Shown: positions 1 to 64,000 of the stretch, piece by piece
Numbering within the stretch: the first letter of the stretch is position 1
Layout: every line of letters starts with the position of its first letter
Source of the DNA: Lingula anatina
Lineage: Eukaryota > Animalia > Brachiopoda
Length of the DNA stretch: 64,000 bases
Assembly: GCA_051362555.1 (NCBI GenBank)
Contig: CM120642.1
Span: 24,862,001-24,926,000 of the forward strand
Direction: 5' to 3'
Position numbers and translations under genes: made by a program
Notes under the pieces: generated by a model
What the model saw: only the letters and a program-made list of their open reading frames with translations
Database searches by the model: none
Told to the model about the DNA's origin: nothing

Positions 1-1550
1 GTTTTTCAATTGCACCTATACTGTTTTGGAAGTCATCAGAGGGATAGTTTCATGCTGTGTGGAAATGAGTACATAAACCTGATTAACAAAAAAAAAAATG
101 ATAACCCACGGTGACATCAAACTAGTTTAGAGAATCATTATCTCACTGCATGCTCCGGAAAAAAAAATGCTGCTCCAAATCTGATAAAATGTTCATCAAA
201 CTGTAATCCTGTACGCAAGAGCCCTTTGTTGTCTAGCTGTATCAAGAAAAGATGTAATATCTTTGTGGTTGGATTTCAAAGACCACAAACCTCATTTCTT
301 GACGTATTGGTGTAAAGATAAGAGTTTTTCATGTTTTACTATGCTGTCCTCTAGAGATAAAGTCGATTGTTTTACTTTTTCAGGTCAGTATGGAATTACT
401 CATTTAGGTGTGTGTATATTTTATAGTTCAAGTGCATTAGATCCCTTGGATGATTTCCTTTTGTTATGTTGTTATTTTGATATAGACTGGCCTACTCTAG
501 TTTTTGAGACAATGGCCTTAATTGTTTATCAAATTTCCTACATGCAGTGTTATCAGAATATATAAAAACTAAATAAATAAGAAAGATGAATAAATAGCTA
601 TGTCTCCTTCCTTCTCCAAATCTACATGTAATTGGGCAGTCCTCATTTTAAATTGCTAATTGAAAAGTCTTAATTAAATACAAGGATGACCTCAAGCATA
701 CAATATCAGTTACATTTGTTGATGACTTTTTAAATTTTTTTTTACAAGAAGAGGTAGTGAAAGTGGTGGTGAAAGGAAATAGAAATGTTTAAGACAGTCA
801 CTATCCTGTATGTTATCTGTGTATGTCACATTAATAGGTCTATGATACATGATACTTGATAACACACAAGGTGTAACATTCTCATTCCATATTTGTGATT
901 AGTGCTTAATGACTTCCACATCAGCTTTAATGTGTGCCATGTGCCTGCTTTAAAAAATTAGAAATATTTTTGTTATATGAATGTGTTTCCCTTGTTTCTT
1001 GAAACAAAATGTTTGGAAATATCCTAAATTTAATCCTGTATTTCATTTGCTGCTATAACATAAATTTAGGGGAAAAATGCCCATTACAGCTCAAGTGTTA
1101 GTAATTCTTTGCATTTGCTTTGAAAATGTGTATTTTTATACTTTCAAGGAAGATATTTGTAAATTTTTAAGCTATATTTTACTTATGTCACAATTAAATA
1201 CCATTGCTGCAATTTAAAAAGAACTCGGACAGCTTTGTTCCTTTGACATATTGACCCCAGATGCAAGTTATATACTTTTCTCATTAACTCCTACTGTACC
1301 AAATGTTTGTTTTCTATGTTATTTGCTCTTAATTAAGTTTTAAGTCAATTTTGTGAGACCCCCTACAAGTATCGTATTCTGCAGCTGAGTTAACAGCATC
1401 TCTGTCTCATATTCTGATTATTTGATAGAGAGCCTAAAGACATAAATTATGAAGCACTCCATTGTTATCTGATGATCGACCTGCAATGAAAGCATATATT
1501 TAATTAAGCACCCTGTTTAGCTAATGCTCCTCTTTTATTTTCTCTTTTAG

Positions 1551-9884
<8,334 letters not shown>

Positions 9885-12800
9885 ACTCTATCTTTGTATA
9901 GATGACTAAATACATGAACTGGTGACACCTTCCAACGCAACGCACATTGGTCAAGTAAATATACTGGATATAAATGGTTATTTCCTAATTGGGTTAGCTG
10001 TGGGTGTAATGATACATTCAATACAGGGTTTCTTAATTAACCTGATACTCGCTGTCAGATATACAGTTAGGTCAGAGAAAATATGCATTGCAATATTGTA
10101 CTCAGTTTTTTTTTAAATTTAAGATTTCATGCTTATAATAATGATGCAGCTTGCTAGTAAGCTTTACATCAACACTTTTGATATGCACCAGGCATGTAAA
10201 GAATTATATTATAAAACATAGGTTGTAATTCTGTTTAAGAGAAAAGGATTTTGAGTGAAGTGCATTGTTGATAACCAACTAAGAAATGTTTTGAAATTCT
10301 ATATTAATTGATAATTTTCATCTATATACAAGTGCAATCAACCAAATTTAACATAATACTGTATGCCACAGTTCAAAGATGAAATGTTCCTGATTTTTTC
10401 TCTTTTTATATTTAATTTTTTAAAATTTTAATTACATTAATTAATTAATTTTTTTGTGAAGGGAGGCAATAGATAAGTGATTGGGCAGCAGGCTGCTAAT
10501 GTTAGTGGGTAGCAAGTTTATCAAATTTTACTATGGAACGGCCTATATGGAGCTTAATGATCTACATGTATATAAAGACCCCTATTTTATTAACATTGCC
10601 AAATATTAAAATTGTAAATTTGGTATATTTTACAACAATCCTCAAACATTGCAACATGTCAAGTAAATACTGGAAGCTTTGCTTTGGCTCCTGTTCATAC
10701 ATGTAGCTTTATATAATAAGACAATAGAAAGTTCATGTCATATCAAAACTTAATTATATTGGACAGTGTACAAGATGGCTGGTGACCACATCTGTGACAA
10801 TAAATTAAAGGTAAATAAATTTGATAATAATGAACTGTAAATGCTGCCTGTGATAAATTTCATGCAGTTCAAACTACAACCTAAAACACGCCCCCCCCCC
10901 CCCCCCAAATACCGGTAGCTATACTTACCCCTTTTAATGCAGAGTTTCATATTAACAGAAAAAGTGAATTTGACCAGGGTTAAGAACTGTAAATGATATA
11001 AAAAAATTTAGATAATGGAAATTTACACCAAGATTTTTAGTAAATATCGATCATTGGCTATAATTATTTCCATTTAAATTAATCCTCTAATTTTCATTCA
11101 TATTTAAACAGGAATTCTCAACTAAGAGTAAAAAGTGCACAAAAATAGACCCTGTGAGGCTGTGACTTTCAATGCCATCGACCTACTTTCGATCTTTACT
11201 TTCGACTGTCTTGTATATTAATGCCTCTCTTAACACAGCCATAGCGGATTATAACGCGAGATCATTTAGATGTGGTGTCAATCGATTATGTGACAAAATT
11301 CTTACATATCGAAAATATCCGAGTCCCGCATCGTTAATTTAGTGACTTTATTGTTAACATATTAATTTATAATTAATTTATTTAATGCGGTATTCGAATC
11401 GTTCCGTCAAAATACTGAATTTTAAAAAGTGCTTTTTTCGTGGGGTTGGGCAATCAATAAAAACGAATCACCTCTTGGAAATCCTGGATCCGCCCCTATA
11501 TATAATGTACCCCTTCTCTAACATCAAGAGGTGTTGGGTTCTTTCATCTACAGCGGGATATATTTATGCAAGATTGTTGATTCTGTGGGCTCTAATCCGT
11601 CTCGGGATAGTCTAGGTATCGGCTCTAGTTATGGCCAGAGAAAAAGTCACGCAACACCGCAGTTTTATTTCCAAAACCAAAAATCAATTTTATTACTTGG
11701 ACATTGCCTAGTTTTATGGAAGAAATCTACGCGACAGGAATTGCCAAATCTTATATTAATTTTAAGTGAGAAGGGGCAATTGAAAAGATAATTTCGACTG
11801 ATAATTAAACAAGTCGCGTGCATAGGCATGCAACTGCATTAGAATTAATTTGCTAGTCTGGTGATTATTTTTCCATCTCTACACTCCTTCCGTTTTTATA
11901 ACAGAAAAATGAGAGGATATCGTTTTATTCAACTATATATTATATACAGTTATATTCAATTTCAAAAGTACTTCAGTAATCATTAATGAAGCATGTAAAC
12001 GCACTCAATAAAAGGTAGTACCCGATGCCCCTCGGGCCGTGGGGAAAAAACCCGTCTAAACCCTTCGTGGGGAATGCCGGGAAAATGCCCACGCCCGGAT
12101 ATTTCTTTAAAACATGATAACTTCAGTTTTTTTTATTGGCACGGCGCCTTAAAGTTCATAAATATCGTCCCGTTTTAGACAACATGGTGCAACTGAATAA
12201 ACGTTTTCTTGTGACAAACTATTCTCTATATACACTATACTGGTACACAAGATTAAGCACAAGAATTAACCAAAGAACATGTTATTCTTGCTGAAAGTGG
12301 CACTGAAGACAATTAAGACATTTACTAGTCTTAACACAATTAAACTGAGGCTTATTTTAAACTTCATCTAGGGGGATGAAGTCATAAATTAATTAACTCG
12401 ATCCTTTTTCGACTGAAAGTATACATCAAAAATTGGATATAGTTATCTCTCATAAAATGAATAAAAGTTCAGGTACTATGATTATTACCCAGACACATCA
12501 ATGACTGAAATTAAACTTTGACATAACTGGATAGAAGTTTCTCAAATGTAAATTTGCCCTGAAATCGCAACTACCTGTATGATACAAGTAAAGGATAAAG
12601 CAAGCTTGCTTCGACATATATCACACTGTATGGCCGTCCGTGCAAATTTCAATATGAATTTTTGGGTCCGGAGAAAAAAGGTGCATATATGATGAATTGG
12701 GTATATTTGTCAACTATAACACTTGAGAAAATCATAATATTAGAAATATTAGTAATGTGCTATCCTCAATCTTGAGAGACGACTGTGTGCACCCAGCCAT

Positions 12801-13453
12801 CCCTCACGAGGAGCTGTGTACAAAAAATATAACGAAATATTTTCTCAAACGTAAAATATTTCATTATAGATTTTGCACAAGCTATCAATGTAAAACCTCT
12901 TCATGTAAAAGGATTTACATGAAGTCGGATTTTACAAAGATGCGAGGGTTAGTCGAGGTAAGTGTGCGGATTATGATCTTCTCAAGCGCTATACTGACGA
13001 ACAACTCCACATCATCAAAAGCACAAATATGAAAAATGACTACATCACTGAGATTGAAATTAAACACAGACGCCCATAACTGGTGGTCATACCAATGCTT
13101 TGCGAGCGAAAACCTATCTGCATTTAGAATGTGGATAAAGCAATAAACTGGATATTCTATCTAAATTTTAATAATAGCTGTTGAGACAAATTTTTCACAC
13201 AGAACCACAATTCATCTTATTCAATTGAACATTCATGGAATTATGAATGATCATATTGAACTTCAGTTTTCTCTTAAGCTATTGGAATAAAATGTTTCAC
13301 TGTCATAAGTGAAAAAATAAAACTTACTAAATAGCCTACAATTACACCCGACTCGTATCTGTGACCCATGAAGCGCAAAAATTCTCAATATATAAAAGAC
13401 TTGAGTACATTTTTATATTGCATTCCTATTATATTCAATAAATCGCTCTTTAC

Positions 13454-14516
13454 CATTCCACATTCTCTAAAATTCTTTCGCAGACAAGCTGTGTCCTTAA
13501 AAATCAAGACTGCTAGGATGTCCGATGATCAATGAAAGTGGATACAGTTGCTCCTTGCAAGTGCCAATAAGTGTTTCGCATCTTGGACATTTTTGCTAGA
13601 ATTGATGGTATCTGCGTTCGGGCATTATTTCAGGAAAACTGCCCTTTGGTAGCCTACAAATGAAACGTAACATGTTCACACAAAAGTATGAAAAGTAATT
13701 GAAAGCTTGCATTAATTGCAGCAAAGAACATGTATGTCACTGGAAATTCCACACCGTTAATTCTAGTAAGTATTTTGATGTTTCATAATACTTGGGTTCT
13801 TAACACGATTATTACATTTTATTATATCATATTTCTATAACAACACAAGAAAACCATATTATGATTAAGGAGAGTGCTAAGATTCTACAAAAAAAAGTGA
13901 CTAGTTAATAAGAGGGATAAAGGAAGGAATATGAATCACGAAAAGGCCTAATGATCTGAACAATATAAAGAGATGAAAATACATGCTCACCTGTACGATG
14001 GTCTCTTAGTACCACAACCGCAGCACTTGCATTCTAGACCGGTGACAACGCAATTTCTGTCATATTGTACCTGATGAAGATCTGAAATTTGGGCCATAGA
14101 ATCTCAAAATATTTTGCACGAGTGATTTTTTTTTTTTTGCAAGTTTGTGGATTCTAAAATGTCTGCTAAATGAATTTCCTTGAGTATATTTTAAATAGAT
14201 AATAAATGTCTACATTTAATTTAAAACAATTTTGTCTTAGGCGTTGCACAAAATGTCCAGTTTGTTGAATTTGCATTGACAAAGGTTTTGTAATATCTAT
14301 ATCTATAAATGACAATTAAGGTCATTGTTCACCCTCTACCCTGGCCCATAACTTACCTTAAGGGTCCTAAATTCCAATGGTATCACAACTAGACAAGGAC
14401 TCTTGAAATCCCATATGCTAATATAGCTTTCTCCATTTTAACCTTATGAAAGTGGACCATCATCAGGCCAGGCGCTCACCAATGTTATCTGCCTCAACTT
14501 CAGATGATTTTATTCT
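13454..14516 (-). pseudogene. Decayed spliced gene fragment encoding a Cys-rich (zinc-ribbon-like) peptide
   Basis: Three phase-compatible exons with canonical sites: 14516-14480 (RIKSSEVEADNI), 14081-13991 (DLHQVQYDRNCVVTGLECKCCGCGTKRPSYR) and 13653-13454 (LPKGSFPEIMPERRYHQF*QKCPRCETL...). The third exon has three in-frame stops. Confidence 0.45.
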
Positions 14517-14761
14517 CTAAAACGGTAACACTTTCCAATTATTATTAAGACTTTATTGCATTACCAACCCTTAGTTGTATCAATATGTCTATTTTCTGTG
14601 TAATCTGTTACTGACATAATAATTGTTCAGACATGTAGATTTGTCAGAATGTTTAACTTGATTATTTGACCATAAGATTTTTTTTAATTTTTCAAGAGAA
14701 CTTGATTTGATTTAATTTTCAATGTAACTGTTACATCCTAATTCTAAAATTGTAAGGTCTT

Positions 14762-14764
<3 letters not shown>

Positions 14765-14811
<47 letters not shown>

Positions 14812-14825
14812 TAATAATAATAAAT
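14765..14825. repeat. (AAT)n microsatellite
   Basis: Direct reading. Confidence 0.9.
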
Positions 14826-15004
14826 AAAAATAAATGAAAATGTAATCCAGTCCAGTTTTATTAAAATTTGTATTCGGACCAGTGAATCCTGACTCAGACC
14901 AGTAGTTTTTAGGAAAGTTAAGGTCCGAATAGCTAGTAAGGAGAAACATTTATGGCAAAGACTGCAATTGAAAAAACATTTAGTCTATTTCTTTCCCCAA
15001 TAAC

Positions 15005-16385
15005 ACTGGTTACCTTTAAGAGTTTTCCATCTCAGTGAAACACCATATGCCTTGGACGATTCCCAATGCAGCCACCGCGTAGACAGACCATGGCAGGACT
15101 CGCTGGACGCTTCCCCAATGCAGCCACCTCGTAGACAGACCATGGCAGGACTCGCTGGACGCTTCCCCAATGCAGCCACCTCGTAGACAGACCATGGCAG
15201 GACTCGCTGGACGCTTCCCCAATGCAGCCACCTCGTAGACGGACCATGGCATGACTCGCTGGACACTTCCCCAATGCAGCCACCTCATAGACAAGCTTGG
15301 GCAGGACTCGCTGGCACCAAGGATTGATTGAAATAGCTGAAGCGTAGATGTGGCCCTCTTCTATTTCAGTGGGAGCTCCATCAAGAATCGCCATAATCGA
15401 GTTCTGTTAACAGAAAGAAAAACGTGTTAATGACTTTTCCTACCTATGTCAGCACTCTGCATTCAAGCTTACCTTTAAGGGTTTTCCATCCCAGCGAAAC
15501 ACCACATGCCTTGGACGCTTTCCCAATGCAGCCACTTGTAGACAGACCATGGCAGGACTTGCTGGACGCTTCCCCTGTGCAGACACCTCTTAGCAGCCAC
15601 CTCGCAGACAGGCCATTGTAAGCGCAATGGACGCTCCACCAATGCAGCCATCTCATAGACAGACCATAGTATGACTCGCTGGACGCTTCCCCTCGTAGAT
15701 AGCCACCTTGTAGATAGGCTTGGGAAGGACTCCATGCAGTTGTCAGTGGGAGCTCTATCAAGATTCGCCGTAATCGAGTTCTGTTAACAGAAAGAAAAAC
15801 GTATTAATGACTTTTCCTACCTATGTCAGCACTCTGCATTCAGGCTTACCTTTAAGGGGTTTCCGTCTCAGTGAAACACCACATTCCTTGGACGCTTCCC
15901 CAATGCAGCTATCTCGTAGACAGACCATGACAGGACTCGCTGGACGCTTCCCCAATGCAGCCACCTCGCAGACAGACCATGGCAGGACTCGCTGACACCA
16001 AGGATTGGTTGGAATGGCTGAAGCGTAGATGTGGCCCTTTTCAGTGCAGTTGTCAGTGGGAATTCTATCGAGAATCGCCGTAATCGAGTTCTGTTAACAG
16101 AAAGAAAAACGTATTAATAACTTTGCCTTCTTATGTCAGCACTCTGCATTCAAGGTTACCTTTTAAGTGTTTTCCACCACATGCTTTGGACGCTTCCCCA
16201 ATGCAGCCATCTCGTAGACAGACCATGGCAAGACTCGCTGGCACGAAGGATTGATCGAAGTAGCTGAAGTGTAGATGTGAACCTCTTCTTCTTGCAGTTG
16301 TCGCTGGGAGCTCTATCGAGAATCGCCATAATCGAGTTCTGTTAAAAGAAAGAAAAACGGATAAATGACTTTTCTTACCTATGCA
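15005..16385. repeat. Nested tandem repeat: four ~300-450-bp units, each containing 1-5 copies of a 52-bp subunit
   Basis: Subunit GCAGCCACCTCGTAGACAGACCATGGCAGGACTCGCTGGACGCTTCCCCAAT. The outer-unit marker ATCGAGTTCTGTTAA..GAAAGAAAAACG recurs at about 15396, 15773, 16083 and 16331. Confidence 0.9.
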
Positions 16386-16707
16386 TGTAATAAGAAGAAA
16401 CCTGAAATGCATGGAAACATATGCAATGAAACTACAACAATATAGCCCACAACAGCAGAAAGCCGATGATGTATCCTGCGAAGATTCCTGAGCGACGATT
16501 TCTCCTTGTTGAGCGAAGTGACGGTTTTAGCTGGCCAGCTTAGAGAAACGTCGAATCCACCGTGTGCGTGTCGATGAGCGATGCGTTGACTTGAGCCGAG
16601 GAAAAGATTCGGAGAAATGTGAGTTGACTCCGGTGTCGTTTTTGCTTGATACGGGGCGCAGAAGACCTACACAGCATCCTTCTTGTTGCTCCAGATCTGC
16701 CTGCGTT

Positions 16708-16742
16708 GAATGAACGAAATTTCAAAATTTCGCGCCTTTATA
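16708..16742 (-). promoter_or_regulatory. Candidate TATA box plus initiator
   Basis: Minus-strand TATAAAGG starts at 16742, with a TCATTC initiator whose A is at 16711, i.e. canonical -31 spacing. It points into the repeat/pseudogene unit. Confidence 0.4.
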
Positions 16743-17928
16743 CCTTCAGTGATATATAGTCACATGGTGGCGTTCCTGGTCAATTTGTTCATTAGGGGTG
16801 CCGTTTAATAGTGATGTCCATAATTGATTATAATATCATTTTAACATACACATTTTATTAACTATTTTTTTATTTTGATTATTCTGTTTATCATTTTATT
16901 TTACAATAAAAGTAAGAAGTACTAAGCAGTGACTTCGAAATGTACAGGCAAATTTGATAACAATTTCTGAGCAACATACCTTCTCCCCAAAATTATGATA
17001 GGCCCAATGTCCGTTAAAATGGTACAGGTAGCCGTGAACTTCTCGCAGGCCGCCATAGAACGTGTGTATTCGAACACTGATCCAAAATGTGAATAATGCA
17101 GTAGGGCATATCGTGACTGCATTTTCGAGGCAGCCTGAGGGAGCATGATTGTTTTGATTGTAGTGAATTGTAGTGAGTCAACATTGACTTCAGTACTCTA
17201 AAACATATTTTGTAATCAACTGAGTTCTTATTCTTTGAAATAAAAAACAAGTTAATGAGATTTTACGAAGCGAAAGAAAGCAGCAATATGTCACATGAAA
17301 TATCTTGATTAACTTATACCAGACAACAGAAACAAATGAATATTTTTTAGGTCTACTGGTATAGGTAATAATTAACAACGGACGCCTCCATTCATGGCTT
17401 TGGGTTATCAGTACTCTGATGCCAGTAGCAAGACTAGCGAGATTTTTTTTAAAAAATGAATAAGACAATAGGATAAAAATTGAAATTAGATATTTCTCAT
17501 TTATACGTTTACTTTATCCCCTTAAACCTTAGTTGAAAAGTACACCTTTTAGTACGCGTGGTCACTGGTCATCCCCCTGCCGAACATACAACCCAACTTG
17601 TCGAGGTAAACTGCTCAATATCAATGTTTTCATGGCCAGGCACATGATAGCTCCATTTGTGTTTTTTGAGTGGGGTGGTCGACACAGCTAGAAAATCGAA
17701 TCGGGAATTGCTTTGCCTGCGACGAGAACACTCACTGACTCTCAATTTATAGGTCCATTTAGCATTTAAAAAATTAAGAATTAACGAGAGAAAATTTGTT
17801 TGTCCAAGTGGAATTTTACTTACATCACTCTTACAACTTTTAAAAATCACTGCAAAAAATATTTAAGAATCACTGCAAAAAAAAAAAAAAAAGATAATAA
17901 ATAAATAACTTTACCTGTTCTGACACGT

Positions 17929-17963
<35 letters not shown>

Positions 17964-19632
17964 AAAAACATAAAATTTAAACCATTTAACTGTTGCTCGT
18001 AGCGCCATCTCACACTCTCCAATCTAATGTATGTTTCAGAAAATGCCTTTGTTTATGTTCATTTTAAATAACACAATAATTAGATCGCCGCTACGTTCGC
18101 GGTGTCACCTGTCTTTTAAAATTGAAAAAAAATCTTGCGGTCTTTTGCTGCAGGTCATTATTTTTGGTTGTTTAATGTTTTTGTAATATTTCAGCCATTT
18201 AATGAATCTTAAGTTATATCCATGATTAACTAGACGATATGATGACAGGACACAGTTAATAGTTATAGTCGAAACTGCATTTTCATAGACAGTAATTTGC
18301 AAAAAATTCGTTAACAGGTGAAAAATATACTTGAAGTTGAGAACAAAATGTACCAGTAAAATAAATGTGCATCTCGTAACCCCTTCAGAGCAGTCTAATT
18401 TTTGTTAGTATGAATAACGTACGAATATTATCCAAAATGATTGTTTTTTTAAACCTTCTTTACTGAATACGAAAACTTTCCATGCTAGCAAGGCATGAAT
18501 CGGAAAAAGATTGCATTATTACGCAAAAAGCTAGATTTATCACTTTCTGTCACAATAGGTTTAGAAACAGTAGAATACGCGACCCCCTCCTTCTCGCTAC
18601 TCGACTCTCCAGGTAGAAAAACGTTTCACAAAAAAACGTCACTGTCAAAGCATGTTTAGGTAGTTCTACACCACATGTTCGTTACGTCACTCCCTTAAAC
18701 CCCTCTCCAATTTCGATTTCAGATAGTCATTCAGTAGGCCTAACAGACAAAATTATATGTCAAGGTGTTCTGGTCAATACATGCCTAGATATAAAATTTT
18801 TGAAACTGAACAAGGTGACCGTGATCAAGTGTCATAAAGCTTACATTACAAACTTGCGCTGTTATTAGATGGCTTTTTAAAAGTTAAATTAAATTTATTC
18901 TATATTCTAATTTATTCTATATTGAATTAAAATCTTTCGTTCTACGTATTAAAGTTTGGAAATTATTTTTGTTTATTTTGTGTGTGTGTGTGGGGAGGGG
19001 GGGGGGTTGAGGGCGGTAAAAATAAAAAGACCCCACAGAATCCGCCCCTGAATATAGTCTATTCAAATGAATATCTAATAAATAGCAGTGGCTGACTAGT
19101 TGGTCACTGTTTTCCCCCAAAAAACTCCAAGGTGGGCGAGAGTCGGGATCGCATCCGAGGCCTGTCATTCCTGAAAAGTCGGACCCCCCCTTCAAATAAT
19201 CCTGGAGCCGCCCCTGAGACCTGGACATAAGCAAGCCTAATTTGCACCGAAGACTCACTCACTGTGTCTTTTTGAACAGAATGTTCCTTTTATAAATTTC
19301 TTCAAAATTCAATTCTACCTTAAGATATAACTTATAGAAAAGCATACATGTAATACAACATTAACAAGGCTAGCTTGATTTGCACCAGGAAATTGCTCAC
19401 TGTTTCTTAATTTAGACATTATGTTGAAATTTTGTTTGTTAAAAAACCAATATAAAAGAATATTAAAATTACCACAGGAAAGGAAATTAATATATAACCA
19501 AATAAACGGATTGCACAACAGGATTTTATCATGTGATTAAAGCTGTTGTTTTATCAGCACCGTCGTGAGGGTGTTTCGCAATCAACTTCTATATTGTGTT
19601 TGTTGAGATCGTCGCCGTGTGTAGAATATGAT

Positions 19633-19714
19633 CCAATCAGCTGCAGCTTATTATTCAGTCCGGCGACCTAGAAAAGCACAAAAACAACTGGGGCACAACA
19701 CAAGCCGCCATCTT
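19633..19714 (+). promoter_or_regulatory. Flotillin-1 proximal promoter motifs (CCAAT, Inr-like TCAGT, YY1-like GCCGCCATCTT)
   Basis: CCAAT at 19633, TCAGTC at ~19655 and GCCGCCATCTT at 19704-19714, in a locally CpG-rich patch just 5' of the ATG at 19746. Confidence 0.45.
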
Positions 19715-19745
19715 AACGTAAGAGAGGGGCTTTTGCGATTTAACC

Positions 19746-22700
19746 ATGGTGTTCGAAACTTGTGGGCCCAACGAGGCCATGGTTGTTTCAGGTAAGTAAT
19801 AGTTTCTCCAGGGTTATGTGTATGATCATGAATTTTTAGTAAATATATTCAAAAGTAGATAGATTGCAGAGAACTTTTGGAGAAGTGCCCTGCCCCTCCG
19901 ATTTTGCAACAGGATGGGTCTTTCGCAATAACATCTGCAATGCATTTTTTCCAACAAGTGCAATAAACAGACTGCAAATTCATATTGATCTTCATCATTT
20001 GTAATTTTTTTTTGTCAAATAAGAGCCTTTGATATCGTTTTCACGTTTAACTTAATGTATAAATCACTAGTAGATGAATTAATTATGTTAACGAGTAACG
20101 TTCTGTTGTTATTGAATTTTGATAGAGCTACCTACTCGTACTGTATACAAGTTATTTTTAAACTGTTTATTGCCTGCATGTTTGCGAATATTGTATATAA
20201 TCATAAGCATGCTCTTTTCCACCTATATTGTCTTTAAACAGACCCTTTTTGCATATCCTCCTCTGACGGAAATGGAAAATTGTGAAATTCTTTTCACTTC
20301 AAGCTCCTCAGAGAGTAGTGGGTTCAATGTCATGACATCCACAGTCCAGTAACACTTTGTTTTACATCTTGCTGATAGATTGGTTGAACAAGTGCAAAGA
20401 GAACGATAGCAAAAGCCATTGCTTGTCATCTGAGCGAAACTGGACAGTTTAACATCTGATTTCAGTATGCTGTGTTTATCTGTGGCAGTTATTAAAACTA
20501 TTGATTTTTTTTTCTGGAACAATAATGATAACATTTATTGGTATTTCATCACTAGGCTGCTGTTTGAGTAAACCGTTTATAGTGCCAGGCGGCAGGGTCT
20601 GGGTCTGGCCTGGAATTCAGCAGTTGCAAAAGTAAGGGATTCTCATTGGCCACCATATTCGGACTGTAGCAGCCACGCAGCATGAGACTTGTGTTTTGTT
20701 TAATTGTTTCATGGCTTTTTTTATTGAGCATTTCCAATATATGTTTTTGTTTTTTTTCTGCTCCCTTAGTTTGATTTTTTTCACAAATTTTAATGTGAAA
20801 AAAATTTTGGATAAGATTTTTCTAGTCATTTCCATCATAAAGAAAAAAAAAACATTTCAACCAAAAAGCTTATTTCCAAAAGAAAAACAACCATGAACAA
20901 ATTAAAAACTTGTTGGAATTGTCTCCCATTTCATTTGCATTATAGGTTGTAAGTGCCACAGTTACTGTATGTTATAACATGGCCATTGGGGTAGCATTTT
21001 AGAAGCTGTATTAAGTTTATATGGCAGGAGTCAAAGGCAGAAATAAAAATTCATGTATGCTTCATAGACCATTTTGATTTTCTGATTTGACGTATTATTG
21101 GCCTCGGTTTATTATTGATTTAAAAAGATACTCTGTCAGCTGCAGTTTTTTGCTCTAGTCTATAAGTCTATAAGACTGATAAAAAAGATTTTTTTAAAAA
21201 TGGCATCTGCAAGTTAATTTTTTAGCCTTTGTTTAATATAATAATTAAGATGGGATTATTGTAAATTTCTGCCCCTGCTCACATATACATATATATATAT
21301 TTAAATATAGCATGCATGTTGATTTTGTTCTTATTCTAAAGCATGGGCTATGTTGTATTTATGATAGAGGACGGAAATTTCTTTCATTTACAGATGAACG
21401 TATATATCTGTTTTAACCTGCCCCAGTGGTTAATGTACTTACATATATGTAACAAATGGTAGTAGAAATATTGTTTTGCTTTCAGCAAAGCCCAGTGCTG
21501 CCACTTACCAGGCAGTGTTCTGCTTTTCATGTGTTTTATTTATACTGTACATCAGGATTTTCCTTGCAACTGAATAAAATAAAATTCTGTCAAGAATCAC
21601 TTTTATTTCTTTTATAAAATCAAATTTCAATAAATTTATGTTCAAATTTTCAAAAAATAACTAAATAGATAATAATACAAAAAGATTTTGGCAAAAGAAG
21701 ATTGGTGTCTACTTATCTCATTCTCATCCGCAGCTGTCATGAAACATTTTTATTACTTTGCCCATACTAGGCACCTGAATATAAATCTGCTTTCTGAAAT
21801 CAACTCCTGATGTACAGTAATCGCCAGCAGTAGTATTATAGTACACTTGTTTAGAGTGACATGGTGAATCAGTTTGTAGCATGTTGTTGTTTTTTGTTGC
21901 ACTTGTCTAGGCTGCTGTCATGGGAAACCAAGCATAATCCCAGGTGGGAGGGTCTGGGTGTGGCCTTGTATACAACAGTTACAGAGGTAAACCTGCTTAA
22001 CCACCAATTGATATATGCCACATTCATTTTCAGTGAGAAAATTTTTTTTTCGAGAAATTCATAAAATCAAAATATCAGAAAATTATGTGCAAATTTGCCA
22101 AAAGAAAAAGAAAAAAGAAATGAAAAAGTGACAATATAAAAGATTTTGGAAAGGAAAATTGATTGTATTTTCCTGTAAGTATTTTTTAGATTTTATCTCG
22201 GGTGTATGTGTTATTAGGTCTTATATCTGCAGCATATGCACATTTATTTTTTTCTTCATTATAAAAAATTATATTTTATTACCCAGTACAGCTAGAATCA
22301 AATTTACAAGTTATTTGTTAGAATTCCCTGATTTATAAAATGCCTGTGAATAGTCTTTTCACTAAAAATGAATGTTGGCAATAATATTGGGTCTTTATAG
22401 AGTTTGTAATTAATTTACATTTGTGATGTGATGTGTTTTGTTTAGATTATGTATTATTATATTCTAATTTGTTAAATACACGCATAATGACATATTAAAT
22501 TTAAAATTAAATTTTGGATACCTATTCTGCACTGAATTTGAATTTTTTTTAAATGTCTTGTTACTAGAAAATGTATCTATTTCTTATATTGCAATGTTTT
22601 CCATACATCGATGTATATTGCATTGTCAATTTTTGCACATAGTTTTTTAATGCTCATTGAAATGAAAGTTGAATTTAATACTTATTATTTATTCTTTAAC

Positions 22701-25700
22701 ATGTCTATTTGTTTTTATTAAAAGAGATTGTGGTATATTTGCTCTGGAGATTCACTTATCAACATAATTTTGTCAATTGCTTTATTATCATCCTTTATGC
22801 CCTGTCTTAGAATTAATGTTAGTTCAGGGGAAAACCAAAATAATATTGAACTTGAAAGTGTATTCTTGTGTGGAACACTATTTCCAAAACAATGTGTTCT
22901 GTTGGCCCCCTAAATTTGTCATTAAATATGATATAAATGTGGTTGAAGTGCTAAATTTTATGTTAATTTCCTCATTTATTTCATGGTGAGTGTGAAATTT
23001 TGTTCCCACACAATCCCTTGAAATTTAGCTCATCCAGGTCGCATTTGATTTTTTATTTCCAAGTGACTATTTCAAAGAAAAGGAAAAAAAAATACAAGTG
23101 AAGTTTTCACTTTTCATTTCCATCTGCTGTTTCTTCAGAATATCTCTGAATATCATGACCTTGCACATCGAAACCCCACAAGTGTATACACAGGCAGGGG
23201 TGGCTATCTCTGTCACTGGGATAGCACAGGTAACACTGGCTTGCTCACACACTACTCTGACCCTCTAGACTGAATCAGATCTGAATGGAAAAACCGGATT
23301 GTAATCATGGAACATCTGCACAGCATAATTCCATTGAAGGAGATTTCCTCTGTTGATGGTAATAACTGGATTTGGGAGCGTTGTAAGGGCTCCCAACATG
23401 TCAAAACATGCCAGAAATGAGAGTCCTGATTCCATATAACTTATTTGAGAATCCTGCTGTTCAGATGCCAGCATGATTACAATATGTGGTGTTTTGAAAT
23501 TTAGATTGAATCAGTTTCGAGATGTCAGAGAGGACTGTGAATAGAGCCTGAGTTTTGGCCCAAGTTAAATTTGAACCCATGAACATGTGCATGATTTTTT
23601 TTCATTTTCATAAAGCATGTTTTAAGCATATGGTTTATTTACACCCCACCCCTCCCTATTTTACCTATCCACTATTTACCCTGAATGATTTCCCTGAATA
23701 TGAAAATATCAGTATTCCCTAAAATGCAAAGATCTGCTGCCAATGATTTTGACTAACCAAAATCGCATTTTTGTACTGATTCAAAATGGGAATGCTGATA
23801 TTGACGTATACTGTGAATTTATGCATGTCTCCGGGTTGGAAAGGTCAGAATTTCAGGTCATTTTAGCATTCTCAAGGAAGACAGGTAACTTTTTGGTGTT
23901 CAAGAATTGATGTTTTCTCAGGTTCAGGTTGTGTATATCCCACATTGATTGGTTATTGATTGGTTTTGATCAATTTATGATTTATAGACAAAATTATGTT
24001 CAGATGTAGAAGGTTGATAGAGACAAAATTCAAGAATGATTATTCACAACCCATCTGAGGAAACATCAAAAGACGGAATCTCAAGTCCCATTTATTTCCC
24101 CACTGTTTTAAAAAGTGAATCTTGGTTTTACCTGTAGAATATATCCAGTAAAATATTTCACTGAGGTCAGTGGGTGATCTACATTTCCCTAATTGGTTCA
24201 TTAGGTAGTAGTTAGCAAATCCGGTTCTAACATTTCTTTTTCTGCAGAATTAACCTGAACACCATGACCCTAAAGGTCACCAGTCCTCAGGTGTACACAC
24301 AGTTAGGGGTGGCAATCTCAGTCACTGGTATTGCACAGGTAAGGTTTTCTACAGGTATGACACTGTGCTATGTAACACACTAGCTGGGGCACACACTAGC
24401 ATGGTTTTCTTTTCAGCCACTAAGCTAAAAATGAATTACCCAGACCACATTTTTTGTGTTTAATCGTGACGAAATTGATGATGTTTTATTTGGTATTTTT
24501 GAAAGGTTTTGTGAACGGACTTATTTTAACGTTTGCTTGGTTGTTTTTAGCTATTGGTGAAAGTGAATCATGCTAATGCAAGCCCACACCAGTGTTGTGC
24601 ACGTGTGATACAAAGCGGTGCTTAGCACCCCGCCCTCCCCCCTTTTTTTTCTTACAAAAACTTGGTTTGCAGTTGTGTGGATTTTTGTCTACCTGTCACT
24701 ATGGTGTTATTTTTTTGTAATTCTCTGCTTCAGAATAACTCTCAACACAATGACTCTTGTAATAGAGAGTCCAAATGTGTATACCCAGCTTGGTGTTGCC
24801 ATTTCTGTAACAGGTGTAGCCCAGGTGAGAATTAGTTTTTTTTGTGAGGACATCACATGTTATTTATATGGGACCATTCAGAGTGAGAAGAGCCGAGTGC
24901 TAGCTAGGCCATGACCTAAATATGACGGACCTTCATGAAAGGAAGAACGCTTAATCCATGCCTTGTCCTTTGGTTGAATTGAGCCGAGACTTAATTACTG
25001 TGCCCCTGGAGGGATGACGCGTAAGGACGTGTGTGAGAGGTGGAGAGACCATTACGGGATTAAGTGGTCTTCTTTTCATGTAGGTCGGCCATATTTAGGT
25101 CATGGCCTAGCTAGCACTCGGCTCTTCTCATTCTGAATGGTCCCTATTGTAGACGAAACTTGATCTTGTAAAAAAGTAAAGTGAAGGGCCTTTGCAGTCA
25201 CTGCTTGGGTGGTGAGGAAAGTAAATGCATACTAACCCCCCCCCCCCACCCACCTATTCACCCACTATCAAGGGGAAGCAAATTTTCTATTCCTGATGCA
25301 TACGCTGTGACATGTTTCCAGAGTTTGTCCTTTTCTGAAGCGAACAGGATTAATATTAAAGCTGAAATTTTTCACAAAGTAAAGCTATTAAAAAATGAAA
25401 TGTTTATTTTAAAAAAATTACTAACATTTCTATTTTCGCTGTTTAAGGTAATTAACATTTGCATCAGTTAACCTGCAAACAATATCAATTATAATGGCTT
25501 CTCTGGTAACATTTTGTCTTTGAAAAACAAGTGTTGGGTAAAAAAAAGTTTGATTGTTAAAACTGGCCCAGTCTTCCCCAACCTCCCAAATTCACCTTTG
25601 TGTACTCAGATACTTTATAGACTGAATTCCGTACTAGCAATATGAAAGGTGAGTTGTATCAACATCTTAGAATTTGAAAATTGGGTGGGACAAATAATCA

Positions 25701-27142
25701 AAGAGCAGTGTATTTTTGCAATTTTTGAAGTGTTTTCCCTTTAAATTTATTTGAGTGCATTTTGGTGAAGAGTGCATTTTGGTGAAGTTTCTGGGTTCAG
25801 TTACAGTAACGTATTTATTTGAGTCTTTGACCTTCTTTAGAAGTCTTCAGCTGTAAGTTCTTCAAACTTAACTTGTAGATTAGACATTGTTGTACTTTAT
25901 TAATACCGTTCTCAGAAGTAGTATTGAGCACTGTAGTTGTCATTCGTTTGTACATAGTATTTGAGACATATTGTGTTGTTTTGTTTACTAGTAAGCCAAA
26001 TTTTTTTATATCAAAAAATATTAACAATTCTGGTTAAGGTCCAAAATGGTTGCCCTGTTTTGTTACTGACATCAGCTTAACTTAATAATATTTAAGAATA
26101 ATTTGTCTATAATTTATGTTTTGGTATAAGCCTCATTACTTCAAAACATAATTATTTAAAGTTACAGTGAGCATGATAAGCTACTAAATTACAAAACTTA
26201 TTTTCTCCCTCTTGAAATTGTGATTAATATAAAGGACCAGTGTTGTAAGCAGTAATATGTATTTTAATAAATCTTATAAATGAACAAAAATGATGAAATA
26301 AGTGAGCTATAAAGAATGTTATGGAATTCATAATTGGCATTGTGAATTTATATCAGTACTTGTAAATGACAAGATATTCCGCCTCATATCCAATCTCCTG
26401 TCTGTGTAACTCCAGGTGAAGATTCAGGGCGCCAACCGCGAGATGCTGGAGGCAGCATGTCAGCAGTTCCTGGGGAAAAGTGAGAATGAAATCCGCAGCA
26501 TTGCCCAAGAGACCTTAGAGGGTCACCAGAGAGCTATCATGGGAACCATGACAGTGGAGGTAAGCTGATATATCACCTGTTGGGGATCAATTCTGTGACC
26601 ATAATCTTGATTTAATCAATCTTGATCTTTTATTTCCTTTGCCCAGTGATAAAATTACCAGCATGATGTCTACGTGTTTACTTTTATGATGATATGGGAT
26701 TTCCTTGCTATATTCACACTATGTATTTCTTACAATTTCCCATTTTATAGTTTTTTAAGATTATGTGAATTTTAATCACAGATGTTCTGGGTGTAATTGG
26801 GATTCTGTGCTGAATTTTATTTTCAGCAAGAAAGTATGATTAGTATTGAGATTTTTTATGTTTAGAATGACCTGACTCTGAAATGTAAGAGTTATTATTG
26901 CAAGGTAGTTATTTTGCTGACTGCAAAGTCAACTTTTCAAAATGAATATTATTGTTAGAATTCTATATGTATGCAAACTTTAAAAGTTGATGGTTCCAAA
27001 ATTTCAGGAAATCTACAAAGACCGTAAGAAGTTTTCCAAAGCTGTATTTGAGGTGGCTTCGTCTGATCTTATCAATATGGGTATTAGTGTGGTGAGCTAT
27101 ACCCTGAAGGACATAAGAGATGACGAGGTAATGAAATCCCCC

Positions 27143-27193
<51 letters not shown>

Positions 27194-29950
27194 CACACAC
27201 CTGTTAAAATTATAAATATAGTATAGCCATCACCCCTGTAAAGTTAGCAAATATGTAAGAATAGATAGATCCCATTACAGAATTGTATATACACATGAAA
27301 TATTTTCAAAAAAAAAAAAAAAAAAACTTCTATAAGACATATCCAGCTGCTCATTTTGGAGCAGCCCCCTCAAGTTGTCTCATTCTAGGCTTACTTGAAA
27401 TCCCTTGGCCTGGCACGTACAGCAGAGGTGATGAGGGATGCTAGAATTGGGGAGGCTGAGGCCAAGATGGAGACTGTTATCAGAGTAAATGAAGGGCATG
27501 CTATATTGTTCTGCATGGATATGTTTCTCCTTCTGTGTCTTAGTGGTTAGGATTTTGGAGTGGTGATTATGCACTATTTGAATTTAAGGAAAAACTAGAT
27601 GGAATATTGTAATTGGGAGTCTTTGGTCAATTAAGTGGAAGTTTTGTCTGTATCTGACAGTTTGGATTACTCAAGTCATTACTGGTGAGCAAAATTACAC
27701 AACTTTGGATATTTTGGATTACTATGTTGACTAAGCTTTTCTTTAGAATACAACTTAGTTTGGTCATATATCATCCTAAAGGATTGCATATTTTGCACCA
27801 CTCTAAAATCTGACAAGCTTTGACATATTGTGAAGGATCAGTGTGTAGATATTTTTGTAGTTATTCCTTTTATTTACCCATTTATGTGGTTGGTGTTTTA
27901 GGGCTATTTGAAATCTCTGGGTATGTCAAGGACAGCCCAGGTAAAGAGGGATGCCAGAATTGGTGAGGCCGAAGCAAAGAGAGATGCAGGAATGAAGGCA
28001 AGTATGATCACTGCCAGTGTTATTGGCTGACCAAGTTAAGCTGTAAGTCAGCATCAGCTGTGGACCAAGCTGCTGAGTCAAGACTAATTCAATTCAAAGA
28101 CTAAGATTTGAATCAGTCGTAGAGATGCATGATAAAGTTGTTAACCTTTACAGTAAATGTCATTCTTAAGACCAACAGCAATTTCAAACACAAGACAATG
28201 GCATGGTTAAAACATTATGTTAACCCATTTTGTTTAATAAGCTTAGCCAGTTTAGTTAGTTTCTAGGGTGTGTTTATTGCTTGGTAGATGAAGTAAGATT
28301 TTTTATGCTTTAGCTGTTGAAAAAGTAAATTATTATAATTTATTGCATGAAGTATATGCAAGATATTAATATGTGTTGACAGTGTTGTCTTTAAAGTGTT
28401 TCTGCCTTGCTGTTTCAACTTTTCCCAACATAAAGTCAATTTTAATTCAATTTAAGTACATCTGATGAAGACATAATGCTTAAACAGTTCATGCTGTCTT
28501 TAATTTGGAATCATAACATCTTACCTGACTCAAAGATTACCTGAGCAGTCTGTTGACATTTCATCTTCTACATGGTTACAGGAAGCCATTGCCGAGGAGC
28601 AGAGAATGGCCGCCCGTTACCAAAATGACATAGAAATCGCAAAAGCCCAAAGGGACTTTGAACTGAAGAAAGCTGCCTATGACCAAGAAGTGCAGACAAA
28701 GAAGGCTCAGTCTGACTTGGCATATGAACTGCAAGTAAGTGGAGAGAGAGAGAGAAAATTGTATTGTAACAGATATTATGTAAATTGGTTCTTGCTGAAG
28801 GTTTGATATTGTATATGCAATTTGATTGCTAGGAGGAATTTGTCGTCAAAGCCAAGTTGAAGTTTTTACTGATAATCTGCATACATCTATTGACACAAAG
28901 GCCCATGGCAGTTCCCCTTTGTATCGTTGTTTTCAGCAAGTTTTGCCAAGTCTACAGTAGTTTTCACATTCTTCACTATGATTTGTAAAATATGAAAGGG
29001 GTTAAAAGGACATGTTTTGTCAGCAGTTACACAAATGTGTGCATTCTGATCAATGTATCTGTGTCCAATGTTACCAGGCCGCCAAGACCAAACAGCGCAT
29101 CAAGGAGGAACAGATGCAGATCAAGGTGGTAGAAAGGACACAGCAGATTCAGGTACAGCAGCAGGAGATTGTCCGTAAAGAGCGTGAACTAGAAGCAACC
29201 ATTCGTAAGCCTGCAGAAGCAGAGAAATACAGACTTGAGAGACTGGCTGAAGCAAACAAGTGAGTAATGGGACACATGCATGAAAATAGCCCCCCCCTCC
29301 TCCCTCCCCCATTCTCAATCAGGAGGTTAGGAGGGATATTAAAAGAATAATATTTAATTGGTGGATTAATTTGATCAGGAAAAAAGTCAGTTTTTTATTT
29401 ATTTATGTATTAAGTTAAGAAAATGAAATTAAAATGGCAAAATTATATCAAAGTGAAATTAAATACGTCATTTTTACAGGACACGGTTGAATACTTTCAT
29501 GTGACACAGTTAAATAATTTTGAATAATATCGTTACTTTTAGGAACCGGGTAATTCTGGAAGCCCAGGCCAATGCCGAAGCTGTTCAGGTAAAGATATTT
29601 CCAGTATAGCCAAGGAAGAATTTGAAACTGGTCACTTTTAACCTCATGTCAATTCATGTTGTGTAATCACTTTACCGGGTGGCTATATTTAATGCCTTCA
29701 AATTCTGCTGCAGTTCTTACCACAAAGAGAGCTATCGTATAATACTATTTATTACTGTCTTTGTGATTCAGGTGAAAGGAGAAGCTGAAGCTTATGCCAT
29801 TGAAGCCAAGGCTAAGGCAGAAGCAGAACAGATGGCTAAGAAAGCAGATGCCTGGAAGGACTACCAGGATGCAGCTAAAGTGGATATGGTGTTGGAGACA
29901 TTACCTAAGGTATTTTTGACTGTCTGCATTTGTCTGTGTCCGTGTGTGTG

Positions 29951-30018
<68 letters not shown>

Positions 30019-30848
30019 TTAGGTTGTAGAAGAATAAAGAAGATGCTTGAGTAAGTAAAGTAACTTTTTTCAACCTGTTAAAACTACAACTAATATGTCT
30101 TCAAAGTATTCTATATTAACAACCTCAAACCTTTCTGTAATAAACGAAGTTTGATTGTCAATGTTCTGTAATACTTCCACATTCTTGTTTTCATGTAATT
30201 CTTTGTTGAAAATATAGGTGGCAGCAGAAGTTGCTGCTCCTCTGGCCCAGTGTAAGAAGGTCACCATGGTGTCCAGTGGCAAGGGTGACGTGGGTGCTTC
30301 TAAACTGACTGGAGAAGTACTGGACATAATGGAGAAACTGCCTGGACTGGTCAAGCAGATGACCGGAGTGGACATTGCCAAGGTGGGTTGAAGACTTGTT
30401 TATGGTTCAGATGACAAGGGTATATTTTAAGGCATCTGTATCCTGTTTCTTTGAGATCTACATTGCCCAGGAAAGTCAATTGTCGGTCTGAGGTGTTAGT
30501 CTGGTTTTATTAAAGTGAGATGCATTAAGTGGAAGTGCCATTTTGTGATTCTGTGTGTTGTCCACCCATTTATAACAAGTGCAGATAAATTTGTTTATTT
30601 CCATGTTTTCCCCAGGATGTCTATTAATTTCTGTTACCTATTACTTAACATTTGTAATATAGTCAACATATTGGTAGTACATTGGTAATGTGCAAAAATA
30701 TTTCTAAAAATACCTGCACAAGGTGCATATGATCTGAAAGTGTTCACCAAGTAATTACAGTGCAGCAACATTAAAAAAATGTTAATTTATTCAGCTTTAA
30801 TTTTGACATTTGTTTTAATTTCAGACCATGCACGTGAGGCAAGTGTAG
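19746..30848 (+). CDS. FLOT1: Flotillin-1 (SPFH/band-7 + flotillin domain), 426 aa, 12 coding-exon positions
   Basis: Exons: 19746-19791; [20556-20631 | 21911-21986]; [23139-23229 | 24248-24338 | 24734-24824]; 26416-26559; 27008-27127; [27389-27484 | 27902-27997]; 28582-28734; 29078-29259; 29543-29588; 29772-29909; 30218-30382; 30825-30848. One exon per bracket gives 1281 nt in frame. Translation [16 protein letters not shown]...[10 protein letters not shown]...EIYKDR...[19 protein letters not shown]...[24 protein letters not shown] is typical flotillin-1. Confidence 0.97.
20556..20631 (+). CDS. FLOT1: FLOT1 alternative exon 2a (76 nt): [26 protein letters not shown]
   Basis: tag|GC...AA|gtaagg; same length and phase as 2b. 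Confidence 0.9.
21911..21986 (+). CDS. FLOT1: FLOT1 alternative exon 2b (76 nt): [26 protein letters not shown]
   Basis: tag|GC...AG|gtaaac; paralogous to 2a. Confidence 0.9.
23139..23229 (+). CDS. FLOT1: FLOT1 alternative exon 3a (91 nt): [30 protein letters not shown]
   Basis: cag|A...CAG|gtaaca. Confidence 0.9.
24248..24338 (+). CDS. FLOT1: FLOT1 alternative exon 3b (91 nt): [30 protein letters not shown]
   Basis: cag|A...CAG|gtaagg. Confidence 0.9.
24734..24824 (+). CDS. FLOT1: FLOT1 alternative exon 3c (91 nt): [30 protein letters not shown]
   Basis: cag|A...CAG|gtgaga. Confidence 0.9.
24870..25144. mobile_element. 275-bp palindromic MITE, PIF/Harbinger (Tourist)-like
   Basis: Termini GGGACCATTCAGA...TCTGAATGGTCCC, ~90-bp near-perfect inverted arms, and a 3-bp TAT duplication on both flanks. 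Confidence 0.85.
27389..27484 (+). CDS. FLOT1: FLOT1 alternative exon 6a (96 nt): [32 protein letters not shown]
   Basis: tag|GCT...AGA|gtaaat. Confidence 0.88.
27902..27997 (+). CDS. FLOT1: FLOT1 alternative exon 6b (96 nt, GC donor): [32 protein letters not shown]
   Basis: tag|GGC...AAG|gcaagt; closer than 6a to the usual flotillin-1 sequence. Confidence 0.88.
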
Positions 30849-32968
30849 ATGGCACTTCAAGAGGAGACCAAACCACAACAGAATTCAATAGCCACTCCCT
30901 AGTCATAGACGTTCACATACATGGAATAGAATTTTGTGTGAAGTTGTCATGTAAATTAGTGTGTACTTCATTCATGTTTTGAATCTTCTCCCTTTTTACC
31001 CTTGCAGTTCCAGTATCGTATTATGTACATAATTTTCATGCTGGGGTGGTACACTGTATTTCTACTCTGATATAGTACAAGTCTAATTGGAACTTTTGTT
31101 AGATTTGAGGAAGACAGTTGATGTTGTCTTTGTGGAGATTTTTTTTGCTGACTCTAATTTTCACTGTGAAAAAAACAGTCTTATGTTACTCAAGAATCAG
31201 ATAAAGAGGAATACACTTTTGAAACAGAGGTAGCCTTAATGCCTGAAGACATCATCCTACATAATTTGCTGGGGGACATGACCTCTGTAAACTGGAAGCA
31301 AGTTTTGGAATAGAAAAAGATCTTATGGATATGTTTTGTGTTGTATTACTCTGATTTGTTGAACTGCTACCTCTGTAGAACTTAGTGCCCAAAAGTACTT
31401 TTTTTTTACTATTAATGGCAGCATAACCATGCTTTATAACAGAATTTCATTTTGTCATATTAATTTTTTTCTTTGTAAATGAATGTTAAGGATTGTCAAT
31501 GTAGTTAATTTTTACAGAGGAACCACTTATTGCTCCAGTTTGAATGATATTTTATCATGTTTTCATAATAACATTGAGTAATTTTTACATTTTTTATGTG
31601 TAGAGTCCTAGTGTGAAGTTTCCTTCACTTTTATTTTTGTAATAATTCCCACGTAGTTCTAATTTACTCTCAACGTCACAGATTTGTAAATAATTTCAAC
31701 AACCTCCAGCTTTTATAATATTTGTCAAGATGGAGACAAACCACAAGAAAGTATTACCCCCTCACTATGTTCAATACACAGCACTGTACAAACACGAGGA
31801 GTTTATTTGAATCCACCATGAAAAGCAATATTTTTGCCATATTAGTTAATAAGCAAGGTATGTTCGAGTTCTCACAAACAATAAGTCTTCATATTTGCAT
31901 GTCTCTTTGTAGATGCAATGTACACAATTTGTTTCGTTTATCTATATTTTTCACCAAAATTGCCATAAAGTGGAGAGGTGTTTGTCGGCTTGCTATTTTC
32001 GTTACATTTCGTGTATGCCATGACCTTGTTGAGAGTAATGCAGTATTGTACATGTAATGGATATGTCGCTTCCGTCTTGGAATTGCTACCATTTGAATTG
32101 ATAAGTACAAGTCGTGCAAAAGTCGCATGAAATTGAATTGTCAGGAGTACTCAAATCATCTTATTATGGCAAAGTGTTACGAGCAGTGTGATGTCTTTTT
32201 GTAATTTTTTTTTTTCATATCTAATTTAGAAATACAAGGTGTGAACTTACATACTTAGATATTGACTATGAAATACCCTTCAGGGTACGAATATTATATA
32301 AGAAAGGACATTTCAAAGTTGATAGCTATTAAGGTGAAGATGTATCAATGTAATTAACGTATTCTTGTTTATGATATTCACATGGAATAAACCTTCTGTA
32401 ACTCCCCCAATTTGTCATGATATTTTTAAATATTCAGACAGTGTTACCTACATATACACGTGCCAAACAAAGCGTGCATCTGATGAATTGCCTTTTATAA
32501 CTATTATGAAAATTACAATGTTTTAAAACGACACAATACAGGGGAAAATCAGCGCAGGTTGTGACGATCAATGACGAAAAATTAATTTAAGGACTTGAGA
32601 AAATGTAATCCGAATTCTAAAGGCAGCAATGAACAGAACTTAAAAGTTTAAACAATTCAAAATTTTAAATAACATTGAAACTAACAGGAGTTATAAAATT
32701 TTCTTCAAGTGTAATGTATAGTAAACAAGAATTTCTCGTTAAAATACTATACATCCCACTAACTACTTCATTAAGTTGTCAATTTCATATTATTTGAAGG
32801 GTAAGATAAGATTTTGACACGTTAATATTTTAAGCGGTTGGCGCTCAATCGCAAGCTATCACTAGTAAACCTAGTGGACACAGAACCTTGTAAAAAGGCA
32901 ATTTGCGTTTTACGGCGAATGACCAAATGGCGTTACGGTGGCCTTATGGCATGTCTCAACAATCCAGT

Positions 32969-33033
32969 TTACTTGGCCCAGGCAGGGTCATATACGAGTG
33001 GAAAGAATTGACCTTCCATTTTGTGGCCCTACA

Positions 33034-33086
<53 letters not shown>

Positions 33087-36000
33087 GATCCAATTTAGGA
33101 CATAGTTATCATAATCATGCACCTTTTCCTGACAGATAGGGTGGCATTTTTAGTGACACGACGCTATAAGAAATCAGCAACTGAATTTGTACGCAGATGA
33201 TGTGTTTAACACTGTACCTTAGGTATTATTGTTTCTTGGGAGAGTTTATCGTCCAGATTTTCATCCGTGTCAGTGCCACTGTTTCCTCTCAGCATAGCTC
33301 TGTCCGTGTCACTGTACACACCATCGGCGAAATAATTTAATACCGCAGCACGCCGAGGCTTGTCTGTCCTCAAAGACACAAACATCATTTGATAAGAATA
33401 TTATAAGGAGATGAGGCGTAACCTTTTCAAAGCAATTTTCAACTTACAGGCCCGTAGCCAGGGGGGTTCGGGGGGTTCGAAAGAACCGCCCCTTTTGCTG
33501 GAAAAAGGTCCACTCTGGGTAAAATTTGATCTACAGTAGGTACATGAAGTTTTTATGGGAAAAGGTCCACTTTTTCAGAAAAAGAACCCCCCTTTTGAAA
33601 TTGCTGGCTACCGGCCTGACTTAGATATCTCGTCATTAAAATTGAGCATCTAGGCATGTGTCAACAAGTACCAGAAGGCGATTCCGAGAAGTTGGATTGG
33701 TTGAAAGTATTTATCACGATTATTTCTACAATTAAAATGGTAACAAGTAAGAGATAATATTTTAGCCTAAATTGTATCCATAATGACACTATTACATGGG
33801 CAGTGACTTATTGAAATATTATGTGGAACAGTTACTCTGAAAATGACAAGCAGCGGAGAATATTGTTTGCAACATTGCAACGTTATCATTTCAAACACAT
33901 TCAGCAATCTGTACATTACGTTTACTTGTTATCATAAGATCCATGAACCGTCATAGCATTATGGAAACTGGCATGTCCTTTCTTTAACAGCGCGGGCACT
34001 GGCTTAAAAGCGGCCTTCTCTTCATCAGTTAGGATGGACTGAAACACAGTAAATGATGTTACCGTTTCCCCACGAAACACAATCGTCGTGAAAATTGCTC
34101 ACATGTGTGAAATTAAAAGAAGCAAGTAACATTTGTTTTAGGGTAGAGCCAACCAAACAATAGTTAAAATACATGTACTGTCACACTTAGCGTTTAGCAG
34201 TAGGCCTAATAGTCTGGTGGGAAGGAGGGGTTCACGTGCAACCCCGTGAAAAACAGTGGATACCTATATTTTCTTAACCCTTGATGTCTAAATTTTTGAT
34301 TTCTAGATGTTCCCAGAGTGAAAAAATGTCCCATGGGGTTTTAATTTAATGATATGTAACACCCTGTCGCTCAAATAACCGCATTTGAAATAATGGGGGT
34401 AGGGGAAGAAAATTATCTATAGTTTGCAATTTAAATAAGATATAAGAATGGTTTATATATCATTATGTAGGTAAAGGGTTGCTCTAAAAATACAAGTAAT
34501 AAAAGTTATGTAATACTGAACCATGTCTAAGTAAAATGGTGTCAAAGGTCAAATGAGGTCAAATTTGAGAAATTTTCAGAAAAATAAAGCAATAAAGTTT
34601 ATCTGTATAGAGAATGTGAGCCAACAACATACTTTTAAGGGTATATTTTATAAATCCCATCTATATTACAAATGTTTAATGGTCATTTGTGACTTAGTTT
34701 TACAGTTTGTGAGAATTATGATGGATATGATTAACGTATGGGAGTATCAGTTAAATTTCAGATCAGTGGGGGTAGGGGAAGAAAATCACTCATAACTTAA
34801 AATTTAAGTAAGATATAACAATGATTTATACATCATTGCAAAGCTAAAGGCTAGTTCTAAAAACATAAGTAATAAAAATTATGTAATGCTAAACCATAAT
34901 GGAGTAAATGGGGTCAAAGGTCAAATGAGGTCAAATTTGAGAAATTTTCAGGAAAATAAGCCAATATAGTTTACTTATTTAGAGGATTAGAGCCCACAGT
35001 ACATTTTAGAGTATTTTTTGTAAGTTCCATCAATTAAGCAAATGCAAAATGATCTATTGGTATTTAATTTTACAGTTTGTGGAAATTTTAATGGATTAGG
35101 ATTGGATTGATTAACATATGGGTACTGACACTATCATTTCAATTTCAGAACAATGGGAGTAGGGGAAGAAAATCACCCATAACCTAAAATTTAAGTTATA
35201 TACAACAATGATTTGTATATCATTGCATATCTAAAGCATTGTTCTAAACATTAAAGTAATAAAAGTTATGTAATACTGAACCATCTCAAAGTAAAAGGGG
35301 GTCAAATAAGGTCAAATGAGGTCAAATTTGAGAAATTTTTAGAAAAATAAAGCAATAAAGTTTATCTGTATAGAGAATGTGAGCTACCAATATACTTTCT
35401 AGTGTATGTTTGGTAAATCTATCTATATGACAATGCTTAATGGTTATTTGCATCTTAATTTAGTTTGTGAGAATTATGATGGATATGATTAGCGTATGGG
35501 AATATAAGTTAAACTTCAGATCAGTGGGGGTATGGAAAGAAAATCAATCATAACTTAAAATTTAAGTAAGATATAACAATGATTCAAATATCATTGCATA
35601 GCTAAGGAGTTCTTCTAAACACATAAGTAATTAAAATTATGTAATACTTAACAATTATGGAGTAAATGGGGTCAAAGTTCAAATAAGGTCAAATTTGAGG
35701 AATTTTCAGTAAAATAAAGCAATAAAGTTTATTTATTTAGAGGGTTAGAGTCCACAGTATGATTTTGGAGTATGTAGTGCAAATCTCATCTTTATAGCAA
35801 ATGTTTTATAATCTTTTGAGACTTAATTGTACATTTTCTGAGATTTATCAATATGGTGGGATGTGTAGTTCAATTGCCAAAAATGGGGGTAGGGGAAAGA
35901 AATTCATTAATAGTATAGGATTTAATTAAGATATGACATTGATTATACATCACTGTGTTGATAAAAGAGAGCTCTAAACATCTAAGCAATAAAAGTTGTG

Positions 36001-39000
36001 CAACATTGAATCATGGCTGAGTTAAAAGAGATCAAATGTTAAATAAGGTCAAAATTGAGACATCATCAGGAAAGTTGAATAGAGGTCAAATTTGAGTCAT
36101 TTTCTGGAAAAAAAACAATAAAGCTAATTATTTTACATAGCACTTGAACTTAGATTATGTTTCTTTAGGGTAAGTTGTCCGTTTCAATTATTTCATGAGA
36201 ATTTATTTTAAAGTTTGTTAATTTTAAAATGCATTTCTTACAGCAGAGGGGTTCAGCATAATTGCCAAAAATTGGGGGTAGGGAAAAATCTGTTCATAGT
36301 AGGGGATTTTAAGTAAGATGTGGCTATGATTTATGTATCATTCTGAAGCTGAAGGGTTGTTCAAAATACATCAGAAATAAATGTTATTTAAAATTGAGAC
36401 ATGGTGAGGCTTAATGGGGTGCAAGATCAAATTAGGTAAATTTGTAGGCATTTCTAGGAATGTAAACCAATACAATTTATATTATTTATACTTGACTTGA
36501 ACCTAAAATATGTTTTTTAGACACATGTCCATCCCTATTACAAGGACTTGATGGAATATTTGGATTTTTTTACAATAAGTGAGTACTGCAGATGGGATCA
36601 GTTCAATTGCATAAAAAATGGAGACAGGGAAAGGACACCCATCATAGTAGGGAATTTGATTAAGATTTACCTTAGATATATCACTGTGCAGCCAAAATGT
36701 TGCTCATAACATATAAATAACACATTTTATGTAAACGTTAATCATATGTCTTCATAAAATGGGATCAAATGTTAAATGAGGTCAACTATGAGGCATTTGT
36801 AAGAAAACAAATAAAAAATATAGCAGTTAAATTCTACAGAGAGGAATATGATTTGTAGACTAAGATATATCTGGGATAGCATTAGCTATTTTTTTTTTTT
36901 TCGCTTAGCCAAATCACCACATTTTTGTCAATTTGTTACCAAAATAGATATAATTTGGCTAAAACATGTCAAATCAAGCCCTTTTTCTTTAGCCAATTTA
37001 AGTCAGTTTTAGCAGTTGGCTAAAATGGCGAGTGCTAGCACTACCCCAGTATATATATATATTGGTTAAGTTCATATGTTTTACAATGATTTGATGGGGG
37101 TATGTGAGTTTATTTTACAGTAGGTGAGATATAAAACCTACTATACAAGCACTGCAGATGGGTTTAATTCAATTGTCGGGGAAAAAAACGGGGGGAGAGG
37201 AGAAAAATCCATATCATTTGATATTTATTCTTAAAACAAAATATACAGTATACTCCTACATTACTTAAATGCTTAGAGGGACCATTCAGCAACACAATGA
37301 TATATAAACTATAGTTATATCTTACTTAATTCCCTTACTATTAATGATTTCCTTCTCCTAGCTGCCCCCATTTGTGGGCAATTGAACTAAGATCCCCCTA
37401 CAGTACATATACTAATAAGTTGTATCATTCATAAATATCAGAAACTCTAAAATAAAGTATTTAAACACCATGAAATTTTTGTACCAAAAATTTAATTTAT
37501 CAAAGATATCCAAAAATCCTAATTTGAACTCATGTTCTCTGAATAAAGAAACTTGACTGCTTCATATATGAGTCCTCATTTGACAGTTTTCCCCTTTTTA
37601 CACAGACATCATTCAATTTTACATAAAATTTGCAATTTAAATGTTTAGAACAACCCTTCAGGTATATTATGATATACAAATCACAGTTATACCTTACTTA
37701 GAATACCTCCTATGAGTGATGTCCTTTCCCTGTCCCCACTTTATGGCAATTTAACTGAACACTTCTAAAGTACTGGTATCAGACATAGATCTAAATGCTG
37801 TAAAATGAATTCCCGAAACCCTGTTAAATAACTAAGATTTAAACTGTATTTACCAATCATACTCTAAGAAAACATTTTCTACGTTCAATATTTCTGCTTA
37901 AAGAAAAATTCTATTGGGTGATTTCTTTTTTTTTTTTTTTTTTGAAAATGACTCAGTTTTGACCTTATTGGACCGTTGACCACCTTTAACTCAGCCACGT
38001 TTCAATGTTACTTAACTTTTATTATTTATTGGATGTTTAGAGCTCTCCTTCAGCAACATAATGATATATAAATCAATGTCATATCTTAATCAAATCCTAT
38101 ACTAAGAATGATTTCCTTCCCCTACCCCCATTTTTGGCAATTGAACTTAACACACCCCCCAACCTTTATTGTATCATTCATTTTGATAAATCTTCCAAAA
38201 TGTAAAATTAAGTCTCAATAGACCATAAAACATTTGCTATATAAATAGGATTTGTACAATTTACTCCAAATATATACTGTGGGCTCTTATCCTCTAAAGG
38301 AACAAACTTTATTGGCATGTTTTCCTGAAATTTTCTTAAATTTGACCTCGTTTGACCTTTGACCCCATTTTACTCCATAATGGTGTAGTATTACATAATT
38401 TTATTACTTATGTGTTTAGAGGAACTTCTTAGCTATGCAATGATATTTGAATCATTGTTATATTTTACTTAAATTTCAAGTTATGATTGATTTTCTTCCC
38501 CTACCCCCACTGATCTGAAATTTAACGGATACTCCCATATGCTAATCATATCCATCATAATTATCACAAACTGTAAAACTAAGTCACAAATGACCATTAA
38601 ACATTTGTAATATAGATGGGATTTATAAAATATACCCTTAAAAGTATGTTGTTGGCTCACATTCTCTATACAGATAAACTTTATTGCTTTATTTTTCTGA
38701 AAATTTCTCAAATTTGACCTCATTTGACCTTTGACACCATTTTACTTAGACATGGTTCAGTATTACATAACTTTTATTACTTGTATTTTTAGAGCAACCC
38801 TTTACCTACATAATGATATATAAACCATTCTTATATCTTATTTAAATTGCAAACTATAGATAATTTTCTTCCCCTACCCCCATTATTTCAAATGCGGTTA
38901 TTTGAGCGACAGGGTGTTACATATCATTAAATTAAAACCCCATGGGACATTTTTTCACTCTGGGAACATCTAGAAATCAAAAATTTAGACATCAAGGGTT

Positions 39001-39455
39001 AAGAAAATATAGGTATCCACTGTTTTTCACGGGGTTGCACGTGAACCCCTCCTTCCCACCAGACTATAACCTTTGAAAAAAATCGCCCACACGCAGACAA
39101 ACGAAATGATGTTCGTTAGACTTACTTCGTGTTCGTCTCGAATGCGCAGACAAACGTTGGTGTGCGTTCTCATACACGGATGGAGATAAAATAAGTCTTG
39201 GGCATGTTCAAAAATTTTCATTTGCTGCTTTTATGTTTATTTTAATACGCTGGAAATAAGGGTGTTTCATGTGCTCAAAGTTGTGCGTATAATCGCTTTT
39301 AGGTACGACAGTTTTTCACGCTAGGTGTGGCAGAACCTTTAGATGGACTAAGGTTTTTTAAACGGTATCTGTAAACGAACTACTTTCACGAACGCGTAAG
39401 CTTGCATATGTTAAAGAAATATGTTTACTGGAAGACAGGACTGACGAAGCACACA

Positions 39456-39498
<43 letters not shown>

Positions 39499-42400
39499 TT
39501 ACTCTATCAAAAACTTAATGTAGACTTGAAATCCTCACTTTAATTCCCTCCATGTCCCTAAAACTGTGGTCCAACACCGGGAATGGGTCGCCATTCCTCG
39601 TCCACCTAGGTATAAGAGTTACACATTTCAGAGTTTAAATATGTTGCAAGCACGTCTCAAACCGCATTTAGACAGTTTCAATTGTAAAGGTGTAAATCTA
39701 AACTTCGCTTGATTGCACACCCACCCACCCACCTCTCTGTAATCCGTCAGTTACATTATCCCGATCCCCTGCCGGTTCAGTTTGCTGATCCCTTTATTTG
39801 GGGATTACTTTTGGGATTACATCGAATAATTTCTACTTCTTCGACTAACTACTAGGAGTAACTTTCTCAAGTTAAAACTAGAAGAGTTTATCTTTTAAAT
39901 TGTCTAAACACGGCGTCACTCATATAGAGGTCAACCTGTGTGATCCAGGCACGTATTGAATACAGCCATTCTCCTCCGTCTGGTCGTCCAGTGCAATGTG
40001 GACCTGCATAGGAGATAATGCATGAATATAAAATGATTTGCACTGTTTATTACTCACTTATGCTTTTAAGATGTAGATCTCTTCATAGAAAAGCTATCAT
40101 GTCTGGCACATTAAATTTTTTACATCTCCATGCATCATATCATAATGTAATATACAGGGTTGCTACTTAATATGGAATATTTTTTATCATTGTTATTTTT
40201 GAGTGCTGATTGAATTTTTTTTGGCTTGAATCATTAAAAAAGTATGTCACTGAGTGATAATAACATCCAGTCTTCTGTTGTGAGATATTTTGGTCAATAA
40301 TATCAAATCTGACATTAGGTGCCATTCAAAAGAAAGGAACACCCCCAGAAAACCATATCAACAGTTTGATGTCAGTATAAACTTTAAGATAAGATATTAA
40401 AGAAAATGATAGCCTCCGGACAGTGATATGTTACACAGACAAAGAACTCACTACAGTAAATCATGAAAAGTCAGTAATTGCGGGTATGACCTCCAGCAGC
40501 CGCTTGCAGCGCCCTCATCCCACATGGCATACCCTGTGACACGTTTTTTAGAGTTTTGGTGGGGATTTCATTCCACACAGTGATATTTGCCTATCGCAGT
40601 TTATCACTATTTACCGGCCGAGGACCCTGGCTATTAATTCTGTGAGTTACATCCGCCCACAGATTTGCAATTGGGTTCATATCTGGAGAGTTTGCATGCC
40701 AGGGCAGTTGCTGAACACATTGGTTTTGAAGAAAAACAGTGATTCTGCGGCCTCGATGTGGGGTTGCGCAGTCGTCTCGGTACACAAAGTTGTTCCTGAA
40801 GATGACTCTTACCAATCGAAGCATTGTTTGCTGTATAATGTCTCTGTAGGAATCCTGGATGAGGTTGCCTCCTAGAAAAACCAACTGGTTCTGGGCACCG
40901 ACATGAAATGCTCCCGAAACAGAGACGTTACCATCCCCTGCTTGCACCCTAGGCAGTACACAATCATTGTTTTATGCCCCTCGTACACGTCCGTGGACAC
41001 GGATTCGATGATCAACCCTAAAAAATCCATATCTGGCCTCATCACTGAAAACGACGTGATTCCAGTGTTTTGCCTGCAAAAGCACGTGGTCCCCAGCCCA
41101 TTGCAGACGTTGCTGTATATGACCTGCTGTTAACAGTGGTTTTTCTACTGGCCTTCGTGCAAAATAACCGGCTTGCAGAAATATCTTGTTCACGTGGGAC
41201 CTTGAAACGGGCGTTTGAAAGACATTCTGCCTCTCTTTTCTGAGGACACTGGTTTTCTTTGTACGACCAGCACGGCGTCCTCTAAGGAGATGGCAATCCT
41301 GTCTTCTTGGTGTGATACGCGGATACCCTGGTCGAGGTATTGGAGTAGGTGTCCCTGTTGCAGCATTTCTTTGGAGGACATCACAAACGGTTCCTGATAA
41401 ATGTTGAATTACCTGGCAATGGCTGTCCGTTTCTGGTCATTTTCTCTGAGAGCAAGAATCCCATAGTAAGCTGCGTTGCTTAGCTGTCGAACCATATCTT
41501 CATTAAGGTACCTGTCAAGTTTCAGAGCGATCCCTTTGTTGCTTCTCTAAACACACCTCAAAGATTGACCAAACCCATGGGTTTTTATACAATGGCAGAA
41601 ATTGCCGAAAAGACCACCCCTCACATTTCTGACCACAGTACATGCAACTGCATGCATCAATTGTTTCGAGAGTTGTGTGGTAATGAGGTTACACACCTGG
41701 CTACGCATGGAGTGACACCTCAGCTTTGGATTTAAAGTAGTTAGAGAGAAATTAAATATTTTGTAGAAAATTTACTCGCCAAAAAAGAATATTCCATATT
41801 TAGTGGTAACCCTGTAAATATCATAGAATATTTTGGGGTATGTTGGAACAACACGTAGCTCTAGTATTTTCCATAATATTCCTGCAATGCTAAGTTTATT
41901 TTATTGTTTTTATTGCATAACATTTCATGAACTCATTTGAAAATTGTTCGGTCTGAATAAAAACCTTTACCATCTTTTGCCGTCAAAAGCTGCTCTGCGG
42001 GACCTCGAATTTCGTTGATTTTTTTTACAAATAGTTTTATGTCACAACTGGTGTTTCTGTGTTTTAAAAAAGTCATATTTAATTTAGCTGTCTAAATTGA
42101 TGAAATTGTCGCATTGGCATGATGGAAATTTATTTACGAGTGGAATATGACAGGGTGTAGAACGAACTTAAGTGTTTTGAAAAATGTATGTATAATACTC
42201 TTACCGTTATGTGCTTCATTGGCTTTGTTCTCACCCAGTAGGAATAGTCTTGGTGCCTTATAAATAAAATATATAGAGTCTCATACACGTATATTTCCCA
42301 ACGTATAAAGGCTTCTTTAATATAGAAAATATTTCAATAAGTGCTATTATACAAATGTTCATATTTGATGAAATATTTATAGCTGAAATGAAGATTTTGA

Positions 42401-42892
42401 GTGATGGTATTAATTTTTATATGAAATGCTCAGATATAGTCAATAAATGTATCTTTTCACAGTATATCTTAACTATATATCTTATATATTGAAATATGAT
42501 CTATCAGTTAAAGGATAACGTTTGAACAATAGCAACCAAACAAGCCATACTATTTCATTGCTATCTGAGCTACGAACGAGACCCTCACCATGCCACCACG
42601 CCTCCATGCCTTGGAGGTTTCAAGAACAACTGGTCTGTCCATAGCCTCACGGCCGCCTCTGGGCAACTTTCGTCCACAAGTTGGGAAGCTGGAACCTAAA
42701 AGGCACAACGAGCACTACCCAAACCTCATTGTAACAAGTGTCCCATCAAACGACTTGCTATATCTTAGGAAGTGTCCTCTATGATATAATATATACATAG
42801 GGCCTACTGGTCTTTTTTTAATATTAAAAAAATTATTCTATTTAAAAATATATATCTCACACTCGACTCCCCCTGTCGAGACTATGAAAAAG

Positions 42893-42946
<54 letters not shown>

Positions 42947-43263
42947 GCACTTACCACAACTTGAGGTAAAAACACCAGGTCGTGTAAAGCCTTGGTCAAT
43001 CGCCAGTGGCCAAGCACGTGCATGACCACGTTGTTCGGGTCATTGCATTGGTTGGCATGGAACTCATACAGCATAGCGTGACCAGGATGACGGGCACGTG
43101 GATCCTGTATCATCAATTGATTTAATCGTGTCCATTATTGCAGTTTTTTAAAGTTTACATAGATGCAGTTTTCTTTTGTAAATAAAGTGATTTTTATCAT
43201 TAGTTTTTTTGGGTGTAATATCTATCTTTATGAAAGAAACTATCTTGTAGTCAACTTATTATA

Positions 43264-43303
<40 letters not shown>

Positions 43304-44401
43304 TAGTATATTATAGTATTATAGTGGACGCCGTTGCGTTTTCTTTGGGGAGACTTTATTCAGTCGGTCTAGAAATGCAACGCTATCAACTTAAATAAAT
43401 TTACGTTATAAATTGTACACTGTAAGTAACAGGTTCAGTTGTGCCCAAGTAAAAACGAAACACATACCTAAACTTTCAAAACATGTCATAATACGCACCA
43501 TGAAATATTTGAAGTCTTCTAAAATTTTGTCACATTGCTCTTCTGTGAGGAGCGGCACGTGTAGCAGGAATCCATCTCGCCGAAACTGGTCCACCTGGTC
43601 TTGGCTCCACTTGAATTTATTCCATTCATTTTTGTCCTGTTAAGTGAACTACATATACTTATACTCCGTTACTTTAATTCTGGGTAATGTTGTATGTAAT
43701 GGCAATCATCCGAGAAAGCCTAAAACGGGGCTGTGGGCTCTACATGCCGTCATAGAAGACTAGTAAACGTTTTGCAATCCGCATGATGTGGGGTTAACTT
43801 TGCAGCCATAATGGTACGTTAGTACAGGCTAAGACTAGTGAAAAAAAACGGAAAGCAGTCCCGACGAAAACTTCAAAGGTACATGTAATAAAATATGACA
43901 CTCGGCGAAAGGCGGAAGTTAGCAGTCGTGTAATTTGCAAGCGTAGCTGATGTCGTTTCGTATATGTCTGGGGTTTTAAGGCATATTTAAGCCATATTTT
44001 TCAGGTTAGTAATTACTCTGAAAATATAGGCGCAGAATTCACAACTGACACGTGTCATCGTAGACAATATATAAAGTGTTTTGTGAGAGATTTAAACGTA
44101 TATTTGTGCCTTTAAAGCTTCCCGACAATCAAATTTGCAGCATGGCTCGGGCCCCATGGTACTGAATGAGGAGTTAAAGTTACCGATTTATTCAAGATGT
44201 GGTTTTCTTATACATTGGCTTTAATGTAATTAGCTCATACATGTACATTTAAGTAGGCTGTGGTTATTTAGTCAGAAATGGGTTCCCTATGGCCATTACC
44301 TTCACTGGAGGGAATAACTCTCCCGTCGGCTCGTGCACAGTGGACCAATCCAATATCCCAGGGGAAAATTCTCGGGGCTGCTGCGACATAGACGCGGACA
44401 T
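32969..44401 (-). CDS. Phytanoyl-CoA dioxygenase (PhyH)-family 2OG-Fe(II) dioxygenase, 335 aa, 10 exons
   Basis: Exons 44401-44300, 43636-43499, 43104-42955, 42695-42589, 42256-42205, 40003-39936, 39605-39539, 34038-33926, 33368-33218 and 33028-32969 total 1008 nt in frame, all GT-AG. Motifs [27 protein letters not shown] (HxD), HIALDD...[14 protein letters not shown]...TVHGS..N and PRRA are PhyH hallmarks. Confidence 0.93.
33447..33618. mobile_element. ~170-bp MITE (hAT-like termini)
   Basis: TIR CAGGCCCGTAGCCAG / CTGGCTACCGGCCTG; ACTTA directly repeated on both flanks. Confidence 0.7.
34210..39066. mobile_element. 4.86-kb non-autonomous foldback DNA transposon (Academ-like termini) in a PhyH intron
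   Basis: Ends TAGTCTGGTGGGAAGG...CCTTCCCACCAGACTA with a TAA duplication. Arms are near-identical for over 500 bp (mirror ORFs 34553-34795 and 38481-38723). The interior consists of ~370-bp subrepeats (GGGGTAGGGGAAGAAAAT; GTCAAAGGTCAAATGAGGTCAAA) that decay towards the centre. No transposase seen. Confidence 0.88.
40155..41814 (-). mobile_element. Degenerate Tc1/mariner (DD34E-type) transposon, 1.66 kb
   Basis: TA|CAGGGTTGCTACTTAATATGGAATAT ... ATATTCCATATTTAGTGGTAACCCTG|TA. Frameshifted transposase pieces: [11 protein letters not shown]...[31 protein letters not shown] (catalytic E replaced by A). Confidence 0.92.
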
Positions 44402-45039
44402 GGCAGAAGATTGTTGCGGTTTTGCTCTCTTATCTTGGGCGCAAGATATATATAACTGTATTATCTAACCTAGTGGCCCAAATGTTATCCTGTAATATGC
44501 GTTCCTATAGTAGATTTCAAACTCAAGGTGTCGAGCAGAGATATCACCCATCGCTTAAAGGTACATACGAACCGAGCGTGGATTCCCAGTAACAAATATA
44601 AACCACTTCTACTAGTTTCTTATATGACTCAAATAAATTCGACATGCCAAGTAGTCTAAAGGGATAAACTGAATAGATCACTCGATCAGCCATAAAAGAC
44701 TTAAATTTTTTGGTCAAAAATTTAACCTACTTTCGTTACCTACTTTTCTGCCCCATTGACATACAGAATGCTAGCAGAAAAATCCGTTCAAACGTCATTT
44801 TCGGGTAAAATTAAGCAATGCCTTTTGGCAATTCTCTTAGTAAAGAGAACTAGAGGATCAGAGAGGCGATACCGCCTCCGAATATTGTACCACCAGCTGG
44901 AGCAAGCGCATTCGTATAGACCCCCACATACACAAAATAAGGGGTGCAGCCACCAGTCTTGTGCTTGACAAGCTGTAAAAATGCAATCAACAAGAATTTT
45001 CAAAATATGCAAAAAATATATATAACTAAAAATGGTGCA

Positions 45040-46488
45040 ATCAAAGTTAAGTTCATTGTAAGGTAGGTCAAAGGTCAATTTCAAGGTCACAGTAAATTGC
45101 CAGTATATGACTTCCTATCCAACTTCAATAGTAACTATGGACCTATCTCTGCCAGTTTTGGAGATAAAAGGGAAGCAAAATTTGCAAAGTTCAGTTCATG
45201 GTGAAAAGTAGGTCAAAGGTCAATTTCAAGGTCACAGTAGGATTGCCAGTATATGACTTCCTATTCAACTTCAATAGTAACTATGGACCTATCTCTGCCA
45301 GTTTTGGAGATAAAAGGGAAGCAAAATTTGCAAAGTTCAGTTCATGGTGAAAAGAAGGTCAAAGGTCAATTTCAAGGTCACAGTAAAATTGCCAGTATAT
45401 GACTTCCTATGCAAGTTCAATAGTAACTATGGACCTATCTCTGCCAGTTTTGGAGATAAAAGGGAAGCAAATTTTGCAAAGTTCAGTTCAAGGTGAAAAG
45501 TAGGTCAAAGGTCAATTTCAAGGTCACAGTAAAATTGCCAGTATATGACTTCCTATTCAAGTTCAATAGTAACTATGGACCTATCTCTGCCAGTTTTGGA
45601 GATAAAAGGGAAGCAAAATTTGCAAAGTTCAGTTCATGGTGATAAGTAGGTCAAAGGTCAATTTCAAGGTCACAGTAAGATTGCCAGTATATGACTTCCT
45701 ATTCAACTTCAATAGTAACTATGGACCTATCTCTGCCAGTTTTGGAGATAAAAGGGAAGCAAAATTTGCAAAGTTCAGTTCATGGTGAAAAGTAGGTCAA
45801 AGGTCAATTTCAAGGTCACATTTAGATTGCCAGTATATGACTTTCCTATTCAACTTCAATAGTAACTATGGACCTATCTCTGTCAGTTTTGGAGATAAAA
45901 GGGAAGCAAAATTTGCAAAGTTCAGTTCATGGTGAAAAGAAGGTCAAAGGTCAATTTCAAGGTCACAGTAAAATTGCCAGTATATGACTTCCTATGCAAG
46001 TTCAATAGTAACTATGGACCTATCTCTGCCAGTTTTGGAGATAAAAGGGAAGCAAATTTTGCAAAGTTCAGTTCAAGGTGAAAAGTAGGTCAAAGGTCAA
46101 TTTCAAGGTCACAGTAAAATTGCCAGTATATGACTTCCTATTCAAGTTCAATAGTAACTATGGACCTATCTCTGCCAGTTTTGGAGATAAAAGGGAAGCA
46201 AAATTTGCAAAGTTCAGTTCATGGTGATAAGTAGGTCAAAGGTCAATTTCAAGGTCACAGTAAGATTGCCAGTATATGACTTCCTATTCAACTTCAATAG
46301 TAACTATGGACCTATCTCTGCCAGTTTTGGAGATAAAAGGGAAGCAAAATTTGCAAAGTTCAGTTCATGGTGAAAAGTAGGTCAAAGGTCAATGTCAAGG
46401 TCACAGTAAGATTGCCAGTATATGACTTCCTATTCAACTTCAATAGTAACTATGGACCTATCTCTGCCAGTTTTGGAGATATAAGGGA
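45040..46488. repeat. Tandem array of ten 146-bp units
   Basis: G(T/A)AGGTCAAAGGTCAAT recurs at 45063, 45208, 45354, 45500, 45646, 45792, 45939, 46085, 46231 and 46377. Confidence 0.97.
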
Positions 46489-46731
46489 CTAAATGTTATA
46501 ATTTTGGAGTTACCATAATGTGCCATAAATTTCCTACAGAAAAAATTAATTAAAATAAAGAAAAGGTCATTTTGGTCAAAGTTCTTGAAATGGGAGGTTC
46601 TCTGAAGTTGCAGAAGTTTAAATTTGATAAAATAATGTCATTTTTGACCACAAGTTGTCTGCTTTGCCAAGCATTATGTTTTATTTTTCCGGAGTTCAAA
46701 ATTTATTATCCATTACCGTACTGCACATTTT

Positions 46732-47023
46732 TACGGAAGCCGACTGGTGCCATATGTTGAAAAAAAAAATTATCTCGAAATTTCGAGATAGCATTTTTTT
46801 TGTTCAAATTTCAAAATACTATCTCGAAATTTCGAGATAAATTTTTTTGCTCAAATATCAAAATGCTATCTCGAAATTTCGAGATAATTTTTTTTTTGTT
46901 CAAATTTCAAAATGCTATCTCGAAATTTCGAGATAAAAATTTTTTTTGTTCAAATTTCAAAATAGTATCTCGAAATTTCGAGATAATTTTTTTTTCTACA
47001 TATGGCACCAGTCGGCTTCCGTA
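46732..47023. mobile_element. 292-bp MITE with IS3EU-like ends, nested in the HINE
   Basis: 26-bp TIR TACGGAAGCCGACTGGTGCCATATGT and a 6-bp CATTTT duplication. The interior has five ~49-bp units, each with the perfect palindrome TATCTCGAAATTTCGAGATA. Confidence 0.8.
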
Positions 47024-50000
47024 CATTTTCCTTTCACCACCAATATGTACTTTCTGATACAGCGTAACTCGAAAACCGTATGGAATACAAAAAAACCGAG
47101 ACCAACTCCAGTGTTGGGCTTTACATGCTCTACAAAATGCAAAAAAGAATGGGTCTCTAGCATTAACGGTTCCCGAATTAGAGACAGTTTTCAGTTTCGG
47201 TATCTTATGGCCGCTACTCCTGTGAAAATGCACCGATTGACCCCAAATTCACGGAGATGAAAGATGACCTGAAGGGTAACACTTTCCAATAATATTATTG
47301 GTTAAGTCTGTGTGGCGTCTGAATAACAGGGCAAAAAAATTTTTTTTCGTAAAAAATTTCATTTTTTTGAAAATTTTGACCCATTTGACCTTGAAGTAAA
47401 GGTCAAAGGTCAAATCCGAGGGTATATTTGAAATCTACACATATGACTTTTGGAAAGCCGTCTATAGAAATTTTTCCCGTAACTCCTTCTGTAGGGTAGA
47501 TAATTAGCATTTAATTTTGCCATTTTTAGACAAGGGTGCATTGCAATGAGTGCCACACCCAGACCCCAATACCGACAAAGCCCAAATTTTACGTGGAACG
47601 AGTTGAGATTATAGGTGACCTAAATCCATGAGATGGGTACGGGGGCCCTTACCGTCTAGGAGGAGAAGCGGTAACGGTAACATGGCGGCGGAGCCGGCGG
47701 AACGGACCGGACGGGACCGAAACCATGTGTACCGCCAGCACTAACGCTGGTGGTAAATTTTTTTGTTCAAATTTCAAAATAGTATCTCGAAATTTCGAGA
47801 TAATTTTTTTTCTACATATGGCACCAGTGGGCTTCCGTACATTTTCCTTTCACCACCAATATGTACTTTTTGATACAGCGTAACTCGAAAACCGTATGGA
47901 ATACAAAAAAACCGAGACCACCTCCAGTGTTGGGCTTTACATGCTCTACAAAATGCAAAAAAGAATGGGTCTCTAGCATTAACGGTTCCCGAATTAGAGA
48001 CAGTTTTCAGTTTCGGTATCTTATGGCCGCTACTCCTGTGAAAATGCACCGATTGACCCCAAATTCACGGAGATGAAAGATGACCTGAAGGGTAACACTT
48101 TCCAATAATATTATTGGTTAAGTCTGTGTGGTGTCTGAATAACAGGGCAAAAAATTTTTTTTTCGTAAAAAATTTCATTTTTTTGAAAATTTTGGCCCAT
48201 TTGACCTTGAAGTAAAGGTCAAAGGTCAAATCCGAGGGTATATTTGAAATCTACACATATGACTTTTGGAAAGCCGTCTGTAGAAATTTTTCCCGTAACT
48301 CCTTCCGTAGGGTAGATAATTAGCATTTAATTTTGCCATTTTTGGACAAGGGTGCATTGCAATGAGTGCCACACCCAGACCCCAATACCGACAAAGCCCA
48401 AATTTTACGTGGAACGAGTTGAGATTATAGGTGACCTAAATCCATGAGATGGGTATGGGGGGCCTTACCGTCTAGGAGGAGAAGCGGTAACGGTAGCCGT
48501 CCGGCGGAGCCAACGGAGCCGGCGGAGCCGGCGGAGCCGGCGGAGCCGGCGGAACGATCCGGACGAGACCGAAACCATGTGTACCGCCAGCGCTAACGCT
48601 GGTGGTACAATTATACTACTTGAAACTATATGCTGGCGTTTGGTTGGATTTTGTGGCCAAAAATTCACTTCACATGCATCTCTAACGGGTTACGGGGCTC
48701 GGTATTTTAGGATTTTCCTGTCCGCTTGGATAATGCGAATTCAAATATTGTCATGCTATGAGATTATGCTAAAATATATCAAGGAGAATTTGCTAATTCG
48801 AGCTGGTGACCCAATTGCAGAGTTCTGGGGTGAAAACATTAATATTGCTTTCAAACAGATCTCCCTCCCTTGAACTACTTTTATGAAGGCCTACATTTAG
48901 GAAAGTAACCTTTTTCCTATTTTCTTCTTTTTTATGAAATACCCATCTTGATTTGCAAAAAAAAAAAAAATAATAATAATAATAATAAATAAACACTTTT
49001 AGGGCACAGACTCCCTTTTTGTCGCTTTATTCATCACCCAAGTAGATTAAAGGGATAATAACTCTTCGTATGAGATCTATATTTTATAATCAAAACATCA
49101 TGAACAACTCATAGAATTATAATATATTGCAGTTATAGCTATTATAAACTGCAGTTATAGCTATTATTCTGATATCTGAGCTTGTCTTTAGACCACATGA
49201 CCTGCATTGATGGCTATATTCTGTTATAATCTCTTAAGAGATTATAACAAAAAAAAAACAAACTTTTTAGAAAAAAAACCAGGGACTAACTTTGAATGTA
49301 AAAATGGATTAATTAACCATTGGTAAGTATGGGAAAATTGTTGTTTACTCCAGGAAAATTCATTTTTTGGCCATAACGAAGTTATTATCCCTTTAAATGC
49401 ATAGGTCGCCAGGCGTAAATCGCCAATTTTGCTGTTTTGTAAAACTTGAGATAGCGAACTGTTTCCGACGTAACTTTGTCACTGTAAGTCTGTCTTGTCC
49501 GAGCTCGTCAGAAGCTTACCTTTTCTTTTTTTTAGAGTCTAGACAAATACCGCAGGTGACGAAAAATGTTTATTGTAGCCATTACCACCCACTCACCCAC
49601 GCGCGCACACACACACGCACACACACACACACCACAACCACCTCCACCATTCATTTTTATCAGCTTTCGCCAAATGGGAAGTACATGTAGGTCCTCATCT
49701 GTCACGTCATAGGGGTACTCCGCCTGCATTGCTCCACATGTTTCAGTTCTTTTAATGTGTATTATAAATGGATGTTTGGAGGTGAGCTACACGCATCTAG
49801 CAATTTACGAGAAAATATATAGTGTATATTGTTTAAAGATTTACAACACATGCAAGAGACATGATACACTGCGAGAGATAGGAGCTACTATTATAAAGAG
49901 ACGAGCTTAAAACTGAAGGTAAGATTGCTTGATCTCTCTCTCTGTCTCACTCTCTCTCTCGCTCTCTCTCTGTGGGGCCGTATTCTGCTAGGAGGGGGAG

Positions 50001-50421
50001 GCAGTTGTCTCCTAAAAGGTTTTTGAAAACAAAGGTCTTTATAAAGTGGTATAGTATGTTCCTTTTCCTTAAGTTAGTATCTACCACAGGCAGTATCGAT
50101 AACCTGCTTAGATGGCATGTATTGTAGGCCTTCAAGCAGTGTTAACAGCTGACCACCATAAAATCTGCTCTAACCCCCCCCCCCCCCCCCGCCCCGTACG
50201 AGTTTTATGTTAAGTCGACGTCGTCATAATTAGTGGTTTAACTTGTTCCAAACTACTTAAATTACTTTGTTTCGACTTCTTAACGGTTTTTAAATACTTG
50301 AGCAAGTGATGATTATATCAACTGCTTAAATACCTTAAAGTGTAGTTATGGTTTTAATGTGACCATGAGTGTATCTAATTTTGTTACAGGATCTAATAAA
50401 ACTGACAAACCAACATTAAAG

Positions 50422-52953
50422 ATGGATCTGGCAGATGATATATTTAGTGACGTGTTTCCGGAAATGGAAGTCGATTGCGCGTCCGCTTTTCATCACAAGA
50501 AACGCGATGAAATGTGGTCCGCTTCAAAACTCTTTGAGGAGGCACTCCGATCTGGAATCAAATTGCCTTCAGACGAAGTTGTGATTTTATATGAACTTGC
50601 GACTCTAGACATCTTTTCGGCAGATTTCGAACTCGGTTTGAGCAGGTATGAAGATGCTCTCTTGAAGGCGAGAGAAGTTCAGAATCCCTATCTTGAATGC
50701 GCAGTGTTGTTTGGCTGTGGTCATTGCTACAATAGCCTCAAGCGCCACGCCGACGCGACACGCAGCTTTCAAGCACTTGGCGACATAGCTAATGTCCTTG
50801 GAAACGATTTATTTCAGGTGGTCTCACATTGCTGTTTGGCTAAAAACTATTTCGATGAAAAATTGAACTGGGTAGATAATGCTGCGAAGCAAATAGATTT
50901 TGCAGAAATTATACTAAAAAATACATCTCATGACTCCAAATCACGCCCTATCATGGCGTTATTATGTGCCCGTGGACGGCTGCACTTAGCAAAAGGCAGT
51001 ACCGATCTTGCGCTTCAAGCACAGCATCTGGAAACAGCCAGGAAATATTTAGATTTTGAAACTCATTTATCAACCCACTTGACCAACAATGATCGCGCGA
51101 AGCTATTCAGCTGTCAAGCGGTAATTTATTCTCTAATGTCATCGTATACCACTGCTCTTAAATTTGCGCAACAAGCCCTGGACGTGGCTGAGGGTTATTC
51201 TGCCGTTGGAGAGTCAAACGCCGTCTTAAGTTCTATTCACTTCAAGCTCAACAGCTCAGAAAATGGTTTCAGATGTGGTGATGCGGCTCTGGCTAGTTTC
51301 AGAAGAGCGGATAACAACATGAGAGATTTCGAGGTTAGCTTGCAGATAGTAAACTCCTACTTAAGTTTCAAGGGTTTCGATCCCACACAAATGTTCCAAC
51401 TAACAATGGACGAAGTTTCCAAATTGTCTGCAAGATATGTAATGCCAGCTACGACCTTCATCAAAACGTTGCAAATGAGACTTACAAGCGATGTTCACAA
51501 ACTTGCTTTTGCAGAGCTCAGCAACGAACTGAGTGAGCTCATTCAACTCATGTTCGTAAACATCGATGATCTTAACACCGCCTTGGGTTGTGCTGAGAGT
51601 ACGCGAACAATGTCTTTGATCAGTGGCATGGAGAGAAGGTTTAAGGATACTTCTTCGGATTTTGACATTCTTCAATTATTGGAGTCAAGCATCGCCTCTC
51701 CAGGAATGCTCAAAGTAGTCAGTTCTTGTTCTGACAATGCTGTATTTTTTTCTTTTATGAGAAACCGTTTCTTTGAAGGCTTTGTGGCCTGGATCTTTAA
51801 AGCCAATCAAGCAGTTGACTACCATAACTTTACAAAGTACATCTCGACAAAAGTCATCCCTTGCTCTAACCAAGTTTTGGAAGATACTATAACGATGCTA
51901 CAAAGAAATATTGCCACAATGAGTCGTGAAGCTGGGGTTGCAAGTAGGGATGCACGATTTGATGAGAGAAACGCTTTAAAAGAAGAGGACCTAGAAATTG
52001 GAGAGCGTTACCGAAGGGGTTCTGCAGACATCTTGCAAGAACTGTATAGGATTTTATTCTTACCTATAGAGAATGAATTGCCTGTCTTAAGATCGTATAG
52101 TAGCACCTCTGAAATTATCTATAAAAGACTTTTGATTATACCCAACGCACATCTTCTCCTTCTACCCTTCCCAGCTCTAATGAATGAAAAAGGACACCAT
52201 TTGTGTGACTTCGTAAACGTGACCGTCGCCCCTTCTCTGAAACTCCTTGCCCACTTGAATGACCTTGCCCAGTTGAACAGAGGTCCAAGCAGATTCCTGG
52301 TAATTGGTAACCCCCTAACTCCACCAGGGGCGAGGCTTTGCACGCTCCCTGGGGCCGAGAGGGAGGCGAGGAACGTCGCAGCGCTGTTTCCAGATACTGA
52401 GCTGCTAATTGGGAAGTCGGCGAGAAAGTACTATGTTATGGAAAAAATGGTGTCAGCAGAAGTCATCCATTTTGCATGCCATGGATCATGGTCAGAAAAC
52501 TTTTTGGCTCTCGCTTCAAATAACCCCAGTTATGATTCTCAGAACGTCACTCCAAGAAATGCTGACTACAGATTGACTGCTGACGAAGTTGCCCAATTGC
52601 CCCTCACAGCCAGATTAGTTGTCCTGAGTGCTTGCAATAGCGGTAGAGGAAAGGTAACAGGAGAGGGTATCATAGGCCTAGCGCGGTCATTTATTGCAGC
52701 AGGTGCACGTGCCGTGCTTGTTGCCCTTTGGCAGCTGCCAGACGACGCCACTGAGCTGATAATGACGACATTCTACTCCAAGTTTAAGGCTGGCGAGTCA
52801 GCGTCATCCGCTCTGAGATTGGCCATGGAAGACGGTCGTCAGAGGAAGAGAAATCCATTCTACTGGGCAGCATTTTATCTTATAGGGGTTGATGTGCATT
52901 ACAGTGGGGCAGTTTCAGAGAAAATTCAGATGTACATGTATGAGTCCGATTGA
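50422..52953 (+). CDS. TPR-CHAT (caspase-HetF/separase-clan) cysteine protease 1, TTC28-like architecture, 843 aa, single coding exon
   Basis: N-terminal helical TPR-like repeats; CHAT motifs LLIIP..LLLPFPAL, LVIGNP, LPGAEREA, HFACHG, LVVLSACNSG and WAAFYLIG. Start placed at ATG 50422 (after splice acceptor 50389) because MDLADDIFSDVF aligns with the paralog's MELMEDLLSHVF. Confidence 0.92.
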   Translation: MDLADDIFSDVFPEMEVDCASAFHHKKRDEMWSASKLFEEALRSGIKLPSDEVVILYELATLDIFSADFELGLSRYEDALLKAREVQNPYLECAVLFGCGHCYNSLKRHADATRSFQALGDIANVLGNDLFQVVSHCCLAKNYFDEKLNWVDNAAKQIDFAEIILKNTSHDSKSRPIMALLCARGRLHLAKGSTDLALQAQHLETARKYLDFETHLSTHLTNNDRAKLFSCQAVIYSLMSSYTTALKFAQQALDVAEGYSAVGESNAVLSSIHFKLNSSENGFRCGDAALASFRRADNNMRDFEVSLQIVNSYLSFKGFDPTQMFQLTMDEVSKLSARYVMPATTFIKTLQMRLTSDVHKLAFAELSNELSELIQLMFVNIDDLNTALGCAESTRTMSLISGMERRFKDTSSDFDILQLLESSIASPGMLKVVSSCSDNAVFFSFMRNRFFEGFVAWIFKANQAVDYHNFTKYISTKVIPCSNQVLEDTITMLQRNIATMSREAGVASRDARFDERNALKEEDLEIGERYRRGSADILQELYRILFLPIENELPVLRSYSSTSEIIYKRLLIIPNAHLLLLPFPALMNEKGHHLCDFVNVTVAPSLKLLAHLNDLAQLNRGPSRFLVIGNPLTPPGARLCTLPGAEREARNVAALFPDTELLIGKSARKYYVMEKMVSAEVIHFACHGSWSENFLALASNNPSYDSQNVTPRNADYRLTADEVAQLPLTARLVVLSACNSGRGKVTGEGIIGLARSFIAAGARAVLVALWQLPDDATELIMTTFYSKFKAGESASSALRLAMEDGRQRKRNPFYWAAFYLIGVDVHYSGAVSEKIQMYMYESD

Positions 52954-53195
52954 TACATGTAGTACCAAAATGGACACTGATACATTTCTTTGGGCGTAAA
53001 AAAACTAGACACATGGAATTGGGTTCTTTTAAAGTGAAGGGAATCTTGTGGTTTTCTTGAACTTCAAATGAATAAAATGAATACTGTATATATAAAAATG
53101 CAACTGGTAACTCATGTGCGAAGTCTGTATGCATGAGGTTGAGATCAATCGGTACATTTCGAAAGGTTAGTAGCTGTAAAGTGCCTTATGCAAAA

Positions 53196-53226
<31 letters not shown>

Positions 53227-53479
53227 ATATAGATAAATAAATAAATGAATAAATTTTAAGGAAGGTAATAGTCAAATTATCCTCTGCGGATATTTCAGTA
53301 TTGCGCGAATGATTGTTATCTCAGAATACTACAAGGGCATTTTTAAGTGATTTTTTCCATCTTTCTACTTTATAAATGCATTTACCCAGGAAAGCGGTGT
53401 CGGTCAGTGGTACCCGATTAAAGATGTAATAAATTCTACAAGCAGAGATGATTGTTATCCATGATATACGGTAATGCAA

Positions 53480-54220
53480 AATTGCCATATCAACAGTTCA
53501 TGAGGAGTAATTCCAATTCCAATGAAAAACTCTGCATGTCTTGTCTTGCATACTTCCTGCAATTCCCGTACTTACCGAAAAGCCTCTGCAGAAGGCACCA
53601 GCTATTCTTAATTGCTATATAGGTCTACATGACAGATATTCCAGATATGCAGAGTCACGTTTATATTCCTCTGTGAGGCTTTATTGACGATATATTATTT
53701 ATTTCTTGAAGGAAGAGTACAAGTAGTATCAAGAATAATTTGCACGCTATTTATGATATACAATGGAACGCTAAATGATTATTTAGAAACGTGTCGTACA
53801 AGGTAGTCAGCAAGAGACCTTCTAGGACGTTTCATACTAAAATAAGTTCATTGGCGAGAGGGCTCCTATTGCTTTCAACCATGAAAATAAGAAAATAAGA
53901 GCGCTTTAGGATTCAAACATCGCACCAGCTGGATTGCTCCAACTGTGGGAAGGATTCTTGCTTCAGTGTATTCAGCTTAATAATCTGATACGCCTCCTTG
54001 ATGGCTAGTGGATAATAAACTTTCTTGTGTGACGAAGAGTGACAGATTGCACTGAGGAAGAATCTTCCGCAGAGTTCGATCGATCCAGCTAGTACGATGG
54101 GCTTATCTGAACGTTCCCTAAGATAACGATTTATATTGTAGTCCCACGGCTACACACAGCCTTCGTTATCATATTGATAGAGCTTCTGCGAATTGCTTCT
54201 GCTTCTGCTGTATAATTTAT
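53480..54220 (+). pseudogene. Possible highly decayed reverse-transcriptase (Penelope-like) remnant
   Basis: A stop-riddled frame contains 'GFIDDILFI' (~53678-53704, YxDD-like) and later 'ELLRIASAS'. Weak. Confidence 0.25.
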
Positions 54221-56036
54221 CTGTGACTGAAATACAGACGTATTTCGCTAATCGTTTGTACGGAAATATTGTGCGATTACTTGTTAAGGCACCCTTAGCC
54301 CCTTCCCAGTTGGTGAGTGATACGTACGTATTTGATTTGAAGAAGATGTATTTAATTAGACATAAAGGATGTAAGGTGTCGTCAGACATAAACGCAAGAT
54401 ATTCCATAACAAATAAACGTTAAAAATTAGATTCCCGATAAACAGAGTCCCCTATGCTCTCTTTAGCTATATCTAAAGCTACGTACGCTTTGAAGATGGG
54501 GTTGATATAGAACTTATCACAGCATTTTATTAATTTTTTTATCATTTTTAGGTCACAAGAAATCCGTTTCTTGCTTGCACTTTGAAAAAGCAACAGAAAC
54601 TGGATCACTGAACAAAAGTGTTTGCTTTTACGTCATCAATGTACTCTGCTTCCTTCCTGTATGTCTGCGATTAGCATAATGGGGTCAATGATATTGGATG
54701 TGAGGTTGGCACGCATATACTAGAGTATACTGGTATATAGGCCTATTACCTAGGTAGTATTCATTTGTTAGCTACCGGTACCTTGCGTTAGAACATATAT
54801 GTTTGTTCGGGCACTTAGAAGTGGCCTTAGGTAACTGGCATTGTATATGTAAGTATTAAAAGATGAATTTTTTTTGTTTTCCATCCCAATACCGTACAGA
54901 CTGCTCCGATTCCTTAACATCCGGTTACTAATTTTAACTGCAAGCAGACTCAGAGCACAGTGCTTAGCCTTGCTTTGAGTCGTGCTTACGCCGTTTATCT
55001 GTCGTCACAGGAATGATATTTTGGTTCCTCCAGGAGGCGAGATGGAGTCCGTGCAGTGAAGTACCGTTGCGGTCAAGCTCTCTTGTGGCAGTTTCTATTT
55101 TTGTGTTAAAGATCGCGACCCTAGGTGTGCGGATACTAAGCACTAGGCCTATATTGAAATGGTCTTGTTATGCTATACTGTATATATATGTTTTATTACT
55201 ACAAAATAAAAAAGCTACGCACAGAAACAGCGTGTATATCCGCAGTAGCTATCCATGTTTTGTCTGATTTTATTGTTGATAAATGGTCTCTCATATCCGA
55301 AAGACGCCATAAAACGCCATGTCTGGGGGATTTTTCTGAATTTTTCCACCTCCTGTGTTTGAAGAGTTTCTCGAGCGCGTGAGCCTAGTGAACTTTCGTA
55401 TGTCAACTAAGATTTGGGAACAAGGAAGCTAGAATTTTTGATGCTTTGAAAAACACTCGTAGTCGGCTACAGCGTAATTGGCTTCTGTAGGTCGACTATG
55501 ACTTAGTGTAGTCAACTAAGAATATTACATTCAATGTTGAACAGGGGCTAGTTCCGAGACTGACAGTAGGCTACAAAAATGCGAATGCTTGGCTTAAAAC
55601 ATCCAGTTACATCAACGGTGTTTGTGACAATATTGATAGGTCATTGAATCTGTTTTATGTTTGGGAGCCTGAAATAAAAGTTTTTATAAGTAAGTTTGCA
55701 TTTACACCCTGAATGCCTGTTACATGTTTCAGCAACAGCATTGAAAAGAATTTAACATTCAGAGTTAGAAGTAAAAGCAACACTTTCTAGTATATCACTT
55801 TACTAAAGATGAAGCCAGCTTAGCTTAAATGACACAGTGTTTGCGTTGTCAAAGTGTAATTGTTAAAACTTCAAAATTATTCATTGATTTAACTATTTAA
55901 CCCATTGTCCTAATTTTTTAAAAGCCTCATAAAAAGTCGTGTTTATCGTTATCCACATTTTGCAACTAATTATAATTAATTTTTTAGGTGGAAACACTGC
56001 ACAAGGGATATACTTCCTCAAAACCCATAGATAAAC

Positions 56037-58541
56037 ATGGAACTGATGGAGGACCTGTTAAGCCATGTTTTCCAAGACATCGATGCAAATCATCTACATG
56101 AGCCAACAGTGCAGTTTTATGAGGAAGGATGTACGTCTACGATCTCAAAGAAATATGAGAGGCTTCTTCGTTCTTATTCCAATTCACCTATGTTAGAGAG
56201 TGTGTTGTTATGTAAACTCGCCCGGATTGATTTTATGGCGACGGAATACGAACTTAGCTTAGACAGGTTTGAATCAGCGCTTGACAAGGCAAGAGACCTA
56301 AAACATTCGCAATTGGAATGCTCCATTTTGTACGGTTTTGGCAACTGTTATCTTCAGCTAAAACGCTACAAAGACGCAATACAAAAGTTTCAAATAATGG
56401 GTGAGATAGCAAGTAGAAATGATGACCAGTTTTACCAGGCAGTTTCTCACTGTTCTTTGGCTAAAAGCTACGCGAGTCAAAACGAAACTGAGCTTGAAAA
56501 AGCTTCACACCAAATTGAACATTGCGTCAAAATACTCAAAGGTACCCCAAAGAACTCGGAACATTTTTCAACTATTTCTCTTCTTTGTGCACAAGTACGA
56601 CTCCACGTTGCCAAATCTGCCATAAATCGCACCGCAGCTGAACGCCAACTTCATCTTGCAAAACAGGATTTGCTTCAATCGCAGATGGACAGTATCACTG
56701 TAGAAAAGCAGGCTGCTATATGGCTGTGTCTTGCACAGATTCATTTAGCCCTGTGTGACCATGTGACCGCTCTACAAAATGGCATCCAAGCGGCGGACAA
56801 TGCGGTTTCAAACACAATGAAGGGAGACTGTTTTGCATTGTTGAGTATCATTTACTTCAGATTAGGATGTCGGGATTTGGGGTTTCGTTGTGCCGACCTG
56901 GCAGTGGAGATCTTCAAAATGCTTAACTATCAAATGAAAGTGTTTGACATCAATCTTAATATCTCCTACGCGTTTTTGGAATTCAAAGAATTTGACGTAA
57001 CACATCGATACCAACTAGAAGCAGAAGATGTGTCGAAAATTACTGGATACTTGCAAGGCGCCACTGTTTTTACAAAGTCTCTCCAGATTAGACTTTCCAG
57101 TGATAAACACAAGCTTGCCTTCTCTGAACAGAGCAGAGAGGCCAGTGAGATTCTTCAGATGATTCACATCAACAGGGATGAAGCCGACGAAGCCCTTTTT
57201 TGCGCTGAGAGCACCAGATCGAACTCCTTGATAAGTTGGATTGAAACCAGGTTTGAAGACGACCCTGATAAGCGGCAAATTTTGAAGTTCTTTGCAGTAA
57301 GCGTTTCGACGCTTGGCATGATGAAAGTGATTGAAGAGGTCTGCGACACAGGGATTATGTATTCCTATATCTCCAACAGGCTTTTTAATGGATTTATTGT
57401 ATGGATCTTTCATACTGGAGATAATGAAAAAAGGAACAACATACTAACCAAAGTCATCCCTTGCTCTTACCACAAACTTCAATCTACTATCAAGATGCTG
57501 CAAATGACCATTGCATCCAAGAGTCGTGAAATTGGAATTGTGGGCCGGGACGCATTCGTAAGAGATCGAAACGCCTTAAAAGAAGATGACATTGAGGGAG
57601 GAAGTGAACACAGTTTGCAAGGGTCGTGCGCCATTTTGCGAGAACTCTACACAATATTATTAGAACCCATTGAAAAGGAAGCTCGTATTATTCGAGAGGA
57701 ACACAAGAGCAACGGAGCTATGTGGCGCCTTTTGATTATCCCGAACTCGGAATTATTTCTTGTCCCTTTCCCTGCTCTTGTGAACTCTTGGGGTCAATAT
57801 CTATGCAGAATTTGGAAAGTTTCTGTTGTCTCTTCTCTTAAACTTCTGTCGCATCTTCGCGGTCTAGCATTAAAGGAGGACAGTCAGAAAACCTTTCTAG
57901 TGATAGGTAATCCTCTTACCCCTACAGGAGCAGGTCTTTGTTTCCTCCCTGGAGCAGAGAGGGAGGCGAAAAATGTCGCAGCGTTGTTTCCACACGCCAA
58001 ATTGCTTGTTGGAAAGATGGCAAGAAAGAACATTGTCATGGAACAGATGAAAGATGCGCAAGCCATACACTTTGCGTGTCATGGATGTTGGACAGAAAGT
58101 TATTTGGCGTTGGCATCGAATTCAGACGATCTTGAAGAATGTGCGCAACCCAAACACTACAGACTGACCGCCGATGAAATAGCACATCTTACGCTAAAAG
58201 CCGGGCTAGTTGTACTGAGTGCATGCAATAGTGGCAGAGGAAGGGTAACGGGGGAAGGCATCGACGGTCTTGCGCGTGCGTTCTTCCTTGCTGGCGCACG
58301 CGCAGTACTTGTAGCTCTATGGCAGCTACCAGATGCCGCCACTGTGTCAATAATGACATCATTTTACTCTAACTTTAAATCAGGACAATCTGCGTCATCG
58401 GCGCTTCGCCAGGCCATGGAAGACTGCCAACAAGATTTCAAAGACCCATTTTACTGGGCAGCTTTTTACCTTATGGGTGACGACGTGTACTATAGTAATG
58501 CAGTCCCCGAATGGCTTTTATTAGGCCACTTCCCGTATTGA
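56037..58541 (+). CDS. TPR-CHAT cysteine protease 2, 834 aa, single coding exon; tandem paralog
   Basis: Same motif series (HFACHG, LVVLSACNSGRG, WAAFYLMG). Splice acceptor at 55987 and an in-frame TAG just before the ATG fix the start. Confidence 0.93.
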   Translation: MELMEDLLSHVFQDIDANHLHEPTVQFYEEGCTSTISKKYERLLRSYSNSPMLESVLLCKLARIDFMATEYELSLDRFESALDKARDLKHSQLECSILYGFGNCYLQLKRYKDAIQKFQIMGEIASRNDDQFYQAVSHCSLAKSYASQNETELEKASHQIEHCVKILKGTPKNSEHFSTISLLCAQVRLHVAKSAINRTAAERQLHLAKQDLLQSQMDSITVEKQAAIWLCLAQIHLALCDHVTALQNGIQAADNAVSNTMKGDCFALLSIIYFRLGCRDLGFRCADLAVEIFKMLNYQMKVFDINLNISYAFLEFKEFDVTHRYQLEAEDVSKITGYLQGATVFTKSLQIRLSSDKHKLAFSEQSREASEILQMIHINRDEADEALFCAESTRSNSLISWIETRFEDDPDKRQILKFFAVSVSTLGMMKVIEEVCDTGIMYSYISNRLFNGFIVWIFHTGDNEKRNNILTKVIPCSYHKLQSTIKMLQMTIASKSREIGIVGRDAFVRDRNALKEDDIEGGSEHSLQGSCAILRELYTILLEPIEKEARIIREEHKSNGAMWRLLIIPNSELFLVPFPALVNSWGQYLCRIWKVSVVSSLKLLSHLRGLALKEDSQKTFLVIGNPLTPTGAGLCFLPGAEREAKNVAALFPHAKLLVGKMARKNIVMEQMKDAQAIHFACHGCWTESYLALASNSDDLEECAQPKHYRLTADEIAHLTLKAGLVVLSACNSGRGRVTGEGIDGLARAFFLAGARAVLVALWQLPDAATVSIMTSFYSNFKSGQSASSALRQAMEDCQQDFKDPFYWAAFYLMGDDVYYSNAVPEWLLLGHFPY

Positions 58542-61145
58542 TGACGACTTATTACAAAGACGTTGAAGGCACAAGTACATGTACATGTACATTCTGATGG
58601 TTTTGTGCACATAAACATTTTTGTACCGTAATTCTTTGATAGTGCAGAAGCGCTTAGCAAACTCTGTGCAGCAACTTTAATGTAGAGAATTCTTCGTTAA
58701 GTATTTATTTACTTCCGTGTGCTGTCAGGCTCTTGATTTTCTGTGTGTGTGGCGTCACGTTCAGTGATGAGTTCCCTTTTGTAATGTTTGCGTTTGGAGA
58801 ACCCTTTGCCAACAATTATGTTTGCTCCTACAGGCAACGCAAAAATGATATTTATTATTGAAAATAGCACACTTCAAGGTCACGTTGAAAGTCATTGTAA
58901 CTTTGCTGGCCACGAATAAACTGAGACTGATATAGCGGTCCCTATGCACGGTGAAAAATATTGCTACATATGTATATGCACTTTAACATTGTGTGTGTTC
59001 TACTTTTTCTAACCTTTTTGTCATTTCTATATGCCTTCAAGTATTTTATTAATTTTTCGTTAATTTTTTCCATTTAATATATTGTTTGATTTACTGTGGC
59101 AGCTTGACCCCCCTCCCCCCCCCCCCCCACCCCCGGACCGGCCTGGTGCCCTAATAACGTACGTGTTTAGTCTGCTTATTTACAAGATTCCCACTCTATA
59201 CTATGATGTTGTAAAACAGGCACAGAGACACAGCGCCAGGCTAAAACAACTGCCTTCCAGCAAACTGGTTAAGGTTTTTGTTACCCTTTGTTATCCAAAT
59301 ACAGGAAATTAGTATTTTCATGCATCTCATTATTTAATAATACCTCTATCTTTGTGCTGATTTAAAACAATAAAAAACCTTGAAAATATAAAATATAGGC
59401 GTTAATATTTTTTTCGTTGCAATGTATAAGTATAGGCAACTCAAAGCTTCAATCATCACTTCAACACCTTTCTATTTTGAGGTGAGGTAGCAATCACATA
59501 GGGGCGTATCTTCATCCCTAAGAAAGATTTTGTCATGAAAATTGACAGATTGGACCATGAACGTGTGAGCTACAGGTGCCGTCGTTTTTGTTATGGAGGA
59601 ATCAGTCACTAATTACAGATTTTCATTAAACGAAGGGATTATTTGGCTTTATCAACGATATGAACTAAGCCTTTTAAGAAAAATCGCTGGCAGGGTTTTG
59701 GAGTAATAAATGGTGTCATTAAATTTGCGTTTGAACGGTGATCGTGGGTGCTCAGGAAAAAAGAGAAATTTGAAAAAAAAAAACGGGTTTTCAGTTTTTT
59801 TTTTATTCTCAAAATCGCAATTATGACGTCACCCGTAAGATAACATAAAATATTAATATATAGTCACTGAACACTGAAGATTTATTTATTACCCAAAAGA
59901 ATGTATGTAAGGCAGTAAATAAAATATTATTATCCTGTCAGGCCCTGCGCTGTCATGTTAAATTAGAGATAAGTTTAAACGGAATTTGATAGCCTTTAGA
60001 GATTTCACAGAAAATGAATAAATATGATGAATAAAAGTATCACTCTACTTCATATAGACCCTACATTGGTTGTGCCGTAATAATCAGGAGACCATTGCAA
60101 ACACGAAAGCATCCACTTCAAGAGGACGCACAAACCAAAACAAAATTCCCTAAGTCTATTTCTGTGTAAATGACCTATTTTAGTGTGCAATGCAAACTTT
60201 GTACACTGTTATCGTTACTTTTCGGAAGTAGGTCAGTATTATGCGCTGCAGTCTCACAGAAGCCATGATTAGGTGTAGTAGGGGATCGTAGACGTTACAC
60301 ACTGAACGTGAACTCAAACCTTAACACGTCAACTTTAATTAAACGGTAGGTACACGAACAAAGTATCGAGACTCGTGGTGACAATAGACATGTAGTACTC
60401 CTGGTGAGTGGGTGAGAACGAAAACTAGTAGTAGTAGGATTGTTAAAGGGGTCAAACGCTACATTTTATAGTAGGCCTACAAATGTCTGACCGAAAGGTT
60501 CGAAAGGTGGACTCAACCCATCTCTCAACTTTATGTTATGTCAGTTATGTAGGCCTATGTTGGTCGATCCAAGTAAAATTATCGGTCAGTTGTAGGCCTA
60601 CCCAAATTATTAACATAGTAAAAAGGTTTGACGGTATTTAAATATAAGTGTGAACCCCTGTACGAAAGGCCCAGAATAAATGTCATGTAGGCCTATATGT
60701 CAAAATACTCTGTCTTATCAACACAGGAAGAAAAAGATTGCGCATGCGGTACACAGTCAAGTTATGCAGACGATAGCTGGTGGTTGGGAGGCTATAAATT
60801 TCCGGGACCACTATTTCACTGCCCAACTCCTTGCTGAATGCAACCAACTGGACTGAATGGCACGCCTCCTCCTGGAGTTAAGTAGAATACAGAAAATCAG
60901 GTGATTATATGAGTCCGTTGCCATTCAGTTTAGCTGATCGGACTCGGCGAGAGTCCCCTCAAAGTTGGGTCGGTCTACGTAGACCGATGGTTATGGGAAC
61001 GGTGCCTTAGAATCATCTAGTCAAATAGAAGGATCTCAGAGGTGCGGTGTGCCCATTTTATGTCCCGTAAAATACTGTAAAATTAAGTCCTGTAAAATGT
61101 TTAACACATCATTAACATATGTACCTATGTTTCTATCTATTGCAG

Positions 61146-63554
61146 CTGCATGACATCAATATCGCTTTGAATAGGGCTTTTGCAAGAATGTCCAACAGAC
61201 TTGTCAATTCCGAAAAATTGAAGGTACTCGAGTTGCTTTGGAGTGATCCACAGAGCGAAGCTTTACTGTTGGAGGTCGCAAAATGGGACATGCTTCGTAT
61301 TGGAGACAAATTGGGGTTTCCGGAGTATCTAACACGATGTGCCAATCTTAAGACATTATGTGTTTGGGTTCATGATTTTGGCATCAGCATCCCTGAGACG
61401 GTTTTTGATTTGAATACTTTACAAGCACTCTTGATTTCTGCAGTGGACTTAACAGAGATCCCTCGTGAAATACGCCAACTTGCCGATCTGAAAACGCTAT
61501 ATATACAGAACGGTAAAATTACCAACATTTCAGATTTTATTGGTGATTTGGTTAATTTGAAAAGACTGTCATTCATGAAGAACAGAATAAACCTCGTTTC
61601 AATTGAATTGGGGAAGTTGAAACAATTAACATATCTCAGTTTTTCTGACAATAGTTTGGCTGATTTTCCCCTTTGTATATGTGAACTGTACAAGCTAAAG
61701 CACTTGGTGTTGACTGAAAATAAACTAAATATAATTCCGTCGGAAATAAGAAAATTGACAAACCTGGAAGGTCTCTTCGCCTCACATAATGAAATAACCG
61801 TTATTTCCCCTGACATTGGTAGCTTAACGAAACTCAAGTTTCTTGACCTTCGGTATAACCAGGTAGAAGTTGTACCGTTCGAAATTGGCTACCTTGATGC
61901 CCTTAAGCAATTCTGGATCACAAAAAATCCGACGAAGCAACCACCTCAAAATGTATGTTCCCAAGGCACGCAAGCTATCATGCGTTATTTAGAAGATCTC
62001 CGCCGCTCGGCAGCGATAGAGACCGCTAGACTTAAGATAAACGTTTTGGGCGAAACCTGCGCGGGAAAAAGTAGTTTTGTGCGATCTTTAGCAGCAGGAG
62101 AATCGCGCATGACGCCCATGGCGGATCGAACCCATGTGATCGATCAAGCGGCATGGCAACCAGAGAAAGGGATTCTGATAAGAATCAATGATTTTGGTGG
62201 TCATGACATCTACAAGTTAGCTCACAGTATATTCATGGACAAAAACTCACCCGTTTTCCTCGTCTTTGACATCAATGAAATAAATGAATCGAATAGCAAT
62301 ATCCTCCTTGGAACGTGGATTAACGTAGTCCTTTCTAAATCACCAAAAACGAAGATAATACTGATAGGTACGCAAGCCGACAGGTGCAACGACACCGCAA
62401 TCCAGGTTAAATCTAAAGAAGTATCAGCTTATGTAGAAGATTTGCTTGTGAGGAGAGAGCTAAGCTTGAAATCGCAACTTGAAGCAGTGCGACAACGAAT
62501 GGAAGAGGATCTGCCCTTTCAAGAGGCCTTTAAGGCGAAAAACGCTGTGATCAGTTCTAGTCTCAGCGAAACACCCGACATAGTTAGGTCCATCAAGGTC
62601 GTCAGTTCCAACTCGCTGAGTGGTTTCCAAGCGATACAAAAGTTGGCGGTTTCCATGGCAAGAGAAAAAGCAGTCATTTTACCGGAATCATGGTTCATCG
62701 TTACTGATTACGTGGAGAGGGAGAAGGTTCGTAAGACCGAGCCTTACCTGAAGAAGAGCAAACTCATAATCTACCTAGACTCTCTGGAAACCGAGAGCAT
62801 CGAAAAAAGAGAGGCAGTGAAAGAAGTCCTTCCTGAGATTCTCCGGTACCTTCACGGTTCTGGTGAAATAATTTGGTTTGAACAGAGCCCTGTGCTTAGT
62901 GAGGTAATATTCCACAGACATGAGATCGTCGCCGGTTTACTGAAAGCCGTTTTGAGACACGACATGGAGGACTTGTTGGTCCATAGCCGCCCAGAATTCG
63001 TCCACCAGTTTTCCCAAAACCAAGTTTGGTTTTGCCCTCGCCCGGGAGGATATTCTGCACAGGGGTATCATGACTTACAAGATGCTGCAATGCCTCTGGA
63101 GGCCTTTTAATATTGGAGACATCGGGGCCAATGCAGTGATCGAGCTGATGAAGAACTTCGAGATGTGCTACTCAGTGGTGGTCAACAAGGTGGAATACCT
63201 GCATATACCATGGCTGCTAAATGAAACAGCACCTTCTTCGATCTCTAACAGGTGGCACCACCGTATAGAAGATCCAGACAACCAGGACCAACTAACTCTA
63301 GAACTGCACTTCGTCAACCAACCCCCGATAGGGTTCTACGAACAAGAGGCCGTCAGGCTGAACAAGTTCATAGAGCATAAAACTACCCGCGTTGACTGGA
63401 AAGACGGAGTATTTGTCGAGATGGACCAAAATACTCGATGTCTGCTGCAAAGAAAGGCCAACCATGACACCGGTGACGTGATTACTTTCGCGCTGCGAGG
63501 TTCTCACCTTCGAGATATTTGGAAGACTTTTTTGGAAGTCCATAGGGACATCAG
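61146..63554 (+). CDS. LRR-Roc-COR (ROCO, MFHAS1-like) protein; large exon with one frameshift near 63010; gene continues beyond the window
   Basis: Acceptor tgcag|61146, with first in-exon ATG at 61188. About 8-9 LxxLxLxxNxL repeats; 'PPQNVCSQG...IMRYL' cap; Roc G1 GETCAGKSS, G3 DFGG and G4 GTQAD; COR 'LRYLHGSGEIIWF'. Continues in the +1 frame (EDILHRGIMTYKMLQCLW...IPWLL...PIGFYEQ...WKDG) to donor AG|gtaaat at 63554. Confidence 0.88.
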
Positions 63555-63756
63555 GTAAATGAAATGCCTGAATGAAGCACACGACGACATAATTATTTAT
63601 CAAGCATGAGTTTGTAAAAACAGAGATCTGTTGGATAAACAGGATTTGTTGACGGTAATGTGACTAGATGTTCATTTAATTTTGGTAATGATTTTCATGT
63701 GACCGAGTACAGTATGCATTAAGGGACCATTTCCAGACTATAACTGTACTAACTGT

Positions 63757-63948
63757 GGATCGATCTATCTCCAAGGGAATTCTCTCTAAATTGCAATCAA
63801 CTTAAGCGGCTTAGATGTATGTCACGCCTTCTAGAGCTGCTAGGTGGTAATACATGATCGTTTAGCAGCTTCAGTTGGCGTGTCAGACATCTAAGCCGCT
63901 TTAGCTGAAAGCAATTTAGAGAGAAGCTGCTTGGAGATGGATTGGTCC
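63757..63948. repeat. ~190-bp imperfect palindrome, probably the core of a MITE, in the ROCO intron
   Basis: AAGCGGCTTAGATGT / ACATCTAAGCCGCTT and TTCTCTCTAAATTGC / GCAATTTAGAGAGAA arms. Confidence 0.7.
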
Positions 63949-64000
63949 TTTTAGATCGATCTAGGTATGGGAGCACAGTCTAAGATCCCACCATATATCA

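What the first reader, a model, noticed from the sequence alone, without database searches (positions are those of the whole stretch)
20556..27997. Flotillin-1 has three clusters of tandemly duplicated, mutually exclusive exons (2x3x2 = 12 isoforms)
Seen: exon 2 occurs twice (76 nt each), exon 3 three times (91 nt each) and exon 6 twice (96 nt each). Every copy has intact splice sites, identical phase and an open frame, and copies differ heavily at third codon positions, which suggests purifying selection on all of them. Known: equal length, same phase and homology define mutually exclusive exon (MXE) clusters, as in Dscam and myosin heavy chain; flotillins assemble into membrane-bound oligomers through the SPFH domain. 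Inference: a small combinatorial isoform code for the membrane-facing SPFH1 region and the start of the helical region. I do not know of a 12-way cassette described for flotillin-1, and automated annotation would probably collapse it.
Basis: partly seen in the sequence, partly recalled or inferred. Interest (0 to 1): 0.85.

Follow-up and report, generated by a model that had tools for sequence, protein, structure and literature searches.

The report
Swappable exons in brachiopod flotillin-1
The flotillin-1 gene of the brachiopod Lingula carries side-by-side copies of three exons, and RNA reads show it choosing one of two and one of three copies in proportions that differ between samples (the third swap was not seen spliced), which likely lets one gene fine-tune this membrane-cage protein, much as human flotillin-2 swaps the same exon.

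Summary
The anatomy is real. Exon 2 occurs twice (76 nt), exon 3 three times (91 nt) and exon 6 twice (96 nt). All 12 combinations are open, and dN/dS between copies is at most 0.18. The gene matches Lingula anatina flotillin-1. Reads from 8 RNA runs show 2a/2b and 3a/3b/3c used one at a time, with strong sample shifts (3c 10-93%) and about 2% leakage.

Exon 6b has a GC donor. Exon 6a showed no junction among listed rows against 604 reads for 6b, so 12 isoforms are possible but not shown. Exon 3 lies in SPFH2, not SPFH1.

New here: gene models of molluscs, a nemertean, an annelid and amphioxus swap the same exons. Human FLOT2 has a catalogued mutually exclusive duplicate of the same 91-nt exon. 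Exon 2a/2b toggles the residue matching the Cys34 palmitoylation site. I found no paper on the flotillin-1 cassette, and no earlier scan note on it.

The parts
19746..19791 (+). flotillin-1 coding exon 1 (ATG, 46 nt)
   Evidence: junction reads to 2a and 2b
20556..20631 (+). exon 2a, minor copy; Gly at residue 35
   Evidence: 1-to-2a 25 of 326 reads; RefSeq X4-X6
21911..21986 (+). exon 2b, major copy; Cys at residue 35 (human Cys34)
   Evidence: 1-to-2b 301 of 326 reads; RefSeq X1-X3; alignment
23139..23229 (+). exon 3a
   Evidence: 79 of 524 reads out of 2b, 0-65% by run
24248..24338 (+). exon 3b
   Evidence: 136 of 524 reads out of 2b, 0-51% by run
24734..24824 (+). exon 3c
   Evidence: 309 of 524 reads out of 2b, 10-93% by run
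26416..26559 (+). constitutive exon 4
27008..27127 (+). constitutive exon 5
27389..27484 (+). exon 6a, intact AG/GT copy, unannotated, not seen spliced
   Evidence: open frame and dN/dS 0.09 against 6b; no listed junction; no protein with it found
27902..27997 (+). exon 6b, used copy, GC donor; carries Tyr161 (human Tyr160 hinge)
   Evidence: 604 reads join it to exon 7
28582..30848 (+). constitutive exons 7-12 (28582-28734, 29078-29259, 29543-29588, 29772-29909, 30218-30382, 30825-30848)
   Evidence: 0 mismatches to RefSeq X1-X6; junction reads

Best explanation
This is the Lingula flotillin-1 gene, whose exons 2, 3 and 6 are present as old tandem copies; splicing picks one exon-2 and one exon-3 copy in sample-dependent proportions, and the equal-length proteins likely differ in how the flotillin cage grips the membrane and packs at its base, while exon 6a is likely a rare, restricted third switch. 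Shown: the copies, open frames, selection between copies, one-at-a-time use of 2a/2b and 3a/3b/3c, the sample shifts, and a low leak. Inferred: (a) the shifts reflect tissue or stage regulation (run labels are coded); (b) because exons 2 and 3 are 3n+1 long, double inclusion or skipping gives early stops (shown) and nonsense-mediated decay would remove the leak; cluster 6 is 3n long and needs another means of exclusion; (c) 2b supplies and 2a removes the cysteine palmitoylated in human flotillin-1, so 2a protein would be less firmly anchored; (d) exon-3 copies keep the core residues and vary at a hairpin tip and strand faces of SPFH2, and exon-6 copies keep the hinge tyrosine and vary around it, so they would tune subunit packing or partner binding rather than fold.
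For: Junction reads 2b to 3a/3b/3c by run: X1 5/0/66, X2 7/1/70, X3 5/0/46, X4 17/18/19, X5 39/15/6, X6 4/39/43, X7 2/36/32, X8 0/27/27. The three runs of one study differ at p 5e-13 by reads and 6e-7 by distinct start places. 2a-to-3b 15 reads and 2a-to-3a 3 reads. dN/dS 0.18 and 0.09 where computable, synonymous sites saturated in the other three pairs. Of 10 listed allele differences in alternative exons that I classified, 9 are synonymous. Same-exon swaps in gene models: exon 3 in 21, exon 6 in 16, exon 2 in 2, exon 5 in 4 of 59 species labels, 41 of which had two or more records. Human FLOT2 swaps the homologous 91-nt exon, with proteomic support and nervous-tissue specificity (supplement rows of PMC8373072 and PMC9741552). 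Residue 35 aligns with human Cys34, whose loss shifts flotillin-1 inside the cell in several lines (PMC7177705 passages). Tyr160, Val61, Ile63, Leu161, Leu164, Arg168 and Val172 form the hinge core (PMC13000311 section 8); none of the matching Lingula positions differs between copies.
Against: No functional or protein-level data for any Lingula isoform. Cys at residue 35 is uncommon in invertebrates (9 of 66 species-variants; Gly 28, Val 14), both exon-2 copies keep Cys17/Cys18, and PMC7177705 notes contrary reports on Cys34Ala localisation, so the palmitoylation switch may matter little. 2a-to-3c was not among listed rows. 6a: no listed junction, at most 1.0-7.7% by bin depth that includes intronic reads, no protein record above 84% identity among 807 candidates, and a long branch (0.42). 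Exclusivity leaks: 7 of 49 exits from 3a go to 3c. Sample differences could partly be between individuals or populations, since X7 and X8 carry many fixed differences.
Confidence: 0.62

Rival explanations
1. The copies are spliced one at a time but are functionally interchangeable. Each is kept under purifying selection only because its splicing signals have drifted to be used in some tissue, so the amino-acid differences are tolerated noise.
For: Most differences fall at columns that also vary between single-copy species. Copy number varies freely (exon 3: 2 to 6). Core residues are unchanged.
Against: Two mollusc classes persist across gastropods and bivalves (exon 6 K168/E172 class one side of a branch, 93/91). 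The same exon is duplicated and tissue-specific in human FLOT2. The 2a/2b change hits a known lipidation site.
Confidence: 0.3
2. Exon 6a is a decaying pseudo-exon, so the real cassette is 2x3 = 6 and not 12.
For: No listed junction against 604 reads for 6b. Absent from RefSeq X1-X6 and from protein searches. Long end branch. Ala160 and Met174 occur in 0 of 120 homologous peptides (one later hit, P0381, has Met174).
Against: Intact AG/GT sites, open frame, dN/dS 0.09 with dS about 2. All seven invariant columns are kept. 16 mollusc labels use two exon-6 copies. Merged Batillaria and Mytilus models show the Glu172 copy upstream of the Gln172 copy, as in Lingula. Joints beside the repeat after exon 5 were dropped by the tool, and only 6-26% of each run was read. 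Pairwise dN/dS cannot show present-day selection.
Confidence: 0.3
3. The extra exons are an assembly artefact (uncollapsed haplotypes) or fragments of a second gene.
For: None found.
Against: Copies are 65-73% identical in DNA with unrelated introns. Reads join each exon-2 and exon-3 copy to shared flanking exons. True alleles in reads differ at only a few percent of sites.
Confidence: 0.01

Closest known systems
Human FLOT2 tandem duplicated exon substitution (ENST00000394908 / ENST00000585169; event 77 in PMC8373072 supplement; PMC9741552 supplement table S2)
   Same: Same 91-nt, 30-residue exon at the start of SPFH2, two homologous copies used alternatively; listed with proteomic support, as tissue-specific (nervous), age at least Chordata.
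   Different: It is the paralogue FLOT2, one cluster of two. Here it is flotillin-1 with three copies of that exon plus clusters at exons 2 and 6. FLOT1 has 0 occurrences in both supplements searched.
RefSeq annotation of Lingula anatina flotillin-1 isoforms X1-X6 (XP_013411693.1 = X1)
   Same: Exactly the six 2x3 combinations, 0 mismatches.
   Different: Lacks exon 6a; gives no usage levels, selection, leak or comparison.
Multi-cluster mutually exclusive genes Dscam1 and arthropod myosin heavy chain (PMC1397879, PMC2257972; search listing and abstract start only)
   Same: Several independent clusters of tandem homologous exons in one gene.
   Different: Far smaller repertoire with one dominant form per sample. 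No docking/selector pairing identified here.
Human flotillin-1/2 44-mer cage (PDB 9BQ2, 9L3G; PMC11260169, PMC13000311)
   Same: 66% identical chain, same domain order; hinge tyrosine and core residues conserved.
   Different: The passages read mention no isoforms ('isoform' 0 occurrences); no structure with alternative exons.

Membership tests
Mutually exclusive tandem duplicated exons | Adjacent homologous exons of equal length and phase | tested here: met
   all three clusters
Mutually exclusive tandem duplicated exons | Usable splice sites on every copy | tested here: met
   AG on 7 of 7, GT on 6 of 7, GC on 6b (used)
Mutually exclusive tandem duplicated exons | Each copy is spliced into mRNA (clusters 2 and 3) | tested here: met
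   junctions for 5 of 5 copies; 5 of 6 exon2-exon3 pairings seen
Mutually exclusive tandem duplicated exons | Each copy is spliced into mRNA (cluster 6) | tested here: inconclusive
   6b 604 reads; 6a no listed junction, with hidden and dropped rows
Mutually exclusive tandem duplicated exons | Copies not co-included or jointly skipped | tested here: met
   largely; 7 reads 3a-3c against 334 joins of an exon 3 to exon 4; 4 reads skip exon 2 against 326; no 2a-2b, 3a-3b or 3b-3c row listed (4 rows hidden)
Mutually exclusive tandem duplicated exons | Purifying selection on the copies | tested here: met
   5 of 5 pairs
Mutually exclusive tandem duplicated exons | Isoforms present as protein | not testable with these tools
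   no proteomics data
Dscam-type RNA-pairing cassette | Docking site with competing selector sequences | tested here: inconclusive
   no one-to-many pairing stood out among 190 inverted pairs (25 shown); one 15-nt pair within the 6a-6b intron (z -2.2); no related genomic DNA for covariation
Flotillin-1 | Band_7 plus Flot domains | tested here: met
   PF01145 and PF15975 above cut-off
Flotillin-1 | Closer to flotillin-1 than flotillin-2 | tested here: met
   596 against 395 bits; 66% against 48-49%
Flotillin-1 | Cys at the Cys34 palmitoylation position | tested here: inconclusive
   present in 2b, Gly in 2a; acylation itself untested; not conserved in most invertebrates
Flotillin-1 | Assembles with flotillin-2 into a membrane cage | not tested
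   inferred from human structures; no complex was predicted

The most novel reading that the evidence does not exclude
The exon-3 swap is a single ancient device, older than the flotillin-1/flotillin-2 split or re-invented at the same exon in both paralogues, and spiralians have built it into a combinatorial code (up to six exon-3 copies, plus switches at the palmitoylation site and the phospho-hinge) that gives different cell types flotillin cages with different membrane grip, cargo and disassembly, possibly mixed within one 22-subunit ring; all 12 Lingula forms exist.
Probability: 0.2. Interest if true: 0.72.

Novelty: new member of a known kind. Interest (0 to 1): 0.47.

Why it matters
Flotillin reviews and cage structures read here treat each subunit as one sequence. 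A natural panel of equal-length variants at the membrane-inserted, neighbour-facing and hinge segments, kept across several animal phyla, points to which surfaces of the cage are tunable and supplies ready-made variants to test what the cage selects or how it opens. It also gives a comparative handle on the human FLOT2 exon swap, which is catalogued but for which my searches found no functional study, and adds a case to the question why some exons are duplicated repeatedly.

Tried and rejected
No whole genome is held for this window, so other flotillin genes of this animal and genomic DNA of relatives could not be examined; cross-species evidence is from protein gene models only.

Trees of the 30-32 residue exons did not resolve origin. 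Exon 6: 6a with the mollusc K168/E172 class p-AU 0.52, 6a with 6b p-AU 0.48. Exon 3: one Lingula clade is 15 log units worse but p-AU 0.06. Rows were limited to selected named species (58, 39 and 57 rows).

A search with exon 6a plus 8 intron-encoded residues found no protein carrying it (best 84%, 137 hits of 807 candidates); the tool calls this weak evidence.

The single-sequence fold was unusable for residues 1-159; the 90-sequence fold was used for secondary structure only. No complex was predicted.

No docking/selector architecture was found. Steric exclusion is rejected: introns between copies are 395-1279 nt.

The joint '28735-29081 with 2 letters between' is read as an allele at the start of exon 8, not a second acceptor. 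The joint printed AG..AC is the GC-AG intron after 6b placed 2 letters off.

Paper searches for a description of this cassette found none: (listings and abstract starts only). PMC6429586 passages were uninformative. Subscription papers are not in the library, and bioRxiv supplements are closed, so a listing there cannot be excluded.
Full report
Observation. The window holds a 12-exon gene on the + strand from 19746 to 30848. All seven copies have AG acceptors; six have GT donors and 6b has a GC donor. All 12 combinations give 426 residues without an internal stop. No other exon has a second copy in the window. Differences between copies sit mainly at third positions; dN is 0.16-0.20, dS is 1.1 and 2.2 in two pairs and saturated in three.

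Identity. Exon 8 is 100% identical to six RefSeq proteins named Lingula anatina flotillin-1 isoform X1-X6. These are the six exon 2 x exon 3 combinations, all with 6b, at 0 mismatches. The protein has Band_7 and Flot domains and is closer to human flotillin-1 than -2. So annotation has clusters 2 and 3 and lacks only 6a.

Splicing. Eight of nine offered same-species RNA runs were laid, 6-26% of each run read. Out of 2b, 79, 136 and 309 of 524 reads go to 3a, 3b and 3c. Shares vary widely: X1-X3 about 90% 3c, X4 a third each, X5 65% 3a, X6-X8 half 3b and half 3c. The three runs of one study differ significantly even by distinct start places (p 6e-7). 2a joins 3b (15 reads) and 3a (3 reads); 2a-3c was not listed. 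Leak: 3a-3c 7 reads, against 334 joins of an exon 3 to exon 4, but 7 of 49 exits from 3a; exon 1-3c 4 reads from 2 starts. Such forms hit early stops (codon 16-123), whereas 6a+6b or skipping exon 6 stays in frame. Exon 6b joins exon 7 in 604 reads. No junction of 6a is listed. The tables show 15 rows (5 and 4 hidden; the weakest shown has 4 reads) and the exon 5-6 joints are missing, probably dropped beside a skipped repeat. Bin depth caps 6a at 1.0-7.7% and includes intronic reads. Tissue labels are coded, and X7/X8 carry many fixed differences, so regulation by tissue is inferred, not shown.

Relatives. I grouped named proteins by species. Of 59 labels (41 with two or more records; dropped: Centruroides and one Babylonia record as second genes, Macrostomum and Diaphorina as merged whole-gene models), records that are otherwise identical differ in a block matching exon 3 in 21, exon 6 in 16, exon 2 in 2 and exon 5 in 4. 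Exon 3: Lingula 3, the nemertean Lineus 6, the chiton Liolophura 3, Haliotis rufescens 5, many gastropods and bivalves 2-3, amphioxus 2-3. Exon 6: molluscs only. Exon 2: Lingula and the annelid Owenia (3). Exon 5: amphioxus only. Labels are not independent (three Haliotis, three Mytilus, amphioxus hybrids). The arthropod, echinoderm and schistosome labels with several records showed no such swaps. These are gene models; I could not see the DNA. Merged models show tandem order: in Batillaria and Mytilus the Glu172 copy precedes the Gln172 copy, as 6a precedes 6b; in Plakobranchus, Elysia and Mytilus the Asn55 copy of exon 3 is last, as 3c is. That hints at shared origin, but Glu/Gln172 also varies among single-copy species (54 and 64 of 120) and the trees do not decide.

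Mechanism. In the model built on 90 sequences, exon 2 gives a loop and two strands, exon 3 a hairpin (strands 47-57 and 63-74) and exon 6 the hinge and first turns of the long helix. Human SPFH1 is residues 1-43 and SPFH2 43-160 (PMC11775717 passage). So exon 2 is membrane-inserted, exon 3 is SPFH2, exon 6 is hinge plus CC1. 2a and 2b differ at five residues including Gly/Cys35, which aligns with human Cys34, the palmitoylated residue buried in the membrane (PMC7177705 and PMC13000311 passages). Against a strong reading: Cys is present in only 9 of 66 species-variants and both copies keep Cys17/18. Exon-3 copies vary most at residues 59-60, the hairpin tip (19 and 20 of 21 labels), and at 42, 50, 54, 55, while Lingula copies keep Val62 and Ile64. 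Exon-6 copies keep Tyr161, Leu162, Leu165, Arg169 and Val173; the human equivalents form the core whose phosphomimetic change abolishes assembly (PMC13000311 section 8). I infer tuning of anchoring, packing or partners with the fold intact (0.62); interchangeable copies are the main rival (0.3); 6a as a pseudo-exon is a separate open question (0.3).

Known. [quoted passage not shown] Supplement rows of PMC8373072 and PMC9741552 list human FLOT2 with two 91-nt copies of the exon homologous to exon 3, with proteomic support, nervous-tissue specificity and age at least Chordata; FLOT1, Flo1 and Flo2 had 0 hits. Six searches found no paper on a flotillin-1 cassette. What I saw: passages of PMC7177705, PMC11260169, PMC11775717, PMC9741552, PMC6429586; passages and section 8 of PMC13000311; supplement rows and listing only of PMC8373072. 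Earlier scan notes hold no flotillin case but several similar swaps in other invertebrate genes.

Verdict. A real, expressed, sample-variable mutually exclusive cassette of 2x3 with a likely third cluster, in databases but apparently undescribed for flotillin-1, widespread in spiralians and amphioxus, and paralleling a known human FLOT2 event. New member of a known kind; interest 0.47.

Noticed in passing
window 24870-25144: MITE-like inverted repeat (88-nt arms, 92% complementary) in the intron after exon 3c; reads from other copies pile on it.
   Followed up: no
window 27551-27565 and 27796-27810: 15-nt inverted repeat spanning the middle of the 6a-6b intron; the intron folds slightly better than shuffles (z -2.2, 1 of 100). 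Possible role in cluster-6 choice, untested.
   Followed up: partly
window 27998-27999: The dominant exon 6b uses a GC donor while the unused 6a has a GT donor, so site strength alone does not explain the choice.
   Followed up: partly
runs X7, X8 on window 19500-31200: Many fixed differences from the window, a few non-synonymous: a divergent population or cryptic species that uses the same cassette.
   Followed up: no
P0123, P0278-P0282; P0307-P0320; P0158, P0288, P0289: Lineus has six exon-3 variants; amphioxus also swaps exon 5; Owenia has three exon-2 variants that differ in cysteines at residues 35-36.
   Followed up: partly
window 50302-52953 and 56031-58541: Two tandem long open frames with TPR and CHAT (caspase-like) domains.
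   Followed up: no
window 61116-63110: Open frame with leucine-rich repeats and a Roc GTPase domain.
   Followed up: no
window 1525-2439; 40972-41436; about 34200-36800: An SH2-containing frame; a Tc3-type transposase fragment on the minus strand; a degenerate repeat array seen by eye downstream of the gene.
   Followed up: no

Follow-up and report, generated by a model that had tools for sequence, protein, structure and literature searches.

A whole-intron stem between flotillin-1 exons 6a and 6b of Lingula anatina as a candidate RNA structure in mutually exclusive splicing

The alternative exons 17.1 and 17.2 of Drosophila Dscam1 were reportedly described by Yue et al. in 2013. For exon 17 of this gene, the available part of one source gives structure plus distant branch points, and the same part presents exons 4a/4b of vertebrate OGDH as mutually exclusive exons (MXEs) of the steric-hindrance type (PMC7969005). 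Among 629 human clusters, 57 were assigned to steric-hindrance MXEs by a short donor-branch distance and 484 were left unexplained, according to the accessible text of PMC5740500. Docking-site/selector pairings are reported for Dscam1 exons 4, 6 and 9 and for 14-3-3, Mhc and MRP1 in the available portions of PMC6071210 and PMC6027157, and yeast zipper stems (RPS17B and others), which leave 42-85 nt free, aid splicing according to the consulted part of PMC12350175. As the standard MXE test considers only the linear donor-branch distance, an intron of 345-420 nt that hides both signals by folding would escape it.

The window analysed here, a stretch of 64,000 nt of Lingula anatina DNA, carries flotillin-1, a full-length orthologue of the proteins in PDB entries 9BQ2 and 9L3G (426 aa, E 3e-178); compared with these SPFH family members, the gene here has alternative exons 2, 3 and 6. 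Three sets of tandem homologous exons with splice sites, equal in length and phase as in mutually exclusive clusters, were found (2a/2b, 3a/3b/3c and 6a/6b), and annotated isoforms and RNA-seq joints demonstrate that these clusters are real, as the original prediction had proposed in reading them as alternative variants; all 16 motifs that it quoted were recovered at their positions, one of them at 23455 instead of ~23456. On the + strand, the coding part of exon 1, from the ATG (19746..19791), is followed by the minor exon 2a (20556..20631; identical to annotated isoforms X4-X6) and the major exon 2b (21911..21986), both of 76 nt, by exons 3a (23139..23229; minor), 3b (24248..24338) and 3c (24734..24824), each of 91 nt, by exons 4 (26416..26559) and 5 (27008..27127), constant here, by exons 6a (27389..27484; weak donor AGA/GTAAAT) and 6b (27902..27997; major; GC-AG donor), both of 96 nt, and by the constant exon 7 (28582..28734), with exons 8-12 downstream to 30850.

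Use in mRNA was seen for 2a, 2b, 3a, 3b, 3c and 6b in RNA-seq or annotated isoforms. Per run, 2-15 reads covered exon 2a at 20575, 25-126 spanned joint 1-2b and 66-108 spanned joint 6b-7; joints 2b-3b, 3b-4, 2b-3c and 3c-4 were also present, with a 3b/3c ratio that differed by run (1 read for 3b-4 vs 63 for 3c-4 in X12; 76 vs 42 in X17). Exon 6a was absent from the six annotated isoforms and had low RNA depth (at most 1-4% of exon-6 depth), with no 6a joint among the joints listed. All eight located changes in exon 6a were synonymous; this exon appears to be under purifying selection, conserved as coding sequence but rare. None of the 15 joints listed linked adjacent variants, 6a itself being rare. 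Including both 6a and 6b preserves the reading frame (a stop-free 458 aa), as had been predicted; no other joining of adjacent variants escaped a stop, as 2a+2b and all four exon-3 multi-inclusions tested led to premature ones. The literature searched yielded no description of these flotillin-1 exon clusters, though supplements of MXE surveys might list flotillins of other species.

Folding was scored as the z of the whole-intron minimum free energy (MFE) against dinucleotide shuffles. Comparison with shuffled sequence and with constitutive introns had been proposed as a check on the original prediction, and folding beyond chance was seen for three of the four introns: 6a-6b (z -3.4, 0/100 shuffles, and -3.6, 0/40; window range to -4.5), 3a-3b (z -5.3, 0/12) and 2a-2b (z -2.3, 0/12). 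Intron 3b-3c fell short as a whole (z -1.1, 12/100), its core alone reaching -2.5 (3/200) as a region picked once the fold was known. Of the 11 other FLOT1 introns, ten lay between -1.3 and +1.9; in the eleventh, intron 3c-4, a MITE-like repeat brought z to -10.3, and the part downstream of this repeat had -0.3. The inter-variant introns were more structured than the others (one-sided rank test, p 0.002; 4 vs 10, MITE-bearing intron excluded), and contained five uninterrupted helices of -18 kcal/mol or below (2, 2, 0 and 1 per intron; ~0.4 expected from shuffles); in the other 11 introns, only the MITE gave such a helix. A stable stem in the intervening intron, as in Dscam exon 17, was thus predicted for 6a-6b and 3a-3b, and more weakly for 2a-2b and 3b-3c. 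Sliding 300-nt folds across 19300-28099 (86 windows) flagged only parts of introns 1-2a, 2a-2b and 3a-3b and the MITE; the folds of 6a-6b and 3b-3c went unflagged, being longer than 300 nt or divided between neighbouring segments. G-U pairs, said to be frequent and to favour pairing at the RNA level, did outnumber A-C (48 vs 20) in arms chosen from the sense fold, but composition alone predicts 55-72% G-U, and this asymmetry is weak and largely compositional.

An end-to-end fold, claimed for every inter-variant intron, was predicted for 6a-6b (417 nt) alone. The complementarity of its arms is directly visible, and the fold and branch points are predictions. The basal helix, which the original prediction had missed (27485/27877), begins exactly at the donor G: its 5' arm is 6a donor +1..+12 (27485..27496, +; P 0.94-0.99 in 4/4 haplotypes), and its 3' arm (27866..27877, +) covers the motif-predicted 6b branch point TTTAC (A27876, -26), with a second motif-predicted candidate at -18 outside the helix. 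The inner stem is kept in all haplotypes, with a 5' arm at 27534..27573 (+; 27534-39, 27551-65 and 27568-73; P 0.79-0.99) and a 3' arm at 27785..27827 (+), no X10 substitution falling in 27776-27830; helices at 27500-27516 occurred in the window haplotype only. The three other haplotypes gave z -2.75, -3.8 and -2.9 (0/40 shuffles each), both basal-helix changes among haplotypes preserve pairing (G-U to A-U, G-C to G-U), and the antisense strand had z -1.65 (5/100) vs -3.4 for the sense strand. In a post-hoc test, the duplex between donor and branch zone ranked 1-2 of 15 introns in 25/25 window settings. Opening the 6a donor was predicted to cost 4.9-8.3 kcal/mol vs 0.5-4.9 for other donors, and the predicted donor-to-branch distance through confident helices was 2 nt in all six settings. 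Once both splice signals were forced open, the linker was 17-83 nt, which overlaps ordinary introns and would be borderline for steric exclusion.

Comparison with other animals drew on 10 metagenome loci, of which two were used (L010 and L006), four had no flotillin match, and L001, L003, L008 and L009 came from other animals with no exon-6 pair in view; an organism-B run covered exon 6b and nothing more. The two bivalve-like loci had the same exon-6 pair, separated by an intron of 343/345 nt with no recognisable sequence match to Lingula, and this intron was again predicted to form one long stem (z -2.9 and -5.2; 0/100 shuffles each), so that the stem was present in 2/2 species with DNA. Here the basal helix lies on the 6b pyrimidine tract with CTAAC enclosed and the 6a donor is cheap to open (1.1-1.4 kcal/mol), its geometry being thus unlike that of Lingula; the linker left after the signals are freed was 40-109 nt, overlapping ordinary introns. 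Four other L006 introns, two long ones left out, had z from -1.8 to +0.4, and the bivalve exon-3 spacer was unstructured (z -0.25; 6/15 shuffles). Compensatory change, proposed as a check, amounted to one G-C/A-U pair between the bivalve-like loci, with modest substitution placement tests (5/150 and 24/150), and to no doubly compensated pair within Lingula. In the annelid Dimorphilus, the gene model carries the two exon-6 copies, again with RTAEV before RTAQV; exon-6 peptide identities are too flat to prove orthology, which the E/Q order alone supports. A scan of GTDB for the exon-6 pattern gave 30 matches, all titled bacterial genomes, and one of viral contigs gave none. The flotillin-1 isoform system is widespread and includes the 2a/2b Gly/Cys switch (Gly in 2a at the position of Cys35 in 2b), which falls where human flotillin-1 has its Cys34 palmitoylation site. 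Tentatively, and with less than an even chance of being right, the exon-6 pair could go back to an ancestor shared by brachiopods, molluscs and annelids, its exclusion enforced for >500 million years by a whole-intron RNA clamp that kept its shape while the sequence was replaced completely, and with the Lingula clamp holding the upstream donor right against the downstream branch point.

The explanation we prefer, with confidence evenly poised, is that the long exon-6 stem would keep 6a silent by default and prevent 6a-6b joining, with clusters 2 and 3 cleared mainly by nonsense-mediated decay (NMD) of double-inclusion products. At the base of the stem, the 6a donor region would pair with the branch-point/pyrimidine region of 6b, hiding both signals. 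In the folded state, U1 would be barred from the weak 6a donor, and 6b would be defined through a free pyrimidine tract, a strong GC donor and possibly the -18 branch point, so that 6b dominates. In some cell type, a factor might allow the basal helix to be opened by U1; what is left of the stem would then hold the 6a donor and the 6b branch point ~45-60 nt apart, hindering U2 loading, so that 6a-6b joining is impeded and 6a is spliced to exon 7 instead. The stem likely blocks joining at this intron, as the end-to-end fold is predicted to hide both signals and to recur in a bivalve-like animal with unrelated sequence; against this, comparable yeast stems promote splicing in the available account (PMC12350175).

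A rather unlikely account, though the strongest of the competing ones, is that the stems are selected but set the variant ratio alone, by donor silencing, as protein landing pads or by zipper-like compaction, with exclusion arising from splicing factors, weak 6a signals and NMD. Occlusion of the 6a donor would account for the rarity of 6a without a steric step, the residual linkers match the 42-85 nt zipper range given in the accessible part of PMC12350175, and the shifts of the 3b/3c ratio between runs point to trans factors. Ratio setting does not account, however, for a stem that two phyla share in the one cluster with in-frame double inclusion and that is absent from the bivalve exon-3 spacer.

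Collapse of all four inter-variant introns below ~50 nt, with steric hindrance excluding in every cluster, was the general form of the original prediction and is improbable. The four introns were the most structured group and, in the first setting, took the top four places among 15 introns for the duplex between donor and branch zone, but 2a-2b ranged from rank 3 to 14 across settings. This intron (20632..21910, +) has separate stem modules (20699-20906; 20961-21453, with 21036/21273 inside; 21543-21819), weakly paired ends and a folded donor-to-branch distance predicted at 76-262 nt. Intron 3a-3b (23230..24247, +) has four modules (23255-23530, 23546-23858, 23907-24069 and 24099-24174) and a candidate donor clamp (23235-23245/24214-24225) adjoining TCTAAC, which favours collapse with the intron alone (P 0.84-0.92; distance 11-13 nt) and is lost in exon context (P 0.0; 98-179 nt); its stable part begins at +26, and the start ~9 nt after the donor that had been proposed has P 0.05. 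In 3b-3c (24339..24733, +), a core stem (24355-24620) leaves a 3' tail of ~110 nt outside, the donor clamp lies 3 kcal/mol above the MFE (P 0.02), the outer pair quoted earlier has P 0.34 vs 0.6 for a competing register, and the predicted distance is 78-172 nt, so that 2a-2b and 3b-3c both exceed 75 nt. Helices as strong as those quoted, and unmentioned earlier, occur at 20980/21432, 23705/23802 and 23907/24069. Ordinary introns too fall below 50 nt in some settings, and by effective-distance measures 6a-6b is the only inter-variant intron to stand apart from them. The unstructured bivalve exon-3 spacer also argues against general collapse, as do the premature stops that result anyway when variants of cluster 2 or 3 are joined. 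Introns 2a-2b, 3a-3b and 3b-3c do have real stems, but only partial ones, which may adjust the choice of variant; a role in enforcing exclusion is not supported.

Neutral stems, left by decayed foldback/MITE insertions or by chance pairing in U/G-rich introns, are less probable still. A MITE-like inverted repeat with 88-nt arms (92%; 24870..25144, no strand assigned), a control outside the mechanism, lies in intron 3c-4 and pairs far more strongly; moreover, 4/45 background tiles of the window reach z -2.3 (1/45 reach -3.4), and Lingula substitutions do not avoid the 6a-6b stem: of 24 X10 substitutions in the intron, 11 fell at positions with P at least 0.8 (7.7 expected) and six of those 11 break a pair, the refolded energy being no better than random placement (63/150). 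However, the first base of the helix is the donor G itself, and the orthologous bivalve intron has the same kind of stem in unrelated sequence. RNA reads piled up on both strands, with foreign loose ends, at the MITE alone. The original prediction had counted a match to dispersed MITEs against itself; none of the stem arms occurs a second time within the 64-kb window, and at 80% likeness three genome runs of organism A (filtered contig sets) matched 6a-6b with allelic contigs only. Dispersed copies, as of a MITE-derived foldback, were found neither for 6a-6b (window and contigs) nor for the other stems (window and RNA reads).

Competing docking-site/selector pairing of the Dscam type between different introns, common in insect clusters according to the available part of PMC6071210, is hardly credible here even though a 14-bp helix joins exon 3a to the exon-4 acceptor (23187/26408), as inter-region helices of -16 kcal/mol or below numbered 12 around exons 2-4 vs 5-14 in five shuffles and none around exons 5-7, the flanks of the variants have no repeated intron sequence in common, and the inter-region helix search, of low power in a single genome, revealed no docking site complementary to several selectors.

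Intron 6a-6b is short, sits in the gene's single NMD-proof cluster and has a counterpart of unrelated sequence in a second phylum, which makes it a non-insect case compact enough for minigene tests and suited to comparison between species. Set beside the systems described, as far as the available parts of the sources go, it resembles docking/selector systems in having intronic base pairing around duplicated exons, but no shared docking site was found and all pairing stays inside the individual inter-variant introns. In classic steric-hindrance MXEs, exclusion is attributed to a donor-branch distance below ~50 nt; motif-predicted branch points here lie 381-1227 nt from the donors, outside that class, and at the 391 nt of 6a-6b proximity would come only through folding. 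With a basal helix that begins at +1 and takes in the predicted branch point, the stem falls outside the definition of a yeast zipper stem, which the remainder after opening may fit. The closest likeness is to Dscam1 exon 17.1/17.2, a two-exon cluster like 6a/6b for which RNA structure and steric hindrance have been proposed jointly; relative to that cluster as available sources describe it, the predicted Lingula branch point stands at a normal -26, and the whole 417-nt intron is predicted to fold with its donor paired to the branch point.

Structure above chance is predicted in three of the four introns separating the alternative flotillin-1 exons (2a/2b, 3a/3b/3c and 6a/6b) and is marginal in 3b-3c, as judged from whole-intron folding energies against dinucleotide shuffles (z), background tiles and strong-helix counts. 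Introns 3a-3b and 2a-2b reached z values of -5.3 and -2.3 (0/12 shuffles as stable in each), 6a-6b -3.4 (0/100) and 3b-3c -1.1 (12/100; core alone -2.5), compared with -1.3 to +1.9 for ten other FLOT1 introns. Intron 3c-4 had a z of -10.3 owing to a MITE-like repeat, and of -0.3 beyond it. Among background tiles of the window, -3.4 was reached by 1/45 and -2.3 by 4/45, while five strong helices were present across the four introns versus about 0.4 expected. The stem motifs of the original prediction were all in place (16/16); its appeal to frequent G-U pairs proved weak after composition, although the antisense strand of 6a-6b folded much worse.

The same prediction held that stems collapse each of these introns and block splicing of adjacent variants; in the predicted folds, collapse was borne out for 6a-6b and not for 2a-2b, 3a-3b or 3b-3c. 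In 6a-6b (27485..27901), donor positions +1 to +12 (27485-96) paired with 27866-77 (P 0.99 alone, 0.96 with flanking exons), an arm including the best predicted branch-point motif (A27876). Four modules filled 3a-3b, whose clamp from +6..+16 to just upstream of TCTAAC formed in the isolated intron and fell to P 0 once exons were included; a comparable clamp in 3b-3c lay 3 kcal/mol above the optimum, and the ends of 2a-2b were weakly paired. By path length via confident helices, 6a-6b alone stood out. In a post-hoc ranking of donor/branch-zone duplexes in 15 introns, 6a-6b and 3a-3b came first and second in 25/25 settings, 3b-3c third to fifth and 2a-2b third to fourteenth.

As far as tested, the stems are not dispersed repeats: their arms had no second copy inside the 64-kb window, and at 80% likeness the 6a-6b intron matched allelic contigs only among the genome-run contigs compared. 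The MITE-like element in intron 3c-4 (24870-25144, 88-nt arms) has copies transcribed elsewhere, and both-strand RNA reads piled up solely on it. At ~25230, far from the exon-4 acceptor, a perfect TACTAAC precedes a run of C. Strong inverted-repeat elements at 46732-47023 and 63757-63948, one with palindromic units at ~49-nt spacing, are probably transposon-derived, and degenerate tandem repeats of several hundred bases were seen by eye downstream of the gene (~34300-36800).

Window exon 4 matched Lingula anatina flotillin-1 at 98%, and the window peptides were exact in all six annotated isoforms (X1-X6), which possessed 2a or 2b, one of 3a, 3b or 3c, and always 6b. The path 1-2b-3c-4-5-6b-7...12 encoded 426 aa orthologous to flotillin-1 of PDB 9L3G/9BQ2. 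Cys35 in exon 2b (21911-21986) aligned with Cys34 of flotillin-1 in 9L3G, a palmitoylation site according to the accessible text of PMC7177705; as exon 2a (20556-20631) has Gly instead, exon choice would toggle the Cys34-equivalent lipid anchor.

In four RNA runs, taken from three studies and sampled at 6-25% each, joints 1-2b, 2b-3b, 2b-3c, 3b-4, 3c-4, 4-5 and 6b-7 were present, the last supporting a GC-AG donor of exon 6b at 27998 (AAG/GCAAGT). Depth was low for 2a and 3a, and the 3b:3c ratio varied among runs. Adjacent variants were connected by 0/15 of the joints listed, seven further joints, and two more near a repeat, lying outside that list, so variant exclusion is not proven. Exon 6a (27389-27484), missing from all six annotated isoforms, accounted for at most 1-4% of exon-6 depth, measured in the RNA bin containing it. 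Judging from its substitutions, it is a real coding exon despite this low depth, because 8/8 located in DNA runs X10 and X3 were synonymous and third-position; of five more, unlocated, two may fall in 6a. It is probably a cell-type-restricted variant. On translation, 6a+6b double inclusion gave 458 aa with no stop, whereas 2a+2b and the four exon-3 multi-inclusions tested met early stops; the exon-3-skipping path 1-2a-2b-4 was likewise open (421 aa).

Scanning metagenome contigs with a sequence pattern yielded 10 loci, including two versions (L006 and L010) of a bivalve-like flotillin-1 with exon 4 85% identical to Mya. Both possessed the exon-6 pair, with a spacer (345/343 nt) predicted to form a single long stem (z -5.2/-2.9), in which +46..+59 paired at the base with the 6b pyrimidine tract, enclosing CTAAC. 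No recognisable sequence match linked this spacer to the Lingula 6a-6b intron. Compensatory change came to one G-C/A-U pair in 96 consensus pairs between L006 and L010, and to none in the 6a-6b stem among the Lingula haplotypes compared; L006/L010 substitution placement tests gave 5/150 and 24/150. Among 13 non-Lingula groups compared, the annotated isoforms of Branchiostoma, Mercenaria, Ruditapes, Mya, Liolophura and Lineus included exon-3 variants, and those of Mercenaria and Ruditapes had exon-6 variants as well. A Dimorphilus gene model carried two fused exon-6 copies, and their RTAEV-then-RTAQV order, shared with Lingula and L010, suggests one ancestral exon-6 duplication, from one diagnostic residue plus order. 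Flotillin-1 exon duplications were lineage-variable (proteins P0001, P0002, P0112-P0155): exon 4 was doubled in the Dimorphilus model and in P0002, exon 5 in Branchiostoma, Lineus had six exon-3 variants, and crinoids and amphioxus had alternative first exons. Locus L009 (2299-5940) possessed four tandem copies of a fused exon 1-3 region before a single downstream part, apparently alternative 5' cassettes in another animal.

For exon 6, the folded intron would hide the 6a donor, leaving 6a silent by default, and the remaining stem would tether that donor near the 6b branch point, so that 6a and 6b are not joined. Opening the 6a donor is predicted to cost 4.9-8.3 kcal/mol versus 0.5-4.9 for other donors tested, which fits default silencing, and 6b retains a free pyrimidine tract, a strong GC donor and, at -18, a second candidate branch point. 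Once both signals were forced open, a 6a-6b linker of 17-83 nt remained (53-58 in X10 and X4, narrow footprint), near published limits (a vertebrate steric threshold of ~50 nt in the accessible parts of PMC7969005 and PMC5740500; 42 nt for a yeast model in that of PMC12350175), yet not set apart from ordinary introns. Occlusion plus tethering is therefore adopted for exon 6, at about an even chance, with its rivals kept. That the stems affect the variant ratio only is a lesser possibility. Collapse of all inter-variant introns is unlikely, as only 6a-6b closes end to end and the L006 exon-3 spacer was overall unstructured (z -0.25, with an end coordinate 1-2 nt short), like three ordinary L006 introns.

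The basal helix of 6a-6b was kept in 4/4 haplotypes (P 0.94-0.99), both substitutions within it keeping the pairing, and the inner helices (stem 27534..27573/27785..27827) persisted at P 0.79-0.99; helices at 27500-27516 occurred in the window haplotype only. X10 substitutions fell on confident pairs in 11/24 cases versus 7.7 expected, 6 breaking the pair, and their refolded energy equalled random placement (63/150), the reverse-direction test (0/150) being biased by the stabler window allele. A neutral origin of the stems is improbable, and docking/selector pairing is hardly to be expected.

No publication on these flotillin clusters of mutually exclusive or alternative exons was found in the literature covered, largely outside subscription journals. 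Dscam exon 17 is a known case of structure-assisted exclusion, according to the accessible text of the citing paper PMC7969005, and the flotillin-1 exon-6 stem may, by analogy, be a variation on it.

What the first reader, a model, noticed from the sequence alone, without database searches (positions are those of the whole stretch)
50422..63554. Candidate innate-immune/cell-death module: two catalytically intact TPR-CHAT proteases next to an LRR-ROCO GTPase
Seen: three co-oriented genes within 13 kb, each with a ~2.4-2.5-kb coding exon, unlike the multi-exon neighbours, and each with an N-terminal repeat array fused to an enzymatic module (TPR+CHAT, TPR+CHAT, LRR+Roc-COR). Known: prokaryotic TPR-CHAT proteases act in defence (Csx29 of type III-E CRISPR; CHAT proteases that cleave bacterial gasdermins); LRR-ROCO and TPR proteins have been proposed as immune receptors in brown algae; MFHAS1 is linked to TLR signalling. 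Inference: an uncharacterised animal sensor-protease locus in which the ROCO is a partner, activator or substrate. Adjacency in an animal genome is weak evidence on its own, and I found no substrate or pore-forming gene in the window.
Basis: partly seen in the sequence, partly recalled or inferred. Interest (0 to 1): 0.8.

Follow-up and report, generated by a model that had tools for sequence, protein, structure and literature searches.

The report
Brachiopod TPR-CHAT pair beside broken ROCO
In a lamp shell (brachiopod), two neighbouring copies of a caspase-like gene family already known from corals keep their cutting residues and likely act as sensor-triggered proteases, while the GTPase gene beside them is broken by a 7-base insertion in this DNA and is likely just a neighbour, not a partner.

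Summary
The three genes are real. Two old tandem paralogs (47% identical) encode TPR-CHAT proteins with intact His/Cys; one matches a Lingula anatina record at 827 of 834 residues. With two more Lingula paralogs they group with anthozoan 'TTC28-like' TPR-CHATs, not with bacteria. In that clade one long coding exon and an intact dyad are common, so the shared gene layout is a family trait, not a sign of a module. The third gene is an MFHAS1-like LRR-Roc-COR with intact GTPase motifs, but the window allele carries a 7-base insertion that truncates COR. Two other DNA runs and 2 of 2 RNA reads lack the insertion, and allele differences show purifying selection (pN/pS about 0.22), so this is a segregating null. 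CHAT2 and ROCO are weakly transcribed; CHAT1 is almost silent. No Roc-COR lay near 156 other TPR-CHAT loci (short flanks, weak test). No substrate is in the window. Best reading: likely ligand-gated proteases next to an unrelated ROCO. A trans-acting ROCO-CHAT pathway is not excluded (about 8%). The scan noted intact animal TPR-CHATs before, in coral DNA.

The parts
50422..52953 (+). CHAT1: TPR-like solenoid + CHAT protease, 843 aa in one coding exon. In-frame upstream ATG at 50365; acceptor-like AG at 50388-50389.
   Evidence: almost no RNA reads in 3 of 3 RNA runs laid
52480..52635 (+). CHAT1 catalytic His687 (52480-52482) and Cys738 (52633-52635)
   Evidence: sequence, motif scan
56037..58541 (+). 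CHAT2: TPR-like solenoid (about 17-405), linker/beta region, CHAT (about 530-815); 834 aa; allele of Lingula anatina XP_013411689.1 (7 substitutions)
   Evidence: low sense-strand RNA depth
58080..58226 (+). CHAT2 catalytic His682 (58080-58082) and Cys730 (58224-58226)
   Evidence: invariant in 25 of 25 aligned sequences
61188..63558 (+). MFHAS1-like LRR-Roc-COR gene, large exon. Acceptor-like AG at 61144-61145; donor-like site after 63554, so the C-terminus may lie outside the window. LRRs about 61383-61865, Roc about 62034-62426, COR from about 62682.
63013..63019 (+). 7-base insertion of the window haplotype; shifts the frame inside COR-A and leads to a stop at 63108-63110
   Evidence: present in the X1 contig (0 gaps); absent in X3 and X7 contigs and in 2 of 2 X17 RNA reads

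Best explanation
The locus holds two old tandem copies of the animal 'TTC28-like' TPR-CHAT family with intact His/Cys, likely ligand-gated cytosolic proteases, next to an MFHAS1-like LRR-Roc-COR gene that is broken in this haplotype and likely acts independently of them. Shown: the gene structures, the motifs, the grouping with anthozoan TPR-CHATs, low transcription of CHAT2 and ROCO, the null allele and purifying selection on the ROCO alleles. Inferred by analogy with Csx29, DdvA and the fungal TPR-CHAT Q2L-6: the TPR solenoid holds the CHAT domain in a resting state, binding of a ligand to the TPRs (the faster-diverging part) realigns the dyad, and the enzyme cuts one specific protein encoded elsewhere (a gasdermin-E is one untested candidate). 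The intact ROCO allele would work as an LRR-fed, GTP-switched scaffold like MFHAS1. The adjacency would reflect the settling of fast-turnover, defence-type genes in the same repeat-flanked neighbourhood.
For: Tree: CHAT1 and CHAT2 group with Lingula paralog P0095 (SH-aLRT 99) and then with named anthozoan TPR-CHATs (SH-aLRT 92, 43 sequences; FastTree 0.985 on 142 sequences, with 0 of 25 sampled prokaryote-genome domains inside). Atlas: 9 of the 10 listed feature hits are cnidarian-dominated TPR-CHAT clusters. Long stop-free frames occur in 35 of 59 animal-clade metagenome loci, and His+Cys in 59 of 59 (Cys partly selected by the scan pattern) and in 136 of 150 top representatives. Fold: pTM 0.80; best PDB matches are separase, Csx29/Craspase and DdvA. 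Identity between paralogs is 39% in the TPRs and 64% in CHAT; 119 of 175 fourfold sites differ, so the duplication is old. ROCO: top Atlas hit is MFHAS1-like; G-motifs are intact; 19 synonymous vs 15 non-synonymous changes among 34 coding variants, pN/pS 0.22, P=1.6e-5. No Roc-COR hit in 156 of 156 other TPR-CHAT loci (profile control 8 of 8). Corals show unrelated families expanding together in dynamic regions (PMC12314368, passages).
Against: No activity, ligand or substrate was shown. DdvA has the dyad, yet no induced cleavage was seen (PMC11506125, passages). The immune role is by analogy only. The linkage test is weak: only 12 of 59 animal-clade loci had 4 kb or more of flank on a side, and no brachiopod or phoronid genome could be read. 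CHAT2 and ROCO reads appear together in 2 of 3 RNA runs. A naive estimate with recalled gene numbers (about 34,000 genes, tens of ROCOs, 3-4 CHAT loci) makes this adjacency only about 1-2% likely by chance; it becomes unremarkable only after allowing for the many immune-type family pairs that could have been noticed.
Confidence: 0.68

Rival explanations
1. Functional module in trans: the LRR-Roc-COR senses a cue and, on GTP-dependent dimerisation, binds the TPRs and activates the adjacent CHAT proteases (or is their substrate). This would be a split version of single-chain Roc-COR-caspase proteins.
For: Co-orientation, with a 2.65-kb gap. CHAT2 and ROCO are both detected in X14 and X17. Roc-COR is fused to caspase-type effectors in bacteria (PMC8195603 section 15) and in Owenia (PMC11463336, passages); unreviewed notes report such fusions elsewhere in this genome. 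Fungal TPR-CHAT genes sit next to their substrate genes (PMC8851545, passages).
Against: The ROCO null allele segregates while both CHATs stay open in the same haplotype. 0 of 156 other TPR-CHAT loci have a Roc-COR nearby. CHAT1 is nearly silent. Both gene layouts are family-typical or unexceptional.
Confidence: 0.08
2. The TPR-CHATs are not immune proteins but cell-cycle, developmental or proteostasis proteases/scaffolds in the manner of TTC28 or separase.
For: The human homologue TTC28 acts in cytokinesis (PMC12314368 and PMC9145168, passages). The top fold match is separase. The family is small here (4 copies seen), not a large polymorphic array. CHAT2 alleles differ at only 7 of 834 residues.
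Against: Lineage-specific duplication, faster TPR divergence, and the repeated expansion of the sister clade in corals alongside NACHT and GT4 genes fit a defence role better.
Confidence: 0.14
3. A decaying region: CHAT1 and the ROCO are on their way to becoming pseudogenes, and only CHAT2 works.
For: ROCO frameshift in this haplotype. CHAT1 has almost no reads and no database record was retrieved for it, although CHAT2's was.
Against: ROCO is open in two other DNA runs and under purifying selection. CHAT1 keeps an 843-aa frame and 64% identity in CHAT despite near-saturated silent sites.
Confidence: 0.07
4. A recently transferred bacterial defence cassette (TPR-CHAT + LRR-Roc-COR).
For: Large single coding exons; the best sequence scores after the Lingula record are mostly cyanobacterial.
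Against: Those hits are only about 30-40% identical, and the tree places the genes with animals. The ROCO is MFHAS1-like and shares a helical insert in Roc with P0213 that the other aligned Rocos lack. Splice-acceptor-like sites precede all three ATGs. There is no Roc-COR near 77 prokaryote-genome TPR-CHAT loci.
Confidence: 0.03

Closest known systems
Coral/anthozoan TPR-CHAT domain-containing proteins, annotated 'TTC28-like' (PMC12314368, PMC9145168)
   Same: N-terminal TPRs + one C-terminal CHAT, tandem duplication, one clade in the trees, long coding exon and intact dyad
   Different: A small family here (4 copies seen, against 276-304 in Acropora); short, degenerate TPR array; forms its own Lingula branch
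Lingula anatina XP_013411689.1 (LOC106174603, 'uncharacterized protein') and paralogs XP_023931919.1 / XP_013408801.1
   Same: The first is an allele of CHAT2 (827 of 834 residues); the paralogs keep His and Cys
   Different: No record was retrieved for CHAT1; no function is annotated
Csx29/Craspase TPR-CHAT, Myxococcus DdvA, separase
   Same: Overall TPR + CHAT fold and His-Cys dyad (Foldseek E about 1e-11 to 1e-13)
   Different: 10-13% identity, TM-score at most about 0.47; no CRISPR effector, anti-sigma or securin context; activation unknown
Fungal het-Q2-like TPR-CHAT (Q2L-6) / gasdermin two-gene clusters (PMC8851545)
   Same: Eukaryotic TPR-CHAT with a His-Cys protease domain
   Different: There the adjacent gene is the gasdermin substrate; here none is in the window
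MFHAS1 (MASL1) LRR-Roc-COR proteins
   Same: LRR-Roc-COR with no kinase in the part visible; top Atlas match; G1-G4 motifs intact
   Different: Only about 24% identical to the best hit (P0213); C-terminus not readable; window allele is a null

Membership tests
TPR-CHAT (PF12770 + TPR) protease family | CHAT domain above the Pfam cut-off | tested here: met
   207 and 229 bits vs cut-off 24
TPR-CHAT (PF12770 + TPR) protease family | His-Gly and Cys catalytic motifs | tested here: met
TPR-CHAT (PF12770 + TPR) protease family | N-terminal TPR solenoid | tested here: met
   TPR_12 above cut-off for CHAT2 only; helical-hairpin solenoid in the CHAT2 model; CHAT1 aligns over its full length
TPR-CHAT (PF12770 + TPR) protease family | Proteolytic activity on a substrate | not testable with these tools
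   needs an assay
Animal TTC28-like TPR-CHAT clade | Groups with animal rather than prokaryotic CHATs | tested here: met
   SH-aLRT 92; FastTree 0.985
TTC28 orthologs proper | Orthology to human TTC28 and its very long TPR array | not tested
   no TTC28 sequence was retrieved; at about 840 aa the proteins are far shorter than TTC28 (length recalled)
ROCO / MFHAS1-like | LRR followed by a Roc-COR tandem with intact GTPase motifs | tested here: met
   Pfam Roc 41.6 bits vs 27; COR-A in two pieces, each below cut-off; motifs; Atlas
ROCO / MFHAS1-like | Complete COR in one reading frame | tested here: not met
   window allele is frameshifted; X3, X7 and X17 alleles lack the insertion
Protease-substrate gene cluster (het-Q2-like/gasdermin, bacterial gasdermin type) | Adjacent gasdermin or pore-former gene | tested here: not met
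   no intergenic frame over 101 aa and none recognisable (read by eye, not scanned); the flanking genes are SH2-RasGEF, flotillin and a transposase; DNA beyond 64000 not seen
Proposed CHAT-ROCO module | Recurrent linkage of the two gene types | tested here: inconclusive
   0 of 156 loci, but short flanks and no related genome held

The most novel reading that the evidence does not exclude
A bilaterian animal uses a bacterial-style TPR-CHAT protease as the trans-acting effector of an LRR-Roc-COR sensor: a two-gene version of Roc-COR-caspase fusion proteins, with a natural ROCO-null allele available as a built-in control.
Probability: 0.08. Interest if true: 0.8.

Novelty: new member of a known kind. 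Interest (0 to 1): 0.3.

Why it matters
Animal TPR-CHAT proteins are known from genome surveys, but my searches (open-licence library only) returned no paper testing their protease activity or substrate. Lingula offers a small set of four intact copies outside cnidarians, easier to test than hundreds of coral copies. If a ROCO activated them, it would tie an LRRK2-type switch to a separase/Craspase-type protease in animals. On present evidence the locus is two known families side by side.

Tried and rejected
No whole genome is held, so paralog co-clustering in this genome could not be counted. Complex prediction of CHAT2 TPRs (35-415) with ROCO (1-608): no answer, score 0.00 in 2 runs, alignments not used, controls not folded; this is evidence neither for nor against binding. 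Run search: no RNA holder listed. X2 was set aside for the frameshift: it has no cover at 62952-63043 and its contig ends coincide with GATC sites. The first metagenome scan with CHAT2 alone found 0 relatives among 45 stretches. The CHAT1 homolog search returned 62 distant hits and missed the Lingula record. The ROCO homolog search gave mostly LRR-only hits. Assembly error as the cause of the frameshift: disfavoured, since an X1 contig carries it, though X1 may be the source. The upstream ATG at 61119 was rejected as the ROCO start because X3 and X7 lack 2 bases at 61126. A CHAT2-to-ROCO splice fusion was considered: no such joint among the 15 joints shown (437 not shown), and the Lingula record ends at the same stop. 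Findings look-ups near the window and by sequence were empty. No paper held Lingula + CHAT + caspase + TPR.
Full report
Observation. Stop-to-stop frames show two uninterrupted ORFs, CHAT1 (50422-52953, 843 aa) and CHAT2 (56037-58541, 834 aa), and a third gene split over two frames (61116-63110 and 62956-63558). Pfam gives CHAT in both ORFs (207 and 229 bits), weak TPRs, and LRR + Roc + COR-A for the third gene, with COR-A profile positions 1-75 in the first frame and 90-143 in the second. The CHATs are 47% identical over their length: 39% in the TPR part and 64% in CHAT. 119 of 175 fourfold sites differ, so the duplication is old. Both keep HFACHG and LSACNSG; His682, Gly683 and Cys730 are invariant in 25 of 25 aligned proteins. 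Neighbours are multi-exon housekeeping-type genes and repeats. Each of the three ATGs has an acceptor-like site just upstream.

Organism. The best hit among 1.84 billion representatives is P0063, a Lingula anatina record that differs from CHAT2 at 7 of 834 residues. The next hits fall to scores typical of the CHAT domain alone. No whole genome was held.

What the CHATs are. The AF2 model of CHAT2 (pLDDT 81.9, pTM 0.80) is a helical-hairpin solenoid followed by the CHAT alpha/beta domain. Its best PDB matches are separase, Csx29/Craspase and DdvA at 10-13% identity. The Atlas lists cnidarian-dominated TPR-CHAT clusters in 9 of 10 feature rows. Sequence searches rank cyanobacterial proteins high, but trees of the CHAT domain place CHAT1 and CHAT2 with another Lingula paralog (P0095) and then with named anthozoan proteins (Dendronephthya, Actinostola). 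Support is FastTree 0.985 on 142 sequences, using 25 of 113 prokaryote-genome domains, none of which fell inside, and SH-aLRT 99 and 92 on a 43-sequence subset with a fast search. In the first tree of 312 domains, support for the corresponding nodes was lower, 0.24 and 0.84. No TTC28 ortholog was in the trees. Of 84 metagenome CHAT domains, 59 fell in this clade. 35 of the 59 lie in stop-free frames of 600 aa or more, and all 59 have His and Cys, the Cys partly by construction of the scan. So a long coding exon and an intact dyad are ordinary for this clade. The family is described in print: 276 and 304 copies in two Acropora species, tandem duplication, 1-2 copies in most other metazoans, human homologue TTC28 in cytokinesis (PMC12314368, passages; PMC9145168, passages). 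The words 'catalytic', 'protease' and 'Lingula' do not occur in the main text of PMC12314368; its supplements and figures were not read and may list more species. Lingula has at least four copies (CHAT1, CHAT2, P0095, P0395).

What the ROCO is. The top Atlas match is MFHAS1-like. The P-loop, switch I Thr, DFGG and G4 motifs are intact. The frame break is a 7-base insertion at 63013-63019. An X1 contig over 59893-63774 matches the window with no difference (X1 may be the source sample). Contigs of X3 and X7 and 2 of 2 RNA reads of X17 lack the 7 bases; X2 does not cover the site. Without them the exon gives 787 codons to the stop at 63556-63558 and aligns to P0213 through COR at 24% identity. 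Of the 75 variant rows, 40 were shown and 34 of these are coding: 19 silent and 15 replacement, pN/pS 0.22, P=1.6e-5. The gene is therefore functional in the species and the window carries a null allele. A donor-like site after 63554 suggests a further exon outside the window, which I could not read. MFHAS1's link to TLR signalling I saw only in a search listing.

Expression. Three RNA runs were laid (6%, 6% and 25% of each read). CHAT2 has mean depth about 1.1 in X14, on the strand expected for sense RNA, 3.5-6.3 in X17, and 3' reads only in X11. The ROCO has 0.1-2.4 in X14, 1-1.9 in X17 and about 0 in X11. CHAT1 has at most 0.22 in any bin. This shows low transcription of two genes and says little about co-regulation.

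Is it a module? A Roc-COR profile (leave-one-out control 8 of 8) found nothing in 156 of 156 other TPR-CHAT loci: 77 prokaryote genomes and 79 metagenome contigs, 1.80 Mb. The test is weak for animals, since only 12 of 59 loci have 4 kb of flank on a side. Frames between the genes are at most 101 aa and none looked like a substrate by eye. In fungi the gene next to a TPR-CHAT is its gasdermin substrate (PMC8851545, passages). Brachiopods are reported to have GSDME (PMC11508797, passages), but none is seen here. In favour of some link, Roc-COR proteins carry caspase-type effectors in bacteria (PMC8195603, section 15 read) and in Owenia (PMC11463336, passages). Unreviewed notes of this scan report many Roc-COR genes elsewhere in this genome, several fused to caspases or CARDs. 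That makes a trans version thinkable, and it also makes a chance neighbour likelier. With recalled gene numbers, the naive chance of this adjacency is about 1-2%, but it was picked after the fact from many possible immune-family pairs, and unrelated families are known to expand together in dynamic regions (PMC12314368). ROCO pseudogenes are common in brown algae too (PMC11378527, passages).

Mechanism. The most likely reading (0.68) is that each CHAT is a ligand-gated protease: the TPR solenoid keeps the dyad in a resting geometry until a ligand binds, as described for Craspase and proposed for DdvA (PMC11506125, passages; no induced DdvA cleavage was seen there), and then cuts a specific target encoded elsewhere. 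The intact ROCO would act separately as an LRR-fed GTP switch. All functional steps are inferred. Rivals: cell-cycle or developmental role 0.14; trans-acting ROCO-CHAT module 0.08; decaying region 0.07; recent bacterial transfer 0.03.

Verdict. New members of known kinds. The scan had already noted intact animal TPR-CHATs in coral DNA. Interest 0.3; 0.8 if the trans-acting module proved true.

Noticed in passing
window:1525-9884 (+): Multi-exon SH2 + RasGEF gene (Pfam hits), BCAR3/SH2D3-like by recall; it has large exons of its own (about 0.9 and 1.2 kb).
   Followed up: partly
window:23029-30400 (+): Multi-exon flotillin-like gene (weak Band_7 and Flot hits).
   Followed up: partly
window:40594-41436 (-): Broken Tc1/mariner transposase: HTH_Tnp_Tc3_2 and DDE_3 in separate frames.
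   Followed up: partly
window:43409-44464 (-): Two exon-like frames resembling a phytanoyl-CoA dioxygenase family gene (recalled resemblance; no Pfam hit).
   Followed up: no
window:44668-49400: Very high-copy repeat block (contig depth thousands of times the single-copy level) with about 1.1-kb internal duplications and abundant strand-biased RNA reads, directly upstream of CHAT1.
   Followed up: no
window:34535-38741: Two near-identical frames on opposite strands (34535+ and 38481-) with mirrored GC skew, suggesting a long inverted repeat element.
   Followed up: no
P0065, P0080 (unnamed ENA proteins): Proteins with two CHAT domains that fall inside the animal-type CHAT clade; source organism unknown.
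   Followed up: no
P0095, P0395: Two further Lingula TPR-CHATs (945 aa, 94 differences) on other scaffolds, with intact His/Cys; their neighbours would be a direct test of ROCO linkage.
   Followed up: partly
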